A DNA stretch of 64,000 nt from Alphaproteobacteria bacterium (GTDB lineage Bacteria > Pseudomonadota > Alphaproteobacteria > Bin95): contig OZ219789.1 in assembly GCA_964291285.2 (NCBI GenBank), positions 128,001 through 192,000 on the forward strand, given 5' to 3'. The notes beneath the pieces are model-generated. The model saw only the letters and a list, made by a program, of their open reading frames with translations, was not told the DNA's origin and ran no database searches. This document shows, in pieces, positions 1-64,000 of the stretch (its first letter is position 1; the number at the start of each line of letters is the position of its first letter). A program made the translations under genes and the position numbers.

Positions 1-1
1 C

Positions 2-709
2 CTGAGCCACGGCCACCGCGACCATTATGGCGGGCTCGACGGCTTCGTGACGCAGCACCGCAAGGCGATGAAAGGCGACCTCTCGCTCTATGTCGGCGCG
101 GAGGAGGCGTTCTCGGTGCGCTGGGTGCCGACCGGGCCGCCGCCGAAGCCCGGCGGCAAGCGGGACTATGTCTGCTGGGGCGCGCCCGACCGGACGAGCC
201 TGGTGGCGCAGAACGTCGTGCCCGTCTGCTGCCCGCACCCGCATGCGCTGCCCGGGCCCTTCACCACCGGCTACATCACCCGCGACACCTTCGAGGAGGT
301 CACCGGCGGCTCGATGCTGGCGCCCTACGACCATTTCTCCGAGGCGGAGCGGCGGGGCGAGCTGGTGCGCGACAGCCACCCCGAGGAGCACGCCACCTGC
401 TACATCGTCAGGGGGCACGGCCTGGTGGTGATCTCGTCCTGCGGCCATGCCGGCATCGTGAATTCCGTGAAGACGGCGATGGCGGTCTCGGGCGTCGACA
501 GGCTCCACGCCGTCATCGGCGGCTTCCACCTGGCGACCGCCAAGCCGGACTATGTCGAGCACACCATCGACGAGCTGGAGCGCCTGGCTCCCGACGTGGT
601 GATCCCGATGCACTGCACCGGGACCGCCTTCATCGAGGCGATGCGCCGGCGGATGCCGGAGCGGCTCGTCGCCTCAAATCTCGGCTCCCGCTTCACCTTC
701 GGGGTATAG
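2..709 (+). CDS. MBL-fold metallo-hydrolase (5'-truncated by window edge)
   Basis: The frame open from base 2 reads LSHGHRDHYGG (HxHxDH); later SSCGHAG, GGFHL and PMHCTG motifs are typical of this MBL subfamily. Confidence 0.85.
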   Translation: MSHGHRDHYGGLDGFVTQHRKAMKGDLSLYVGAEEAFSVRWVPTGPPPKPGGKRDYVCWGAPDRTSLVAQNVVPVCCPHPHALPGPFTTGYITRDTFEEVTGGSMLAPYDHFSEAERRGELVRDSHPEEHATCYIVRGHGLVVISSCGHAGIVNSVKTAMAVSGVDRLHAVIGGFHLATAKPDYVEHTIDELERLAPDVVIPMHCTGTAFIEAMRRRMPERLVASNLGSRFTFGV

Positions 710-750
710 GGCCCTATCGCGGTATCCGGCCGGTATGAAACCAACGGCAG

Positions 751-862
751 CCCTTCGATACGCGCCCGCTGGCGCGGGCGCTACTCAGGGTGAGGGAAAC
801 CATGAAGGCAGAGCGCCGGAACTTCCCTCATCCCGAGTAGCGGCGGAGCCGCGTATCGAGGG
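751..862. repeat. REP/RIME-like palindromic intergenic repeat, copy 1
   Basis: Nested inverted repeats CCCTTCGATACGC...GCGTATCGAGGG and CTACTCAGGGTGAGGGAA...TTCCCTCATCCCGAGTAG between convergent genes; a second copy lies at 19961-20090. Confidence 0.85.
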
Positions 863-900
863 ACGGCCGGACCTCCGTTTCAGTTGGAACGGATCGTGCC

Positions 901-1866
901 CTAGAAGCCCCGGTCGCCGGGCCGGGCGAGCGCGCGGCGGACGACCGCCCGCATGAGGTGGACGACGGCGGCATTGTCTTCCACGGGCACGCCGTCGACG
1001 GCGGCGATCACCCTGCCGCTGCCGCCGTCCGTCAACCCGAGCTCGACACCGTACTCGACAATGGCGCGCTCCTCTTCCGGCGTGTGGCACAGTTCCGGGC
1101 CGCCCCGCCTGAGCGCGAGCCCCGCGACTACGCCGTAGCAGCCGATATTGGACGAGGTGCCGACGACCAGGACATCGGCCGGCATCACGGTGAAGATCCC
1201 GCCGCCGCAGGCAGTCTTCTCCTTCAGGTTGAACTCCGGCATCCGGGCGCAGAGCGCGTCGTAAATCCTGCCGAAGCCGATCTCATTGCCGCCGTCGCCG
1301 ACGCCGAGCGTCGGCCTGCCCGCCTCGGTCATCGTCCTGAACAGATGGTCCACATTCGAGCGGAAGGGGTGCCGCGGCGTGCCCGTGACGCCATAGAGAT
1401 TGCCGTGCGGGTTGCCGCCGTGGCGCTCCACGGCCACCGCCATATCCAGCGCCGCCGCGATGGCCTCCTGCTGCGCGATGTCGTGCAGGCCGAGATGCAC
1501 GGTCGGCGCGTCGAGGCCGCAGCGCACCGCGAGCGCCTCCAGCGGCGGCGCGGCCGGCGGGTCGGTATAGAAGCCGACCCGGTGCCCCAAGGCCGCGAGC
1601 GCGCGGGCCAGCACGACCGCGCCCAGCGGGCCGTCATTCTCGCCGGCGGGCATGTGGTCGGGCACGGCCGCGCCGGTCACGATGCCGATATGCGCCGGCG
1701 GGCGGTCCAGCAGTTCGGCGGCGGCCAGCGTCAGCGGCCGGCCCTCGGCTTCCCGCGCCGCCTCGTAAAGGCCCGTCTTGACGCCATGCGGCAGGGCCGC
1801 GCCCTGAAGCTCCAGACAGGAGAGCCGGTCCAGATTGGCGTAGGCTGCTTCGGCGAACGGTTCCAT
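901..1866 (-). CDS. DUF4392 / D-glutamate cyclase-like domain protein
   Basis: ENDGPLGA and GVGDGGNEIG motifs, followed by SNxGxY. Confidence 0.75.
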   Translation of the reverse strand: MEPFAEAAYANLDRLSCLELQGAALPHGVKTGLYEAAREAEGRPLTLAAAELLDRPPAHIGIVTGAAVPDHMPAGENDGPLGAVVLARALAALGHRVGFYTDPPAAPPLEALAVRCGLDAPTVHLGLHDIAQQEAIAAALDMAVAVERHGGNPHGNLYGVTGTPRHPFRSNVDHLFRTMTEAGRPTLGVGDGGNEIGFGRIYDALCARMPEFNLKEKTACGGGIFTVMPADVLVVGTSSNIGCYGVVAGLALRRGGPELCHTPEEERAIVEYGVELGLTDGGSGRVIAAVDGVPVEDNAAVVHLMRAVVRRALARPGDRGF

Positions 1867-1956
1867 GGGTTGAGGTCCTCTTTTCCCTGCGGTCGCATCC
1901 AGAATGAAGGCGCCGGCGCCCCGGACAAGGGCCTCCCGGCCGCGCCGGGCGGTGTT

Positions 1957-2274
1957 CTACCGGACCGCACGGACCTCGAGGTGAAGGCCCTCCCGCTTCT
2001 GGAGGCGTCCGATGATCTCGAACAGGTTCCGCGCCTGCGGATTGCCCTCGGGGCCGAACATGCGCATCAGGCTCTTGGGCGACTTGTCGGTCAATCCGCC
2101 GAGTTCGCGGAACCCGATGGTGGCGTTGATATAGTCGCGCAGCATCGCCTTGCCGGCCTCCATGTCGCCGGAAAGCAGGAGTTCGACTCCTTCCCGGAAC
2201 AGTTCCTCGCGAAACGCCGGATCGCGGTCGACACGCGCCCGGATCGTGTCCCTGAAGTCTCGGGTCACCGGCAT
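1957..2274 (-). CDS. HTH addiction-module antidote-like transcriptional regulator (105 aa)
   Basis: MPVTRDFRDTIRARVDRDPAF...LRDYINATIGF...KSLMRMFGPEGNP matches the HI1420-like antitoxin family. Start reassigned to the ATG at 2274. Confidence 0.75.
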   Translation of the reverse strand: MPVTRDFRDTIRARVDRDPAFREELFREGVELLLSGDMEAGKAMLRDYINATIGFRELGGLTDKSPKSLMRMFGPEGNPQARNLFEIIGRLQKREGLHLEVRAVR

Positions 2275-2279
2275 CTCTT

Positions 2280-3176
2280 TCAAGGCAACTCCTCCCCCAC
2301 CGGGGTCATGGTGACTTCGTGGCGGCTGGTCTGGCTGCCCGCGCTGCGGAGCACACCCTTGACGGGCGCGACATCGGAGTAGTCGCGGCCGCGTGCGACG
2401 GCGACATGGCCGTCGCCGGCGAGGCAGGCATTGGTCGGGTCGTATTCCACCCAGCCCGCGTCCCGCCCGCACCAGGCGCGCACCCATGCGTGCATGGCGT
2501 CCGCACCCTGCAGTCGGAGCCGGCCCGGCGGCGGGACCGTGCGCAGGAAGCCGCTGACATAGCCCGCCGGGATGCCGAGCGCGCGCAGGCAGGCGATCAT
2601 CGCATGGGTGAAGTCCTGGCAGACGCCGCGCCGGCGGCGGAAGGCTTCCAGGGCCGGCGTGTCCACCTCGGTCGCCTTCGAATCGAACGCCATGTCGCGG
2701 TTGAGCGCCAGCCCGACGGCTTCCACCGCCTCCGCCGCGCCCGCGCCCGCCGGCAGGGCCGCGCGCGCATAGTCCGCGAATTCCGGCTCCTCCGGCAGGC
2801 GCGGCGAAGCGGCGAGGAAATGGTGCGGCGCGTCCGGGGCGAGCGAGCGGATGGCGGCCATGTCTTCGGCCAGCCCGGCCGGCGGCGGCGAGCCGGGCAG
2901 CGCGCTCCGCCCCGCTTCCCGGCGCACGCGCGCGGCGAGCGAATAGACGACCTCCTCATGCGCGCCGGCGAAGGCCAGGTCCGTCGCCATGTTCCCGAAG
3001 AAGTCCCGCCGGTCGCGGCGCTCCGCGGGCGGCGGCGAGACATCGACAGCGGCCGCCACGACATGCTGCCCGCCTGTCAGCATCGGCGGCAGCAGGCGGA
3101 GCGTCTGGCGGCTCGCCGCCGCCGGGGCGTCGTAATGCTGGCGGATCGCCAGCGCGATGTCGTAGAGCACAGCCAC
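2280..3176 (-). CDS. Transglutaminase-like family protein
   Basis: GVCQDFTH, HAWV and YDPTN catalytic triad motifs; RGRDYSDVAP. Confidence 0.92.
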   Translation of the reverse strand: MAVLYDIALAIRQHYDAPAAASRQTLRLLPPMLTGGQHVVAAAVDVSPPPAERRDRRDFFGNMATDLAFAGAHEEVVYSLAARVRREAGRSALPGSPPPAGLAEDMAAIRSLAPDAPHHFLAASPRLPEEPEFADYARAALPAGAGAAEAVEAVGLALNRDMAFDSKATEVDTPALEAFRRRRGVCQDFTHAMIACLRALGIPAGYVSGFLRTVPPPGRLRLQGADAMHAWVRAWCGRDAGWVEYDPTNACLAGDGHVAVARGRDYSDVAPVKGVLRSAGSQTSRHEVTMTPVGEELP

Positions 3177-3181
3177 GGCGC

Positions 3182-5383
3182 TCAGGTGAGATAGGCCCCG
3201 GAGACGAGGTCGGAGAGCTCGTCCAGCCGCGCCGCGAGCGCCGCGAGCGCCGCCCTGTCCACCGTCTCCGGCGTCTCGACCGCAATGGCCGCATGGGCGC
3301 GCAGCGCGGCCCGGGCGAGCGGCGACATCACTCCATGCGTCTCCGCGCCGGGCAGCAGCGCGATCAGGTTCCGCATCCGGTCCAGCAGGTAGAGGACCGA
3401 GCGCGGGTTCATGGTGTCGAACACCATGAGGTCCACCACCATGTTGCGCTGCGTGCCGAGCGAATAGCGGCGCTGGTAGGTCATGGTGCAGTCGCCGATT
3501 TCCATGGCGAGGTCGAGCGCGCCCTCCGGCGCGGCCGGGTCCGCGAAATGCGCCAGCGCCGAGGCCGTGCCGGACGCGCGCTCCAGCTCCCGCCCGAGGA
3601 TGAGGAAGCGCCAGCCGGTGAAGCGGTACATGTTTTCGTGGACGAGGCCGGAGAGGCCCGCAAGGCGGTGCAGCAGGGCGGTCATGATGCGCGCCGTGTC
3701 GTCGCCTGCCCGCGCCGTCAGGGCCATCTCCTCGGCGGCCTCGTTCAGTTTGCGCAGCGCCGTCCAGCCGTCGATGGAAAAACGGTCATGCACGCGGCTC
3801 GCGCAGACCAGCGCGGAGTCGAGGGTGCGCAGCAGGCCCTGCGGCACGGCCTCGCCGGGGTCGAGCGGCAGTTCGCGGAGATAGTCCCGGAGGCTTGCCA
3901 GGAGGGGGTTGTCGCGCGCGCCGGTCTCCGCCATGCGCAGGTGGAGCGCGCGCAGCAGCCGGATCGCCGCCTCGGCCCGCTCGACATAGCGGCCGAGCCA
4001 GAACAGGTTGTCCGCCGCCCGGCTCGGCAGCGTGCCCGGCAGCGGGCGCACATAGGCGTCGGACGGCCTGACGGCCATCGTATCGACCGGCACCGGCCCG
4101 TCGCTCACCACCCAGATGTCGGCGACGGCGCCCGGGTCCTCTGCCGGGACGCCGCCGAGCCGGGCATAGCCGCCGGGCATGGCCCGCCAGCCTTCGGGCG
4201 TGCGCGCAAGGAAGAGGCGCAGGACCGCCGGCTCGGCCCGGAGCGCGCCTTCGGCCCGGACCGGCGCGGTGGAGAGCGGCGCGGCCTCCGCCTCCTCCGC
4301 CCACCAGCCCTCCGGCGCGCCCGCCGGGGGGCCGCCCCGCGCTTCCGCGATCTTCGCCAGGAAGGGCGCGAGCGCCGGGTCTTCGAGCACGCCGGTGCCG
4401 AGCGCATTGACCGCCGAGAGCGCGCCCTCTCTGATCGCCGAGACGAGGCCCGGCACGCCGGCGCCGGACGTCTCGTCGAGCTCCAGCGGATCCGCCCGCC
4501 CGGCGCGGAGCCGGCGCCAGACGACCCCGAGCGGGCGCGGACCGGCCACGGTCCGGACCGTGGCCGCGCCGTTCTCCACCGCGATGTCCTCGCCCTCGAA
4601 CAGCATGAAGCCCAGATAGCGCGCCAGATAGGCATGCTCGAAATAGTTCGGGCCCCCGGGGCCGGAAGTCAGCATGCCCACGCGCCCGCCGCCCACCCGG
4701 TCGAGCCCGGCGAGCGCGTTGCGGAACGCCCGGAAGAAGCCCGCCAGGCGATGCACATGGGACTCCTGGAACAACTCCTGGAACACGCGCTGCGTGGCGA
4801 GCCTCGTCTCCAGCGCGGTGCCGGCCCCGGCGGGCGCGTCGGTGCGGTCGCGCAGCACCCGCCACCGACCGTCCGGCCGCCGCGCGACATCGAAGGCGAG
4901 GAAGTGCAGCCAGCGGCCGGACGCCGGCCGGACGCCGACCAGCGGGCGCAGCCAGGCGGGATTGGCCGCGACCGGCCCCGCCGGCAGAAGTCCTTCGGCC
5001 ACCAGCCGGTTCTCGCCATAGAGGTCGGCGGCGACCGCCTCCAGCAGCTCGGCCCGTTGCACGAGGCCGCCGGCCAGGCTCTGCCATTCCCGCTCATGCA
5101 GGATGAGCGGCACCGGGCTGAACGGCCATGTCCGCCCGCCCGCGCCTTCCACCCCCTGCCGGCGGAAGAACACGCCGGCGTCATGCAGATACTGCTCGCC
5201 GCGCGCGGTGCGCCGCTTCAGCTCCGCCTCGGAAAGCCCGGCGAAGCCCTCGACAAAATGCCGCCAGACCGGCCTGACCCGGCCCTCTCCATCGAGCAGC
5301 TCGTCGAAACCGCCCGCCGCCGGACGGTAGCCGGCGAACCGGGGCTCCTGTTCCAACGCCTGCCGTCTCGTCGGCTGCAACAC
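3182..5383 (-). CDS. Circularly permuted type 2 ATP-grasp fused to alpha-E (DUF403) domain
   Basis: YFEHAYLARYLG, DPLELD and VNALGTG motifs; the C-terminal LPSRAADNLFWLGRYVERAE and GRELER are alpha-E motifs. Start placed at the GTG after a GGAG SD; the longer ORF-track extension overlaps nudC antisense. Confidence 0.88.
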   Translation of the reverse strand: MLQPTRRQALEQEPRFAGYRPAAGGFDELLDGEGRVRPVWRHFVEGFAGLSEAELKRRTARGEQYLHDAGVFFRRQGVEGAGGRTWPFSPVPLILHEREWQSLAGGLVQRAELLEAVAADLYGENRLVAEGLLPAGPVAANPAWLRPLVGVRPASGRWLHFLAFDVARRPDGRWRVLRDRTDAPAGAGTALETRLATQRVFQELFQESHVHRLAGFFRAFRNALAGLDRVGGGRVGMLTSGPGGPNYFEHAYLARYLGFMLFEGEDIAVENGAATVRTVAGPRPLGVVWRRLRAGRADPLELDETSGAGVPGLVSAIREGALSAVNALGTGVLEDPALAPFLAKIAEARGGPPAGAPEGWWAEEAEAAPLSTAPVRAEGALRAEPAVLRLFLARTPEGWRAMPGGYARLGGVPAEDPGAVADIWVVSDGPVPVDTMAVRPSDAYVRPLPGTLPSRAADNLFWLGRYVERAEAAIRLLRALHLRMAETGARDNPLLASLRDYLRELPLDPGEAVPQGLLRTLDSALVCASRVHDRFSIDGWTALRKLNEAAEEMALTARAGDDTARIMTALLHRLAGLSGLVHENMYRFTGWRFLILGRELERASGTASALAHFADPAAPEGALDLAMEIGDCTMTYQRRYSLGTQRNMVVDLMVFDTMNPRSVLYLLDRMRNLIALLPGAETHGVMSPLARAALRAHAAIAVETPETVDRAALAALAARLDELSDLVSGAYLT

Positions 5384-5482
5384 CGCTCGCTCCACGGGTC
5401 CGTGTAACGGGACATATGGTATCCGCCCGCGGCCGGGCGCGGTAGCGGCCGGACGGACCGTTATTGCGCCCGGCCGGCTCCC

Positions 5483-6403
5483 ATGCTTCCTTTCGCTCCC
5501 ATGTTGAAGAACCTCTGGTACACGGGCGCGCCGCTCGACCGGATCTCGCATCTGCGCGAGGACCCGGCCTGGATCGCCGCGCGGCGCCGCGCGAAGGACA
5601 CGCGGCTGGTGCCCGTCTGGCGCTCGCGCTCGCTGGTCCACACGGAGGACGACCGGGCGCTGATCCTGACCGTCGAGGAGGCCGGCGACCTGCTCGACAC
5701 CGCCCAGCACGAGGTGGTGCTCGGGCTGGAGGGCGACACGCTCTATATTGGCCTCGACCTCTCGCATCTCGACGACCCCTACGGCCATCCGCGCATCGAG
5801 GCGGAGGGCGCGTTCGAGGACCTGCGCCAGATCGGCCCGGTCATCCCGGCGGACGAGGGCGCCATCCTCGCCCATGCGCGCGGCATGATGACCTGGCACC
5901 AGCGCCACCGGTTCTGCGGCGTCTGCGGCGCGCCGACGGAGGTGAGCCACGGCGGCTACCAGCGCAACTGCACCGGCTGCGGCGCGCAGCATTTCCCGCG
6001 CACCGACCCCGCGGTCATCATGCTGGTCCACAAGGGCGACAACTGCCTGCTCGGCCGCACGCACCAGTTTCCGCGGCGCATCTATTCCACGCTCGCGGGC
6101 TTCGTCGAGCCGGGCGAGAGCCTCGAGGAAGCGGTTGCGCGCGAGGTGTTCGAGGAGGCCGGCGTCACGGTCGGCGAAGTGCGCTACATGGCCTCCCAGC
6201 CCTGGCCGTTCCCGTCGTCGCTGATGCTCGGATTCCATGCCGAGGCGGAGGCGATGGAGCTCAACATCGACCCGAAGGAGCTCGAGGACGCCCGCTGGAT
6301 GACGCGCGAGCAGATCGGCCGGATCGAGGATTTCGACATGGAGCTGCCGCGCCGCGACAGCATCGCCTGGCGGCTGGTCAAGGCGTGGATGGACGGCTTC
6401 TGA
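5483..6403 (+). CDS. nudC: NAD(+) diphosphatase NudC
   Basis: Zn ribbon FCGVCG...CTGCG, Nudix box GFVEPGESLEEAVAREVFEEAG and SQPWPFPSSLM signature. Start may be 5501. Confidence 0.93.
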   Translation: MLPFAPMLKNLWYTGAPLDRISHLREDPAWIAARRRAKDTRLVPVWRSRSLVHTEDDRALILTVEEAGDLLDTAQHEVVLGLEGDTLYIGLDLSHLDDPYGHPRIEAEGAFEDLRQIGPVIPADEGAILAHARGMMTWHQRHRFCGVCGAPTEVSHGGYQRNCTGCGAQHFPRTDPAVIMLVHKGDNCLLGRTHQFPRRIYSTLAGFVEPGESLEEAVAREVFEEAGVTVGEVRYMASQPWPFPSSLMLGFHAEAEAMELNIDPKELEDARWMTREQIGRIEDFDMELPRRDSIAWRLVKAWMDGF

Positions 6404-6434
6404 CCCGATTGCGCCAGCAGGAAGGAGCCCTGCC

Positions 6435-7277
6435 ATGGTTTCGCGCCGCCGCTTTCTCGCAGGCTCGGCCGCAGCGGCGCTGCTGCCCCCGGCAGCCCGC
6501 GCCGTCGGCGCGCCGCTGCCGATCTTCGACGCCCATATCCATTTCAGCCACGACGCGGCCGGGCTCCTTTCCGCCGGAGAAGCTGTCGCCATTCTGGAGA
6601 AGGCAGGGCTGAAGCGGGCGCTGGTATCGAGTTCGGGCGACGCCGGCACCCGCGCGCTCCACGCCGCCGCGCCCGACCTCGTCCTGCCCAGCCTGCGCCC
6701 CTACCGCCGGCGCGGCGAGACCGGCAGCTGGGTCGACGATCCGTCGGTGATCGACTTCCTGGAGGACCGCCTGAAGCGCTTCAAGTGGGTCGCGGTCGGC
6801 GAATTCCATCTCTTCGCCTCCCAGACCGGCAAGGCCGTGCCGCGCCGCATGATCGAACTGGCGCGGCAGCACAATCTTCTCCTGCACGCCCACTCGGACG
6901 CCGGCGCGGTGGACGGGATCTTCTCCCAGTGGCCGGACGCGCGGGTGCTCTGGGCCCATGCCGGCTTCGTCGGACCGGATATCGTCGGCCCGATGCTCGG
7001 GAAGCACGCGAAGCTCTGGACCGACCTTGCCTTCCGCAGCGAACACGCCCATGAAGGCCGGGTCGAGGACGACTGGCGCAGCCTGTTCGCCGCCTTTCCG
7101 GACCGCGTCATGGTCGGCACCGACACCTTCACGCCGGAGCGCTGGCACTATGTCGTCGGGCACGCCGATTGGACCCGGCAATGGCTGACCGACCTGCCGC
7201 GCGGCCTCGCCGAGAAGATCGCCTGGCGCAACGGCGAGGCGATGATCCGGCCCCACCTCGCAAACCTCCGAAAATAG
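6435..7277 (+). CDS. Tat-exported amidohydrolase-family (TIM barrel) protein
   Basis: SRRRFL twin-arginine signal; DAHIH, GEFH, WAHAG and GTD metal-site motifs. Confidence 0.8.
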   Translation: MVSRRRFLAGSAAAALLPPAARAVGAPLPIFDAHIHFSHDAAGLLSAGEAVAILEKAGLKRALVSSSGDAGTRALHAAAPDLVLPSLRPYRRRGETGSWVDDPSVIDFLEDRLKRFKWVAVGEFHLFASQTGKAVPRRMIELARQHNLLLHAHSDAGAVDGIFSQWPDARVLWAHAGFVGPDIVGPMLGKHAKLWTDLAFRSEHAHEGRVEDDWRSLFAAFPDRVMVGTDTFTPERWHYVVGHADWTRQWLTDLPRGLAEKIAWRNGEAMIRPHLANLRK

Positions 7278-7279
7278 CC

Positions 7280-7690
7280 GTGGCCCGCTGGCGCCTCGGC
7301 GGACCGGCTCTGGCGACCATGCTTGCGCTCGTTCTCGCGGCCGACCGGGCGGCGGCCTGCCCTCGTCCGCAGGGCTGGACGGGCGGCGCGGAAATCGCCG
7401 GCGGGCTATGGACGGCATGGTGGCGGCCGGAACCCGCTCCCATTCCGGTCTCCGCGCATTTCTCCATCCGTTTCCACCTGTGCGGGCCGCCGGTCGGCCG
7501 GGTCCGGGTTAGCGGCTGGATGCCGGACCACCGGCACGGCATGAACTACCGGCCCGCGGTGACCCTGAACGACATGTCCGGGACGGCCGAAGGCCTGATG
7601 TTCCACATGCCGGGACGCTGGCAGCTGATTCTGGACGTTCGCGGGGCGGCGGGCCAGGAGAAGCTGACCGGCGAAACGGTGCTGGAATGA
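7280..7690 (+). CDS. YtkA/FixH-like secreted protein with Met/His motifs
   Basis: Signal-like N-terminus; MPDHRHGMNYRP and FHMPGRWQL motifs. GTG start 3 nt after the upstream stop. Confidence 0.65.
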   Translation: MARWRLGGPALATMLALVLAADRAAACPRPQGWTGGAEIAGGLWTAWWRPEPAPIPVSAHFSIRFHLCGPPVGRVRVSGWMPDHRHGMNYRPAVTLNDMSGTAEGLMFHMPGRWQLILDVRGAAGQEKLTGETVLE

Positions 7691-8901
7691 CACGCTGGCG
7701 TTCCGGCGCCTCCGCCGCCGTGCGGCTGCCGCTGCTTGCAATCGCAACCTGCCTGATTTCAGGCATCGCCGCACCGGCCCCGGCGCTCGACTTCACCGCC
7801 GGGGAAAAACACCGGATCCTGCGCCACGGGCCATGGCCGCCGGCCTTGCGGCCCGATCCGAGCAACCGGGTTTCCGGCAAACCGGCCGCCATCGCCTTCG
7901 GCCGGGCGCTGTTCTTCGATCCGCGCCTGTCGCTCTCCGGCGTGGTCTCCTGCGCGAGCTGCCACCGGCCGGACCGGGCCTGGACCGATGGCCTGCCGCG
8001 CAGCCGCGGGCAGCGGGCCGTCGACCGCAACGCGCCCGCCCTGTTCAACCTGCGGTTCAACCGCTGGTTCGGCTGGGACGGCGCGCAGGACTCGCTGTGG
8101 GCGCAAAACCTGCGGCCTCTGCTCGACGGCCGCGAGATGGGCGTCGGCTCCGGCGGCGCGGCGCGGCTGGTCCGCTCCGACCGGCAGCTTTCCTGCGGCT
8201 ACCGGCGCGCTTTCGGCGAATCGCCCGGCGCGGACGACACGCGGATTTTCGTCGATCTCGGCAAGGCGCTCGCGTCGTTCCTGGAAACGCAGGTCACCGG
8301 GCGCACGCCGTTCGACGACTTCCGCGATGCGCTGGCGCTGGGCGACGACGCCGGCCAGGCCCGCTATCCCGCCGTCGCCAGGCGCGGCCTGCGCCTGTTT
8401 GTCGGGCGGGGCAATTGCGCCTTCTGCCATTTCGGCCCCGCCTTTACCAACGGCGAGTTCGCCGATGCCGGCGTGCCGCATTTCGTCGAACCCGGCCGGG
8501 TCGATCCGGGCCGGCTGGGCGGTATCCGCAAATTGCGTAAGAGCCCGTACACCCTGCTCGGCCGCTTCAACGACGACGCGCAGCGTTCCACCGCCGCCAG
8601 GACCCGCCATGTCCGCCTGCGCCAGAGCAATTTCGGGGAGTTCCGGGTGCCGGGCCTGCGCAACGTCGCGCTCACCGCGCCCTATATGCATGCCGGCAGC
8701 CTGGAGACGCTCGACGACGTCGTCCGCCACTATTCGACGCTCGACGAGGAACGGCTGCACGCCGGAGGCGAACGGATTCTGCGCCGCCTGGACCTGAGCG
8801 CGCGCGAACGGGCCGATCTCGTCGCCTTTCTCGAAACGCTGACGGAAAGGGAACCGCTTCGCGAAGCCGCGGGAAAGGACGCGAACCTCCTGTGTCGATA
8901 G
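7687..8901 (+). CDS. Di-heme cytochrome c peroxidase/MauG family protein
   Basis: Two CxxCH motifs (CASCH, CAFCH), LFFDPRLS, WDG and FRVPGLRNVALTAPYMHAG; ATGA overlap with the upstream gene. Confidence 0.9.
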   Translation: MTRWRSGASAAVRLPLLAIATCLISGIAAPAPALDFTAGEKHRILRHGPWPPALRPDPSNRVSGKPAAIAFGRALFFDPRLSLSGVVSCASCHRPDRAWTDGLPRSRGQRAVDRNAPALFNLRFNRWFGWDGAQDSLWAQNLRPLLDGREMGVGSGGAARLVRSDRQLSCGYRRAFGESPGADDTRIFVDLGKALASFLETQVTGRTPFDDFRDALALGDDAGQARYPAVARRGLRLFVGRGNCAFCHFGPAFTNGEFADAGVPHFVEPGRVDPGRLGGIRKLRKSPYTLLGRFNDDAQRSTAARTRHVRLRQSNFGEFRVPGLRNVALTAPYMHAGSLETLDDVVRHYSTLDEERLHAGGERILRRLDLSARERADLVAFLETLTEREPLREAAGKDANLLCR

Positions 8902-8940
8902 CGGTCCGCAGCCGCTCATGCCGGCCGGGCGATACCGGCC

Positions 8941-9411
8941 TCAATCCCCCGCGAACGCGATCAGCCGCCCGCAGACGAGCGCTCCCGGCCAGCAGACCAT
9001 CGAGAGCGCGGCATGGCCGGCCAGGCGGGCGCGCGGGGCGTCCCTCAGCAGGAACCCGTGGGTCCGGCAGAGCGCGAGCGTGGACAGGACCCCGACCGCG
9101 ATGAAGGCCAGCTTGAGCTGCAGGAATTCGACGCCGCTATATTCCCGCGCCCGGACCGAAAACAGCAGCGGCCCCGTGAGCAGGGCAAGGGCGAGCCCGC
9201 TCGCCGCGGCGGGCGCCAGCACCCGCACCACCGCTTCGCGGGAGACGGCGCGCCACACGCCGAGAAGCCGCAGATTGAGCGGAACGACGGCCCCCACCAG
9301 CAGGGCGACCCCGAAGATGTGCGCGGCGTTGACGCCGGCATAGAGCCAGCGGGAAGTCCGCAGGACCTGCGCGAGCGCCGTCCCCTCCACCGCTGCGAAC
9401 AGGGCCTCCAA
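8941..9411 (-). CDS. Small 4-TM membrane protein (DUF2214/DUF6644-like)
   Basis: Hydrophobic helices; HIFGVALLVG...LRLLG, FQLKL-like and GRLIAF motifs. Confidence 0.65.
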   Translation of the reverse strand: MEALFAAVEGTALAQVLRTSRWLYAGVNAAHIFGVALLVGAVVPLNLRLLGVWRAVSREAVVRVLAPAAASGLALALLTGPLLFSVRAREYSGVEFLQLKLAFIAVGVLSTLALCRTHGFLLRDAPRARLAGHAALSMVCWPGALVCGRLIAFAGD

Positions 9412-9415
9412 GGCC

Positions 9416-9784
9416 TCAGTTGCGCCCGGGGTAGAGAATGTACTCCCGTTTGCCCAGGAACAGCCGTTCCACCTTGACCAGCCTGTCCGACATATCGGCG
9501 GCCGGCTCGCCGATCACCCGGATTTCGACCCCTTCGGCCAGGTCGCCCTCCTTGAGGCCGGCGCGTTCATTGCGCCAGGGCTGACCGACCTCGGCCGTCC
9601 ATTCCTCGCCTTCCACGTCGATCTTCAGGATGCCGTGGGGATTGCCCAGGCGAACGGACTTGACGATGCCGGTCAGGTCGATATTGCCGCCGGTCGTCCA
9701 CGACCAGCCGTGATGGGCTAGAGCCCCGGCCGCCGGAGCGGCGAGTCCCAGGGCCAGGACCGCGATGAACAGGAGCCTCATCAT
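9416..9784 (-). CDS. DUF6152-like secreted protein
   Basis: Signal peptide followed by AHHGW...TG.V...NPHG, which is typical of this family. Confidence 0.7.
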   Translation of the reverse strand: MMRLLFIAVLALGLAAPAAGALAHHGWSWTTGGNIDLTGIVKSVRLGNPHGILKIDVEGEEWTAEVGQPWRNERAGLKEGDLAEGVEIRVIGEPAADMSDRLVKVERLFLGKREYILYPGRN

Positions 9785-9905
9785 CCTGCGCCTCCGCTGC
9801 TGCAAGCACTGCCGGGAAAGTTGCGCCGCGCGACCGGACATTCAAGCCGGCGCGCTCCGGATGCGGACTCCCGCAAGCAAAAACATGCGCGAACCCGGCC
9901 TCCGG

Positions 9906-10820
9906 TCATCCGGGCCCCGCCCGCCGCTGCGTGACCTGCTCGCGCCAGAACACGTACAGCCCCGAGGCGACAATCACCCCGCCGCCGGCGAGCGTCGCCG
10001 CATCCGGCAGGTCGCGGAAGGCCAGCCAGCCGATCAGCACGGCCCAGAAAATGCGCGAATAGTTGAAGGGCGCGAGCAGCGCCGCCTCGGTGACGGCGAA
10101 GGCGTTTATCATGAAGAAATGCGCGCCCGCGCCGATCGCGCCGGAGAGCGCCATCCAGGCCCACGTCTCCCAGGCGGGCCACTGCCAGAAGAACGGCATG
10201 GCGAGGGTGAGCAGCAGCGCGCCGCCCGCCGAGGTGTAGAACAGCGTCGCCAGGTGGTCGTCCCGCGCCGTGATGATACGCGTGACAAGCTGGAAGCCTG
10301 CAAAGAAGACCGCGCCGACGAGCGGCAGCACCGCCGCCCAGTGGACGATGCCGAGGCCCGGCCGGATCACGATCACGACGCCGGCCCAGCCGAGCAGCAC
10401 CGCCGCCCAGCGGTGCGGCCCGACCCGCTCCTTCAGCACCGGCCAGGACAGCGCGGTCAGGAAGAGCGGCGCGGCGAAGCTGATGACCGTGGCGTCGGCC
10501 AGCGCCAGATATTGCAGGCTCACGAACAGCATGGAGAGCGAGCCGACCAGGCAGCCCGCCCGAAGCAGCTGCAGGCCGGGATTGCGGGCGCGCAGCCAGC
10601 GCCGGGGCGGGATGCGGGCAATGGTGAACCCGGTCGCAAGCGTGATGGCGATGAAGGTGAAATAGCCCCACGCGACCTGCACGCCGCTCAGGCTCGACGC
10701 CACATGCTTGGCGATGGCGTCGACCGCCGTGATGCCGACCATGGCGGCGAGCATGAGCGGGATGCCGAGGGACGGGCGGTGGCGCGGCGGCACGGATGTT
10801 CCGTTCGGGCGAAGAGGCAA
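9906..10820 (-). CDS. DMT/EamA family transporter
   Basis: About 10 TM helices with LADAT...F..PL...LKERVG..RW and APFNY motifs. Confidence 0.88.
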   Translation of the reverse strand: MPLRPNGTSVPPRHRPSLGIPLMLAAMVGITAVDAIAKHVASSLSGVQVAWGYFTFIAITLATGFTIARIPPRRWLRARNPGLQLLRAGCLVGSLSMLFVSLQYLALADATVISFAAPLFLTALSWPVLKERVGPHRWAAVLLGWAGVVIVIRPGLGIVHWAAVLPLVGAVFFAGFQLVTRIITARDDHLATLFYTSAGGALLLTLAMPFFWQWPAWETWAWMALSGAIGAGAHFFMINAFAVTEAALLAPFNYSRIFWAVLIGWLAFRDLPDAATLAGGGVIVASGLYVFWREQVTQRRAGPG

Positions 10821-10899
10821 TCGCAGTGGAATAGCCGCAATTGCCGCGCCGGGCTATGATTGCCGTCGGGAACAGGGCTATCGACGCGAGGACAGCAAC

Positions 10900-12324
10900 A
10901 TGGACGGGCTCCAGACGGCAATATCGGGGGAAACGGCGGCCGCCAACCGGCCGATAGCCGCCATGCTGGCGGAGTTCGCCTGCCGGCTCGACGACCGCGC
11001 GGTCCCCGACCGGGTGATGGAGCGCGCGCGCCTCCACATCCTCGACTGCATCGGCATCGCGCTCGCCTCGACCGGCTACGAGTTCGGCCGGCGCACGGTA
11101 GAGGCCATGCGCGGGCTCGCCGGCGAGGGGCCGTCGCCGGTCATCGGCACGGACATTCGCCTGCCGCTGCGCGATGCGGCGCTGGTCAACGGCACGCTCG
11201 TCCACGGCCTCGACTATGACGACACCCATTCCGACGGCGTGGTCCATGCGTCGGCCTCGGCGCTCGTCGCCGCGCTGGCGCAGGGCTTCGCCTCCGGCGC
11301 CTCGGGCCGGGACCTGCTGGCCGCCTACCTGGTCGGCGTCGAAGCGTCGTCGCGGATCGGCCAGGCGGCGCAAGGGGGCTTCCATGTGCGGGGGCACCAT
11401 CCGACGGGCCTTGTCGGCGCGTTCGGCGCGGCGCTGACGGCCGCCCGGCTTACCGGCCTCTCCGAGCGCGAGGCGGCGATGGCGCAGGGCATCGCGCTCT
11501 CCATGGCCGCCGGCAGCCTGGAGTTCCTCTCGGACGGCGCCTGGACCAAGCGCATCCATCCCGGCTGGGCGGCCGTGGCCGGCATTACCGCGGCCGCGCT
11601 CGCCGGCGGCGGCTTCCAGGGCCCGAGCGCGCCCTATGAGGGGCGCTACGGCCTCTACAACCTGCATCTGGGCGCGGACCACGAGGCGCGCCTCGACATG
11701 GCGACGGCCGCTCTCGGCGAGGTCTGGGAGCTGGAGAACGTGGCCTTCAAGCCCTACCCCGCCTGCCACTTCAACCACGCCTTCGCCGACGCGGCGCTGG
11801 CGCTCCGGCGCGACCACGGGCTCCGGCCGGAGGATGTGGACAGCATCACCGGCTATATCGCCGACGCGCAGGCCAATGTCGTCTGCCGCCCGGAGGAGAC
11901 CAAGAAGCGCCCGCAGAACAGCTACGACGCCCAGTTCTCGATGCACTACACCATCGCCGCGGCCCTCAAGCACGGCCGCTTCACCCTCGACGAGATCGAC
12001 CCGGACGCGATCTCCGACCCGGAGGTGCTGGCGCTGGCGGACCGGGTGGAGTTCGCCATCGACCCGGACTCGGCCTTTCCGCGCTACTATTCCGGCGAGA
12101 TCAGGGTCCGCACCCGCGACGGGCGCGAGCTGCGCCACCGCGAGGCGGTCAACCGCGGCTCCGACGCCAACCCGCTCTCGGCCGAGGACATCGCGGCCAA
12201 GTTCCGGGACAATGCCGACCGCGCCGTCAGTCCCGAGCGCCGGGAGCGCATCTTCGAGGCCGTCATGACCCTCGACCGCGCCCCCGACCTCAAGGAGCTC
12301 GACGCCGCGCTTTGCGAGGGCTGA
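10900..12324 (+). CDS. MmgE/PrpD family protein
   Basis: NGTLVHGLDYDDTH, GHHPTG, KRIHPG, FKPYPACH and AQFS motifs. Confidence 0.92.
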   Translation: MDGLQTAISGETAAANRPIAAMLAEFACRLDDRAVPDRVMERARLHILDCIGIALASTGYEFGRRTVEAMRGLAGEGPSPVIGTDIRLPLRDAALVNGTLVHGLDYDDTHSDGVVHASASALVAALAQGFASGASGRDLLAAYLVGVEASSRIGQAAQGGFHVRGHHPTGLVGAFGAALTAARLTGLSEREAAMAQGIALSMAAGSLEFLSDGAWTKRIHPGWAAVAGITAAALAGGGFQGPSAPYEGRYGLYNLHLGADHEARLDMATAALGEVWELENVAFKPYPACHFNHAFADAALALRRDHGLRPEDVDSITGYIADAQANVVCRPEETKKRPQNSYDAQFSMHYTIAAALKHGRFTLDEIDPDAISDPEVLALADRVEFAIDPDSAFPRYYSGEIRVRTRDGRELRHREAVNRGSDANPLSAEDIAAKFRDNADRAVSPERRERIFEAVMTLDRAPDLKELDAALCEG

Positions 12325-12340
12325 GGGGCGCAGGGACGCG

Positions 12341-14623
12341 ATGCCGTCCCGTCTCTCCTCCGCCGCCGCCGGGCTTGCCATCGGCGCGGCGGTGTTGCTG
12401 CTCTCGGCCTGCGCGCTGCTGGCGCCCCTGCCGAAGCCGAAGGGCGTCGCCGCGCGGCTTGAGGCATTCCCGACGCGCGGCCTGCCGCTGGACGGGCGGG
12501 TGACGATCCGCTGGAGCGAGCAGCAGATTCCCTTCATCGAGGCAGAGAGCGACGGCGATGCGGCGTTCGCGCTCGGCCTCGTGCACGCGCATCTCAGGCT
12601 CGGCCAGATGGCGATGGCGCGCATGCTCGCGCGGGGGCGCCTGTCCGAGATGATCGGCCCCATGGGCGTCGATATCGACCGCGGCCTGCGCACGCTCTCC
12701 TACGGCCGCGCCGCGGCGGAGATCGAGCGGAGCATGGACGGTGACGCCCTGCTCTGGGTCCGGCGTTTCGTGGACGGCATCAACCATTACCAGGACGGCG
12801 CGGCCGAACTGCCGCACGATTTCGCCATTCTGGGCCTGGAGCCGGAGCCGTGGACCGTCGCCGACGTTCTGGCCATCGGGCGGCTCGGCGGCACCGACGT
12901 GAACTGGCTGGTCTGGGCCGACCTGCTGGCGCTCCGCGCGCGGGACGACTGGCCCGAGCTCTGGGCGCGTCTTGTGAAGGAGGGCGGCACGTCCTTCGCC
13001 AGCTTCGGCGGGCCCGAACGCATGGCCGCGATACAGGAATGGCTCGCCGGCGTCTCCCGGTCGGGCAGCAACAGCGTCGCCGTGGCGGGCCGGCGCAGCG
13101 CCACCGGCGGGGCGCTGATGGCCAACGACCCGCATCTCGGCATCTTCATTCCCAACGTCTGGCTGATCGCGGGCGTGCGCTCGCCCTCCTGCCACGCGGT
13201 CGGGCTGATGGCGCCGGGCCTGCCGATCTTCGCCATCGGCCGCAATCCGCACATCGCCTGGGGCGGCACCAACATGCGGGCGGCCTCCAGCGACCTCTAC
13301 AATGTCGAGGGCATACCCGAGGCCGACATCGCGGAGCGGCGCGAGCGGATCGGCGTGCGCTGGTGGTTCGACGAGGAAGCGACCGTCCGCGAGACCCGCT
13401 GGGGGCCGATCGTGACCGACACGCCGCTGCTCGCGAAGTTCGACCTGCCGCCGCTCGCGCTGAAATGGACCGGGCACGGCGCGAGCGACGAGATCGGCGC
13501 CATGCTCAGGGTCTGCCGGGCGAAGAGCTTCCCGGAGTTCCGCGCCGCCTTCCACAGCTTCGCCGTGCCGGGGCAGAACATGCTCTATGCGGACAGGGAG
13601 GGGAATATCGGCCAGGTGATGGCGGTGTGGCTGCCCGCGCGCCGGGGCGCGCCCGACGACATTTTCCTCGACACCGCCGCGCATGACGCCGCCTGGGGCG
13701 CGATGCGCACCGGGGCGGACCTGCCCTGGAGCCTCAACCCCGAGACCGGCTTCCTGGTCTCGGCCAACAACCGCCCCTCGGAGACCGATGTGCCCGTCGG
13801 CTTCTTCTTCTCGCCCGATGACCGCGTCAAGCGCATGACCCGGCTGATCGGGGGCGAGGCGGAGGTGGGCGTCGAGACCCTCAAGGCGCTGCAGCAGGAC
13901 GTGTACATGCCGTCCTCGGCCGAGCTGCGCGACCTCTTCCTTGCCAGGCTCGACGGGTCGGGGCTGGCCGCGGCGGCGGACGCCAAAGGCGCGGAGGCGA
14001 TCGGCAGGCTGCGCGAGTGGGACGGCGCCTACCGGCGCGAGTCGCTGGGCGCGGTCGCGTTCGAGCAGTTCCGCCACGGCTTCGTGCGGCGCTTCTACGT
14101 CCTGCGCTACGGGGAAGGCGACGGCGAGGCGTTCGCGAAGCTGCGCCGGGGCACGGCGCTGCTGGCCGACGATATCGCGGCCGCCGACGAGGAGACCGTG
14201 CGCGCGGCGCTCGTTGCCGGGCTGCGCGCTGCGGCGGACGGCCTCGACGCCTTCTCCGGCTGGGGAGACATGCACCGCCTCCGCCTCGCCCATCCGCTCT
14301 CCCGCGCTCCGCTCATCGGCGGACGCTACCGCTTCGTCGAAGAGGGCGTCGCCGGGAGCTCGGAGACGGTGATGAAGACCGCGCACAACGCCACCGCCGA
14401 GCGCCATACCGTCACCTACGGGTCCAATGCGCGGCACATTTCAGACCTGTCCGACCCGGACGGGAACTGGTTCGTCCTGCTCGGCGGGCAGGACGGCTGG
14501 TTCAACAGCACGACCATGCTCGACCAGTGGGAACTGTGGCGGCGCGGCGAGTATGTGCGCGTGCCGCTCACGCCGTCCGAGGTGCGCGCGAGTTTTCCGC
14601 ACGTGCTGACCTTGGAGAACTGA
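12341..14623 (+). CDS. Penicillin acylase family Ntn-hydrolase (probable lipoprotein)
   Basis: Lipobox LSAC; GSNSVAV nucleophile site; ANDPHL, QNMLYAD and SANN motifs. Confidence 0.92.
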   Translation: MPSRLSSAAAGLAIGAAVLLLSACALLAPLPKPKGVAARLEAFPTRGLPLDGRVTIRWSEQQIPFIEAESDGDAAFALGLVHAHLRLGQMAMARMLARGRLSEMIGPMGVDIDRGLRTLSYGRAAAEIERSMDGDALLWVRRFVDGINHYQDGAAELPHDFAILGLEPEPWTVADVLAIGRLGGTDVNWLVWADLLALRARDDWPELWARLVKEGGTSFASFGGPERMAAIQEWLAGVSRSGSNSVAVAGRRSATGGALMANDPHLGIFIPNVWLIAGVRSPSCHAVGLMAPGLPIFAIGRNPHIAWGGTNMRAASSDLYNVEGIPEADIAERRERIGVRWWFDEEATVRETRWGPIVTDTPLLAKFDLPPLALKWTGHGASDEIGAMLRVCRAKSFPEFRAAFHSFAVPGQNMLYADREGNIGQVMAVWLPARRGAPDDIFLDTAAHDAAWGAMRTGADLPWSLNPETGFLVSANNRPSETDVPVGFFFSPDDRVKRMTRLIGGEAEVGVETLKALQQDVYMPSSAELRDLFLARLDGSGLAAAADAKGAEAIGRLREWDGAYRRESLGAVAFEQFRHGFVRRFYVLRYGEGDGEAFAKLRRGTALLADDIAAADEETVRAALVAGLRAAADGLDAFSGWGDMHRLRLAHPLSRAPLIGGRYRFVEEGVAGSSETVMKTAHNATAERHTVTYGSNARHISDLSDPDGNWFVLLGGQDGWFNSTTMLDQWELWRRGEYVRVPLTPSEVRASFPHVLTLEN

Positions 14624-14638
14624 CGCCGGAACCCGACC

Positions 14639-16198
14639 ATGCACGACGCCACCTGGCTTCTCCGGCTCTATGCCCGCCAGCGCCTCCGGCATCTGGCGCA
14701 TATGGACCCGGAACAGGCGCAGCGCCGCACCCTGTCGTCCCTCATCCGGAAGGCCCGCCGCACGCAATTCGGCCGGGACCACGGGTTTTCCGCCGACTGG
14801 TCCCTCGACGACTTCCGTTCGCGCGTTCCGCTCAGGGACTATGACGCCTTCTGGGAAAGCTACTGGCGCGAGCCCTTCCCCCGCCTGACCGACTGCACCT
14901 GGCCGGGCCTCATCCCGTGGTTCGCCGTCTCGTCCGGGACGACGACCGGCACGACGAAATACATCCCCGTCAGCCGCGAGATGCGCCGGTCCAACGTGCG
15001 CGCGGGCGCGGAGCTGATGGTCCACCATCTCGCCAACCGGCCGGAAAGCCGGCTGCTGGGGGGCCGCGTCTTCATGCTGGGCGGCTCGACCGGGCTGGTC
15101 CGCCGGGCGCCGGGGGTCTCCAGCGGCGATCTGAGCGGCATCGCGGCCGCGGAAATGCCCGGCTGGGCGCGGCTGCGCTACTTCCCGCCGCGCGACCTGG
15201 AGAGCATCGCCGACTGGGAGGAGAAGATCGACCGCTTCGCGGCGCGCTCCCTGGACGAGGAGATTTCGGCCGTGGCGGGCACGCCGAGCTGGCTGCTGAT
15301 CTTCTTCGAGCGCCTGGCCGAGACCGCCGGCAGCGGGTCCGGCCGGGTCGCCGGCATCTGGCCCCGGCTCGAAATGCTGAGCCACGGCGGCGTCGCCTGG
15401 GCGCCCTATCGCGACCGCTTCGCCGCCTTGCTCGAAGGCAGCGGCGCGGAAACCCGCGAGGTCTATCCGGCGAGCGAGGGGTTCTTCGGCATCGCCGACC
15501 GCGGGGACGGGGAGGGTCTCCGGCTGCTGCTCGACACCGGCATCTTCTACGAGTTCATCCCCCTCGACGAGCTCGACAGCCCCGAGCCGGACTGCCGCTG
15601 GATCGGCGACGCGGAGCCGGGCGTCAACTACGCGCTCGCGGTTACGACATGCGCGGGCCTCTGGCGCTACCTCGTCGGCGACACGGTGACCCTGGTCGAA
15701 CGCGACCCGCCGCGCGTCCTGGTCACCGGGCGGACGAGCTACATGCTGTCCGCCTTCGGCGAGCACGTCATCGGCGCCGAGGTCGAGCGCGCCGTAGCGG
15801 AGGCCGCAAGGGCCATCGGCGCGACGGTCAGCGACTTCGCCGCCGGCAGCCTGTTCCCGGAGGAGACCGGCCGGCGCGGCGGGCACCTATACATCGTCGA
15901 GTTCGGGGCGGAACCCGGCGGGAGCGGCCCCGACGCCGCGCGGCAGGCCCGCTTCGCCAAAACGCTGGACGCGGCGCTCTGCCGCCTCAACGACGACTAT
16001 GACGCCCACCGCGCGGGCGGCTACGGCCTGGACGCCGCGCGCGTGCGCGTCATGCCGCCCGGCGGTTTCGCGGCATGGATGAAGAGCCGCGGCAGGCTCG
16101 GCGGCCAGAACAAGGTGCCCCGCATCGTCAACGACCGCGAGCTCTTCGCCGCCTTGCGGGCCTTTGCAGATGCGCACGGAGCGCCGCCGCCAAATTGA
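14639..16198 (+). CDS. GH3 family acyl-acid amido synthetase
   Basis: SSGTTTGTTKYIP, YPASEGF, YEFIP, WRYLVGD and GGQNKVPR motifs. Confidence 0.92.
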   Translation: MHDATWLLRLYARQRLRHLAHMDPEQAQRRTLSSLIRKARRTQFGRDHGFSADWSLDDFRSRVPLRDYDAFWESYWREPFPRLTDCTWPGLIPWFAVSSGTTTGTTKYIPVSREMRRSNVRAGAELMVHHLANRPESRLLGGRVFMLGGSTGLVRRAPGVSSGDLSGIAAAEMPGWARLRYFPPRDLESIADWEEKIDRFAARSLDEEISAVAGTPSWLLIFFERLAETAGSGSGRVAGIWPRLEMLSHGGVAWAPYRDRFAALLEGSGAETREVYPASEGFFGIADRGDGEGLRLLLDTGIFYEFIPLDELDSPEPDCRWIGDAEPGVNYALAVTTCAGLWRYLVGDTVTLVERDPPRVLVTGRTSYMLSAFGEHVIGAEVERAVAEAARAIGATVSDFAAGSLFPEETGRRGGHLYIVEFGAEPGGSGPDAARQARFAKTLDAALCRLNDDYDAHRAGGYGLDAARVRVMPPGGFAAWMKSRGRLGGQNKVPRIVNDRELFAALRAFADAHGAPPPN

Positions 16199-16249
16199 CG
16201 CGCTCCCCGTCCGCCGCCAGAATGGCCGCAGCGGCGGGGAGAGCAGTCG

Positions 16250-16618
16250 ATGGAGACGGTCAGGGTCGGGTCGGTCGAGGAATTCGCGCCGCTGCCCGCG
16301 AGGAAGGTGGTCGAGGTCGGCGGCGAGGAGGTCGGCATCTTCCGCCTCGACGACGGCTTCTACGCCTGGCGCAACAACTGCCCGCACCAGGGCGGCCCCG
16401 TCTGCCAGGGCCGCATCTACAACCGGGTCCTCGAGTCGCTCGACGCCGCGCGCCGCTCGCTCGGGCGGCGCTATGACGAGGAGCGGGTCAACATCGTCTG
16501 CCCGTGGCACGGGCTGGAATACGACATCCGCACCGGCCGCCATCCCGGCAATGACGGCATGGCGCTGGAGCCCGTCGCGGTCCAGGTCCAGAACGGAGAG
16601 GTCTATGTCTCCCTCTGA
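16250..16618 (+). CDS. Rieske [2Fe-2S] ferredoxin
   Basis: CPHQGGP and CPWHG ligand motifs. Confidence 0.92.
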   Translation: METVRVGSVEEFAPLPARKVVEVGGEEVGIFRLDDGFYAWRNNCPHQGGPVCQGRIYNRVLESLDAARRSLGRRYDEERVNIVCPWHGLEYDIRTGRHPGNDGMALEPVAVQVQNGEVYVSL

Positions 16619-16982
16619 CCTGCGCGGCCACAACGACGCTTACGCGGATTTCGACGAGGACGCGCGCCGCCTCTGGACGCTCGCCGCGGGGGCGGTGGAA
16701 CGCGGCGAGGCCCACCGCATCCCGGACAGCGCCGTCGCCGACCTGATGACCGCCGCCGTCAAGCTCTACGCCGCCAAGGCGGACGGCGAGGACCGCACCT
16801 TCCGCCCGCTGCACGGGCGCTATGACGAGGTGGTGACGCCGACCGAGGCGCTGACCGCCGTCACCGAATTGCTGCGCGCGCTGCGCCTCGGGCCGATGGA
16901 ATTCGGCCTCTGGTCCCGCCGCCGCCCGGAGGACTATCATTTGAGCGAGGCCGCGCCGGCGGCCGCCGAGGAGGAGGCCTGA
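16605..16982 (+). CDS. Conserved hypothetical protein associated with Rieske/amidohydrolase clusters
   Basis: ATG after a GGAGAG SD, overlapping the Rieske gene; AVKLYAA...TPTEA...LLRAL.L motif. Confidence 0.65.
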   Translation: MSPSDLRGHNDAYADFDEDARRLWTLAAGAVERGEAHRIPDSAVADLMTAAVKLYAAKADGEDRTFRPLHGRYDEVVTPTEALTAVTELLRALRLGPMEFGLWSRRRPEDYHLSEAAPAAAEEEA

Positions 16983-16986
16983 GCCC

Positions 16987-18222
16987 ATGGATGCCGCGAT
17001 CCGGACCGCCAGCGTCATGCCCGTGCAGGAAATGGGCACCGAGACCGACACGCGCGATTACCTGGCCCATGCCCGCGCCCATGCCCGCAAGGCGGGCTAC
17101 GCCGACTGGACCATCGTCGATATCGACGCGCACCATGTCGAGACCGTCCACTGGCACGAGATCATCGACTATATCGAGGACCCGGTGCTGCGCCACCAGG
17201 CGACGATGTACCAGAAGGAGCGCATCGGCGCGCCGCCCTACGGCCTCAACGGCGATCTCGGCCTGCGCTACCAGGATGTCGGCGGGCGCATCCCGCACCA
17301 GTCCTCGCGGCGCGAGAAGGTGGACGAGCCGGGCGTGCATCTCGACGTGGCGCTGACGCGCCGGGCAATGGACGCGCTCTGCGTGGACTACATGGTGCTC
17401 TTCCCGACGCCGATGCTGTTCATCGGCATGCACCCGCAGGTGGAGATGGAGGCGGTTCTGTCGAACGCCTACAACCGCTGGCTGGCTGAGAACGTGCTCT
17501 CGGCCGAGGACGGCATCCTGTCGCTCGCCGTGCTGCCCTTCAACTCGCCGGACGCCGCCTGCCGCACGGTCGAGGAGTTCGGCGGCAACCCGAACGTCAT
17601 CGGCTTCACCGTCACCTCGACCCGCTACAAGCCGGTCCATTCCAACGAATATATGCGCCTCTACCGCATGATCGAGGAAACCGGAAAGCCCATCGCCTTC
17701 CATGCCGGCTACCACTGGCAGGACCCCTCGCTCGCCACCTGCAACAGCTTCCTCGGCATGCATGCGCTGGGGTTCGTGTGGTGCAACCTCGTGCACATGA
17801 CCAACTGGATCCTGAACGGCATCCCGGAGCGCTTCCCGAAGCTGAACAGCCTCTGGGTGGAGAGCGGGCTTTCCTGGGTCCCGTTCCTGATACAGCGGCT
17901 CGACGACCAGTATCTGATGCGCCAGAGCGAGGCGCCGCTGCTGACCAGGATGCCGTCGGACTACATGCGCGAGAGCTGCTTCTACACCTGCCAGCCGCTC
18001 GAGAAGAGCAGCGAGGTGGGCCTCAGGGCGACCCTGGAGATGATCAAGGCCGAGACGCAGCTTCTCTACGCCTCGGACTGGCCGCATTTCGACTTCGACG
18101 CGCCGCGCGCGATCTACGACATCCCGTTCCTGACCGAAGACCAGAAGCGCAACATCCTCGGCCGCAACGCCGCCCGCCTGTTCAACCTCCCGAAGAAGGA
18201 GGGCGCGCGGAAGGCGGCGTAG
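16987..18222 (+). CDS. Amidohydrolase_2 family protein (possible dinuclear oxygenase)
   Basis: DIDAHH, LFPT, AYNRWL, FHA, ERFPKL...ESG..W and YASDWPHFDFD motifs. Confidence 0.88.
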   Translation: MDAAIRTASVMPVQEMGTETDTRDYLAHARAHARKAGYADWTIVDIDAHHVETVHWHEIIDYIEDPVLRHQATMYQKERIGAPPYGLNGDLGLRYQDVGGRIPHQSSRREKVDEPGVHLDVALTRRAMDALCVDYMVLFPTPMLFIGMHPQVEMEAVLSNAYNRWLAENVLSAEDGILSLAVLPFNSPDAACRTVEEFGGNPNVIGFTVTSTRYKPVHSNEYMRLYRMIEETGKPIAFHAGYHWQDPSLATCNSFLGMHALGFVWCNLVHMTNWILNGIPERFPKLNSLWVESGLSWVPFLIQRLDDQYLMRQSEAPLLTRMPSDYMRESCFYTCQPLEKSSEVGLRATLEMIKAETQLLYASDWPHFDFDAPRAIYDIPFLTEDQKRNILGRNAARLFNLPKKEGARKAA

Positions 18223-18244
18223 AGGGGTATCCGATCACGATAAA

Positions 18245-19940
18245 CCTAAATCCGGCAGTTGACGAGCTTGATCGCTGTCTCGGGGTAGTGTGAACGGTCG
18301 GATTTGGGCGTGGATTTCAGCACGTGGTCGCGGCCCTGGGTGGCGGCAGCCAGGGTTGACGCCCCGGTTCGCGGCCATGGAGGTATTTCCTGAGCGCCTC
18401 GGCGAGGATGCGGCGCCAGCGATCCCCGGCGCTCAACTGCTCCGCAGTTTGCGTCAGCGACCGGAAGAAGCCGGCGATCCGGCGCAGCGCCGCCATCACC
18501 GTCTTGCGACGCCCGTGATGGGAGGTCACCGTCAGCCGGGTCTGGCCGGCGTGGTGGGTCTGGCGGGCAACCCCGTGCAGGAGCAGCGGCCGGCTGGTGA
18601 TCGCCTCGCGGTGATGGTCGGGGTCGGCGAGGCGCACGAACAGGCTCCACCAGTTGTAGATGAGCGCGATCAGCCGGGCCATGTGCCGGCAGCGCGTCAG
18701 GTCGCGCGTGGTGAAGCCGCCCCAACCCCACTGGTTCTTCAACTCGTCGAAGCCGTTCTCCGCGTCCGCCCGGTCGCGGTAGAGCTGGGCCAGCGAGCGT
18801 ATCTCCAGGTCCAGCGAGGTCGCCAGCACCGCGAACTCCCACACCCCGGTGCCGGGCTGCGCCTCGGTCCAGAACAGCTCGCCCTGGGCCTTGTCGCCAC
18901 GCGTCAGCGCCAGCGTCGCAGGAAGCCGCCGACGCAGCACCACAACCCGGCGCGTCCGGCTCCAGCCCTGCAGACGCAGATCGGCCCCGATCCCCGACCA
19001 GCCCTGGCCTGCATCCTCCCAGCCGTCCCGCACCATCAGCCGCTCGGCAAGCCGGCGCGCCCCCTTCGTCAGGCGCAGCTTGAACAAATAGTCCAGACCC
19101 GCAGCCTCGCACGACGCCATGTTGGCCTCGCTGCCCCAGTCCTTATCGCCCCGCACCAGACGCGGCCAGCGATCCCGACCGAGACGGTCGAGCAACGCCC
19201 ACAAGGACGGCGCCGCGCGCCTCGAATGGTGATGGTTGCCCGGCGCCACCTCGACATCCAGAACAAGCCGCGTGCCCGCCATCAGGAACGCATGGCAGGC
19301 ATGCGAGGGGCGGCCCGGCTTCTTCGGGTTGTAGCTCACAACCGCCCCCTCCTGACGACCGTAAAGCGCCTTGATCGTCGTGTCGCAGTCCAGAACCCAC
19401 GGCTCCCTCAGCAGCGGACGGACCACCTCGTCCAGATGGCCCTGAAGCCACGATGTGCCGACATCCGCACCGATCCGCTCCAGACCGCGCCGCACCGAAT
19501 CCTCGCTCGCAACCTTGTCCATACCCAGCAGCGCAGGGTTCACCCCGTCGCCGCGCAGCGACGTGATGTGCGCATAGCGAGACTGCCCCGCCAGAACCGA
19601 CAGAAGAACCGTCCCCAGGACATCCCGCTTCGACGGCGCGTTCGGGCTCGTGTAGTGCAGCGGGCAGTCCGCAACCAAAGCGTCAAAGCGACCGCTTACC
19701 TTCAGGTATTCCGAGAAAAACGCCAGATGCCCCAGCGGCGTCACCGCCGCATCAGGGTCCCATTCCACATGAACCGCGCCGCCGAAGGTGTCCACCTTCA
19801 CCGACGCTCGGGCGACATCCCGCACAGCGCCAGGATAATCACCCAAAGGGTGAGCCTCTTCGGCCCCTGAAAAGCCGCTCATACCCGCAGACTACAAGGG
19901 ATTCGGCAAGGCCAAGCCATCCTCAACTGCCGGATTTAGG
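18245..19940 (-). mobile_element. IS1380-family insertion sequence
   Basis: Perfect 18-bp terminal inverted repeats CCTAAATCCGGCAGTTGA / TCAACTGCCGGATTTAGG; 5-bp target duplication ATAAA at 18240-18244 and 19941-19945. Confidence 0.92.
18317..19882 (-). CDS. IS1380-family DDE transposase
   Basis: LDCDTT...YGRQEGA...YNPKKPGRPS, RGD and YRDRADAENGFDELKNQWG motifs. Confidence 0.9.
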   Translation of the reverse strand: MSGFSGAEEAHPLGDYPGAVRDVARASVKVDTFGGAVHVEWDPDAAVTPLGHLAFFSEYLKVSGRFDALVADCPLHYTSPNAPSKRDVLGTVLLSVLAGQSRYAHITSLRGDGVNPALLGMDKVASEDSVRRGLERIGADVGTSWLQGHLDEVVRPLLREPWVLDCDTTIKALYGRQEGAVVSYNPKKPGRPSHACHAFLMAGTRLVLDVEVAPGNHHHSRRAAPSLWALLDRLGRDRWPRLVRGDKDWGSEANMASCEAAGLDYLFKLRLTKGARRLAERLMVRDGWEDAGQGWSGIGADLRLQGWSRTRRVVVLRRRLPATLALTRGDKAQGELFWTEAQPGTGVWEFAVLATSLDLEIRSLAQLYRDRADAENGFDELKNQWGWGGFTTRDLTRCRHMARLIALIYNWWSLFVRLADPDHHREAITSRPLLLHGVARQTHHAGQTRLTVTSHHGRRKTVMAALRRIAGFFRSLTQTAEQLSAGDRWRRILAEALRKYLHGREPGRQPWLPPPRAATTC

Positions 19941-19960
19941 ATAAAATGAGGCGACGTCCG

Positions 19961-20090
19961 CCCTTCGATACGCGCCCCCTTCGTCAGGCTCAGGGCAGGC
20001 TGCTGACGCGGTCGCCACTCAGGGTGAGGGAAAAAACGAAACTCCGGGAATTCCTTCATCCCGAGTAGCGGCGGAGCCGCGTATCGAGGG
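19961..20090. repeat. REP/RIME-like palindromic repeat, copy 2
   Basis: Shares CCCTTCGATACGCGCCC, ACTCAGGGTGAGGGAAA and TCATCCCGAGTAGCGGCGGAGCCGCGTATCGAGGGACG with 751-865. Confidence 0.85.
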
Positions 20091-20114
20091 ACGACCGGAC
20101 TGCCGGCCGGCGTG

Positions 20115-20975
20115 TCATTTGCCCGCCTTCAGGGCTTTGGCGAACTTTGCCGCCTCTTCGGGTTTCATGCTGTAGCTGTGGTCCTCGTCCGGGAACAGTC
20201 CGGCGCGCACCTCTTCGGCATAGTCGGCGAAGGCTTCGGTCGCGATTTCGGCGATGTTGCCGTAGCGCTTGGCGAATTTCGGCTTGAAGGTATCGAAGGC
20301 GCCGATCAGGTCGTAGCCGTTGAGCAGCTGGCAGGTGCCCGCCGAGCCGGCGCCGATGGAGAAGGTGAAGATGCTCACCGCCTCGTCGACCGCCTTGCCG
20401 ACCTCGTAGGGCATCGCCTCGATCTCCAGGCCGATGGCGCCGGCCTCTTCGATAGCCCGGGCGTTGTCGACGATCTCCAGCGCGTCCTCCGCCGTGCGGC
20501 CCTGCATTTTGAAGCCGCCGTATTTGTGCACATAGTGGGGCAGCAGCCCGACATGGCTCATGACGGGGACGCCGGCGTCGGCGACCGCCCTGATGATGTC
20601 GAACATCTCGCGCCCGCCCTGCAGCTTCACCGCTTCGGCGCCGCTTTCCTTCATCATCCGCACGGCGTTCGTCACCGCCAGGTCGGCGGTGGCGTAAGAC
20701 CCGTAGGGCATGGAGACGAGGCAGAATGTGTTCGGCGCGCCGCGGCGGACGGCCCTGGTGTGCTCGATCATCTGGTCGACGGTCATGGGCAGCGTGTTCT
20801 CGTGCCCGTAAAGCGTCATGCCCAGGCTGTCCCCGACGCCCAGTATGTCGATACCGGCCCGCTCCGCCCAGGCTGCGGTCAGGCATTCGCCGACCGCCAC
20901 CATCGCCAGCCGCTCGCCCGCCGCCTTCCTGGCGGCGAGATCCGGAATGGTCAGTCTGGGGCGCCGGTCGGTCAT
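20115..20975 (-). CDS. panB: 3-methyl-2-oxobutanoate hydroxymethyltransferase-like (PanB family)
   Basis: GDSLGM, AVKL.GG, HVGLLP, GGFKMQGR, IGAG and PKFAKRY motifs; N-terminal motif is divergent. Confidence 0.82.
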   Translation of the reverse strand: MTDRRPRLTIPDLAARKAAGERLAMVAVGECLTAAWAERAGIDILGVGDSLGMTLYGHENTLPMTVDQMIEHTRAVRRGAPNTFCLVSMPYGSYATADLAVTNAVRMMKESGAEAVKLQGGREMFDIIRAVADAGVPVMSHVGLLPHYVHKYGGFKMQGRTAEDALEIVDNARAIEEAGAIGLEIEAMPYEVGKAVDEAVSIFTFSIGAGSAGTCQLLNGYDLIGAFDTFKPKFAKRYGNIAEIATEAFADYAEEVRAGLFPDEDHSYSMKPEEAAKFAKALKAGK

Positions 20976-21281
20976 CCGATTTCGTTCCATCGATTTTGCC
21001 ATACTACCGGGCCGCAACCCGATCGGGTCCGCTCCGGTCGATCCGACGGATTTCGCCAAGGCGCTCGCAGCGAAGCGTCATTCCCCGGGCACAGGCCGGG
21101 GCGCCGTCTGCTGGCCGAAGCGGGACTCCATCGCCTGCCGCCGCCGCATGGGCGGCGATCCGGTCCATGCGCCCTTCCTCCGCCGGGATCTGCCGACAGT
21201 GTTTAGGCCGCTTCCCGCGTTCCTGCAACGGGCCGTTTCCTGCCGTGCGCGGGCAATGTCGACGCTTGTCCGGGGGCATCA

Positions 21282-21353
21282 GTTTTCCTCTTGTTCGTTT
21301 TTTTGAAATAATTCCGTAATTGAGGCTTGCATTTTAGGAAAATGTGCTACAAT
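21282..21353 (+). promoter_or_regulatory. Putative promoter with degenerate alphaproteobacterial LexA box
   Basis: GTTT-N7-GTTC at 21282-21296; TTGCAT (21327)-N15-TACAAT (21348) with TGTG just upstream of the -10, in an AT-rich island. Confidence 0.5.
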
Positions 21354-21440
21354 GGGTCCGAGGTGAGCGAAGTCCGCGCGGACCGCTTCCCGCCCGCGCC
21401 GGCCCGGTGCGGAACGACCCCGATTCGACGCACAGGCGAA

Positions 21441-21497
21441 GTGCGCCCTCTGGCTCGCGCGCGCAATCAGGCGCGCGAACCGCGCCGGCGCCGACAC
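21441..21497 (+). repeat. 57-bp conserved hairpin core of dispersed cassette, copy A
   Basis: GTGCGCCCTCTGGCTCGCGCGCGCAATCAGGCGCGCGAACCGCGCCGGCGCCGACAC is 56/57 identical to the reverse complement of 46543-46599. Confidence 0.92.
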
Positions 21498-21591
21498 CCG
21501 CCCGCGCCCGCACGCGATTGCGCGCGGATAAGGGTCGCTCCCCGCCGGGCCTGCCTGTCGAACGCCAGCGGAACGAAAGGACCCGCACACC

Positions 21592-22581
21592 ATGCCCGTC
21601 ATCGACCCCGCCGTCGCGCTTTCCACCCGCCAGGAAGCCTTCTGCCGCCACTACACAGCGTCCGGCAATGCCGCAGACGCCGCAAGGCAGGCCGGCTATG
21701 CCGAGCGCTCCGCACGACAGACCGGATGCGCCCTGCTGGAGCGGCCCTACATCGTCGAGCGCGTGCGCCGCATCCGCCTGTCGTGGCGGCGCACCGAACG
21801 CGACGAGGCCCGCATCCTGCTCACCCGCTCGGAGCAGGCCTGGGACGCCGCCGTCGCCAGCGGCTCGGCCTACATGATGCTGCGGGTGCTGCGCTTCCAG
21901 GCCGAGATCGCCGGGCTTGTCAGTCCGGCCGGCGCGAACCGCGCCCGCCTCTGGCCGCTGCCGCACGAGGATGAACTCGGCGAGATCGAAGCGGGCGAGG
22001 CTCTGGAGACGGGCACCGAACCCGGACCGCTCGCAGACGCCGTGCGCCTAGGGCGGGACCGGGCCGAACGAGCGCTCGCCCGCCACCGCGAGCGGCGCGA
22101 GGAGATGGAGGCGCAGGAGGGCTTCGACGGGGCCGCGCATGAGGAGGACGCCCGCAGGCTCGCCGCGGCCGTCGAGGAGCGTTCCCGCCTGCCCGTCAGC
22201 TTCGGCCCCCCGCCCGCGCCGGCAAACGACCTGCCGCCGGCCGACGACCCGCCGGAGGAGACCTACGAAGACTGCCCCTGGGCCGCCGCCGACACACCCG
22301 GCCACGAGGACAGCACCGACGACGACCGGGCCGACGGCGCCGAACATGACTGGCTCTACCAGCGCCGCAACGGATACGACGACATCTACGACCCCTGGGC
22401 CCCGGAGGAGGTCGAAGAGCGCAGGCAGAGCCGCCTCGAACGGGAAGAGCGGGGCGGCGACGAAGACGACGATTGGAGCGGACCGGCGGCGAGGGGGAAG
22501 AAGCAGAAAAAGAAGAAGGGGAAAAAGCGGAGGACCGGCCCGGAGAACGCCGGTTCCGCCCCCGACCATGACAAAACATGA
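21592..22581 (+). CDS. Terminase small subunit-like HTH protein with long acidic/basic low-complexity tail
   Basis: LSTRQEAFCRHYTASGNAADAARQAGYAERSARQTGCALLERPYI matches the phage TerS (Terminase_2) N-terminal HTH pattern; AAGGA SD. Confidence 0.75.
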   Translation: MPVIDPAVALSTRQEAFCRHYTASGNAADAARQAGYAERSARQTGCALLERPYIVERVRRIRLSWRRTERDEARILLTRSEQAWDAAVASGSAYMMLRVLRFQAEIAGLVSPAGANRARLWPLPHEDELGEIEAGEALETGTEPGPLADAVRLGRDRAERALARHRERREEMEAQEGFDGAAHEEDARRLAAAVEERSRLPVSFGPPPAPANDLPPADDPPEETYEDCPWAAADTPGHEDSTDDDRADGAEHDWLYQRRNGYDDIYDPWAPEEVEERRQSRLEREERGGDEDDDWSGPAARGKKQKKKKGKKRRTGPENAGSAPDHDKT

Positions 22582-22593
22582 CATTCCATGACA
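22567..22593 (+). repeat. CATGACA x3 direct repeats at 10-bp period
   Basis: CATGACA starts at 22567, 22577 and 22587; the middle unit contains the stop codon of the TerS-like ORF. Confidence 0.88.
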
Positions 22594-22621
22594 CGGCGCC
22601 AGGGGCCGCCGCCATTCCTCT

Positions 22622-22707
22622 CCTCTCCCGCCTGCAGGAAAGGCCGGGAGGGGATAGGAGCACCGCGATGAGATCCCCTCTCCCGCCCGCGGAAGAGCCG
22701 GGAGAGA
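22622..22707. repeat. Two degenerate CCTCTCCCG...CGGGAG(A/G)G hairpins (REP-like, possible terminator)
   Basis: Hairpins at about 22622-22653 and 22675-22707 between convergent genes. Confidence 0.55.
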
Positions 22708-22745
22708 GCCAGCGGCCTCGCAGCGCCGCGAGGCCCGACGCCCGT

Positions 22746-23771
22746 CTATACGCCGGAGCGGACCTTCGGGATCACCTCTTCGGCAAGCATCGCCATTTCG
22801 TCGAGCACCATGCTTTGCGGCATGCCCGGGAACTGGATGCCGAACACGAAATGACTGATGCCGAAGCGGCGGACATAGCCGATGATCTGCTCCGCCACCT
22901 CGTCCGGCGAGCCGAACAGGAACCGGTCCTTCAGCAGGTCCTCATAGTCCTGGCCGAAATCGCCGTCATCCTCGGGCATTACCTTGTCCTGGCCCCATTC
23001 CTTGTAGGCGCGGTATTTCGCCATCAGATAGGGCTCGGCCGTGCGGATGGCCTCCTCGCGCGACCGGCCCACCACGACCTCGCGCATCATCGGCAGTTCC
23101 GCCGGCATCGGCTTGCCGGCCTTGTCGAGGGCGCGCTTGTACACTTCCATCTGCCGGGCCGTCGTGGTGACCGTGTTGTGCGGACTGATGAACCAGGCGT
23201 CCGTCAGCCGGGCGGCGCGCTCGATCGCCCGGTCGGCATTGGCGCCGACCCAGACGGGCGGCGTCGGCTTCTGGATCGGCTTGACCGTGCAGGCGGCGTC
23301 GATGAGTTCGAAATGCGAGCCCTTCATGGTGACGCGCTCCTCGGTCCACAGCCGCCGGATCGCTTCCAGGTTCTCGACGAAGCGCGGCACGGCGTCCTTC
23401 TGCGTCGTGCCGAACGCCCGGAATTCCACTTCCCGGTAGCCGAGCCCGATGCCGAAAATGAGCTTGCCGCCGCTCATCACGTCGATATTCGCGAAGATTT
23501 CCGCGACATCGAGCGGCTTGTGCAGCGGCAGCAGGCAGATGCCGCAGAGCAGGCGCAGCGACGGGCATTCGGCGGTCATGCGGGCCAGGAACGGCACCTG
23601 CTGGAAATCCATCAACGGCCAGGAGCTGTAATGCGAGCCCTTCATGATGGAGTCGAATTCGAGCCGTTCGGCGGCGCGGGCCTGCTCGACCATCTCGTCC
23701 CAGTGCAGTTTCGCGTCGTCGCCGACGGGGAACTGGCCCCGGTTCATGATTCCGAACTGAAGCGCCGTCAT
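22746..23771 (-). CDS. LLM-class flavin-dependent oxidoreductase (possibly F420-dependent)
   Basis: PLHKPLDVAE..A.IDVMSGG, GIGLGYR..EF and KPIQKPTPPVWVGA motifs; downstream of cofC. Confidence 0.9.
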   Translation of the reverse strand: MTALQFGIMNRGQFPVGDDAKLHWDEMVEQARAAERLEFDSIMKGSHYSSWPLMDFQQVPFLARMTAECPSLRLLCGICLLPLHKPLDVAEIFANIDVMSGGKLIFGIGLGYREVEFRAFGTTQKDAVPRFVENLEAIRRLWTEERVTMKGSHFELIDAACTVKPIQKPTPPVWVGANADRAIERAARLTDAWFISPHNTVTTTARQMEVYKRALDKAGKPMPAELPMMREVVVGRSREEAIRTAEPYLMAKYRAYKEWGQDKVMPEDDGDFGQDYEDLLKDRFLFGSPDEVAEQIIGYVRRFGISHFVFGIQFPGMPQSMVLDEMAMLAEEVIPKVRSGV

Positions 23772-23801
23772 GTCTTACCCCTCTCCTTCCCGGCGGCGCA
23801 T

Positions 23802-23979
23802 AACGCCGCCATTCGTGTAGTTCGCCGCGTTCCGCGCGGCGGCGCCAACGCCGCCATGCATTCAGTTCGCCGCGTTCCGCGCGGCGGCGCCAACGCCGCC
23901 ATGCATTCAGTTCGCCGCGTTCCGCGCGGCGGCGCCAACGCCGCCATCCGTAAAGCTCGCCGCGTCTCGCGCGGCGGCG
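23802..23979. repeat. 45-bp tandem repeat, about 4 units
   Basis: Units AACGCCGCCA-N8-G(T/C)TCGCCGCG..CGCGCGGCGGCG(CC) start at 23802, 23847, 23892 and 23937. Confidence 0.93.
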
Positions 23980-24677
23980 AGGCGCGCCGGTATGTCCGTG
24001 CCGTGCAGCCATGCAAGCGCCCGGCAGGCGCCGCCCTGCGCGAGCAGCATGCGCAAATCCTCGGGCTTGTCCACATCGAGGGCGATGCCGGGAAGCCCCG
24101 TGACGATGCGCGGCTCGATGCCGAGCGCGCGCGCCTCGGCCCTGTGCGGCCGGAAGCTGTCATGGCCGAAATGGAACGGGATGGCGTCGGGCGGAGAGCT
24201 GGCCACGCAATTGGTCCCGCGGCCGTCTCCGGCGGGCGTGAGCGTCACGGAGGGCGCGGGCCCGTGCGCCGCCAGGACCCGGTCGATCTCCGCCGGGGAG
24301 ACGAGGGGCACGTCGCCCGGCAAGGCCAGCGCGGCGCCGGCGCCGGCGCCGGCCAGCGCCGCGACGGCGTCGGCGACAGCGGGGCTCTGGCCGCGGTTGG
24401 CCGGTTCTTCCAGCACCGCGGCGCCGTATTCCTCCGCAAGTGCCTGCGCCCAGGTGTCGCGGGTGACGACAACCGTTCCTTCCAGGCCCCCCGCGCCGGT
24501 CAGCGCCGCGAGCACATCCTCCGCCATTGCGCGAAACAAATTCCGGCGCTCTTCGGACGTCAACGCCGCTGCCAGGCGGGTTTTTGCATGTTCCGGATTC
24601 TTGAGCGGCAGGACGCCCCAGGCAGATCCCGCCGTAACATTCCTTAACAAAGCGTGACTTGTGGGGCGGCGAATCAC
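23907..24677 (-). CDS. cofC: 2-phospho-L-lactate/PEP guanylyltransferase CofC
   Basis: LPLK...AKTRL, PGDVP, GRGTN, FG.DSF..H and LDVDKPEDL motifs. Start codon uncertain. Confidence 0.9.
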   Translation of the reverse strand: MIRRPTSHALLRNVTAGSAWGVLPLKNPEHAKTRLAAALTSEERRNLFRAMAEDVLAALTGAGGLEGTVVVTRDTWAQALAEEYGAAVLEEPANRGQSPAVADAVAALAGAGAGAALALPGDVPLVSPAEIDRVLAAHGPAPSVTLTPAGDGRGTNCVASSPPDAIPFHFGHDSFRPHRAEARALGIEPRIVTGLPGIALDVDKPEDLRMLLAQGGACRALAWLHGTDIPARLAAARDAASFTDGGVGAAARNAAN

Positions 24678-24731
24678 CTCGTTATTGTCTCCATACGGAT
24701 TCGCGGGTTTGGGAAGCCATAATACATCGCA

Positions 24732-25670
24732 ATGGGCGCACGAGAGGGAAAAGCGGTCGAACGTCTTTCGCGACGGGTAGATGGCGGTGAGCGCACTTTG
24801 CGGTCATCTATTGCATGCGAAGGCATCGGCATCCATAGCGGCCGAAAAGTGCATCTGACACTCGGGCCGGCTCCTGCAGGGCATGGATTTGTCTTCCGGC
24901 GTCTCGATGTCGCGGGCGATTCCGGCGTTGTGCCGGCCAGATGGGATATGGTCTCCGATACGACCTTGTGCACAGTAATTTCAAATTGTGACGGCGTTGG
25001 CATTCACACGCCCGAACACGTTCTGGCGGCGCTTGCCGGCGCCGGGATCGACAATGCCACAATCGAGGTCGATGCGCCGGAATTGCCGATTATGGACGGC
25101 AGCGCGGACGACTTCACCTTCCTCATCGGTTGCGTCAGCATTCGGCCGCAGCCGTCCCGGCCCCGGCGCCGGATCGAGGTCCTCAAGCCCGTCCAGGTGC
25201 AGGACGGCGAAAGCTGGGCGCGGCTGCTGCCGTCGGACAGCTTCAAGGTCTCCTGCACCATCGACTACGACCACCCCCATGTCGGCGTCCAGCAGTTCGA
25301 TTTCGATTCGGCGCGGCAGACCTTCCCGGAGGCGGTGGGCCGGGCCCGCACCTTCGGGTTCCTGGACGAGCTGGAATGGCTGCGCGCGCAGGGTTATGCC
25401 AGAGGGGCCTCGCTGGACAACGCCGTCGCGATTTCGCCGAACGGCGTGATGAATGACGGCGGTCTGCGCTATCCCGAGGAACTGGCGCGCCACAAGGTGC
25501 TCGATGTCATCGGCGACCTTGCATTGGCCGGCGCCCCGATTCTCGGTGCATTCCAGGGCTACAGGTCGGGCCACCGGCTCAACAACATGGTGCTGCGCGC
25601 GCTCTTCGCCGATGAATCGGCATGGAGATGGGAAGGCGCCGGGACGGAGGCGCAGCGGGTCGTCGCCTGA
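24732..25670 (+). CDS. lpxC: UDP-3-O-acyl-GlcNAc deacetylase
   Basis: GIGIHSG, TPEHVLAAL, ELPIMDGSA, ARTFG, HKVLD.IGDL and GHRLN motifs. Confidence 0.96.
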   Translation: MGAREGKAVERLSRRVDGGERTLRSSIACEGIGIHSGRKVHLTLGPAPAGHGFVFRRLDVAGDSGVVPARWDMVSDTTLCTVISNCDGVGIHTPEHVLAALAGAGIDNATIEVDAPELPIMDGSADDFTFLIGCVSIRPQPSRPRRRIEVLKPVQVQDGESWARLLPSDSFKVSCTIDYDHPHVGVQQFDFDSARQTFPEAVGRARTFGFLDELEWLRAQGYARGASLDNAVAISPNGVMNDGGLRYPEELARHKVLDVIGDLALAGAPILGAFQGYRSGHRLNNMVLRALFADESAWRWEGAGTEAQRVVA

Positions 25671-25736
25671 ACCTATGCTTCGGCGCCAGCATGGCATAAA
25701 CTGAAGCCTGCCCTTTCCCGTTGCCATGAGGATGCC

Positions 25737-26753
25737 GTGAGTCGGGCATACGGTCGTTCTTGGCGAAACATCGCTGCCGCCCTGCTCGCGGCCGCAATGC
25801 TGTCCGCGTGCAGTTCGAACGGCGGCGAGGAGTATGTGGAGCGGCCGGTCGAGGCCCTCTACAACAGCTCGATGGACGCGCTGCTGGCGGGCAATTCCGC
25901 ACTCGCCGCCCAGCGGTTCGACGAAGTCGAGCGCCAGCATCCCTATTCGGTCTGGGCGACCAAGGCGCAGTTGATGGGCGCCTATGCCCACTACCAGGCG
26001 GATGAGTATGACGAAGCGATCGCCGCGCTTGAGCGGTATATCCAGCTTCATCCGGGCAACCCGGACGTCAGCTATGCCTACTACCTGACGGCGATTTCCT
26101 ACTACGAGCAGATCTCGGATGTCGGACGCGACCAGGCCGTGACCCGCAAGGCCCGCGGGGCGCTGGAAGCGGTGGTGCGGCGTTTCCCGGGCAGCGATTA
26201 TGCAGACGACGCCCGCCTGAAACTCGACCTGACGCGGGACCATCTGGCCGGAAAGGAAATGAGCGTAGGACGCTTCTATCTCCGCCAGGGCCATTTGCTG
26301 GCCGCCATAAACCGGTTCCGCATCGTTGTGGAGGAATACCAGACCACGTCCCACGTGCCCGAAGCCCTGCACCGCCTTGCAGAGGCCTACACCGCTGTCG
26401 GGCTCGACGAGGAGGCGGTCCGGGTTGCCGCCGTGCTTCAGCACAACTATCCCGGCAATGAGTGGTATTCGGACAGCTACAACCTTGTCGAAAAAGGCGA
26501 AACCGCCCCGCAGGAGGATGCCGAAGGCGGCTGGTTCTCGCGCAACTGGAACGCCCTTTTCGATCCGGCGGCGGCGGTCGGCGGCGGCGCCGGGCGCGCA
26601 GACGAGCTGGCGAAGGAACTGGCCGAAACCAGGGCAGCCGAGGATGCGGAACTCATGGAACGCGCCCGGCTGATGGAGCGGGAGCGCGGCGGAGGAAAGA
26701 CCGGAGCGCCTCAGCCGCCGGCCAAGGCGCCTCCGGGAACTCCCAAGGGATAA
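25737..26753 (+). CDS. bamD: Outer membrane assembly lipoprotein BamD
   Basis: LSAC lipobox; EVERQHPYS.WA, RDQ, LAGKEM.VGRFY and EALHRL motifs; lpxC-bamD-recN-ligA synteny. Confidence 0.95.
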   Translation: MSRAYGRSWRNIAAALLAAAMLSACSSNGGEEYVERPVEALYNSSMDALLAGNSALAAQRFDEVERQHPYSVWATKAQLMGAYAHYQADEYDEAIAALERYIQLHPGNPDVSYAYYLTAISYYEQISDVGRDQAVTRKARGALEAVVRRFPGSDYADDARLKLDLTRDHLAGKEMSVGRFYLRQGHLLAAINRFRIVVEEYQTTSHVPEALHRLAEAYTAVGLDEEAVRVAAVLQHNYPGNEWYSDSYNLVEKGETAPQEDAEGGWFSRNWNALFDPAAAVGGGAGRADELAKELAETRAAEDAELMERARLMERERGGGKTGAPQPPAKAPPGTPKG

Positions 26754-26765
26754 CGCCCGGCCGCC

Positions 26766-31422
<4,657 letters not shown>

Positions 31423-31480
31423 CGAGCCCGGCTGCAATCCTGAATAAAGGGCTCATAACAGGAAGAGGAGGCGCCTGCCT

Positions 31481-31699
31481 TTGTCGAAAGAGGAAATGAT
31501 GGTCTTCGGTGGGACCGTGACCGAAAAGCTGCCGAACGCGATGTTTCGGGTGAAACTGGAGAACGAGCACGAAATCATCGCCCATACAGCCGGGAAGATG
31601 CGAAAATTCCGTATCCGCGTCATGGTCGGGGATCGGGTGGATGTCGAAATGACGCCCTATGACCTGACCAAGGGCCGGATCACGTTCCGCCACAAGTAA
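31481..31699 (+). CDS. infA: Translation initiation factor IF-1
   Basis: [12 protein letters not shown]...GKMRK.RIR...[17 protein letters not shown]; TTG start after a GAGGAGG SD. Confidence 0.97.
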
Positions 31700-32357
31700 G
31701 CCCGAGCGAGACCGCGACAGCGCGTTCGAGCGCCGGCCAGTCCTTCGGGCGGCCGTCGGCTTCCGCCGGCTTCTCGACCAGCCGCGCCAAGCGCTCCGTC
31801 GCCACGAAATGCAGGCATGCGATCTCCGGCGCCGCCTGCTTGACCGAGACATGGTTGTTCGGCCCGTCATCGACGAAGACGGCGGGACCGCCGGCGTGCG
31901 CGGCAAGCCAGGCGGCCGCCGGCCCCTTGTCTCCCGTATTCACAACCACGGGGTAGGGCATCCGGTTCCGGGCAAGCGCCAGTCGGCGGGCATCGCGCTG
32001 CGCCGGCGGGATATTGGTCAGCACCACGATCTGCACACCGGCGCGGGCAAGCCGGGCGAGCCCTTCCGCAGCGCCCGGCACCGGCGGAATATCCTCGGCG
32101 TGCGCGGCAAAGAACTCCTGCAGCAGAGCGAAGACCTGCGGCTGGTCCAGCACTGTGTCATCCGAAGCCCGGCGTACATTTCCGGTGAGGCGGAAGGACG
32201 ACCAGTCGAAGGAATAGCCGCGAGCTTCGATATGTCCCACAAAGGTCTCGACGAAGCGGAACAGCACCTCGTCCGCATCTGAAATCAGCAGGGGGCGACC
32301 GGGCTCGACGCCGGCCGCTTCCAGTTGCGCCAGCGTGGCGGCCGGCAGTGCGGTCAT
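31680..32357 (-). CDS. HAD-like conserved hypothetical protein
   Basis: [14 protein letters not shown] and FVDD motifs resemble HAD motifs I-IV. Confidence 0.7.
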
Positions 32358-32902
32358 GTCCGTTTGCCCTTCAGGCGTTCGCCGATCTGGTCCGCCAGAT
32401 GGCGGACTCCGTCGAGATAGGGGTTGAGTTCGAGTGCGCGGTGCAGCCATGTCAGCGCGTCCTCTTCCCGGCCCAGCGCGACCAGGATCATGCCGAGGCC
32501 CGACAGGGCGCCGTAATGACGCGGCTCCAGACTGAGCACATGCTGCACATCGGCCACGGACTCGCGGTGCCGGCCCATCATGTAGAGAACGGTGGCGCGC
32601 TTGTTCCAGCCTTCCGCGAATCCGGGCGCATGCCTGACGATCTCATTGAAGCGTTCGAGCGCCCGTTCGAGCGCTCCGCGCTGCATGGCGATCACACCTT
32701 GGGCCATCAGACGGTTCACTGCCCTGTCTTCGGAATGCAGCCAGAGCAGCCAGATGCGCTGGTCCACCTCTAAGGCTTCCTGCGGCGTCAACTCCTGCTG
32801 AAGGCGATCGAACAGCGCCGGTAATTCGGGATCGTTCTGGTCGGCGGCGGCAATGCCGCCCGAGAGCGCCAGAAGAACCGCGAACGCCAGCGCGCGCAGC
32901 AG
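32354..32902 (-). CDS. Secreted tetratricopeptide repeat protein
   Basis: Signal peptide, then DQNDP.L..LF..L; AEGWNKRAT and LEPRHYGALSGLG TPR motifs. Start uncertain (CTG at 32902 or GTG at 32962). Confidence 0.8.
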   Translation of the reverse strand: MLRALAFAVLLALSGGIAAADQNDPELPALFDRLQQELTPQEALEVDQRIWLLWLHSEDRAVNRLMAQGVIAMQRGALERALERFNEIVRHAPGFAEGWNKRATVLYMMGRHRESVADVQHVLSLEPRHYGALSGLGMILVALGREEDALTWLHRALELNPYLDGVRHLADQIGERLKGKRT

Positions 32903-32903
32903 T

Positions 32904-33029
32904 TTAGCCCTGCCGGGCCTTGAACCGGCGGTTGGTCTTGTTGATGACGTAGATGCGGCCACGGCGTCTCACGACCTGCGAGTCCTTGTGGCGCTTCTTC
33001 AACGTCTTCAGAGAGCGAACGACCTTCAT
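32904..33029 (-). CDS. rpmJ: 50S ribosomal protein L36, Zn-independent type
   Basis: Hand translation [41 protein letters not shown]; below the ORF-track length cutoff. Confidence 0.96.
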
Positions 33030-33214
33030 CCTGTCCATCCCGGCCCGGAAGCCCCGGCTTCTACCTGCGCTCTCCGCTCGCTGTCAACATGCAGGCCGCC
33101 GCAAGAAGGGCTCGCTCACCCCGAAACGGTCGTTGACCTTACCCTGCGAGGTGCCACAAGGCCCGAACGCGAACCGGCGGAATACTGGCCGCAGGCAATT
33201 GTTCCCGGGGGCTT

Positions 33215-34042
33215 TCAGGCTGACGGCCAGGCTTCGCCAAAATCCCCGAGCGAGAAGTCGGTGCCCGGATGCCGGTTCCGGCCGCGGACCAGTTCCACAG
33301 GCAAGTCTCCCCAGTCCGCCGCCGCATTCTCGATGCGCCGGTGGACGCAGCTCGTGGCCGGCATGTAGCGCATGGCGAACCCGGCCCGGCGTCGCCCGGA
33401 GCTGTTGGCGGCCGAGCCGTGGACGATGCCGATATCGTGGACCGACACCTGTCCCGGCTCCAGTTCGATGGTGTGCGCTGCGCTTTCGTCGAAATCCTGA
33501 AGCCCGATCTCCCGGTTCAGGGTCGAGTCCGGATCGTCCACAAGCTCGTGGCGGCGAAAGGGCTCACGGTGAGAGCCGGGAATGACACGCATCGCACCAT
33601 TGCCGGCATCGACCTCGTCGAGGGCCAGCCAAGCCGTGCAGGAGGCCATCGGCTCAATAGGCCAGAACGGCCCGTCCTGATGCCACGGAACGATGCGACT
33701 GCTCCGGGGCGTCTTGCAGAAGAGATGAGTGAACAGCAGCACGAGATCCGGTCCCATGACCGCCTCCGCCATGTCCAGGATGCGGCAGTCATGCGCGATG
33801 GCATGGAAGGCGCGGCTGCCGCGCAGCCGGTAGGGCCGGCCCCGGTCCAGATGCGGGTTGATGATCCGGTCCGGCTCGGCGTCCGGATTGTCGCGGAGCA
33901 CCTGCTCGACGGCCGATTGCAGGACCCTGAGTTCGTTTTCGTCGAGGCGAAATCCGGCCGGAACCACATAGCCATCGCGCCTGTAGGTTTCGACCTCCGC
34001 TTCGGTCAGCATCAGCGCCTCCTTCCCCGCAAGCCTGTCCAT
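33215..34042 (-). CDS. Phytanoyl-CoA dioxygenase (PhyH) family protein
   Basis: WHQD, NGAMRVIPGSH and HGS..N.S..RR motifs. Confidence 0.9.
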   Translation of the reverse strand: MDRLAGKEALMLTEAEVETYRRDGYVVPAGFRLDENELRVLQSAVEQVLRDNPDAEPDRIINPHLDRGRPYRLRGSRAFHAIAHDCRILDMAEAVMGPDLVLLFTHLFCKTPRSSRIVPWHQDGPFWPIEPMASCTAWLALDEVDAGNGAMRVIPGSHREPFRRHELVDDPDSTLNREIGLQDFDESAAHTIELEPGQVSVHDIGIVHGSAANSSGRRRAGFAMRYMPATSCVHRRIENAAADWGDLPVELVRGRNRHPGTDFSLGDFGEAWPSA

Positions 34043-34060
34043 TCCAAGCGCCCGCGACAG

Positions 34061-34088
34061 TTGCGGTCCGGGCGGCCCGCGCTATAAG
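34061..34088 (+). promoter_or_regulatory. Putative sigma70 promoter of tRNA-Gln
   Basis: TTGCGG-N16-TATAAG, 13 nt upstream of the tRNA. Confidence 0.5.
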
Positions 34089-34101
34089 TGCAGCGCTCCG
34101 G

Positions 34102-34176
34102 TGGGGCGTAGCCAAGCGGTCAAGGCAGCGGGTTTTGATCCCGCGATCCCTGGTTCGAATCCAGGCGCCCCAGCCA
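34102..34176 (+). tRNA. tRNA-Gln(TTG)
   Basis: TGGGGCGTAGCCAAGCGGT...; anticodon arm GCGGG-TTTTGAT-CCCGC; T-loop GGTTCGAATCC; ends in CCA. Confidence 0.96.
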
Positions 34177-34199
34177 TCGCCGGGCCGGTCCCCTGCCGG

Positions 34200-35024
34200 T
34201 CAGAACGGACGGTCGCCCTGGATCGTTACCCGGTTGCCGGACCGCACATTGGGATAGTAGTCCCACATCGCCAGGTGCTGAACGCTGCGATTGTCCCAGA
34301 ACGCCACGGAATTCGGCCGCCAGCGGAACCGCGCCTGGAATTGCGACTTGGCATTGTGCCGGTAGAGAAATTCCAGAATCGCGTCCGACTCGTCGCGCGG
34401 CAGGTCTTTCAGCCGCATCGTGAACACGGGGTTCACGAAAATCGTCTTTCTGCCGGTCACCGGATGGGTACGGATGACGGGATGCTCGCTGCGCGGATAG
34501 AAATTCTTGTCTTCCCTGCCATCGCGCCGGCTGCGGTCGCGGTAGTTCCGTGTGCCGTCGTGGATGGCGGTCAGCCCGCCGAGGAACTCCTTCATCGGCT
34601 CCGACAGTGCGTCATAGGCCGCTGTCATGCTGGCGAAGAGTGTGTCGCCGCCTTCCTCCGGCACGGTGTGCAGATGCAGGATCGAGCCCATCGGCGGCTC
34701 GGGGTCGCAGGAGACGTCCGAATGCCAGGCCTCGCCGGCGATCTGGGTCGAATTGGCATCGGTGTGGATCCGAAGGATCTCCGGATGGCCGTCCGGGCCG
34801 GGACGGAAGGGGTGGATATGCAGCTCCCCGAACCGCCGGCCGAAGTCCTTGTGCTGGTCCAGCGTCATCTCCTGGTCGCGGAAGAAGATCACCTGGTGGC
34901 GCATCAGCGCGTCGTGGACTTCGGTGAATTGGTGGTTGCCCATCGGTTCGGCCAGATCGACGCCATGGATTTCGGCGCCGATGGTCGGCGTCAACGGGCG
35001 GACTTCGATGGTCTCGTAAGTCAT
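34200..35024 (-). CDS. TauD/TfdA family Fe(II)/2-oxoglutarate dioxygenase
   Basis: IGAEI.GVDL, WHSDV, GGDTLFA, HPVIRTHP.TG and WDNR..QH motifs. Confidence 0.94.
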   Translation of the reverse strand: MTYETIEVRPLTPTIGAEIHGVDLAEPMGNHQFTEVHDALMRHQVIFFRDQEMTLDQHKDFGRRFGELHIHPFRPGPDGHPEILRIHTDANSTQIAGEAWHSDVSCDPEPPMGSILHLHTVPEEGGDTLFASMTAAYDALSEPMKEFLGGLTAIHDGTRNYRDRSRRDGREDKNFYPRSEHPVIRTHPVTGRKTIFVNPVFTMRLKDLPRDESDAILEFLYRHNAKSQFQARFRWRPNSVAFWDNRSVQHLAMWDYYPNVRSGNRVTIQGDRPF

Positions 35025-35043
35025 GTCTGCCGGTCTCCTCCTG

Positions 35044-35994
35044 TCAGCTCGCCTTGTAGCCGATCGTGTCCAGCATGACCCTGATTGCGGCCGCGGACTC
35101 CTCGACAAGTTCCGATGCCTCCGCAGCCGTTTGGTACACAATCGGCATCAGGATCGCTTCCGAAATCTTGATCATGTCGGGGTCCGTGGACGCGACTTTC
35201 AGCGCAGCCTCCATCCTGGCGACGATGACCGGGTCGATCCCTTTCGGGAAGGAGACGACGGTCGGCGCGTCGATGGCAAGGCCCTCATAGCCTGCCTCGA
35301 TCAGGGTTTCGGTGTCGGGGTAGTTCCCTAGGCGCTTGGTCGAGGCGGCCGCGATGGTCTTGAACTTGCCCGGATAGCGCGCATGGATGCCGCCCGAATA
35401 GGCGAAATCGACTTGGCCGGACAGCACGAGTTGGACCATGCCGCGCCCACCCTTGGTCGGAATGTAGTCGACTTCGAGCCCCGACTGGCGCGCGATGGAC
35501 TGCATGATGATCTTCGCGCCGGGGCTGAGGGAGGCGTATTTGATCTTGCCCTTCTCCTTCGCATAGGCGACGAGGCCGGCCATGTCGTCGAAGGGTGCGT
35601 CTGCAGGCGCGACCATGCTGACCTGGAATTCGGTGAGGCCGCCGGCATAGACGAAGTCGTCGGCGGTGAACTGGAGCGCCGAGTTGATCTGCGGATTCAG
35701 GGTGATGCCCGACACGGCCCCGAAGAAGAACATGTCGCCGTTCGGTTCCTCGTTCTTGAAACCCTCGAGCGCTACCGCCTGCCCGCCGCCCGGGCGGTTA
35801 ATGACGTTCACCTGCTGTCCGAGTTCGCGCGTCAGGATTTTCGCGAGTACGCGCCCCTTGGTGTCGGTGCCGCCGCCGGCCTTGTAGCCGATCAGCATGG
35901 TGATCGGCCCGGTCGGCCAGTCCGTCGCCGATGCCGGCAGTGCTGCGCCGAGCGCGAACATCGCCGCGACAAATGCCTTCAGAAGCCCCTTCAT
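35044..35994 (-). CDS. Tripartite tricarboxylate transporter substrate-binding protein (TctC/Bug)
   Basis: Signal peptide; WP..PI...GYKAGGGTD and NRPGGG motifs. Confidence 0.88.
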   Translation of the reverse strand: MKGLLKAFVAAMFALGAALPASATDWPTGPITMLIGYKAGGGTDTKGRVLAKILTRELGQQVNVINRPGGGQAVALEGFKNEEPNGDMFFFGAVSGITLNPQINSALQFTADDFVYAGGLTEFQVSMVAPADAPFDDMAGLVAYAKEKGKIKYASLSPGAKIIMQSIARQSGLEVDYIPTKGGRGMVQLVLSGQVDFAYSGGIHARYPGKFKTIAAASTKRLGNYPDTETLIEAGYEGLAIDAPTVVSFPKGIDPVIVARMEAALKVASTDPDMIKISEAILMPIVYQTAAEASELVEESAAAIRVMLDTIGYKAS

Positions 35995-36047
35995 CTTTCC
36001 CCTCTCCATGAAAATACTGCGTTGGACGGGAACGAATCCCGTCCGGG

Positions 36048-37553
36048 CTAGTCGCCAACGATAGCTTCCCGTTGGCGGCGCTGCAACACGGTCAGCCGCC
36101 AGACACCGAACACGGCCAGTACACCGAAGGCAAGCGCCACGGGATGGTCGAGAAGTTCCGAGACGTCTGTGACGAGGCCGAGCGTCTGGCGCAGCGATAA
36201 TTCGAAGGACGGCCCGATGACGAAACCGATCAAGAAGGTGACGAAGGAGAAGTCGTATTTCTTGGCGAAGAATCCGATGACTCCGAACACGACCATGACA
36301 CCGATCCCGAAGGCGCCGCCGCCCTGGAGGTAGGCGCCGAGGCAGCAAAGGAACACGACCACCGGCATCACAAGCGCCGGCGAGATGCGCACGATCCTGG
36401 CAAAGACGTTCTGCCCGAAATATCCGATCAGCAGCAGGAACAGGCTCGCCGCGATCATCGACATGTAAACGCCGAGAATCAGGTCCCTGTTCTCCAGGAA
36501 GAGCAGCGGCCCGGGCGTGATGCCCTGGATCGTGAAGGCTCCGATCAGGATGGCGGCAATGACGCTGCCGGGGATGCCGATGGCGAAGAGCGGCACGAAG
36601 GAGGCGGGCACCACGGCATTGTCTGCGCTCTCGGCCGCGGCCACGCCTTCGATGGCTCCCGTCTCTTCAAAATCGGCGCCGCGGCCGGAGGCCCTGCGCT
36701 CGGCCCCGTAGGAGAGGAAGGAGCCGACGCTAGCGCCGAGGCCCGGCAGGATGCCGACCCCGGTGCCGATCAGGCAACCTCGAAGGATCGCGCGGGCGGA
36801 ACGGCGCCAATCGCCGAGGGTGACGATCCTGTCCTCACGCAAACCCGAGCCCCGCAGCAGGTCGGCCTCTTCCTGAAGCCGCTGGCGCTGGCCGATCTGG
36901 ATCATCATCTCCGAGAGCGCCAGCATGCCGATAGCGACCGGGATCAGCGGCAGGCCGTCATAGACCTCGATCAGGCCGAAAGTGAGGCGCGGCGACCCGG
37001 TCTCCACTTCAAGGCCGATGCAGGACACAAGGATACCGAACAGACCGGCGATCAGGCCCTTTATCATCGACCGCCCGGACAGGCCGGCGATGAAGACCAT
37101 CGAGAAGGCTAGAATTCCGGTGAGTTCCACCGGGCCTATGCCGAGCGCATATTCCGCCAGTTCCTGAGCGACGAGGATGAGCACGATCGTCGAGAACAGG
37201 TCGCCGATAACAGAGGCGAACAGGCCCATTTTCAGCGCCTTTTGCGCCTTGCCGGCGCGCGCGAGCGGATATCCTGCCATCGCCGTCGGCGTCGAGGACG
37301 GCTCGCCCGGCGTGTTCAGCAGGATCGCCGAAACAGCGCTGCCAGCAGTCGAGCCCTTGGCGATGCCGACGAGGAAAGCGATGGCCGCGAGCGGCGAGAG
37401 ATAGAAGGTGAGCGGGATTGCGACGGCTGTCGCCGTACCCTTGCCGAGGCCCGGCAACGCGCCCACCAGATAGCCGAGCGTGACCCCGAACAGGATCCAG
37501 GCGAGGTTGCCCGGTGCGAAGGCGGCCTCAAGAACAGGCAGGAAGGATTCCAA
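36048..37553 (-). CDS. Tripartite tricarboxylate transporter TctA permease
   Basis: GALPGL, AILLNTPG, GILPGLG, AAESADNA and GIPG motifs. Confidence 0.92.
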   Translation of the reverse strand: MESFLPVLEAAFAPGNLAWILFGVTLGYLVGALPGLGKGTATAVAIPLTFYLSPLAAIAFLVGIAKGSTAGSAVSAILLNTPGEPSSTPTAMAGYPLARAGKAQKALKMGLFASVIGDLFSTIVLILVAQELAEYALGIGPVELTGILAFSMVFIAGLSGRSMIKGLIAGLFGILVSCIGLEVETGSPRLTFGLIEVYDGLPLIPVAIGMLALSEMMIQIGQRQRLQEEADLLRGSGLREDRIVTLGDWRRSARAILRGCLIGTGVGILPGLGASVGSFLSYGAERRASGRGADFEETGAIEGVAAAESADNAVVPASFVPLFAIGIPGSVIAAILIGAFTIQGITPGPLLFLENRDLILGVYMSMIAASLFLLLIGYFGQNVFARIVRISPALVMPVVVFLCCLGAYLQGGGAFGIGVMVVFGVIGFFAKKYDFSFVTFLIGFVIGPSFELSLRQTLGLVTDVSELLDHPVALAFGVLAVFGVWRLTVLQRRQREAIVGD

Positions 37554-37568
37554 GGCGCGGCTCCGTTT

Positions 37569-38015
37569 TCAGCCTATCGCCGTGCCGAGCACACGATAGA
37601 AGAGGAACCAGGCCCCCACCAGAAGCACGGCGGGAATGCCGACGAGCAGCCAGATCCGCCGTTCGCCCATGTAGAGCATCGGCCCCACGATCAGCAGCAC
37701 GGCCGCCACGGCCGGCGACACCCAGACGAAGAGGGCGATGGCCGCGCCGACCGCAAGCATGACCGCGAGCATCGCCCACCATTCGGCGGCCGGCACGGCC
37801 ACGCCGGCCGCCACGCCCCGGCGCAGGCGGCCGGTCGCCTGCAGGGTCAGCAGGACGGCGAGGCCGGTAATCCCGACGGAGCAGATTTGCGGCAGCAGCG
37901 CCGGCGATATGGTGGCGTCGCCGCCTTCGGAGGTCTGGGTCGGGATCACCACGGCCAGCATGGCCAGGCCGAATACAAGCAGCACGATGCCGGCGATCAG
38001 GTCCGATTTCGGCAA
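37569..38015 (-). CDS. Tripartite tricarboxylate transporter TctB
   Basis: Small 4-TM protein directly upstream of tctA. Confidence 0.8.
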   Translation of the reverse strand: MPKSDLIAGIVLLVFGLAMLAVVIPTQTSEGGDATISPALLPQICSVGITGLAVLLTLQATGRLRRGVAAGVAVPAAEWWAMLAVMLAVGAAIALFVWVSPAVAAVLLIVGPMLYMGERRIWLLVGIPAVLLVGAWFLFYRVLGTAIG

Positions 38016-38111
38016 CTGGCAGTCCCCCGAACTCCCCCGGTCCCCGCCCAGCAGGCGAGGTCCTTCAGGATAGCCGTCCCCGAACCCGCCTGTCGAGGCG
38101 GCGCTCCGTTC

Positions 38112-39302
38112 TCAGACGACACCCTTCCGGGCAAGCTTGGCAACCTCCTCCGGGGAGAGGCCGAGCGCGCCGTAAACCTCCTCGTTGGCCTCGCCGAGCG
38201 CGGGGCCGAGCCGCTCCACCCGGCCGGGCGTGCGCGAGAGCTTCGGCACGACGCCGGGCACCGCGATCTCGCCGGTATCCGCGTCGCTCACCCGCAGGAT
38301 CGCTTCCCGGGCCGCGAAGTGCGGGTCCGCAAAGATTTCATCCACGGCGTTGACCGGGCCGACCGGCACCTCCGCCGCGAGGCAGCGATCCATTGCCTCG
38401 TCGCGGTTCATCGCGCCGAGCCACTCCGCGACGGCGCTGTCCACGATGCCGCGTTCGGCCAGGCGGGCCGGGGCCTCGCCGTAGCGCTCCTGCAGGTCGG
38501 GCCGCTCCATGGCGCCGGTCAGCCGCTCGAACATCTTGTCGCTGGTGCAGGCAATGGCGATCCAGCGTCCGTCGCTGCATTCGAAATGCCCGTGCGGACA
38601 GGCATTGAGCGTGTTCGACCCCTCGCGGCCGCGTATCGTTCCCGCGGCGTCGTAAGCGGGCGCGAGTTCGTCCAGCACCCGGAACACCGGCTCGAAAAGC
38701 GCGAGGTCGATGACCTGGCCGAGGCCCGACCGCTCCCGTTCGCGGAGCGCCATCAGCACGCCCAGCGCCCCGTACATGCCCGTCATGTAATCGCCGAGCG
38801 AGGTCGAGCCGGGCGTCACCGGCGGGCCGCCCGGAAAGCCGGCGAGGTGGGTCAGCCCGCCGAAGGCATGCGCGATGCGCGCGAAACCCGGCCTCTGGCG
38901 GTAGGGCCCGGTCTGGCCGTACCCGGTGACCCGCAGCATCACCAGGCCCGGATTGGCGGCGGCCAGATCGTCGTAGCCGAGGCCCCAGCGTTCCATCGTG
39001 CCGGGGCGGAAGTTCTCGCACACGACATCGGCGTCCGCCGCCAGCCGGCGGAACAGCGCCGCCCCCTCCGGTGCGCGCAGGTTGAGGGTGATCGAACGCT
39101 TGTTGCGAGACTCGCTGAGCCAGGCGAGGGAGCTGTCGGCGCGCGCGCTCGGCGTGCCGTACCGCCGCCAAGGATCGCCTGCCGGCTGTTCTATCTTGAG
39201 AACCTCCGCGCCGAACTCGCCAAGGATGGTCGCCGCGTGGGGGCCTGCAATGAAAGTTGCCGCATCCAGAACCCGGATGCCGTTCATCGGCCGCTCGCCC
39301 AT
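38112..39302 (-). CDS. CaiB/BaiF class III CoA transferase
   Basis: GIRVLD, AGP, GAEVLKIE, RNKRS, ENFRPG and GYGQTGPY motifs. Confidence 0.93.
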   Translation of the reverse strand: MGERPMNGIRVLDAATFIAGPHAATILGEFGAEVLKIEQPAGDPWRRYGTPSARADSSLAWLSESRNKRSITLNLRAPEGAALFRRLAADADVVCENFRPGTMERWGLGYDDLAAANPGLVMLRVTGYGQTGPYRQRPGFARIAHAFGGLTHLAGFPGGPPVTPGSTSLGDYMTGMYGALGVLMALRERERSGLGQVIDLALFEPVFRVLDELAPAYDAAGTIRGREGSNTLNACPHGHFECSDGRWIAIACTSDKMFERLTGAMERPDLQERYGEAPARLAERGIVDSAVAEWLGAMNRDEAMDRCLAAEVPVGPVNAVDEIFADPHFAAREAILRVSDADTGEIAVPGVVPKLSRTPGRVERLGPALGEANEEVYGALGLSPEEVAKLARKGVV

Positions 39303-39372
39303 TCCCTCGCCCCCTCCGCTTCCGTCAGGCACGGCTTTATAGCAGCCCCGCGAGCGGATAGAGTGGCGCCCC

Positions 39373-41130
39373 ATGTTCACCACGAGGCCCGAAATACTCG
39401 GAACCTTCGGCGTCGCCGCCTCTACGCACTGGCTCGCGACAGCCACCGCAATGGCCGTGCTGGAGGAGGGCGGCAACGCTTTCGACGCGGCGGTGGCGGC
39501 CGGTTTCGCGCTGCAGGTGGTGGAGCCGCATCTGAACGGTCCCGGCGGCGACATGCCGGCGCTGGTCTGGAGCGCGGCCGAAGAGCGGCTGCGGGTCGTC
39601 TGCGGCCAGGGGCCGGCGCCCGCGGCGGCAAGCATCGACGCCTTTCATGCCCTCGGCCTCGACATCGTGCCGGGAACCGGCCTGCTTGCGACCTGCGTGC
39701 CGGGAGCCGTCGATGCCTGGCTGTCGATTGCGCGCGACTACGGGACGATGGGCCTTGCGCGGCTGCTGCGCCCGGCCATCGAATTCGCCGGCGGCGGCTA
39801 CCCGCTGGTCGGTCACGCGGTCGCTACCATCACCTCGGTGGAGGCGCTGTTCCGCGAGGAATGGCCGACCTCCGCCGCGGTCTATCTGCCGGGCGGGCGG
39901 CTGCCCGAGGCCGGCAGGCTCTTCCGCAACCCGGCGCTCGCCCGGACATGGACGCGGCTGATCGAGCAGGCCGAGGCCGCCGGCGGGTCGCGGGAGGACC
40001 GGATCGAGGCCGCGCGGCGCATCTTCCAGCAGGGCTTCATAGCGGAGGCGATCGCCGATTTCGCGGCCGGCAACGAAGTCATGGACAGCTCGGGCCGGCG
40101 TCATCGCGGCCTGCTCGCCGGCGACGACATGGCGAACTGGCGGGCGAGCTACGAGGAGCCGCTGACCTACGACTACGGGCGCTACCGGGTCGCCAAGGCG
40201 GGGCCCTGGTCGCAGGCGCCGGTATTCCTCCAGCAACTGGCGCTGCTCAAGGGGTTCGATCTCGCCGGCATGGACCCGCTCGGTGCCGATTTCGCCCATG
40301 CCGTCACCGAGTGCGCGAAGCTCGCCTTCGCCGACCGCGAAGCCTTCTACGGCGACCCGGCGCATGTCGATGTGCCGATGGAGCGCCTGCTGTCCGACGA
40401 ATACAACGACACCCGGCGCAAGCTTGTCGGCGCGGAAGCCAGCCGGGAGATTCGCCCGGGCGTGGTCGAAGGCTTCGCGTCGACGGTTCGGGTCGGCGAG
40501 CGGCGCGGCCCGGTGCTGGGCGCGGGCGAGCCCACCATGGCGCTGGCGGACGGCGACACCTGCCATCTCGACGTGATCGACCGTTGGGGCAACATGGTCT
40601 CGGCAACGCCCTCCGGCGGCTGGCTGCAAAGCTCGCCCGTCATCCCCTCGCTCGGCTTCTGCCTCGGCTCGCGCATGCAGATGTTCTGGCTGGAGGAGGG
40701 CCTGCCCGGCTCCCTCGCGCCGGGCAAGCGACCCCGCACCACGCTCAGCCCTTCCTTCGCCTTCCGCGACGGCGAGCCCTGGATGGCGTTCGGCACGCCC
40801 GGCGGCGACGGGCAGGACCAGTGGTCGCTGATCTTCTTCCTGCGCCATGTCCACCACGGCATGAACCTGCAGGCGGCGATCGACGCGCCCACCTTCCAGA
40901 GCCACCATTTCCCGTCTTCGTTCTATCCGCGCCAGGCCGATCCCGGTCGGCTGGCCGTGGAGGAGCGCCTGCCCGGGGAAACCGTCGCCGAACTGACCCG
41001 GCGCGGCCACGATGTTGAGGTCATTGGCCCCTGGAGCATCGGGCGGATCAGCGCGTGCGCCCGGGAGAACGGGCTGTTGAAGGCAGCAGCCAATCCCCGC
41101 CTCATGCAGGGCTACGCAGCCGGTCGGTGA
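39373..41130 (+). CDS. Gamma-glutamyltransferase family protein
   Basis: GGNAFDAAVA, KLAFADRE, DTCH..VID..GN.VS.T, PGKRPRTTLSP and FGTPGGD.Q motifs. Confidence 0.93.
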   Translation: MFTTRPEILGTFGVAASTHWLATATAMAVLEEGGNAFDAAVAAGFALQVVEPHLNGPGGDMPALVWSAAEERLRVVCGQGPAPAAASIDAFHALGLDIVPGTGLLATCVPGAVDAWLSIARDYGTMGLARLLRPAIEFAGGGYPLVGHAVATITSVEALFREEWPTSAAVYLPGGRLPEAGRLFRNPALARTWTRLIEQAEAAGGSREDRIEAARRIFQQGFIAEAIADFAAGNEVMDSSGRRHRGLLAGDDMANWRASYEEPLTYDYGRYRVAKAGPWSQAPVFLQQLALLKGFDLAGMDPLGADFAHAVTECAKLAFADREAFYGDPAHVDVPMERLLSDEYNDTRRKLVGAEASREIRPGVVEGFASTVRVGERRGPVLGAGEPTMALADGDTCHLDVIDRWGNMVSATPSGGWLQSSPVIPSLGFCLGSRMQMFWLEEGLPGSLAPGKRPRTTLSPSFAFRDGEPWMAFGTPGGDGQDQWSLIFFLRHVHHGMNLQAAIDAPTFQSHHFPSSFYPRQADPGRLAVEERLPGETVAELTRRGHDVEVIGPWSIGRISACARENGLLKAAANPRLMQGYAAGR

Positions 41131-43271
41131 AGGCGCTCCGTGTCCTTCTGCTGTTGAGCCTGGCGATAGGCTCCGGCGCAGCGGCTCAAACCGGCGCCGG
41201 CACGGGGCGCGACCCCCTGGTCTTCCGGGCGGACCGGATCGATTTCGACCGCGAGCGCAATCTCGTGACGGCCGATGGCGATGTCGAACTGGCCCGGGAA
41301 GGACGCATCCTGCGCGCGGACCGGATCGTCCTCGACCGCAATACCGGCATTGCGCGCGCGGACGGGGATGTCACGCTGATCGAACCGGACGGCGAGGTGC
41401 TGTACGCCGATTCGGTGGAGCTTACGGATGACCTCAGGGACGGCTTCATCGAGCAGTTCAAGGCCCGGCTCGGCACCGGTTCGCGACTGGCGGCAAGCTG
41501 GGGCCGGTTGCAGGGTGGAACGCGGGCCGAGCTCAACCAGGCCGTGTATTCCGCCTGCGAGCCCTGCGGCGAGGACCCGTCCGAACCACCCCTCTGGCAG
41601 GTAAAGGCGCGCCGCGTCATCCATGACAGGGTCCAGCAACAGGTGACTTACCGGGACGCCGTGCTGGAGATGTGGGGGGTGCCGGTGCTCTACAGCCCCT
41701 ATCTCAGCCATCCGGATCCGGAGGTGACCCGCAAGACCGGCTTCCTGACGCCGACGGTCGGGCATCGCAGCGACCTCGGCGCCCGGATCGAAACGCCGTG
41801 GTTCTGGAATATCGCGCCGGACCGGGACGCGACCCTTATCCCGATCATCGCCAGCGAGCGCGGCTTCGTGGGTGCCGGCGAATACCGGCAACTGTTCGAC
41901 CGGGGGCGCCTGGAGCTGTCCGGCAGCCTTGCGATGCTCGACAAGGAACCGAAAGAGCGGGCCGGAAGCGGGCCGCGCGGACATGTCCGTCTCAAGGGCG
42001 AGGCGCATGCCGGCGCCGACTGGCGGCTCCGGGGCGAGTTCTACCGGACCTCGGACGACGGCTATCTCGATCTGGTCGGGCTGGACAGCAGCGAGACATT
42101 GCCCAGCTTCGCGGAAGCGGAAGGCTTCTTCGACCGCGCCTATGTGCGCGTGGGCGCATTCGATGTGCAGGAACTGCGAAGCGGCATTTCCGGGGACGTG
42201 TCCCCGTTGGCGGCGCCCGAGTTCCTCTATGAGTGGCAGGGCCGTCCCTCGCCGGACGGCGCCTGGTCGATGCGGGCCGCCGGCGCCGCCCTGCACCGGC
42301 GCCGCGATGACGAGAACCAGCGCGTGACGCTCGAAGGCGGCTGGCGGCTGGAGCGCTTCACCGACGGCGGCCACCGGCTTGAAGCCGGCGCGGGCCTGCG
42401 GGGCGACTTCGCGCATGGGGACCTTGTGCGTAAGGACACAGCCGCGGACGACAATAATGCCCGCCTGCTGCCGCGGGCCTCCGCCGGCTGGAGCTACCTG
42501 TTGGCCGGCGGCATGGAAGACCTGCAGCTGACGCTCGAGCCCAGGGCGCAGATCGTGCTCGGCCGGAACAGCGCCGATGCAGACGAATTCCCGATGGAGG
42601 ACAACCAGGCCGTCGAGTTCGAGTATGCCAACCTGTTCGCCCTCAACAGGTTTCCGGGCCTGGACGGCGCGGAGACGGGCCAGCGCATCGACTACGGGGT
42701 GCAGACCGGCCTTCACGGCGCCGGCGACTGGCATGTGGACGCCGGCATCGGGCAGAGCCGGCGCCGGAAGGCGAACCCGGATGCGCCCGAGGACTCCGGG
42801 CTCGATACGGCCGTGTCCGACATCGTGGGCCGGGTCGGCCTGACGGCCGGAGAGACGACCTCGTTCGGCTACCGCTTCCGTCTCGACAAGGACGACCTCA
42901 CCGCCCGGCAGACCGCCCTCGACCTGTCCATGAACCTGGACCCGTTGTATTTCGACGCCCGCTACGCAAGGGCCGTCGGCGTTCCCGGCCCCTCGCAGGA
43001 GGAGGATGAGGCGGGGAAGGAGCGCGAGCAGGTCGATGTCGTTCTCCTCTCGAAAATGGACGCGAACTGGTCGGCCCTGAGCCGGTACAGGCGGGACCTG
43101 GATACCGGGCGCTCGCTGCTCGGCGGTCTGGGCCTGAAATACGAGGACGAGTGCCTGCTGTTCGAGGCGGCTTTCGAGCGCGAATACAAGATCGCCGGCG
43201 GCGATGCGGACAACCGGGTCACGGTCCGCCTCGTCTTCCGGGACCTGGGCGATACGTTCGCGACGCAGTGA
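41127..43271 (+). CDS. lptD: LPS assembly protein LptD
   Basis: OstA-like N-terminus, YSAC..C...PPLW, HPDP...RKTGFL.P, NLF..NRFPGLD..E.G.R and YEDEC motifs; GTGA overlap with ggt. Confidence 0.9.
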   Translation: MKALRVLLLLSLAIGSGAAAQTGAGTGRDPLVFRADRIDFDRERNLVTADGDVELAREGRILRADRIVLDRNTGIARADGDVTLIEPDGEVLYADSVELTDDLRDGFIEQFKARLGTGSRLAASWGRLQGGTRAELNQAVYSACEPCGEDPSEPPLWQVKARRVIHDRVQQQVTYRDAVLEMWGVPVLYSPYLSHPDPEVTRKTGFLTPTVGHRSDLGARIETPWFWNIAPDRDATLIPIIASERGFVGAGEYRQLFDRGRLELSGSLAMLDKEPKERAGSGPRGHVRLKGEAHAGADWRLRGEFYRTSDDGYLDLVGLDSSETLPSFAEAEGFFDRAYVRVGAFDVQELRSGISGDVSPLAAPEFLYEWQGRPSPDGAWSMRAAGAALHRRRDDENQRVTLEGGWRLERFTDGGHRLEAGAGLRGDFAHGDLVRKDTAADDNNARLLPRASAGWSYLLAGGMEDLQLTLEPRAQIVLGRNSADADEFPMEDNQAVEFEYANLFALNRFPGLDGAETGQRIDYGVQTGLHGAGDWHVDAGIGQSRRRKANPDAPEDSGLDTAVSDIVGRVGLTAGETTSFGYRFRLDKDDLTARQTALDLSMNLDPLYFDARYARAVGVPGPSQEEDEAGKEREQVDVVLLSKMDANWSALSRYRRDLDTGRSLLGGLGLKYEDECLLFEAAFEREYKIAGGDADNRVTVRLVFRDLGDTFATQ

Positions 43272-43294
43272 GTCCTGCCCTGCGGGCGGCGGGC

Positions 43295-44509
43295 TCAGAC
43301 AACGCCCTCGGCGCGGAGCGTCCCGATCTCCGCTTCCGAATAACCGATCTCGGAGAGGATTTCGTCGCTGTTTGCGCCGTGCTCGGGCGGCGGACGGGCG
43401 GTGCCGGGGCCGTCGGTATCGGCAAGGAAGGCCGGATTGACGGTATAGACATCGCGCTCGATGCCCGCCGGTCCCGGGCGGCGTTCGATGAACCGCCTCT
43501 CGGCCAGGGCCGGATGGGCGAGCGCTTGGGCAATATCGTTGATCGGCGCGGCCGGAACGCCGGCGGCCGCCAGGTGCTCCTCCCACCCGTCCGGCGTATC
43601 GCTGGCGAACGCCTCCTCCAGCTCCTCCCGAAGCGCATCCGCATTGGCCCGTCGCGCCTCGTTGTCGGCGAAGCGCGGGTCGGCCTGAAGCTCGGGTCGT
43701 CCAAGTGCTTCGCAGAGCCCCTGCCACTGGCGCTCGGTCAGGCAGGTCATCAGGAGAGACCCGTCCTTGACGCGGAAGGAATCCGCCGTGGGAATGCGCG
43801 CCGGCGAGGAATTACCGACCGGCGCGGCCAGGCTGCCGGTGGTCAGGTAGTCGATCAGCAGCGGCGCGAGCATGGACAGCGACGACTCGAACATCGTCAC
43901 GTCCAGGCGCTGGCCCTCGCCCGTCGCCTGCTGGCGGTAGAGCGCCGAGGCGCAGGCGAAGGCGGCGGTGATGCCGGTGGAGAGGTCGACCGCGGTGAAG
44001 CCGGCGCGCACCGGTCCCGTATCGGGATGGCCCGTGACGGACATCATGCCCGAGGCCGCCTGGATGGCGCCGTCATAGGCCGGCGCGCCGGCATAGTCGC
44101 CGGTCTGCCCGTAGCCCGAGATCGAACAGAAGACGAGGCCCGGCCGGACCGCCTTCAGCGCCTCGTAGCCGAAGCCCAGCCGGTCCATGGTGCCGGCCTT
44201 GAAGTTCTCCACCACGATGTTCGCCCCGGCGACGAGGCGGTGCACCACCTCGCGGGCGCGGGGATGCTTGAGGTCGAGCGTGAGCGCGCGCTTGCCCGAG
44301 TTGATCGACAGGAACATCGGCGACATGCCGACGCGCCCGAGATCGTTGTCGCCGATCAGGTAGCGGCCCTGGTCGCCGCCGGTCCGCTGTTCCAGCTTGA
44401 TGACGTCGGCGCCCATCATCGCCAGGTGCTGGGTGCAGAACGGGCCGGCGATCACCTGCGTGAAGTCGATCACCCGCACCCCGTCAAACGCCTTCGCCAT
44501 GGCCCGCAT
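43295..44509 (-). CDS. CaiB/BaiF class III CoA transferase
   Basis: GVRVIDFTQVIAGP, GADVIKLE, NSGKR, ENFKAG and SISGYGQTG motifs. Start at 44509 or 44500. Confidence 0.93.
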   Translation of the reverse strand: MRAMAKAFDGVRVIDFTQVIAGPFCTQHLAMMGADVIKLEQRTGGDQGRYLIGDNDLGRVGMSPMFLSINSGKRALTLDLKHPRAREVVHRLVAGANIVVENFKAGTMDRLGFGYEALKAVRPGLVFCSISGYGQTGDYAGAPAYDGAIQAASGMMSVTGHPDTGPVRAGFTAVDLSTGITAAFACASALYRQQATGEGQRLDVTMFESSLSMLAPLLIDYLTTGSLAAPVGNSSPARIPTADSFRVKDGSLLMTCLTERQWQGLCEALGRPELQADPRFADNEARRANADALREELEEAFASDTPDGWEEHLAAAGVPAAPINDIAQALAHPALAERRFIERRPGPAGIERDVYTVNPAFLADTDGPGTARPPPEHGANSDEILSEIGYSEAEIGTLRAEGVV

Positions 44510-44599
44510 CTCCCCCCGTGCCGCTGCGGCAATACTAGCCCCTGTCGGCAACATGCGGAATCCGGCAGACTCGACCCTCCCGCAATTCAGGAATGCCTT

Positions 44600-45271
44600 A
44601 TGCGACCGCGCGACGCCGCCACGCTGATTCTCTTTCGCCGCCAGGCAGGGGACATCGAGGTGCTGATGGGGCGCCGGTCTCCCCGCCACGCCTTCATGCC
44701 CAACACCTTCGTGTTTCCCGGCGGCAGGGTCGATCCCGAAGACGGGCGTGTCCGGCCGCTGGGAGACCTTCGCAAGCCCGTGCTCGATCGCCTGCAACGC
44801 AACGCGACGCCGAGGCGCGCCCGGGCGCTCGGTCTGGCCGCGATCCGGGAGGCGTTCGAGGAAACCGGGCTCGCCGTCGGCGCGCCGCATGGCGGACGGC
44901 CGGACATGGACCGCATCCCGGCCTCCTGGCATCCCTTCTACGAGACCGGCCTCGCCCCCCGGCTCGACGTGCTCGACTACGTGTTCCGGGCGATCACGCC
45001 GCGCGGCGACGTGCGGCGCTTCCACGCGCGCTTCTTCCTCGCCGACAGCCGCCATGCCGAGGGCGAGCTCGGCGGCAGCGGGGAGTTGCAGGACCTGCAG
45101 TGGATCGCCATCGACCGCGCCGTCGCGATGCCCGCCACGCCCGGCGTCACCGCCAGGGCGCTGGAGGAAGTGCGGCACCGGACGGCCGAAGCCGGGCGCC
45201 CGCATCCGTCCCATCCGGTGCCGCTCTACCACGGCACCCGGTATGGCGACCGGGTCCGCCTCGACCCCTGA
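44600..45271 (+). CDS. NUDIX hydrolase
   Basis: PRDAATLIL, VLMGRR, VFPGGRVD, AIREAFEETG, AITP and RRFHARFF motifs. Confidence 0.9.
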   Translation: MRPRDAATLILFRRQAGDIEVLMGRRSPRHAFMPNTFVFPGGRVDPEDGRVRPLGDLRKPVLDRLQRNATPRRARALGLAAIREAFEETGLAVGAPHGGRPDMDRIPASWHPFYETGLAPRLDVLDYVFRAITPRGDVRRFHARFFLADSRHAEGELGGSGELQDLQWIAIDRAVAMPATPGVTARALEEVRHRTAEAGRPHPSHPVPLYHGTRYGDRVRLDP

Positions 45272-45298
45272 CCCCTGCAAAGGAGCGCAGTCCTTCCC

Positions 45299-45982
45299 AT
45301 GTTGATCGAACAGCGCAGCTACGACTTCCACCCCGGCCGCATGGACGCCTGGCTGGAGATGTACGGCCGGCTCGGCATGCCCGCCTCGGACCGCCATATG
45401 GGTCCGAGCCTCGGCTGCTTCACCACCGTCATCGGCCCGGTCAACCGCTTCGTCTTCCTGCGCGGCTATGACGACATCGACGCGCGCGACGCCGGCCAGG
45501 CCGCCCGGGCGAAGGACCCGCAGTGGCAGGAGTTCCGGAAGGAGGCGGGCGCGCTCGGGGCGCTGAAATACCAGGAAAGCAAGTTCGTCCGCCCGACGGC
45601 TTTCCCGCCCGTGCAGAGCGAGGCCGACCTGCCGTGGAAGCGCACCCTTCCCGGCACAGGCATGATCGTGGACCACCGCACCTACGACATGCATCCCGGC
45701 AAGGGCGGCGCCTGGCTCGACGCCTACCGCGATGTCGGCCTCGCCGTGCAGCGCCGCCATCTCGGCCAGCTGCTCCTGTTCGCCACCACCGAGGTCGGCC
45801 CGATCAACCAGGCCGTCTTCATGTGGGCCTATGAGAGCATCGGCGACCGCGAGCGCCGGCGGGCCGGCATGGAGCAGGACCCGGGCTGGGCCGCGTTCCG
45901 CCTGCGCCACCAGCCGTTCCTCGCGCTCAAGCAGCAGACGAACCAGCTTCTGGAGCCGACCGCCTTCTCGCCCGTCCGCTGA
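45299..45982 (+). CDS. Tandem two-domain NIPSNAP family protein
   Basis: Two repeats of E/D.R.Y...PG...GPVN/GPIN...DP.W...PT.FS/PP. Confidence 0.88.
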   Translation: MLIEQRSYDFHPGRMDAWLEMYGRLGMPASDRHMGPSLGCFTTVIGPVNRFVFLRGYDDIDARDAGQAARAKDPQWQEFRKEAGALGALKYQESKFVRPTAFPPVQSEADLPWKRTLPGTGMIVDHRTYDMHPGKGGAWLDAYRDVGLAVQRRHLGQLLLFATTEVGPINQAVFMWAYESIGDRERRRAGMEQDPGWAAFRLRHQPFLALKQQTNQLLEPTAFSPVR

Positions 45983-46010
45983 ATGGCGGGCTCCGGGAGG
46001 ACACCCCCGG

Positions 46011-46091
46011 CATGTCATGAGATGTCATGTTTTGTCATGCGGGCCCGGCAGGACACTGCGCAACATGTCATGAAGTGTCATGTTTTCCATG
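46011..46091 (-). repeat. Two sets of CATGACA repeats at 10-bp period (end of cassette copy B)
   Basis: TGTCATG at 46013, 46023, 46033, 46066 and 46076, plus one degenerate unit. The reverse complement CATGACAAAACATGACATCTCATGACA matches 22567-22593. Confidence 0.88.
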
Positions 46092-46218
46092 CGCAGGGTT
46101 CATATGCTGTAGCCGTTTCTGGCATGAAGCCGTCCACTCTTCGGTCTCCTTCTGCGTCTTGCGTTGACCGTCGCCCCGGCCCCGGAGCCGGGGTGACGAT
46201 AGGGGCTTGCGGACGAGG

Positions 46219-46464
46219 TCATTGCGGCCTGCACGGAGCCGGTCCTACCACCCGCCGGGGCCGGCGCCTCCACCTCCGGCTGCGGGACCCAGGCGTCGAG
46301 GTCGTTCGCCGGCTCCCCGGCAGGTGCGGGCACAGACTCGGGCAGATGGGCGGCGGCCCGGCGCTCATCTCCTCCACATAGGCCGTGGCAAGGGCCGCGG
46401 CGGCCGGCGCGAGCCTTTCGGCCGGCATCGCGGCCAGCCCGGGGCGGGGGTCGGTTGCCGTCAT
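46219..46464 (-). CDS. Short hypothetical ORF (81 aa), possibly a frameshifted remnant, inside cassette copy B
   Basis: Strong AAGGAGG SD before the ATG at 46464; a continuation in another frame reads PAPAGEPANDL. Confidence 0.4.
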   Translation of the reverse strand: MTATDPRPGLAAMPAERLAPAAAALATAYVEEMSAGPPPICPSLCPHLPGSRRTTSTPGSRSRRWRRRPRRVVGPAPCRPQ

Positions 46465-46542
46465 CGTTCCTCCTTCTCCGACGGGGAGCGGGTCCCTGTT
46501 TCCGCGCGTATCCTGCGCGGGCGCCCGCGCCTGCCCGGGCGC

Positions 46543-46599
46543 GTGTCGGCGCCGGCGCGGTTCGCGCGCCTGATTGCGCGCGCGAGGCAGAGGGCGCAC
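46543..46599 (-). repeat. 57-bp conserved hairpin core of dispersed cassette, copy B
   Basis: The reverse complement is 56/57 identical to 21441-21497. Confidence 0.92.
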
Positions 46600-46695
46600 G
46601 TCTCCCGTCGGCTTCTCACGGGTTTTCAGAAACTGGCGCCGCTCGGCCGCGCAGCACCCGGGGACGCGGCTCCGGAGTCCGCTTCCCTGGGGACC

Positions 46696-46737
46696 ATCAT
46701 ACCACAATCCGTCAGATGTCAAGATCAAAAAGCGAAC
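46696..46737 (-). promoter_or_regulatory. Putative promoter with abutting alphaproteobacterial LexA box
   Basis: On the minus strand, GTTC-GCTTTTT-GATC is immediately followed by TTGACA-N15-TATGAT with an extended TG. Confidence 0.6.
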
Positions 46738-46877
46738 AAAAATCAAAATCATTAGATTTTTTTCATGATTCCGCTAGGGCAGGAAACATGAAGCAGGGAT
46801 TCGGGTTGCGGTTGAGGACGGCCGGCGGCGGGGGCAAGATGGAAGCGGTATCCGGTAGCGGTCGGCGGACGAGGGCG

Positions 46878-47678
46878 ATGAGGCTGAAGGACAAGGTGGC
46901 GCTGGTGGTCGGCGCCGGACAGCAGGACGGCGACACGGTCGGCAACGGCCGCGCGGCGGCGGTCCTGTTCGCGCGCGAAGGGGCGAAGGTGGTGGCGGTG
47001 GACAACAACCTGTCGTCTGCCGAGGAGACCGCGGCCATGATCCGCGCCGAGGGCGGCGACTGCGCCCCCGTGAGGGGCGACGTGACCGACAACGGGGACT
47101 GCGCGGCGTTCGTCAAGGCCTGCACCGACCGGCACGGGCGCATCGATATCCTGCACTACAATGTCGGCATTACCGGAGACGGGCTGGACAACGACCCGAT
47201 GACGCTGCCGGAAGAGGTCTGGGACCGGGTGATGGACGTCAACCTGAAGGGCCTCTACCGCACCTCCCGGCTGGTGGTGCCGGTCATGCGCGAGCAGCGG
47301 TCGGGCGCGATTGTCGCGGTCTCCTCGATCATTGCCGTCTGCGCGGCCGACCGCGTGATCTACAAGGCGTCCAAGGCCGGCATGAACGCCTTCTGCCACA
47401 TGCTCGCCAGCACCAATTGGGACTATGGCATCCGCTGCAATGTCATCATGCCGGGCCTGATGGACACGCCCATCTCCATCGGCTACCGCGTCCGCAGGAG
47501 CGGCGTCTCCGCCGAAGAGGTCCGCGCGTCCCGCGACGCCCAGATCCCGCTGAACCGGAAGATGGGGACGGGCTGGGACACGGCCCATGCCGCATTGTTC
47601 CTCGCCTCGGACGAGGCCCGGTTCATCACCGGCGTCAACCTGCCGGTCGATGGCGGCATGACCGCCCGCATCGGCTGA
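46878..47678 (+). CDS. SDR family NAD(P)-dependent oxidoreductase
   Basis: GNGRA, REGAKV, YKASK, PGLMDTP and FITG..LPVDGG motifs. Confidence 0.93.
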   Translation: MRLKDKVALVVGAGQQDGDTVGNGRAAAVLFAREGAKVVAVDNNLSSAEETAAMIRAEGGDCAPVRGDVTDNGDCAAFVKACTDRHGRIDILHYNVGITGDGLDNDPMTLPEEVWDRVMDVNLKGLYRTSRLVVPVMREQRSGAIVAVSSIIAVCAADRVIYKASKAGMNAFCHMLASTNWDYGIRCNVIMPGLMDTPISIGYRVRRSGVSAEEVRASRDAQIPLNRKMGTGWDTAHAALFLASDEARFITGVNLPVDGGMTARIG

Positions 47679-47696
47679 CCGCCGGCGCGCAAAGCC

Positions 47697-50600
47697 ATGA
47701 CCGTCAATGAAGCCCCGTACCGGATCGGCGTCGATGTCGGCGGCACCTTCACCGACTTCGTGCTCCGCGACGAGGACACCGGCCGCGTTGCGGTCCACAA
47801 GGTTCCCTCCACGCCCGCCGATCCGTCCGAAGCGGTCCGGAACGGCCTGCCGGCGCTGCTCGAAAAGGCGGGAGCGGGCGCGCATGGAATAGGACAGCTT
47901 CTCCACGCGACAACGGTCGCGACCAACGCGATCATCCAGCGGCGCGGGGCGAAGACGGCGCTGATTACCACGCGCGGCTTCCGCGACGTGCTCATCCTCG
48001 GCCGGCAGAAGCGCTACGAGACCTACGACCTGCACATGCTGAAACCGGACCCGCTGATCCCGCGCGAACGGATCTTCGAGGTGCGGGAGCGGGTGAGTTT
48101 CGAGGGCGAGGTGCTGGAGCCGCTCGACGGGGAAGAGCTTGCGCTGGTCCTGGAACGCATCGCGGAGGGCGGCTACGAGGCGGTCGCCGTGGCGCTGCTG
48201 CACGCCTATGCCAACCCGGCCCATGAGCGGGCCGTCGGCAGGGCCGTCGCCGCACGCCTGCCGGATACGGCGCTCAGCCTGTCGGTCGATGTCTCGCCGA
48301 AACTCAGGGAATATGAGCGCACCAACACCACGGTGGCGAACAGCTTCGTGAAGCCCCTGGTCGGCGCTTACGTGCGGCGGCTGGCGGAAGACTTCGCCGC
48401 TGCCGGCTCAGCGGCCGGGCTTTCCATCATGCAGTCGAACGGCGGGCTCGTCTCGCCCGCGCTGGCAGGTGAATATCCTGTGCGCATCGTCGAGAGCGGC
48501 CCGGCTGCGGGCGTGCTGCTCGCGGGGCGGATCGGAAGGGACATCGGCGCGGACCGCGTGCTCAGCTTCGACATGGGCGGCACCACGGCGAAACTCGGGG
48601 CCATCGACGGGGGCGAGCCGGCGATTGCGCCCGTCTTCGAGGTCGATCCGGTCAGGTTCAAGAAGGGCTCCGGCCTGCCGATCAATGTGCCGGCCGTCGA
48701 GCTGATCGAGATCGGCGCGGGCGGCGGCTCCATTGCCGCGGCCGTGGACGGCGCCATCCAGGTGGGTCCGGAGAGCGCGGGCGCGGACCCCGGCCCCGCC
48801 TGCTACGGCACCGGCGGCCTGCGGCCAACGGTGACGGACGCGAACCTCGCGCTCGGCTACCTCAACCCCGCCTATTTCAACGGCGGCGCGATGGCGCTCG
48901 ACCCGGCTGCGGCCGAGGCGGCGCTCCGCAGCCATGTCGCCGGGCCGCTCGGCCTGTCCGCGGCGGAGGCCGCCTGGGGCGTCCATCTGGTCGCGACCGG
49001 GAATATGGAGCATGCGCTGCGCGTCGTTTCGGTGGAGCGCGGCCGCGACCCCCGCAACTATGCGCTGGTGGCCTTCGGCGGGGCCGGGCCGCTGCATGCG
49101 GCGCGGATCGCGCGCACGCTGGGCGTCCGGCAGGTCGTGGTGCCCCGGGCCGCCGGCGTCGGCTCGGCCGTGGGCATGCTGGCGGCGGAGAGCCGGCTGG
49201 ACGCCTCCGTCACCCGCCTGCTGCGCCTGGACGAGGCCGCGCCCGGGGACATCGCCGCCGTCTATGCCGGGCTGGAGGCGCGGCTGGCGAAGGACCTTGC
49301 CCGCCTGCCCGGGGCATCGGAGCCGGAGTTCCGGCGCTTCGCCTATATGCGGCACACGGGCCAGGGCTTCGAAATCCATGTGGACCTGCCGGCGGGCCCG
49401 ATCGGAGAAGGCTATATCGACGCCTGCGAGGCCGCATTCCGCGCCGCCTACAAGGCCCGCTACCGCACGGAAGACCCGGCAAGCGCGGTCGAGGGCGTGG
49501 ACTGGGCACTGGCGGCCGTGGTTCCGGGCTCGCGGGACTTATCCGCCTTGGAAGCCGGCGCGCGGCCGACCGGCGGGCCGCCGGGCATGAGGCGGGCCTG
49601 GTTCCCCGAGGCGGGCGGCATGACGGAGACGGCGGTCTGGCGGCGCGAGGCCATCGGCCCGGATGCTGTTATCGAGGGACCTGCCATCGTGGAGGACGCC
49701 GAGGCGACGACCGTCATCCCGCCGGGCGACCGCGCGCGGCTCGGGCCGGGCGGCCACCTGCTGATCGACATCGAGCAGGCCGCGGCGCCCGGAGAGGAAC
49801 CGGAAGACCGGGCCGGGCCCGCCGCCGCCGGCCCGTGCAGCGGCGGCAGGGCGGCAGGGACGTCCATCGACCCCATCACCTTCACCGTCATCTGGAACTC
49901 CGTCGTCTCCATCGCCGAGGAGCTCGGCACCACCATGCGGCACACCGCCTTCAGCGAGGCGGTGCGCGAGGGCGACGACTTCTCCACAGCCGTGTTCGAT
50001 GCGAAGGGCCGGATGATCGCGCAGGGCAATTTCTCGCCGGGCCATCTGGGCTCCATGCCCTTCGTCATTCGCCATGCGACCGAGGTTTATCCGCCGGAGA
50101 CGCTGCGGCCCGGCGACAGCATCCTGATGAACGACAGCTGGATGGGGTCCGGCCATTTTCCCGACTTCTTCCAGGTCATGCCGGTGTTCGAGGGAGGAGA
50201 GCTGCTGGGCTATGTGGCGGCCTCGGCCCACCAGATGGACGTGGGCGGCGCGGCGCCCGGCTCGCAGAAGGTCCACGGCGTGACCGAGTCCTTCCAGGAG
50301 GGCTTCCGCATCCTGCCCGTGCGCTTCTGCCGGGAGGGCGAGATCGACCGCGACATCCTGTCGATGGTGCTCGCCAACACCCGCGTGCCGGACAAGGTGC
50401 GCGGCGACGTGATGGCGCAGCACACCGCGAACCTGACCGCCGCCGAGCGCTTCCGCCAGCTTTTCCGGGACCACGGCCGGCCCGTTGTCGAGCAGGCCTT
50501 CGACGACACTCTGGACCGCAGCGAAGCGCGCATGCGCGCCGCGCTGGCGCGGGTGCCGCCGGGCACCTACAGCTTCGACGACCGAATGGACGATTACGGC

Positions 50601-51446
50601 CCCGGCACGACGCCGATCCATTTCGGCGTCGATATCACCTTCGCCGAAGGGCCGGAGGGCGCGGAGGTGACGGTCGATTTTTCCCGCTCCTCGGACCAGG
50701 TGCCGGCCGCCATCAACAGCTATATCAACTACACCCGCGCCTACACCTACTTCGCGATCAAGATATTCTGCGACCCGTTCAGCCCGCAGAATGCGGGCGC
50801 GATGCGCCCGATAAGGCTGGTGGCGCGGGAAGGCAGCTTCTTCAATCCGAAATTCCCCGCCCCTTCGGGCGGCCGGGCGGCGCTGCAGGTCCGCATTTTC
50901 GACACCATCAACGGCGCGATGGCCCAGGCCATGCCGGAGCGCGCGATGGGCGCCTTCAGCCACTGGTCCAACCCCAATATCGGCGGCATCGACGACCGCA
51001 CCGGCAAGCCCTACGTCTTCTACGACCTGATCCTGGCAGGCTACGGAGGACGGGCGGACAGCGACGGCCCCGAGGGCCTGAGCCCGGTGATGAACTGCTC
51101 GAACATCCCGGTGGAAGTGCATGAGACCAACCTGCCGGTGCTGATACACCGGGTGGAGCTGCTCGACGGCACCGGCGGCGCAGGCCGGCACAAGGGCGGA
51201 AGCGGCCTGCGCAAGGATATCGAACTGCTGGCCGGCGAAGGCGTGCTGACCTTGCTCGGCGACCGGCATGAGAGCCGGCCCTACGGCGTGTTCGGCGGCG
51301 AGCCCGGCGCGCTCGGGGAGACGGTACTCAATCCCGACGGCAACGGCGAACGGCTGGGCTCCAAGGAAATCCGCACGCTGAAGCGCGGCGACGTGTTGAG
51401 CATCCGCACGAGCGGCGCCGGCGGTTACGGAAAGCCCGGCGGGTAG
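47697..51446 (+). CDS. Fused hydantoinase A/B (5-oxoprolinase-like) ATP-dependent lactamase
   Basis: DVGGTFTD, ESGPAAG, DMGGTT and GPESAGADPGP (A part); IDPITF, GHFPD, HQMDVGG and GAGGYG (B part), all in one frame. Confidence 0.92.
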   Translation: MTVNEAPYRIGVDVGGTFTDFVLRDEDTGRVAVHKVPSTPADPSEAVRNGLPALLEKAGAGAHGIGQLLHATTVATNAIIQRRGAKTALITTRGFRDVLILGRQKRYETYDLHMLKPDPLIPRERIFEVRERVSFEGEVLEPLDGEELALVLERIAEGGYEAVAVALLHAYANPAHERAVGRAVAARLPDTALSLSVDVSPKLREYERTNTTVANSFVKPLVGAYVRRLAEDFAAAGSAAGLSIMQSNGGLVSPALAGEYPVRIVESGPAAGVLLAGRIGRDIGADRVLSFDMGGTTAKLGAIDGGEPAIAPVFEVDPVRFKKGSGLPINVPAVELIEIGAGGGSIAAAVDGAIQVGPESAGADPGPACYGTGGLRPTVTDANLALGYLNPAYFNGGAMALDPAAAEAALRSHVAGPLGLSAAEAAWGVHLVATGNMEHALRVVSVERGRDPRNYALVAFGGAGPLHAARIARTLGVRQVVVPRAAGVGSAVGMLAAESRLDASVTRLLRLDEAAPGDIAAVYAGLEARLAKDLARLPGASEPEFRRFAYMRHTGQGFEIHVDLPAGPIGEGYIDACEAAFRAAYKARYRTEDPASAVEGVDWALAAVVPGSRDLSALEAGARPTGGPPGMRRAWFPEAGGMTETAVWRREAIGPDAVIEGPAIVEDAEATTVIPPGDRARLGPGGHLLIDIEQAAAPGEEPEDRAGPAAAGPCSGGRAAGTSIDPITFTVIWNSVVSIAEELGTTMRHTAFSEAVREGDDFSTAVFDAKGRMIAQGNFSPGHLGSMPFVIRHATEVYPPETLRPGDSILMNDSWMGSGHFPDFFQVMPVFEGGELLGYVAASAHQMDVGGAAPGSQKVHGVTESFQEGFRILPVRFCREGEIDRDILSMVLANTRVPDKVRGDVMAQHTANLTAAERFRQLFRDHGRPVVEQAFDDTLDRSEARMRAALARVPPGTYSFDDRMDDYGPGTTPIHFGVDITFAEGPEGAEVTVDFSRSSDQVPAAINSYINYTRAYTYFAIKIFCDPFSPQNAGAMRPIRLVAREGSFFNPKFPAPSGGRAALQVRIFDTINGAMAQAMPERAMGAFSHWSNPNIGGIDDRTGKPYVFYDLILAGYGGRADSDGPEGLSPVMNCSNIPVEVHETNLPVLIHRVELLDGTGGAGRHKGGSGLRKDIELLAGEGVLTLLGDRHESRPYGVFGGEPGALGETVLNPDGNGERLGSKEIRTLKRGDVLSIRTSGAGGYGKPGG

Positions 51447-51465
51447 GCCCCGGAAGGTCCGGTCG

Positions 51466-52779
51466 ATGGCGGCGCGCAAGATGCACCTGCTGGGCTTCAT
51501 GATGTACACGCCCATCAACCACATGACGCTCAGCTGGGCCGACCCCGAGGACCGGCAGGTCGAGGGCTTCGGCTCGATGGAACACTGGCAGGACCTTGCG
51601 CGGACAATGGAGCGCGGGCGCTTCGACGGCCTGTTCTTCGCCGACGTGCCCGCCGTTTACGACTTCTACAAGGACACGACCGATGTCGCCGTCCGGCACG
51701 GGGTCAGCTGGCCGGCGCACGATCCGGTCGCGCTCATCGGCGTGATGGGGGCGGCCACCCGGCATCTCGGCATCGCGGCGACGGTCTCCGTCGCGAGCCA
51801 GCACCCGTTTCTCACCGTGAGATCGCTCTCCAGCCTGGACTACCTGACCGGCGGCCGGGTCGGGTGGAACATCGTGACCGGCAATGCGCGCTCGGAGCAC
51901 CGGGCGCTCGGGCTCGAGGTGATGGACCATGACGAGCGCTACGACCGGGCCGATGAATATATGGAGGTCTGTTACAAGCTGTGGCGGGGCATCCCGGCGG
52001 ACGCGATTGCCGCAGACAGGGCGGCCGGGGTGCTGGCGGACCCTTCGAGGATCGGCAAGATCGCGCATGAGGGGCGGTATTTCCGCTGCCGCGCCACGCC
52101 CTCGGTCCTCCCGTCGGCGCAGGACCGCCCGGTGCTCTTCCAGGCGGGGTCCTCGGGCCGGGGGCAGCGTTTCGCCGTCACCCATGCCGATGTGATCTTC
52201 TCCATCCAGCCGGACCTGAAGCGCATGCAGGCCTTCATGGCGCAGATCCGCGCCGCCGCCCGGGACGGGAGACGCGCGCGCGAGCCGAAAGTCACCTTCG
52301 CGGTCCAGCCCTTCGTGGCCCGCAGCCGTGAGGAGGCCGCCCGGCGCCGGGACGAAATGCTCGCGCGCATTCCCATCGACGCGGCGCTGACGCGCATATC
52401 CGGCACATTCGGCGTCGATCTCGCGACCGTGGATATCGACAGGCCGCTCCAGGACATCGACACGCAGGCCTCGCAAGGGCTCGTCAAGGCGATGGCGGGC
52501 ATGTTCGGCGACGAGCGGATTTCGCTTCGCGAGGCCGTTCGGCTCTCTGGCCTGGCGGGGCTGATTCCGCAGTTGCTGGGCACGCCGGAGGAGATCGCGG
52601 ACGATCTGGAGGCGATCTGGCGCGAGACCGGCTGCCACGGCTTCAACGTCACCCCGGCGGTCGTGCCCGGCGGCTACGAGGACTTCGTGGACCGGGTGGT
52701 GCCGGTCCTGCAGGAGCGCGGCATCTTCCGCCGGGAATACGAAGCGGCGACTTTCAGGGGAAACCTGGTCGGCGGATAG
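51466..52779 (+). CDS. NtaA/DszA/SnaA family FMN-dependent monooxygenase
   Basis: ERGRFD.LFFAD, GRVGWNIVT, HDERYDRADEY, LFQAGSS.RG and VVPVLQERG motifs. Confidence 0.93.
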   Translation: MAARKMHLLGFMMYTPINHMTLSWADPEDRQVEGFGSMEHWQDLARTMERGRFDGLFFADVPAVYDFYKDTTDVAVRHGVSWPAHDPVALIGVMGAATRHLGIAATVSVASQHPFLTVRSLSSLDYLTGGRVGWNIVTGNARSEHRALGLEVMDHDERYDRADEYMEVCYKLWRGIPADAIAADRAAGVLADPSRIGKIAHEGRYFRCRATPSVLPSAQDRPVLFQAGSSGRGQRFAVTHADVIFSIQPDLKRMQAFMAQIRAAARDGRRAREPKVTFAVQPFVARSREEAARRRDEMLARIPIDAALTRISGTFGVDLATVDIDRPLQDIDTQASQGLVKAMAGMFGDERISLREAVRLSGLAGLIPQLLGTPEEIADDLEAIWRETGCHGFNVTPAVVPGGYEDFVDRVVPVLQERGIFRREYEAATFRGNLVGG

Positions 52780-52786
52780 GAGGCGC

Positions 52787-53779
52787 TCACGTCTCCAGGC
52801 CGAGCCTGTAGGCCCTGTTGGCGTTTTCCCGGTAGAGCAGGCGCTTCTCGTCGTCGGAACAGCCGGCCGTCAGGCGCTTGAAGGCATTCCAGAGGGCCGT
52901 GAAGGTCGTCGTCTGCCCGTCCACAGGGTAGTTGCTCTCGAGGATGACGCGCTCGGTCCCGAAGAGTTCCAGCCCGGTCTCGAAGAACGGCCGCCAGAGT
53001 TCCGCCAGCACGTCCGAAGGGGGCCGTTCGCCTCCGGCAATGTCGAACCCCCACAGCCTTATGCCGAAGCCGCCGCCCTTCATCAGGACATTCGGGCATT
53101 CAGCGACCGCGGCCAGCCCGCGCCGCCACTGCTCCGTCGCCCCGGCCGGGTCGAGGGCGTGGCGCCCGACGCCCAGGCGGAAGCCGAGATGGTTGAGGAT
53201 TATCGGCGTGTCCGGGAACCGCCGCGCCAGGTCCGCGAGTTCCGGCAACTGCGGGTGGAAGAGCACGGCGTCGAACGAAAGGCCGCGGGCGTGCAATTGC
53301 CGGAAGCCGCGCGCGAATTCCACATCCAGCAGCAGGCCTGGCGGCGGGCGCACGCTGATATGGCCGTAAACGGCCTCGTCGGCGTCCCAGTAAACGCCCC
53401 GGCGAATGCCCTTGAAGCGCCCGCCGCCGGCTTCGATATGGGCGTCCAGAACCTCGCCCGCCCTGTCCCCGATGGCGAGGTCCGCATAGCCGACGATGCC
53501 GGCGCAGAGCCTGCGGCCTCCCCAGGCGCCCTGCTCGGCCCGCGCCGCCAGCGACGCGACGAACTCCGTCTCTCCGACGGGCCTCAGATGCTCGGGGCCG
53601 GCGTCCCGGTAGTGCTGGCGCACCTCGATATAGACCGAGGCGCGGATATCGTGGCCCAGGGCGCAATCGGCCGCATAGTCGTCGATGGTGTAGCGGTGGC
53701 CCGGCCCGTCCATCAGATGGTGGTGGGCATCGACGATTTTCAGATCCGGCTCGAGTATCGACTCCATCTCTTCGCTCAT
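52787..53779 (-). CDS. Amidohydrolase family protein
   Basis: IVDAHHHL, PVGETEFV, LNHLG and ESNYPVD motifs; ATGA overlap with the GMC gene. Confidence 0.9.
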   Translation of the reverse strand: MSEEMESILEPDLKIVDAHHHLMDGPGHRYTIDDYAADCALGHDIRASVYIEVRQHYRDAGPEHLRPVGETEFVASLAARAEQGAWGGRRLCAGIVGYADLAIGDRAGEVLDAHIEAGGGRFKGIRRGVYWDADEAVYGHISVRPPPGLLLDVEFARGFRQLHARGLSFDAVLFHPQLPELADLARRFPDTPIILNHLGFRLGVGRHALDPAGATEQWRRGLAAVAECPNVLMKGGGFGIRLWGFDIAGGERPPSDVLAELWRPFFETGLELFGTERVILESNYPVDGQTTTFTALWNAFKRLTAGCSDDEKRLLYRENANRAYRLGLET

Positions 53780-55407
53780 GATTGCTGTTCCCCCTCGATA
53801 AGCGCGGCCGCTTTTTCCCCGATCATGATGACGGGCGCGTGCAGGGCCGCATTGGGAATGCGCGGGATGATCGAGGCGTCCACGATCCACAGCCCTTCGG
53901 CGCCGCGCACCCGAAGCCCACTGTCCACGACGGAATCGTCCCTCGGCCCCATCGCGCATGTCCCGCACTGGTGGTAGGCGGTGGCGCCGTTGCGCCTGAT
54001 ATCCGCCACCAGGCTCCGGTCGTCCGAGACCGCTTCGCCCGGCAGCAGCTCGCGGTCGATATATTTCGCCATTGCGGGACGGCGCATCATGCTCCGCATC
54101 CGCTTCACCGCCTTCAGCAGCACCTCCATGTCGCGGGGGTCGGAAAAATAGCCCGCCTCGATCCGGGGCCGGTCGAGCGGGTCCGCCGAACGGAGCGACA
54201 CGGCGCCCCGGCTCAGCGGCGAGCCCTGATAGACCGTCAGGCCGAAGCCGTGCCGGTCGGGAAGCAGGTCGCGGATGCGGAACGCCGCCCCGCCGGTCCT
54301 CGCGGGACCGAGGGCGGAGAGCAGCACGACCTGCGCATCCGGGACTTCGAGCGCCGGGTCGGTGCGGAAATAGCCGCCGGCAACGGCATAGGTCTCGGCG
54401 AGCGGCCCGCTCCGGAAGAGCGCATAGCGCAGCGCCGCCGCCGCCGCGTTGTGCGGGCGGAGATGCCGGCTCGCGGAAACGGGCGCATTGCAAAGATACT
54501 GAAGGCGGTAGCAGGCATGGTTCTGCAGGTTGCGGCCCACATTCGGCGCGTCGTGGATGACGGGAATCCCGTGCGAGGAGAGGGCGCCCGCCGGCCCGAT
54601 GCCCGAGAGCATCAGCAATTGCGGCGTCTTGATCGCGCCGGCCGAAAGGACGACCCCGCGCCGGGCCGCAATACGGACCTGCCGGCCGCCGATCGACGCT
54701 TCGACGCCGGAAGCCCGCCTGCCCTCGAAGAGGACCCGCAAGGCAAGGGCGCCGGTGCGGACAAGGAGGTTCGGCCGCCCTGCCGCCGGTTCGAGATAGG
54801 CCGTAGCGGCGCTCATGCGCCGGCCCCGGCCGGCATTGATGTCGTAGAGGGCGAACCCCTCGCCCGCACCGGTGTTGAGGTCGTCCAGCACCGGGAACCC
54901 GTCTTCCGCCGCCGCCGCCAGAAAGGCGTCGCAGATCGGCAGGTCCGGGCGGGCGCGCCGGACATGCACGGGGCCCGCACCGCCATGCCACGGCCCGTCG
55001 CCGCGCTCGTTCGCCTCCGAGCGCCTGAAATAGGGAAGCAGGTCCTCGAACGCCCAGCCGGCGCAGCCCATCTGGCGCCAGATGTCGTATTCGCGCGGGT
55101 GGCCGCGCGTGTAGATCATGCCGTTGATGGAGCTGGACCCGCCCAGCACCCGGCCCTGAAGCCAGGTGAGTTCGCGACCCTCCATTTCCGGGACCGGGTC
55201 GGCCTTGAACGCCCAGTTGAACCGGGGATGGTTGGCGGCCACGAAGCCGAGGCCGGGAAGCCGGAGCAGCGGGCTGCGGTCGGGCCCGCCCGCTTCCAGT
55301 AGCGTGACCGAGACGTCCGGGTCCTCGGACAGCCGCGCGGCCACCACGGAGCCGGCCGCCCCGGAGCCGATGACGAGATAGTCGCAGGACAACGAACGGT
55401 CCCTCAT
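53776..55407 (-). CDS. GMC family (choline dehydrogenase-like) oxidoreductase
   Basis: GSGAAG, GRVLGGSSSINGM, LMLSGIG, VGRNLQNH, YHQCGTCAMG and DASI motifs. Confidence 0.94.
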   Translation of the reverse strand: MRDRSLSCDYLVIGSGAAGSVVAARLSEDPDVSVTLLEAGGPDRSPLLRLPGLGFVAANHPRFNWAFKADPVPEMEGRELTWLQGRVLGGSSSINGMIYTRGHPREYDIWRQMGCAGWAFEDLLPYFRRSEANERGDGPWHGGAGPVHVRRARPDLPICDAFLAAAAEDGFPVLDDLNTGAGEGFALYDINAGRGRRMSAATAYLEPAAGRPNLLVRTGALALRVLFEGRRASGVEASIGGRQVRIAARRGVVLSAGAIKTPQLLMLSGIGPAGALSSHGIPVIHDAPNVGRNLQNHACYRLQYLCNAPVSASRHLRPHNAAAAALRYALFRSGPLAETYAVAGGYFRTDPALEVPDAQVVLLSALGPARTGGAAFRIRDLLPDRHGFGLTVYQGSPLSRGAVSLRSADPLDRPRIEAGYFSDPRDMEVLLKAVKRMRSMMRRPAMAKYIDRELLPGEAVSDDRSLVADIRRNGATAYHQCGTCAMGPRDDSVVDSGLRVRGAEGLWIVDASIIPRIPNAALHAPVIMIGEKAAALIEGEQQS

Positions 55408-55536
55408 CGCGCCCGGCCAGTCGTGCCCAAGCCGCTGCCCCCCTTTCCCGTTCCGCGAGTCCCGAAAGCCGTGCAGCCGTCCCGCGATTCATGCCTTATA
55501 CCCTTCCCCGCCGAAACCGCGCAGGAAGGAACCCGG

Positions 55537-56145
55537 ATGCCGTTGCAAAATCGCGTGACGCCTTTCGGAGACATCATCGCCACGCCGGAGCGCGGGACGA
55601 TGATGGGCAATCGCGGCATCCTGCATGACGAGCGCCGGGCGCTCGGCCGGCGGCGCTGGACGCACAAGGCCTGGATCTGCTGCGTCACCGAGTTCCGGGG
55701 CAGGACGCGGCAGGTCATGGCCCCCCGGCGCTACACGGAACTCTTCTTTCTCGACGAGGCGGTGGCGCTCGCCGCCGGGCACCGGCCCTGCTTCGAATGC
55801 CGGCGCGAGGCCGCCAGGGCCTATGCCGCCTGCTGGGGCGGCCATCCGCGGGCCGGAGAGATGGACCGCGTGCTGCATGCCGAACGCCTCGAAGGACGCC
55901 GCCGGCATATCCACATCCGTGACTCCGCGGAACTCCCCGATGGCGCGTTCGTGAGCCGGGACGGGTCCGCCTGGTTGGTCAGGGGCCCGCTGCTGCTGCG
56001 CTACACGCCCGGCGGATACGACGCCGCGACCGAGCGCCCCGCCGGCGCGGTCGAGGTGCTGACGCCGCCCGCCACGCTCAGGGCGCTCAGGGCCGGCTAC
56101 GCCCCGCTGCTGCACCCGTCGGCCGGAGCTCCAACCGCGCCCTGA
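55537..56145 (+). CDS. Conserved hypothetical protein with Ada-like AAGHRPCxxC motif
   Basis: MPLQNRVTPFG...MGNRG.LH and YTELFFLDEA.ALAAGHRPCFECR; AGGA SD. Confidence 0.75.
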   Translation: MPLQNRVTPFGDIIATPERGTMMGNRGILHDERRALGRRRWTHKAWICCVTEFRGRTRQVMAPRRYTELFFLDEAVALAAGHRPCFECRREAARAYAACWGGHPRAGEMDRVLHAERLEGRRRHIHIRDSAELPDGAFVSRDGSAWLVRGPLLLRYTPGGYDAATERPAGAVEVLTPPATLRALRAGYAPLLHPSAGAPTAP

Positions 56146-56950
56146 ACACAAGGTCCGCAATGCCCGAGGCCGCGCCCTCGGCGGCCGCAGCGGCAAGGGA
56201 AGTCCACGCGCCCTCCAGCCATTCGGCCGGTACGGCATTGGCCTGATCCACCCTGCCGACCTCGTTCCCGTCCGACCAGACGACGGACCAGCCGAGCCGC
56301 AGTTCCCGCAAGCCCGAATGGTCCGGGCCGACCTCCACACTGCCGAAGACATGCAGGTGGCTCGGCGCGGCGGGCGGCACGACATCCAGCCCCCCGCCCG
56401 CAAGCGCCGCTTCGAGCGCGCGCAAGAGCGGCGCGGTCGCTTCGGGGGCGGCGCCGGAAATCGGTGCAACGGAGATTTTCAGCCGGACAGGATCGCCCGC
56501 GCCCGGACTTTCCGCGCGAACCCGCTCGGCAACCTCGTCCGCCAGTTCTTCGAGAAGCACGGCCAGGGCCTCCTGCCGGCCGCCCTCGACCTGCTGCTCG
56601 AAACGCCCGGCCAGCCTGCCCTCCCAGTCGCGGAGTTCCCAGGCGAGACCGGACGGAGCGAACCCATCCGGCATTGCAGCGAGTTCGACGCGACCGGTCA
56701 CCCGGTAGCTGAGTCGATTGCCTGCGCGCCGGCTGGCCGGCAATCCGCGGCGGTGCAGCGCCCCCTCAAGGTCCCGCCGCAACCGGTTTTCGAGTTCGGG
56801 CGTTGCTCCGTGGATACGTCCCACCCGCACCCCGACGCTTTCAGGAAGCGCCAGCAGGGCGCTGGCCTTGTCGCGCTCCATGACCTGCGGCAGGGGCTGG
56901 CAGGCCGCGGCAAACAGCGCCACGGCGAGAAGGCCGCCCGCCCTAGACAA
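56087..56950 (-). CDS. Hypothetical lipoprotein
   Basis: Hydrophobic N-terminus with AAAC lipobox followed by QPLPQ; two similar internal domains. Start uncertain. Confidence 0.6.
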   Translation of the reverse strand: MSRAGGLLAVALFAAACQPLPQVMERDKASALLALPESVGVRVGRIHGATPELENRLRRDLEGALHRRGLPASRRAGNRLSYRVTGRVELAAMPDGFAPSGLAWELRDWEGRLAGRFEQQVEGGRQEALAVLLEELADEVAERVRAESPGAGDPVRLKISVAPISGAAPEATAPLLRALEAALAGGGLDVVPPAAPSHLHVFGSVEVGPDHSGLRELRLGWSVVWSDGNEVGRVDQANAVPAEWLEGAWTSLAAAAAEGAASGIADLVFRARLELRPTGAAAGRSRP

Positions 56951-57114
56951 GGATGCAGCCCACGAGGAGGCCGAGCAGGCAAAGCCCGAGGAAGATCACC
57001 AGATGCGGCATCTCCGCGCCGTTCCCGCCTTCAATCGGGATAGGGGGGAGCCTCACGGCTCCACCCCTCCCACACCACCGTGCATACGGGTCCGTACACG
57101 GCGGTTCGACGGAT

Positions 57115-58503
57115 TTAAGCTGCGGGACGGCATCGCAGGGAGGCGAGGCCGAGCCTGTCGAAGAAGGCATTGGGTAGCGCTTGTGCGAGCGCGGGACTGT
57201 TGCTGAGCCGCCATGGGCCGTGGGCACTGCCGGCGGTTTTCGCCGCCAGATCCTTGCCCACGCCGAGGCGGCGCAGCGCCGCAAAGCGGGTACGCCCGCG
57301 CTTCCACTGCCGCCAGACGATGGCGCGGAGCCGCCGCCTGACCCATCGGTCGAGGGTGAGCAGTACCGAAGGGGTCTCGCAGAAGCCGAAGTAGCCCCGC
57401 CACCCGATGAGGTAGCGGGAGAACTCCCTGACGAGGCGGGCAAGTTTGACGCTCTTTGTGCAGCGCGTCATGTCCCGGACCCGTGCCTTGAACCGGGCGA
57501 GCGCCTGCGGCGCGATGCGCCGCTTCGTTGCCCACGCGGCGGTGAAGCTGAAGCCCAGGAAGGCCCTCGCCGACGGGCGGTCCACCGCGCTCTTGTCTGC
57601 ATTGACCGTCAGCTTCAGCCGTGGGGCGAGGAACCTCGTCACGCTCGCCATGACCCGCTCGCCCGCCCGCCGGGACCGCACGTAGATGTTGCAGTCGTCG
57701 GCATAGCGCACGAAGCGGTGACCGCGCTTCTCCAGTTCCTTGTCCAGAACGTCGAGCATCAGGTTCGACAGAATCGGTGAGAGTGGGCCGCCCTGTGGCG
57801 CTCCCTCAGTGGTTGGGCCGACCAGTCCGCCCTCCAGCACCCCCGCGGTCAGGAAGCCGCGGATGAGCCCGAGCAGGCGTTTGTCGGCCACGCGCTTGGC
57901 CACCAGCCCCATCAATATGTCGTGGTTCACCCGGTCGAAGAACTTCTCCAGATCGAGATCGACGACATAGCCATAGCCCGCGCGGATGTGCTCTTGCGCG
58001 CGTTCTACTGCCTGATGGGCCGAGCGTCCGGGCCGGAACCCGTAGCTCGCATCCGAGAAGCCGGGGTCCCAGTCTCCTTGCAACACCTGCATCGCCGCCT
58101 GCTGGATGAAGCGGTCGAGCACCGTCGGCACACCGAGCGGGCGAACGCCGCCCGATGCCTTCGGTATCTCTACCCGCCGGACCGGCTGCGGTTCATAGCT
58201 GCCGTCGAGAAGTCGGGCCTTCGTCTCGGGCCAGTGGTCTTTCAGATAAGCGTCCAACTCTTCGACGGTCATGCCGTCGATGCCGGGCGCCCCCTTGTTG
58301 CGCCGGACACGCGCCAGCGCCTTCTTCAAGTTGCCGGGTTCGACCACCGCTTCCATCGGTGGTCCGCGCCCAGCCGCCGGGTGTTCGGGGTCGGCACGCG
58401 CCATGCGGGCTTCGGTCCCTCGGTCTCCGGCGCTCCGGGCTTCACCCTTCGCCTCCGGCTCCAAGGCCAGTTCCAGCTGGATGTTCTGCCGCCTGGTCCG
58501 CAT
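57115..58503 (-). CDS. ltrA: Group II intron reverse transcriptase/maturase (no endonuclease domain)
   Basis: NKGAPGIDG, RPLGVPTVLDR, DLEKFFD, GAPQGGPLSP, RYADD and FLGF motifs plus domain X. Confidence 0.95.
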   Translation of the reverse strand: MRTRRQNIQLELALEPEAKGEARSAGDRGTEARMARADPEHPAAGRGPPMEAVVEPGNLKKALARVRRNKGAPGIDGMTVEELDAYLKDHWPETKARLLDGSYEPQPVRRVEIPKASGGVRPLGVPTVLDRFIQQAAMQVLQGDWDPGFSDASYGFRPGRSAHQAVERAQEHIRAGYGYVVDLDLEKFFDRVNHDILMGLVAKRVADKRLLGLIRGFLTAGVLEGGLVGPTTEGAPQGGPLSPILSNLMLDVLDKELEKRGHRFVRYADDCNIYVRSRRAGERVMASVTRFLAPRLKLTVNADKSAVDRPSARAFLGFSFTAAWATKRRIAPQALARFKARVRDMTRCTKSVKLARLVREFSRYLIGWRGYFGFCETPSVLLTLDRWVRRRLRAIVWRQWKRGRTRFAALRRLGVGKDLAAKTAGSAHGPWRLSNSPALAQALPNAFFDRLGLASLRCRPAA

Positions 58504-58515
58504 GAGCCTGTCGTC

Positions 58516-59297
58516 CTAGGTCCTGTGGACGGATTTGATCAAGATGAAGGCAGCGGCGAGTGCGACGAAGGAGCTGAAGTTTGTGGCGGTCTTTTCGCAG
58601 CGCAGGGCGATGCGTTTGAAGCGTTTGAGCTTGCCGACGGCCTGTTCGATGCGCGCCCGTCCTCTGTAGAGCGCGCTTGCGAAGCGCTTTGGCCTGTTTT
58701 TGATGTTCTTCCGGTAGGGAATGACGGTCAGGGCGCCTCTTTTCCGGGCGAGTTGGCGGTTTCCGGCGCTGTCATAGCCCTTGTCGGCGACGATGGCGCG
58801 GGGCCGGACATCGGGGCCGATGTCCATCAGGGTCTCGAAATGCGGACTGTCGGCTGCCTCGCCGCCGGTCAGGTCGAAGGCGATCGGCAGGCCGTCGAAA
58901 TCGGTCTTCAGGTGGATTTTGGTGCTGAAACCGCCCCGCGAGCGTCCAAGCGCCTGACCCTGCTGCCCCCTTTTGCGCCGGCCGCCGATACATGCGCGCG
59001 GGTCACGGTCGAATCGAACATCTGAACCAGGTGCGCCGTGCTGCTCAAATCCGCCAGCGTGGCGAAAAAGTCCTCGAACACCCCTGAACGGCTCAGACGG
59101 TGAAAACGCCGCCATACCGTATTCCAGTGCCCGAACCGCTCCGGCAGCGCCCGCCAGGTGATGTTGTGAACCGCAAAGAAGTGCAGCGCCTCCAGAAACA
59201 GACGGTCGTCCTTCGCCTTCGCACCCCGCCTCGGAAGGCAAAGCCGGAAAACCTCCAGCGCAACCTCCCAGTCTCCATTCGTCATCTTCGTCGACAT
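58516..59297 (-). CDS. IS5-family transposase, two overlapping ORFs joined by a probable -1 frameshift
   Basis: OrfA has WRALPERFG.W.TV..RF and DST..RAH..AAGAK; OrfB has ALGRSRGGFSTKIH, ADKGYDS and IE....KLK.FKRIA.R. Slippery AAAAGGGGG at 58974-58966. Confidence 0.88.
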
Positions 59298-59393
59298 CAA
59301 CGAAACCCCCGAATCGCCGACGCCTCATGATTCAGACAAATCCTCGCACGGGAATCCCTGAACACGCTCCTGAGTCAATACGTCCACAGGGCC
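58519..59393 (-). mobile_element. IS5-family (IS427-like group) insertion sequence, 875 bp
   Basis: Terminal inverted repeats GGTCCTGTGGACG / CGTCCACAGGGCC; TA duplication at 58517-58518 and 59394-59395. Confidence 0.9.
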
Positions 59394-59789
59394 TAATAAC
59401 CCTGTCCGTCGTTCGGGCCTTCGCCGGCGAGCCGGCTACTATGCCCTCTGCTGACTTCTGCGCCGCGATCACGGTCCTTGCGGAACCGCTCAGTCCGGGA
59501 CTTCCGGACACCGCGCAGATCTCCCGAGGTAAGACCAACCGCCTTCACCGCACACCCGCCGGATTTACCACCCCGGCCCTTGATGGCTATGGACTTCGCG
59601 GTCATCTGCCCGCTCGTCCGGCCGGGTAGGCCTCGTATCCGGTTCTTGTCCATCGGGTCGCGGCTTTGCTCCACGCTTCCTTCAGACCCCGCCTCGCGAC
59701 GACGCCCTTGCGCTTCGCTAATCCTTCGCCGCCATCGGGCTGGATAGAGGACTTGCACCTCCAAGCTGTTGGTCATGCTCGGCACACAG

Positions 59790-59820
59790 AAAAAAGCCCG
59801 CGCCGGGTAGGCGCGGGCTT
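59790..59820 (-). terminator. Rho-independent terminator of the ABC substrate-binding gene
   Basis: AAGCCCGCGCC-TACCC-GGCGCGGGCTT followed by TTTT on the minus strand. Confidence 0.9.
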
Positions 59821-59861
59821 GCATCGTTCCGGCACGGCCGCGTCGGACCGTCCGGTATCGG

Positions 59862-61556
59862 CTACTTGTCGAGCCAGAAGGTGTCGAACCGTCCGACATC
59901 GTAGAGGCCGAAATAGTTGTAGGGGTTGTGGCCCTTGACGTAGTTGTACCAGCCGTCGTTGATCTTCTCCCAGCAGATCGGGAGCACCGGCGGGTTCTCC
60001 TCCATCACCATTTCGGCCGCGGTGATCGCTTCTTGCCGCTTCACCGGATCGACCTCGTTGTCGATGGCCGCCAGCAGCTCGGTGAAGCGCGGGTCTTCCC
60101 ACTGCGAATAGTTCTGCGGGCCGTTCGGGCCGTACCAGGTGTTGAAGTAGTCCGACGGGTCGATCAGGGTCGAGACGATGGCGCCGACCGAGAGGTCGAA
60201 CTTGCCGTTGTTGGTGTCGTCGAACCAGACCGATTCCACGACGGTGCGCAACTCGCACTCGACGTTGAGCGCCTGTGCCAGCATCGCCTGGATCGCCTGC
60301 GACCAGATCTTGAAGGTCGCCACGTCGCGCACCACGAAGTCGAGCCCCTTGATGCCGCCGCCGTGGCCGGCGGCCTCCAGCAGCGCCCTGGCTTCCTTGA
60401 TGGAGGCCGTCGTGTCCGGCTGGTAGCCGACGCGCTTGGTAAGCTCCTCCGTCGGCGTCGCCACATCCGAGAACGGATAGATGAAGCCGCCGACCAGCAT
60501 CGGCGCCACATCCTTGACGGCTTCCACCAGCACCGGCCGGTCGAAGACCAGGTGCATGGCCCGGCGCACCCTCGGGTCGTTGAAGGGCTCGCGGTCGGCA
60601 TTGAGCCAGACCGCCTGGATGACGCTCTGGTAGTAGTCGGTCGCCGTCATGTCGTCGCGCGCGTCGGCTTCCCTGCGCGTCACCGGGTCGATCAGCCGGG
60701 CGTAATCCGTCCGGCCTGCCAGGAAAGCGGAGCCGAGTTCCGGCGAGAACGGCAGGCCGTGGTAGAACTCGATCCCGTCGAGATAGGGCAGCCCTTCCAT
60801 CCAGTAGTCCGGGTTCTTCTGCATCACCCAGATTTCCTGCTCGACGCGCCGGACGCTGCGGAACGGACCGGTACCGGGGACGTCGAGGGTCTTGCGCAGA
60901 TTGTAGTTGTTGTCCTCGAGCGTCTTCTTGCGGACGATGCCGTTCCAGCCGCTGGAGATCGCGCCCATGATGAAGGCCGGCGGCCTGGGCGCGGCCAGCT
61001 TGAACTGGACGGTGTACTTGTCGGGCGCGGTGACCTCATCGACCGAGGTGAACAGCGCGCTGCGCGGGATGTTGATGCCCTCCGGCGGCTTGGTGATGCG
61101 GTCGAAGGTGGCTTTCACATCCGCGGAAGTGAGTTCGGCGCCGTCGGAGAAAAGCACGCCCTTGCGCAGGAAGAACGTGTAGGTCTTGCCGTCTTTCGAG
61201 ATTTCCCAGCTGTGGGCGAGGTCGGGGATGATCGACTGTCCGCTGTCGCGGGGGTCATGGCGAATCAGGTTGTCGTACATGCAGGCCTGACTGCCGAGAT
61301 TGTTGATCGTGCCCGACTGGTGGAAGTCGAGATGCGGCGGACGCATGGTGATGCCGTAGCGCAGCACGCCACCCGATTTCGGGTTCGGCTCCGTCGCCGC
61401 AAGCTGGAATTTCGAGCCGTCATATTCCATCGGAATGGCGGCATTGGCCCTGCGGGAATGCAGGCCGTACGCCCCCGCAGCGGCCAGCGCCGCGCTTCCC
61501 TGAAGGAAGTGCCGCCGACTCCAGTGCGGGTTCATGAATCCTTTGCGAGCCATCAT
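59862..61556 (-). CDS. ABC transporter substrate-binding protein (family 5, Tat signal)
   Basis: SRRHFL signal; PDLAHSWEIS.DGKTYTF.LRKGV.FSDG, GTGPF and PFNDPRVRRA motifs. Confidence 0.93.
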   Translation of the reverse strand: MMARKGFMNPHWSRRHFLQGSAALAAAGAYGLHSRRANAAIPMEYDGSKFQLAATEPNPKSGGVLRYGITMRPPHLDFHQSGTINNLGSQACMYDNLIRHDPRDSGQSIIPDLAHSWEISKDGKTYTFFLRKGVLFSDGAELTSADVKATFDRITKPPEGINIPRSALFTSVDEVTAPDKYTVQFKLAAPRPPAFIMGAISSGWNGIVRKKTLEDNNYNLRKTLDVPGTGPFRSVRRVEQEIWVMQKNPDYWMEGLPYLDGIEFYHGLPFSPELGSAFLAGRTDYARLIDPVTRREADARDDMTATDYYQSVIQAVWLNADREPFNDPRVRRAMHLVFDRPVLVEAVKDVAPMLVGGFIYPFSDVATPTEELTKRVGYQPDTTASIKEARALLEAAGHGGGIKGLDFVVRDVATFKIWSQAIQAMLAQALNVECELRTVVESVWFDDTNNGKFDLSVGAIVSTLIDPSDYFNTWYGPNGPQNYSQWEDPRFTELLAAIDNEVDPVKRQEAITAAEMVMEENPPVLPICWEKINDGWYNYVKGHNPYNYFGLYDVGRFDTFWLDK

Positions 61557-61673
61557 GCTCCTCCTGCCTGACGGGGCCCTTTCGGCCCCTCCCTAAATCG
61601 GTATGCTTCACTTGTTGGCGTCTTGCCGCTCTGGCCCTCCCGGAGGCCGACCACGTATCTAGGAGTGTCGATT

Positions 61674-62735
61674 ATGGACCGAACCCAGCCGCTCGAACAA
61701 GAGGGCGGGCAGGAGGCCCCGGCAGGAGCAGGCGAGAGCGTTCTCGAAGTCGAGAATCTGCAGACGCATTTCTTCACCAATGACGGGGTGGTGCGCGCGG
61801 TGGACGGCGTTTCCTACGGCGTGCGCCGGGGCGAGACCCTCGGTGTCGTCGGGGAATCCGGCTGCGGCAAGAGCGTGACGGCGCTTTCGATCCTGCGCCT
61901 GGTGGCGAGTCCGCCCGGCCGCATCGTCGGCGGCGCCATCCGGCTGGAGGGACGGAACCTCCTCGAAGCGACCGAGACCGAGATGGAAGATGTCCGGGGC
62001 AACGAGATTTCCATGATCTTCCAGGAGCCGATGACCTCCCTCAATCCGCTGTTCACGGTCGGCAGGCAGATCAGCGAGGCCATCGCGCTCCATCAGGGCC
62101 TCTCGAAGCGCGACGCGATGGACCGCGCCATAGAGATGCTTCGCGAGGTCCATATTCCGGAGCCGGAGCGCCGCGCGCACGAATATCCGCATCAGCTCTC
62201 CGGCGGTATGCGCCAGCGGGTGATGATCGCCATGGCGCTCTCCTGCAACCCGAAGGTGCTGATCGCCGACGAGCCGACGACCGCGCTCGACGTCACCATC
62301 CAGGCGCAGATCCTCGACCTCATGCGCGAGACGCAGCGCACCCAGGGCCAGGCCGTCATCCTGATTACCCACGACATGGGCGTCGTTGCCGAAAACGCCG
62401 ACCGGGTGGTGGTGATGTATGCGGGCCGGAAGGTCGAGGAGGCCGAGGTGGACGAACTCTTCGACCATCCGGGCCATCCCTATACCGAGGGGCTTCTGGG
62501 CGCCATTCCGAGCCTCGAAACCGCAGCGCACACGGAGAGCGGCCGGGGGCGCCTGAACGAGATCGAGGGCATGGTGCCCTCGCTCGCCAACCTGCCGCCG
62601 GGATGCACCTTCGCGCCGCGCTGCCTTTACGCGAGCGAGCGCTGCCGGCAGGAATTTCCGCCGCTGGAACACCACCGTCCGGGCCACTGGGTCGCCTGCT
62701 GGCACGCAGACCGCCTGCTGGGAGGAACGGCATGA
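61674..62735 (+). CDS. Oligopeptide/dipeptide ABC ATPase (DppD/OppD-like)
   Basis: [39 protein letters not shown] and C-terminal Cys motif. Confidence 0.95.
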
Positions 62736-63769
62736 GCACCGCGACCGGGAACGCTACGCCGCTGCTCGACGTGCAGGGCCTCAAGAAGCACTTCCCCATC
62801 TACAAGGGCGTCTTCTCGCGGGTCCGGGGGCATGTCTATGCCGTGGACGGCGTGAGCTTCCGGATCGGGCGCGGCGAGACGCTGGGGCTGGTCGGAGAAT
62901 CCGGCTGCGGAAAATCCACCGTCGGCCGGACCGTGCTGAAGCTGCTGGAGCCGACCGAAGGGCGCATCCGCCTGGACGGTGAAGACATCACCGACCTCGG
63001 CGCTGCGGACATGATGCCCTACCGCCAGCGCATGCAGATGATCTTCCAGGACCCCTACGCCTCGCTGAACCCGCGCATGCCGGCCAGTTCCATCGTCGGC
63101 GAGCCCATGACCATCCACGGCGTGTCGGAAGGCGCGGAGCGCGAGGAGCGGGTGGAGGCGCTGTTCGAGCGCGTCGGCCTCGGCCGCCGGCACCTGGACT
63201 CCTATCCGCACGAGTTCTCCGGCGGGCAGCGCCAGCGCATCGGCATCGCACGCGCGCTGGCGCTCAATCCGGACCTCATTGTCGGGGACGAGCCGGTTTC
63301 TGCGCTCGACGTGTCGATCCAGGCGCAGATCATCAACCTGCTGATGGACCTCCAGGACGAGCTGAAGCTCTCCTACCTGTTCGTCGCGCACGACCTTGCG
63401 GTGGTCGAGCATATCAGCCACCGGGTCGCGGTCATGTATCTCGGCCGCATCGTCGAGATCACCGACAAGACGAGCCTGTTCGACAGCCCGCTGCACCCCT
63501 ATACGGAGGCGCTGCTCTCTGCGGTGCCGATGCCGAAGGCGCGCGCCCGCGGCCGCAAGCGCGTCATTCTGGAGGGCGACGTGCCGAGCCCGATCAACCC
63601 GCCCTCCGGCTGCCATTTCCACTCGCGCTGCCCCTATGCGATGGCGCGCTGCCGCAGCGACGTGCCCGTGCTACGCGAGGTGCAGGCCGGCCACTGGGCC
63701 GCCTGCCACCTGCACGACGGCACCGGCGCGGAGCCCGTAGCCGCCCTGGGGACGGCGGCTACCGCTTAG
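62732..63769 (+). CDS. Oligopeptide/dipeptide ABC ATPase (DppF/OppF-like)
   Basis: [39 protein letters not shown] and GCHFHSRCP motifs. Confidence 0.95.
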
Positions 63770-63774
63770 TTCGG

Positions 63775-63999
63775 TCAGACCGCGCCGCGCAGGCGCGGGT
63801 CGAGCACGTCGCGGATGCCGTCGCCGAACAGGTTGAAGGCGAGCACGGTGATGGTGATCGCCACGCCCGGGAAGAGCACCAGCCACCAGGGCGGCACGAT
63901 GCCGGCATTGAGCGCGTCCGCCAGCATGTTGCCCCAGGTCGGCGCGGGCGGCGGGATGCCGACGCCGAGGAAGCCGAGCGAGGCCTCGATGATGATCGC
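63775..63999 (-). CDS. Oligopeptide ABC permease (DppC/OppC-like), C-terminal part only
   Basis: Hand translation AIIIEASLGFLGVGIPPPAPTWGNML...FNLFGDGIRDVLDPRLRGAV*. Confidence 0.9.
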   Translation of the reverse strand, partial: AIIIEASLGFLGVGIPPPAPTWGNMLADALNAGIVPPWWLVLFPGVAITITVLAFNLFGDGIRDVLDPRLRGAV

Positions 64000-64000
64000 G

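Follow-up and report, generated by a model that had tools for sequence, protein, structure and literature searches.

In phages, the pac site often lies within or beside terS, the gene for the small terminase, and in the SaPI satellites terS sits in a LexA-controlled operon. The closest described counterpart of the protein considered here is the SPP1-like SF6 small terminase G1P (3ZQQ/3ZQP, 2CMP and 4ZC3), which gave the best Foldseek and phmmer matches and shares with it an N-terminal helix-turn-helix (HTH) and long helices. SF6 G1P and pac also present a repeat array at or next to terS, as do the cassettes described below. The cassette protein differs from G1P, however, in its 200-aa disordered acidic and K-rich tail, and its gene is found in 2–12 copies per genome where present and never adjoins a large terminase gene. 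Satellites of the SaPI/PICI, PICMI and cf-PICI types likewise carry terS without a terL of their own and have an SOS box in front; a cassette acting in their manner would depend on a helper, as they do. In contrast to SaPI/PICI, a full-length cassette is 1.36 kb long, has a single recognised ORF and lacks an integrase, att, replication genes and regulatory genes, while cassettes number dozens per genome, carry a long structured leader and have no identified helper.

Two further kinds of element invite comparison. Repeats such as REP/BIME, Correia, BOX, ERIC and LDR/QUAD are, like the cassettes, multi-copy, intergenic and modular, are transcribed and folded, and act as hot spots for IS insertion, whereas the cassettes are 0.45–1.4 kb long, have a promoter-like box and Shine-Dalgarno sequence (SD) of their own and lack terminal inverted repeats. 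Set against LDR/QUAD and similar repeats, they carry two real protein cargoes, and their small ORFs are hydrophilic with no conserved frame. Phage morons share with the cassettes the arrangement of an autonomous promoter-gene-end unit between unrelated genes, but the cassettes are chromosomal rather than prophage-borne, are multi-copy and have a common leader and 3′ array.

Layout and extent of the cassette family

The 64,000-nucleotide window analysed here comes from an uncultured alphaproteobacterium with relatives that live in association with sponges. The preliminary description of this window had noted two loci that share the same ordered parts, and all of these parts are indeed in place at both, in copy A on the forward strand and copy B on the reverse strand. 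The order is an AT-rich stretch containing TTGTTC, a promoter-like box, a leader, an SD, an optional ORF and an array of CATGACA heptads. The family extends far beyond two copies: the host genome holds 91 copies of the conserved core of the leader and 113 clusters of CATGACA heptads at exact 10-bp spacing. As had been proposed, the parts co-occur in fixed order and on a fixed strand, with an array at most 1243 bp downstream on the same strand for 81 of the 91 cores, and a core at most 1.4 kb upstream of 89 of the 113 arrays, most of the other 24 arrays being truncated cassettes. Cassettes are found on all five contigs of the genome in both orientations, and show no replication-strand bias (43/91 co-oriented).

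As anticipated, the cargo varies between cassettes: some encode TerS, some a protein of a second family, and others no recognisable product. Full-length terS cassettes number ten in this genome, copy A among them, and short forms predominate: an array lies at most 689 nt away for 66 of the 91 cores, and 69 of 111 core-array distances measured in relatives are below 300 nt, part of the latter loci having been fetched through terS. The second cargo family (192–234 aa, beginning MTATDPRP) has no match in Pfam and only a weak one in PHROG, to phrog_31793, an entry without an assigned function. In comparison with its intact members in the host genome, the translated 81-aa ORF of copy B (46219–46464, reverse strand) matches this family over its first ~39 residues and is out of register for the remainder; it is a truncated relative in a decayed cassette.

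Beyond the host genome, 13 of 16 further genomes from the genus carry the family, and it recurs in many assemblies made independently. With 91 cores and 113 arrays on five contigs, no matches among shuffled sequences and this recurrence in other genomes, chance similarity or an assembly artefact has a negligible probability as an explanation. PLSDB plasmids gave no match to the cassette in either near or distant mode. The entries listed by a limited literature search included nothing on multi-copy small terminases in sponge symbionts, and those listed for CATGACA were unrelated items, the top one dealing with pSK41 ArtA. We conclude that about 90 such cassettes are dispersed over each genome as a clade-specific family, to which copy A belongs as a full-length and copy B as a decayed member; each cassette is best read, from its ordered parts, as its own small transcription unit. 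The suggestion that the family may be undescribed has held up.

Promoter-like box and leader RNA

The full-length copies in the host genome share similarity from TTGTTC onwards, roughly 150 nt ahead of the core; of 80 undisrupted cassettes, 46 have this motif in their 5′ window, as against 2.5 in shuffles. From the alignment and identity profile of full-length copies, this AT-rich stretch occupies 21291–21326 in copy A; in copy B it lies at 46723–46775 (reverse strand; ATGAAAAAAATCTAATGATTTTGATTTTTGTTCGCTTTTTGATC) and is common to the other copies of its subfamily. The sequence GTTTCCTGCC, which occurs at 21235 and 46787 in the window, had been counted as part of copy A's unit, but there it lies outside the repeated region, and we take it to be a chance match since the full-length copies are similar only from TTGTTC on.

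The promoter-like box read from copy A (21327–21353) consists of TTGCAT and TGc-TACAAT separated by 15 nt, and a hexamer scan of copy B gives TTGACA and TGg-TATGAT (46697–46722, reverse strand) with the same 15-nt spacer, in agreement with the identical spacing first reported. TGn precedes the −10 at both loci, as in a TG-extended −10. Across 80 cassettes, TG is found before the −10 in 47, the commonest spacer is 15 nt, and at least 9 of 12 hexamer positions match in 38, compared to 11 of 80 shuffled windows. A search by the standard sigma-70 criterion, which expects 16–18 nt between the hexamers, misses this 15-nt spacing and returns no promoter-like site at either locus. The label 'LexA-like', originally given to this box, does not apply, as it is not an SOS box; the SOS box sits before the SD instead.

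The leader is GC-rich, structured and about 230 nt long, spanning 46465–46690 on the reverse strand in copy B. It includes a nearly invariant 57-nt core, GTGCGCCC..CGCGCGCGCAATCAGGCGCGCGAACCGCGCCGGCGCCGACAC, for which copy A (21441–21497) and copy B (46599–46543) agree at 56 of 57 positions, just as had been described, and the core region (−40 to +60) remains 97–100% identical among ten paralogues with a synonymous divergence of 0.157. When sets of 91 and 108 leaders are aligned, conserved positions define a further motif towards the 3′ end, GAT-TGCGCGCG-GATA-AGGGTC-GCTCCCC (21516–21544 in copy A). No family in Rfam 15 matches the leader, with nothing better than E 8 in 21200–22700. Elsewhere in the window, a group II intron and a tRNA are the only Rfam matches at gathering score. 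The possibility that the core encodes a leader peptide was rejected, because the numbers of nucleotides by which copies differ in length are not divisible by three.

Applied to MAFFT alignments, RNAalifold found only 12 pairs, all invariant or near-invariant, because the alignment is not structure-aware, and therefore hairpin P1 (21361–21391 in copy A) alone was tested, by explicit pair counts. Over 108 leaders, 85.4% of P1 cells pair, against 46–60% with slid partners, and both sides have changed in 67 cells, where shuffles give 31.7 and none of 500 attains 67. Many of the pairs are G-U, with the G on the 5′ side. Fold parsing picked a hairpin in 106 of the 108 leaders, not always P1. The conserved hairpin leader of the preliminary description is thus borne out by covariation in P1.

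In contigs of one sponge metatranscriptome, which contained a tenth of the sampled words and cannot show starts, ends or expression level, copy B has a depth of 4 at 46722–46772, of 146–238 along the leader and of 1956 at the core. The same bins in a DNA run have depths of 3215, 11065–21015 and 94972, and the RNA/DNA depth ratio drops about 15-fold upstream of the promoter. The pattern around the promoters of copies A and B is a weak hint of promoter activity. Per copy, cassettes are not better represented in these contigs than their flanking genes.

One way to view the cassettes, then, is with the leader RNA as the product, either as a small or cis-regulatory RNA family or as a shared 5′ UTR co-regulating a multigene family. 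The terS gene and the second protein would be cargo that need not bind the array, and the array would be a 3′ module of the transcript that provides stop and start codons in all three frames, serves for binding or processing, or stands in for a terminator. Consistent with such a role are the near-identity of the core among paralogues whose synonymous sites have diverged, the covariation of P1 with its many G-U pairs, as expected for a sense-strand RNA, the fall in RNA/DNA ratio upstream of the promoter and the predominance of short forms. Start positions and reading frames of the small ORFs vary from copy to copy, which points to conservation at the nucleotide level. ORFs end inside the array (HDKT*, HDIP*, HDIS*), the spacing of a triple array places ATG and TGA in all three frames, and neither locus has an intrinsic terminator after the array. 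Moreover, one complete genome of the genus (G008) has no Terminase_2 match and at least 41 leader matches; all five of the loci read there have promoter-like boxes and the leader, with clean phased heptads in two, so leader-plus-heptad units persist without terS. On account of this genome we regard the RNA as product, although a doubtful proposition, as nearly as likely as the packaging-related reading set out below. It has to contend, however, with a leader that lacks an Rfam family, known ligand or target, with RNA data drawn from a single metatranscriptome in which cassettes do not exceed their flanking genes per copy, and with the fact that three-frame stops need no 7-nt units at exact 10-nt spacing. 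The behaviour of arrays in other genera, to which we return, also speaks against it.

SOS box, small-terminase-like protein and heptad array

Ahead of its ORF, copy A carries the SOS-box-like direct repeat GAACGCCAGCGGAAC (21560–21574), a perfect example of the alphaproteobacterial form GAAC-N7-GAAC, and the SD GAAAGGA (21575–21581) follows directly. The lexA gene of the host genome, on contig C3 at 1242.7 kb, has a box of the same form, GAACCAATATAGAAC, in its promoter. Perfect boxes number 111 in the 6.1 Mb of this genome; all 11 terS-type cassettes have one, and none of the 80 others does, copy B included. Among 73 terS loci of relatives, the ATG is preceded at 21–34 nt by a perfect box in 43, whose spacers come in 17 versions, and 18 more have a box with one mismatch.

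The ORF itself (21592–22581, forward strand, 329 aa) comprises an HTH DNA-binding domain and two long helices (aa 1–106), a long acidic and proline-rich tail and a K/R-rich end. It matches Terminase_2 in Pfam (E 1.9e-11, aa 11–70) and terS (PHROG 51, E 9.3e-13), annotated phage terS genes match it over aa 7–122, and its PDB matches are 4zc3, 2cmp and 3zqp. For the AF2 model (pLDDT 83.8, and above 90 for helices 52–90 and 93–106 of the monomer) the ten best Foldseek matches are all small terminases; the DNA-binding domain gives a TM of 0.85, an rmsd of 1.5 Å and 39% identity. The alignment to full-length 3zqq spans 126 columns and has a probability of 1.00, but an E of 0.011 and a TM of 0.39, the query being a monomer model. 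Judged by these matches and the predicted structure, the N-terminus has a genuine small-terminase fold of the SF6/SPP1 type, as the original identification of a TerS-type HTH would have it. Among 34 intact ORFs, dN/dS is 0.19 for aa 1–115 and 0.45 for the tail; the terS ORFs are kept by purifying selection. The host genome has 12 Terminase_2 matches, every one within a cassette, and the terS-like family comprises at least 299 clusters in public data, with only the automatic name 'terminase small subunit'.

The stop codon of this ORF falls inside an array of three CATGACA heptads at exact 10-bp spacing (22567–22593). Copy B has a pair (46066–46082) and a triple (46013–46039) on the reverse strand, with a short GC-rich, hairpin-like spacer between them. 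The phasing claimed at the outset is far from random: CATGACA-N3-CATGACA has five matches in the window against 0.00 expected from 100 shuffles, and successive ATGAC[AG] pairs in the host genome are spaced by 10 nt in 278 cases, 9 nt in 6 and 11 nt in 5. Arrays contain two (64 arrays), three (92) or four (10) heptads, and the spacers between heptads are almost free of G. Of 44 occurrences of an IS3-like end, 16 lie exactly 6 nt past the final heptad, as would be expected beside a protein-bound or bent site. By its arrangement, the 10-bp phased array that overlaps the 3′ end of terS is a candidate TerS binding site.

More distant genera help to separate the parts. Their terS genes (45–58% identity) lack the leader core at all 15 loci read, and a perfect or one-mismatch GAAC-N7-GAAC directly follows the −10 at most of these. 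At about 10 of 16 distant terS loci, 2–6 nnTGAC[AG] units at 10-bp spacing follow the gene, and the HTH motif SARQTG is kept across the genera that retain TGACA. The link between terS and heptads is therefore older than the leader, and since several of the distant arrays do not overlap the stop codon, the array is not just a stop-codon device; both points weigh against the RNA-centred view.

We tentatively prefer, at somewhat short of an even chance, a reading in which the cassette combines a new leader RNA with a minimal terS-pac-like module under SOS gating. LexA and the leader would hold terS translation low; upon DNA damage, the TerS-like protein would be made and form a ring, which would bind the phased heptads beside its own gene with one HTH per turn, as phage TerS does on pac. 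The cassette would then be a terS-pac module that uses the large terminase and capsids of an induced or incoming phage, and the outcome would be either that packaging of the adjoining chromosome is started or that phage packaging is diverted. Short cassettes would be leader-plus-array units without terS, the leader having been added in this genus to an older unit of terS, heptads and SOS box. We count in favour of this module the fixed order of parts, the TerS fold, the selection on it, the confinement of Terminase_2 matches to cassettes, the SOS box in 11 of 11 cases, the exact phasing, the terS-heptad link and SARQTG motif of other genera and the position of the IS3-like end. Counted against it are the want of a known partner, the leader-bearing units of G008 that lack terS, the unbiased orientation of the cassettes and two features of the SOS box. 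The box is imperfect or lost in 30 of the 73 terS loci of relatives, and in this genus its spacer is GC-rich and its position, immediately ahead of the SD and about 200 nt past the −10, does not overlap the promoter or transcription start. The model also leaves unexplained the conservation of promoter and leader in the ~80 cassettes that lack terS.

The same protein and arrays could alternatively belong to a domesticated TerS-like factor with no packaging role, for which the arrays would serve as operators, or as roadblocks to transcription, in a regulon linked to SOS. A multi-copy HTH protein without a TerL partner, the presence of an SOS box, the placement of arrays at the 3′ ends of units without intrinsic terminators, and the long disordered acidic tail and K/R-rich end, unlike compact phage TerS, are all compatible with domestication. 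We consider it quite improbable, however, since the arrays are found almost only in cassettes (89 of 113, the remainder mostly in truncated ones), leaving no visible host regulon, and since the protein retains the helices that match the SF6 TerS oligomerisation core.

Packaging partners, mobility and significance

The terS-pac module would require a large terminase, and none of the 12 terS copies of the host genome has one next to it. Searches of this genome for capsid, portal and TerL_nuclease gave one match each, all on contig C2 and not on C5, which holds the window, so the early remark that the window has no large terminase, portal or capsid stands; four other TerL families gave no match in the genome. 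Its only TerL (C2: 89.8–91.4 kb) is part of a decaying head module with no terS ORF beside it, the nearest cassette being about 13 kb away. Homologues of this TerL occur in only 4 of the 16 other genomes of the genus, and across 17 genomes TerL_nuclease is found in 3 and Terminase_6N in 3, compared to 12 with Terminase_2, which tells against the terS-pac reading. Two genomes with 12 and 7 terS (G012 and G007, respectively) have no TerL by TerL_nuclease and Terminase_6N searches. IMG/VR holds no close terS, just three relatives at 31–34% identity, and no helper phage was identified. An extension of the packaging model, in which ~10 SOS-gated terS copies and ~100 pac-like arrays, each with its own promoter and leader RNA, would make the multi-replicon genome a collection of packaging start sites and so a chromosome-wide platform for damage-induced transduction or packaging interference, serving a helper phage or GTA-like particle, is decidedly unlikely in our estimation.

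The preliminary description had further proposed a mobile, satellite-like element. In seven comparisons a relative has a cassette (gap of 538–1681 bp) at a site where the host genome has none (gap of −8 to 27 bp), while other cassettes are common to relatives at orthologous sites. The filled/empty junctions show no target-site duplication of constant length: duplications there vary from ~3 to 22 bp and the inserts hold other repeats. The empty sites could reflect loss as well as gain. The site of copy A is unreadable in this respect, its left flank being rearranged in relatives. No direct-repeat att was seen at the junctions, and between about 21291 and 22593 copy A has no integrase or replication gene, the other listed ORFs overlapping the terS ORF in other frames. 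None of 80 cassettes has the inverted heptad TGTCATG in its 5′ window, and terminal inverted repeats of MITE type are absent. With inconstant duplications, no integrase inside and no helper phage found, the mobile or satellite interpretation did not fare well.

These comparisons bear equally on whether the cassettes are a selfish DNA repeat, that is, a past or present mobile family whose terS copies are 'autonomous', the HTH protein recognising the array as a cis end, and whose short forms arose by internal deletion with the cis-acting ends retained. Such a history would account for ~90 copies on five contigs in both orientations, for the seven cassette-less sites alongside cassettes at orthologous sites, for deletion derivatives that keep the first and last terS codons (copies 1, 27, 28, 37, 72 and 81, and L204), for local tandem arrays (L204, and units of ~200 bp) and for intact ORFs under purifying selection, as in autonomous elements. 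We nevertheless think it unlikely. A 5′ inverted heptad is missing throughout, deletion by microhomology explains the empty sites and their variable duplications equally well, the protein shows Terminase_2 only and no recognisable catalytic domain, non-autonomous transposon copies need no conserved promoter or RNA structure, and G008 retains cassettes without terS.

The leader is an unclassified structured RNA with ~90 copies per genome, and is notable independently of any packaging reading. If the chromosome-wide platform is real, it would be built from the smallest known satellite-like unit (terS plus pac in 1.4 kb, with no integrase). Should the arrays prove to be TerS binding sites, the cassette would be the smallest terS-pac unit yet seen and packaging signals would be spread over a whole bacterial chromosome, which would bear on gene transfer in uncultured animal symbionts.

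Anatomy and possible mobility of the cassettes

Copy A (about 21291-22593, + strand) and copy B (about 46775-46013, - strand) contain the parts that the preliminary description had listed for them. They have in common a core of 57 nt (56/57 identical), promoter-like boxes with the same 15-nt spacing, several leader motifs and, as their terminal part, CATGACA heptads; the pattern CATGACA-N3-CATGACA matches five times in the window and in none of 100 shuffles. The shared GTTTCCTGCC is real at both loci but lies outside the unit in copy A, because full-length paralogues in the genome holding the window (G000) begin to resemble each other no earlier than TTGTTC, about 150 nt ahead of the core. Beside the left flank of copy A, positions 19300-19945 recur at 100% identity at a minimum of eight other sites of G000 and at 86-87% at several sites of a relative, G007, and are probably an IS element end. 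Elsewhere, the window contains group II intron RNA domains (57034-59703, - strand; RF02001 at 139 bits, RF01998 and RF00029) and a tRNA gene (34102-34173, + strand; Rfam, 63.6 bits).

G000 (6.13 Mb, five contigs, 68% G+C, with the window in contig C5) holds 91 copies of the core and 113 clusters of 10-bp-spaced heptads. The parts are linked in order and strand, with an array downstream on the same strand within 1243 bp of 81 of the 91 cores. Conversely, a core lies no more than 1.4 kb upstream of 89 of the 113 arrays, and the remaining 24 belong mostly to cassettes that are cut by an IS or have a degenerate core. The phasing of the heptads is exact: successive ATGAC[AG] units are 10 nt apart in 278 pairs, 9 nt apart in 6 and 11 nt apart in 5. 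There are two heptads in 64 arrays, three in 92 and four in 10, and G is almost absent from the 3-nt spacers. Short cassettes prevail, with 175-689 nt from core start to array in 66/91; a full terS-like ORF of 329-336 aa is present in ten, and several short cassettes retain just the first and last terS codons. At one locus (L204 3250-4750, - strand) three core-to-heptad units lie in tandem about 340 bp apart, with a putative promoter on the first and terS cut down to its first ~25 codons and fused to the array. Tandem units of ~200 bp, with heptad arrays flanking each side (G000 C1:1183867-1184381, C1:292895-293102 and others), have nothing between the arrays but an SD, a mini-ORF and a fragment resembling the leader's 3' part.

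Seven comparisons revealed a cassette present in a relative and missing in G000 (gaps of 538-1681 bp versus -8 to 27 bp), while other cassettes occupy orthologous sites in both. The inserted blocks at filled sites frequently hold other repeats, the junction duplications are about 3 to 22 bp, and insertion accounts for the 'empty' sites no better than deletion between short direct repeats. An inverted heptad at the 5' end was found in 0/80 cassettes. Identity with a MITE, which the preliminary description had named as one way for its proposal to fail, does not hold, as the cassettes have neither inverted ends nor duplications of constant length. That they are a selfish repeat we consider unlikely.

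The cassettes themselves serve as insertion targets. In G000 the left end of an IS3-family or IS3-like element, TGGAGTGGGCCCC.., occurs 44 times, and in 16 of these (e.g. C2:1109909, C2:1256575) it lies exactly 6 nt 3' of the last CATGACA; an OrfA-like gene follows it in two cases. Either the element targets sites next to the array, or the two have a terminal motif in common. An IS110-family element ending ..GCTGCAACAACGATCCGGAGAGATACAAG joins the leader at one fixed position, just before the core GTGCG, in five cassettes (G000 C1:641315, C1:860049, C2:876799, C3:1277654 and, similarly, C2:1145179), and a further locus, L221, has an IS110-family transposase ORF within the cassette; these junctions suggest that the IS inserts site-specifically into the leader. 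Another element, with CCGAGTTGCGGAAGTCGGGTTAG as its end and an IS5-like target preference, is inserted at TTAG/CTAA sites inside cassettes, severing their 5' parts (e.g. G000 C2:1300039, C3:683613, C4:567700).

Probable leader RNA and predicted promoter

The 5' half of the cassette is probably an RNA. Its P1 hairpin, immediately 3' of the predicted start, shows covariation in a set of 108 leaders drawn from many genomes: 85.4% of P1 cells are paired, compared to 46-60% with slid partners, and 67 are altered on both sides, compared to 31.7 in shuffles, of which 0/500 reach 67. Compensatory changes occur in 7/9 pairs, and G-U pairs are frequent with the G on the 5' side, which the opposite strand would read as C-A mismatches. 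Ten full-length paralogues with a synonymous divergence of 0.157 are 97-100% identical from -40 to +60 around the core. The leader matches no family in Rfam 15.

The promoter is predicted from sequence. A standard scan reports no site because the spacer is 15 nt, despite good hexamers, and by the same spacing it is not a canonical sigma-70 promoter. In a custom scan of 80 undisrupted cassettes, 38 score at least 9/12 hexamer matches, a level reached by 11 of 80 shuffled windows, and a TG-extended -10 is present in 47 of the cassettes. In contigs of one sponge metatranscriptome, the sole expression data, depth is 1956 at the core, 146-238 in the leader, 4 immediately before the -35 and about 8-18 across flanking genes; matching bins of a DNA run give 94972, 11065-21015, 3215 and about 300-350. 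The RNA/DNA ratio therefore drops ~15-fold at the predicted promoter, a weak hint that it is one. Per copy, cassettes are represented in the metatranscriptome no better than neighbouring genes.

The main rival to the terminase-based reading developed below takes the leader RNA as the functional product and the array as its 3' module; we rate it a little below the favoured reading, at well under even chances. It accounts for the conservation of promoter and leader in cassettes lacking terS, and for G008, a complete, single-contig genome that has no Terminase_2 match yet at least 41 leader matches. All five G008 loci read have promoter-like boxes, P1, core and 3' motifs, with heptads clean and phased in two and degenerate, such as ATGATA, in three. 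The RNA-based reading leaves unexplained the exact 10-bp phasing and the leaderless terS-heptad units of other genera.

Cargo proteins, SOS box and the search for a large terminase

The TerS-like N-terminus proposed for the copy A protein was borne out, and the protein belongs to the small-terminase fold family. Its ORF matches Terminase_2, terS PHROGs and the solved SF6 small terminase structure, with residues 7-122 matching annotated terS genes of many phages. Modelled with AlphaFold2 (pLDDT 83.8), residues 1-130 show an HTH domain and two long helices, and the model's top ten Foldseek hits are small terminases without exception. The other 200 residues form an acidic, proline-rich tail with a K/R-rich end. 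Across 34 intact ORFs from G000 and relatives, dN/dS is 0.19 for residues 1-115 and 0.45 for the tail; the protein is thus under purifying selection and in use. That it is a domesticated DNA-binding factor seems to us quite improbable.

Copy B retains the first ~39 codons of a second cargo family (192-234 aa, MTATDPRP..), which also has an acidic and a K/R-rich stretch, belongs to no Pfam family and weakly matches a PHROG of unknown function. In both cargoes the K/R-rich stretch, KKQKKKKGKKRR (window 22490-22545) and RKRRKKEKRRKKREK (L239, G000 C3:2017820-2018524), is combined with an acidic/proline-rich disordered region and resembles a nuclear-localisation signal, curious for a probable animal symbiont. 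An isochorismatase-family gene (E 3.1e-25), an ordinary metabolic gene within the cassette frame, lies between leader and heptad array at G000 C3:1747531-1748208 (L240 232-909, - strand).

LexA-type control was also suggested, and an SOS-box sequence, GAACGCCAGCGGAAC or GAACCGAAGCGGAAC, is indeed present in all 11 terS-type cassettes of G000, although directly before the SD (21560-21574 in copy A) rather than where it had been placed. It occurs in 0/80 of the other G000 cassettes; genome-wide there are 111 perfect boxes. The G000 lexA promoter carries GAACCAATATAGAAC, the direct repeat known as the alphaproteobacterial LexA box. Among 73 terS loci of relatives, a perfect box lies 21-34 nt before the ATG in 43, with 17 different spacers, while 18 have one mismatch and 12 no box.

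Family searches of G000 with Terminase_6N, TerL_ATPase, Terminase_3 and GpA_ATPase gave no match. Its one phage-like head module (C2:85.3-91.4 kb) comprises a TerL (PHROG 9, E 1e-48), a capsid-like gene, an S78 protease, a portal-like gene and a truncated primase, with no terS ORF beside the TerL; the region (C2:85300-92400, L230 11333-18390) is isolated among metabolic genes. Homologues of this TerL occur in 4/16 other genomes of the genus. Of 17 genomes, 3 have TerL_nuclease, 3 have Terminase_6N and 12 have Terminase_2 (2-12 copies each), and searches with the first two found no TerL in G012 (12 terS) or G007 (7 terS). IMG/VR yielded only three terS relatives, distant at 31-34% identity.

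Origin and possible function

The leader occurs in 13/16 other genomes of the genus and was not found in the eight genomes that represent two further genera of the family. Relatives named by public records are MAGs of Alphaproteobacteria or Rhodospirillaceae, one or more of them labelled as coming from a sponge, and the RNA run containing part of the cassette is labelled 'sponge metagenome'. The protein family spans at least 299 clusters in a large protein collection, called 'terminase small subunit' where named. More distant genera (45-58% identity) likewise carry terS in multiple copies. None of 15 terS loci read upstream in those genera has the leader core. In most, a promoter-like box precedes a GAAC-N7-GAAC box (perfect or with one mismatch) whose spacer is AT-rich; for one locus the upstream sequence is too short to judge. 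Two to six nnTGAC[AG] units at 10-bp spacing follow terS in about 10/16 loci read downstream, in several clear of its stop codon. Thus terS, phased TGACA and SOS box form the older unit, and it was in this genus that the leader was inserted, separating promoter from SOS box.

We tentatively favour, at somewhat short of even chances, full-length cassettes being minimal terS-pac modules and short ones leader-plus-array units. A TerS-like ring would bind the phased heptads with one HTH per helical turn, LexA would gate terS, and the large terminase of an induced or incoming phage would be required. With one recognised gene per cassette, no integrase and no replication gene, the cassette does not qualify as a phage satellite. 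Its working would most resemble that of a terS-pac unit as found in pac phages or SaPIs, here coupled to a dispersed repeat of structured-RNA type. Known to date only from uncultured symbionts, and with a proposed function that we infer, the cassette family is large, conserved, unannotated and testable.
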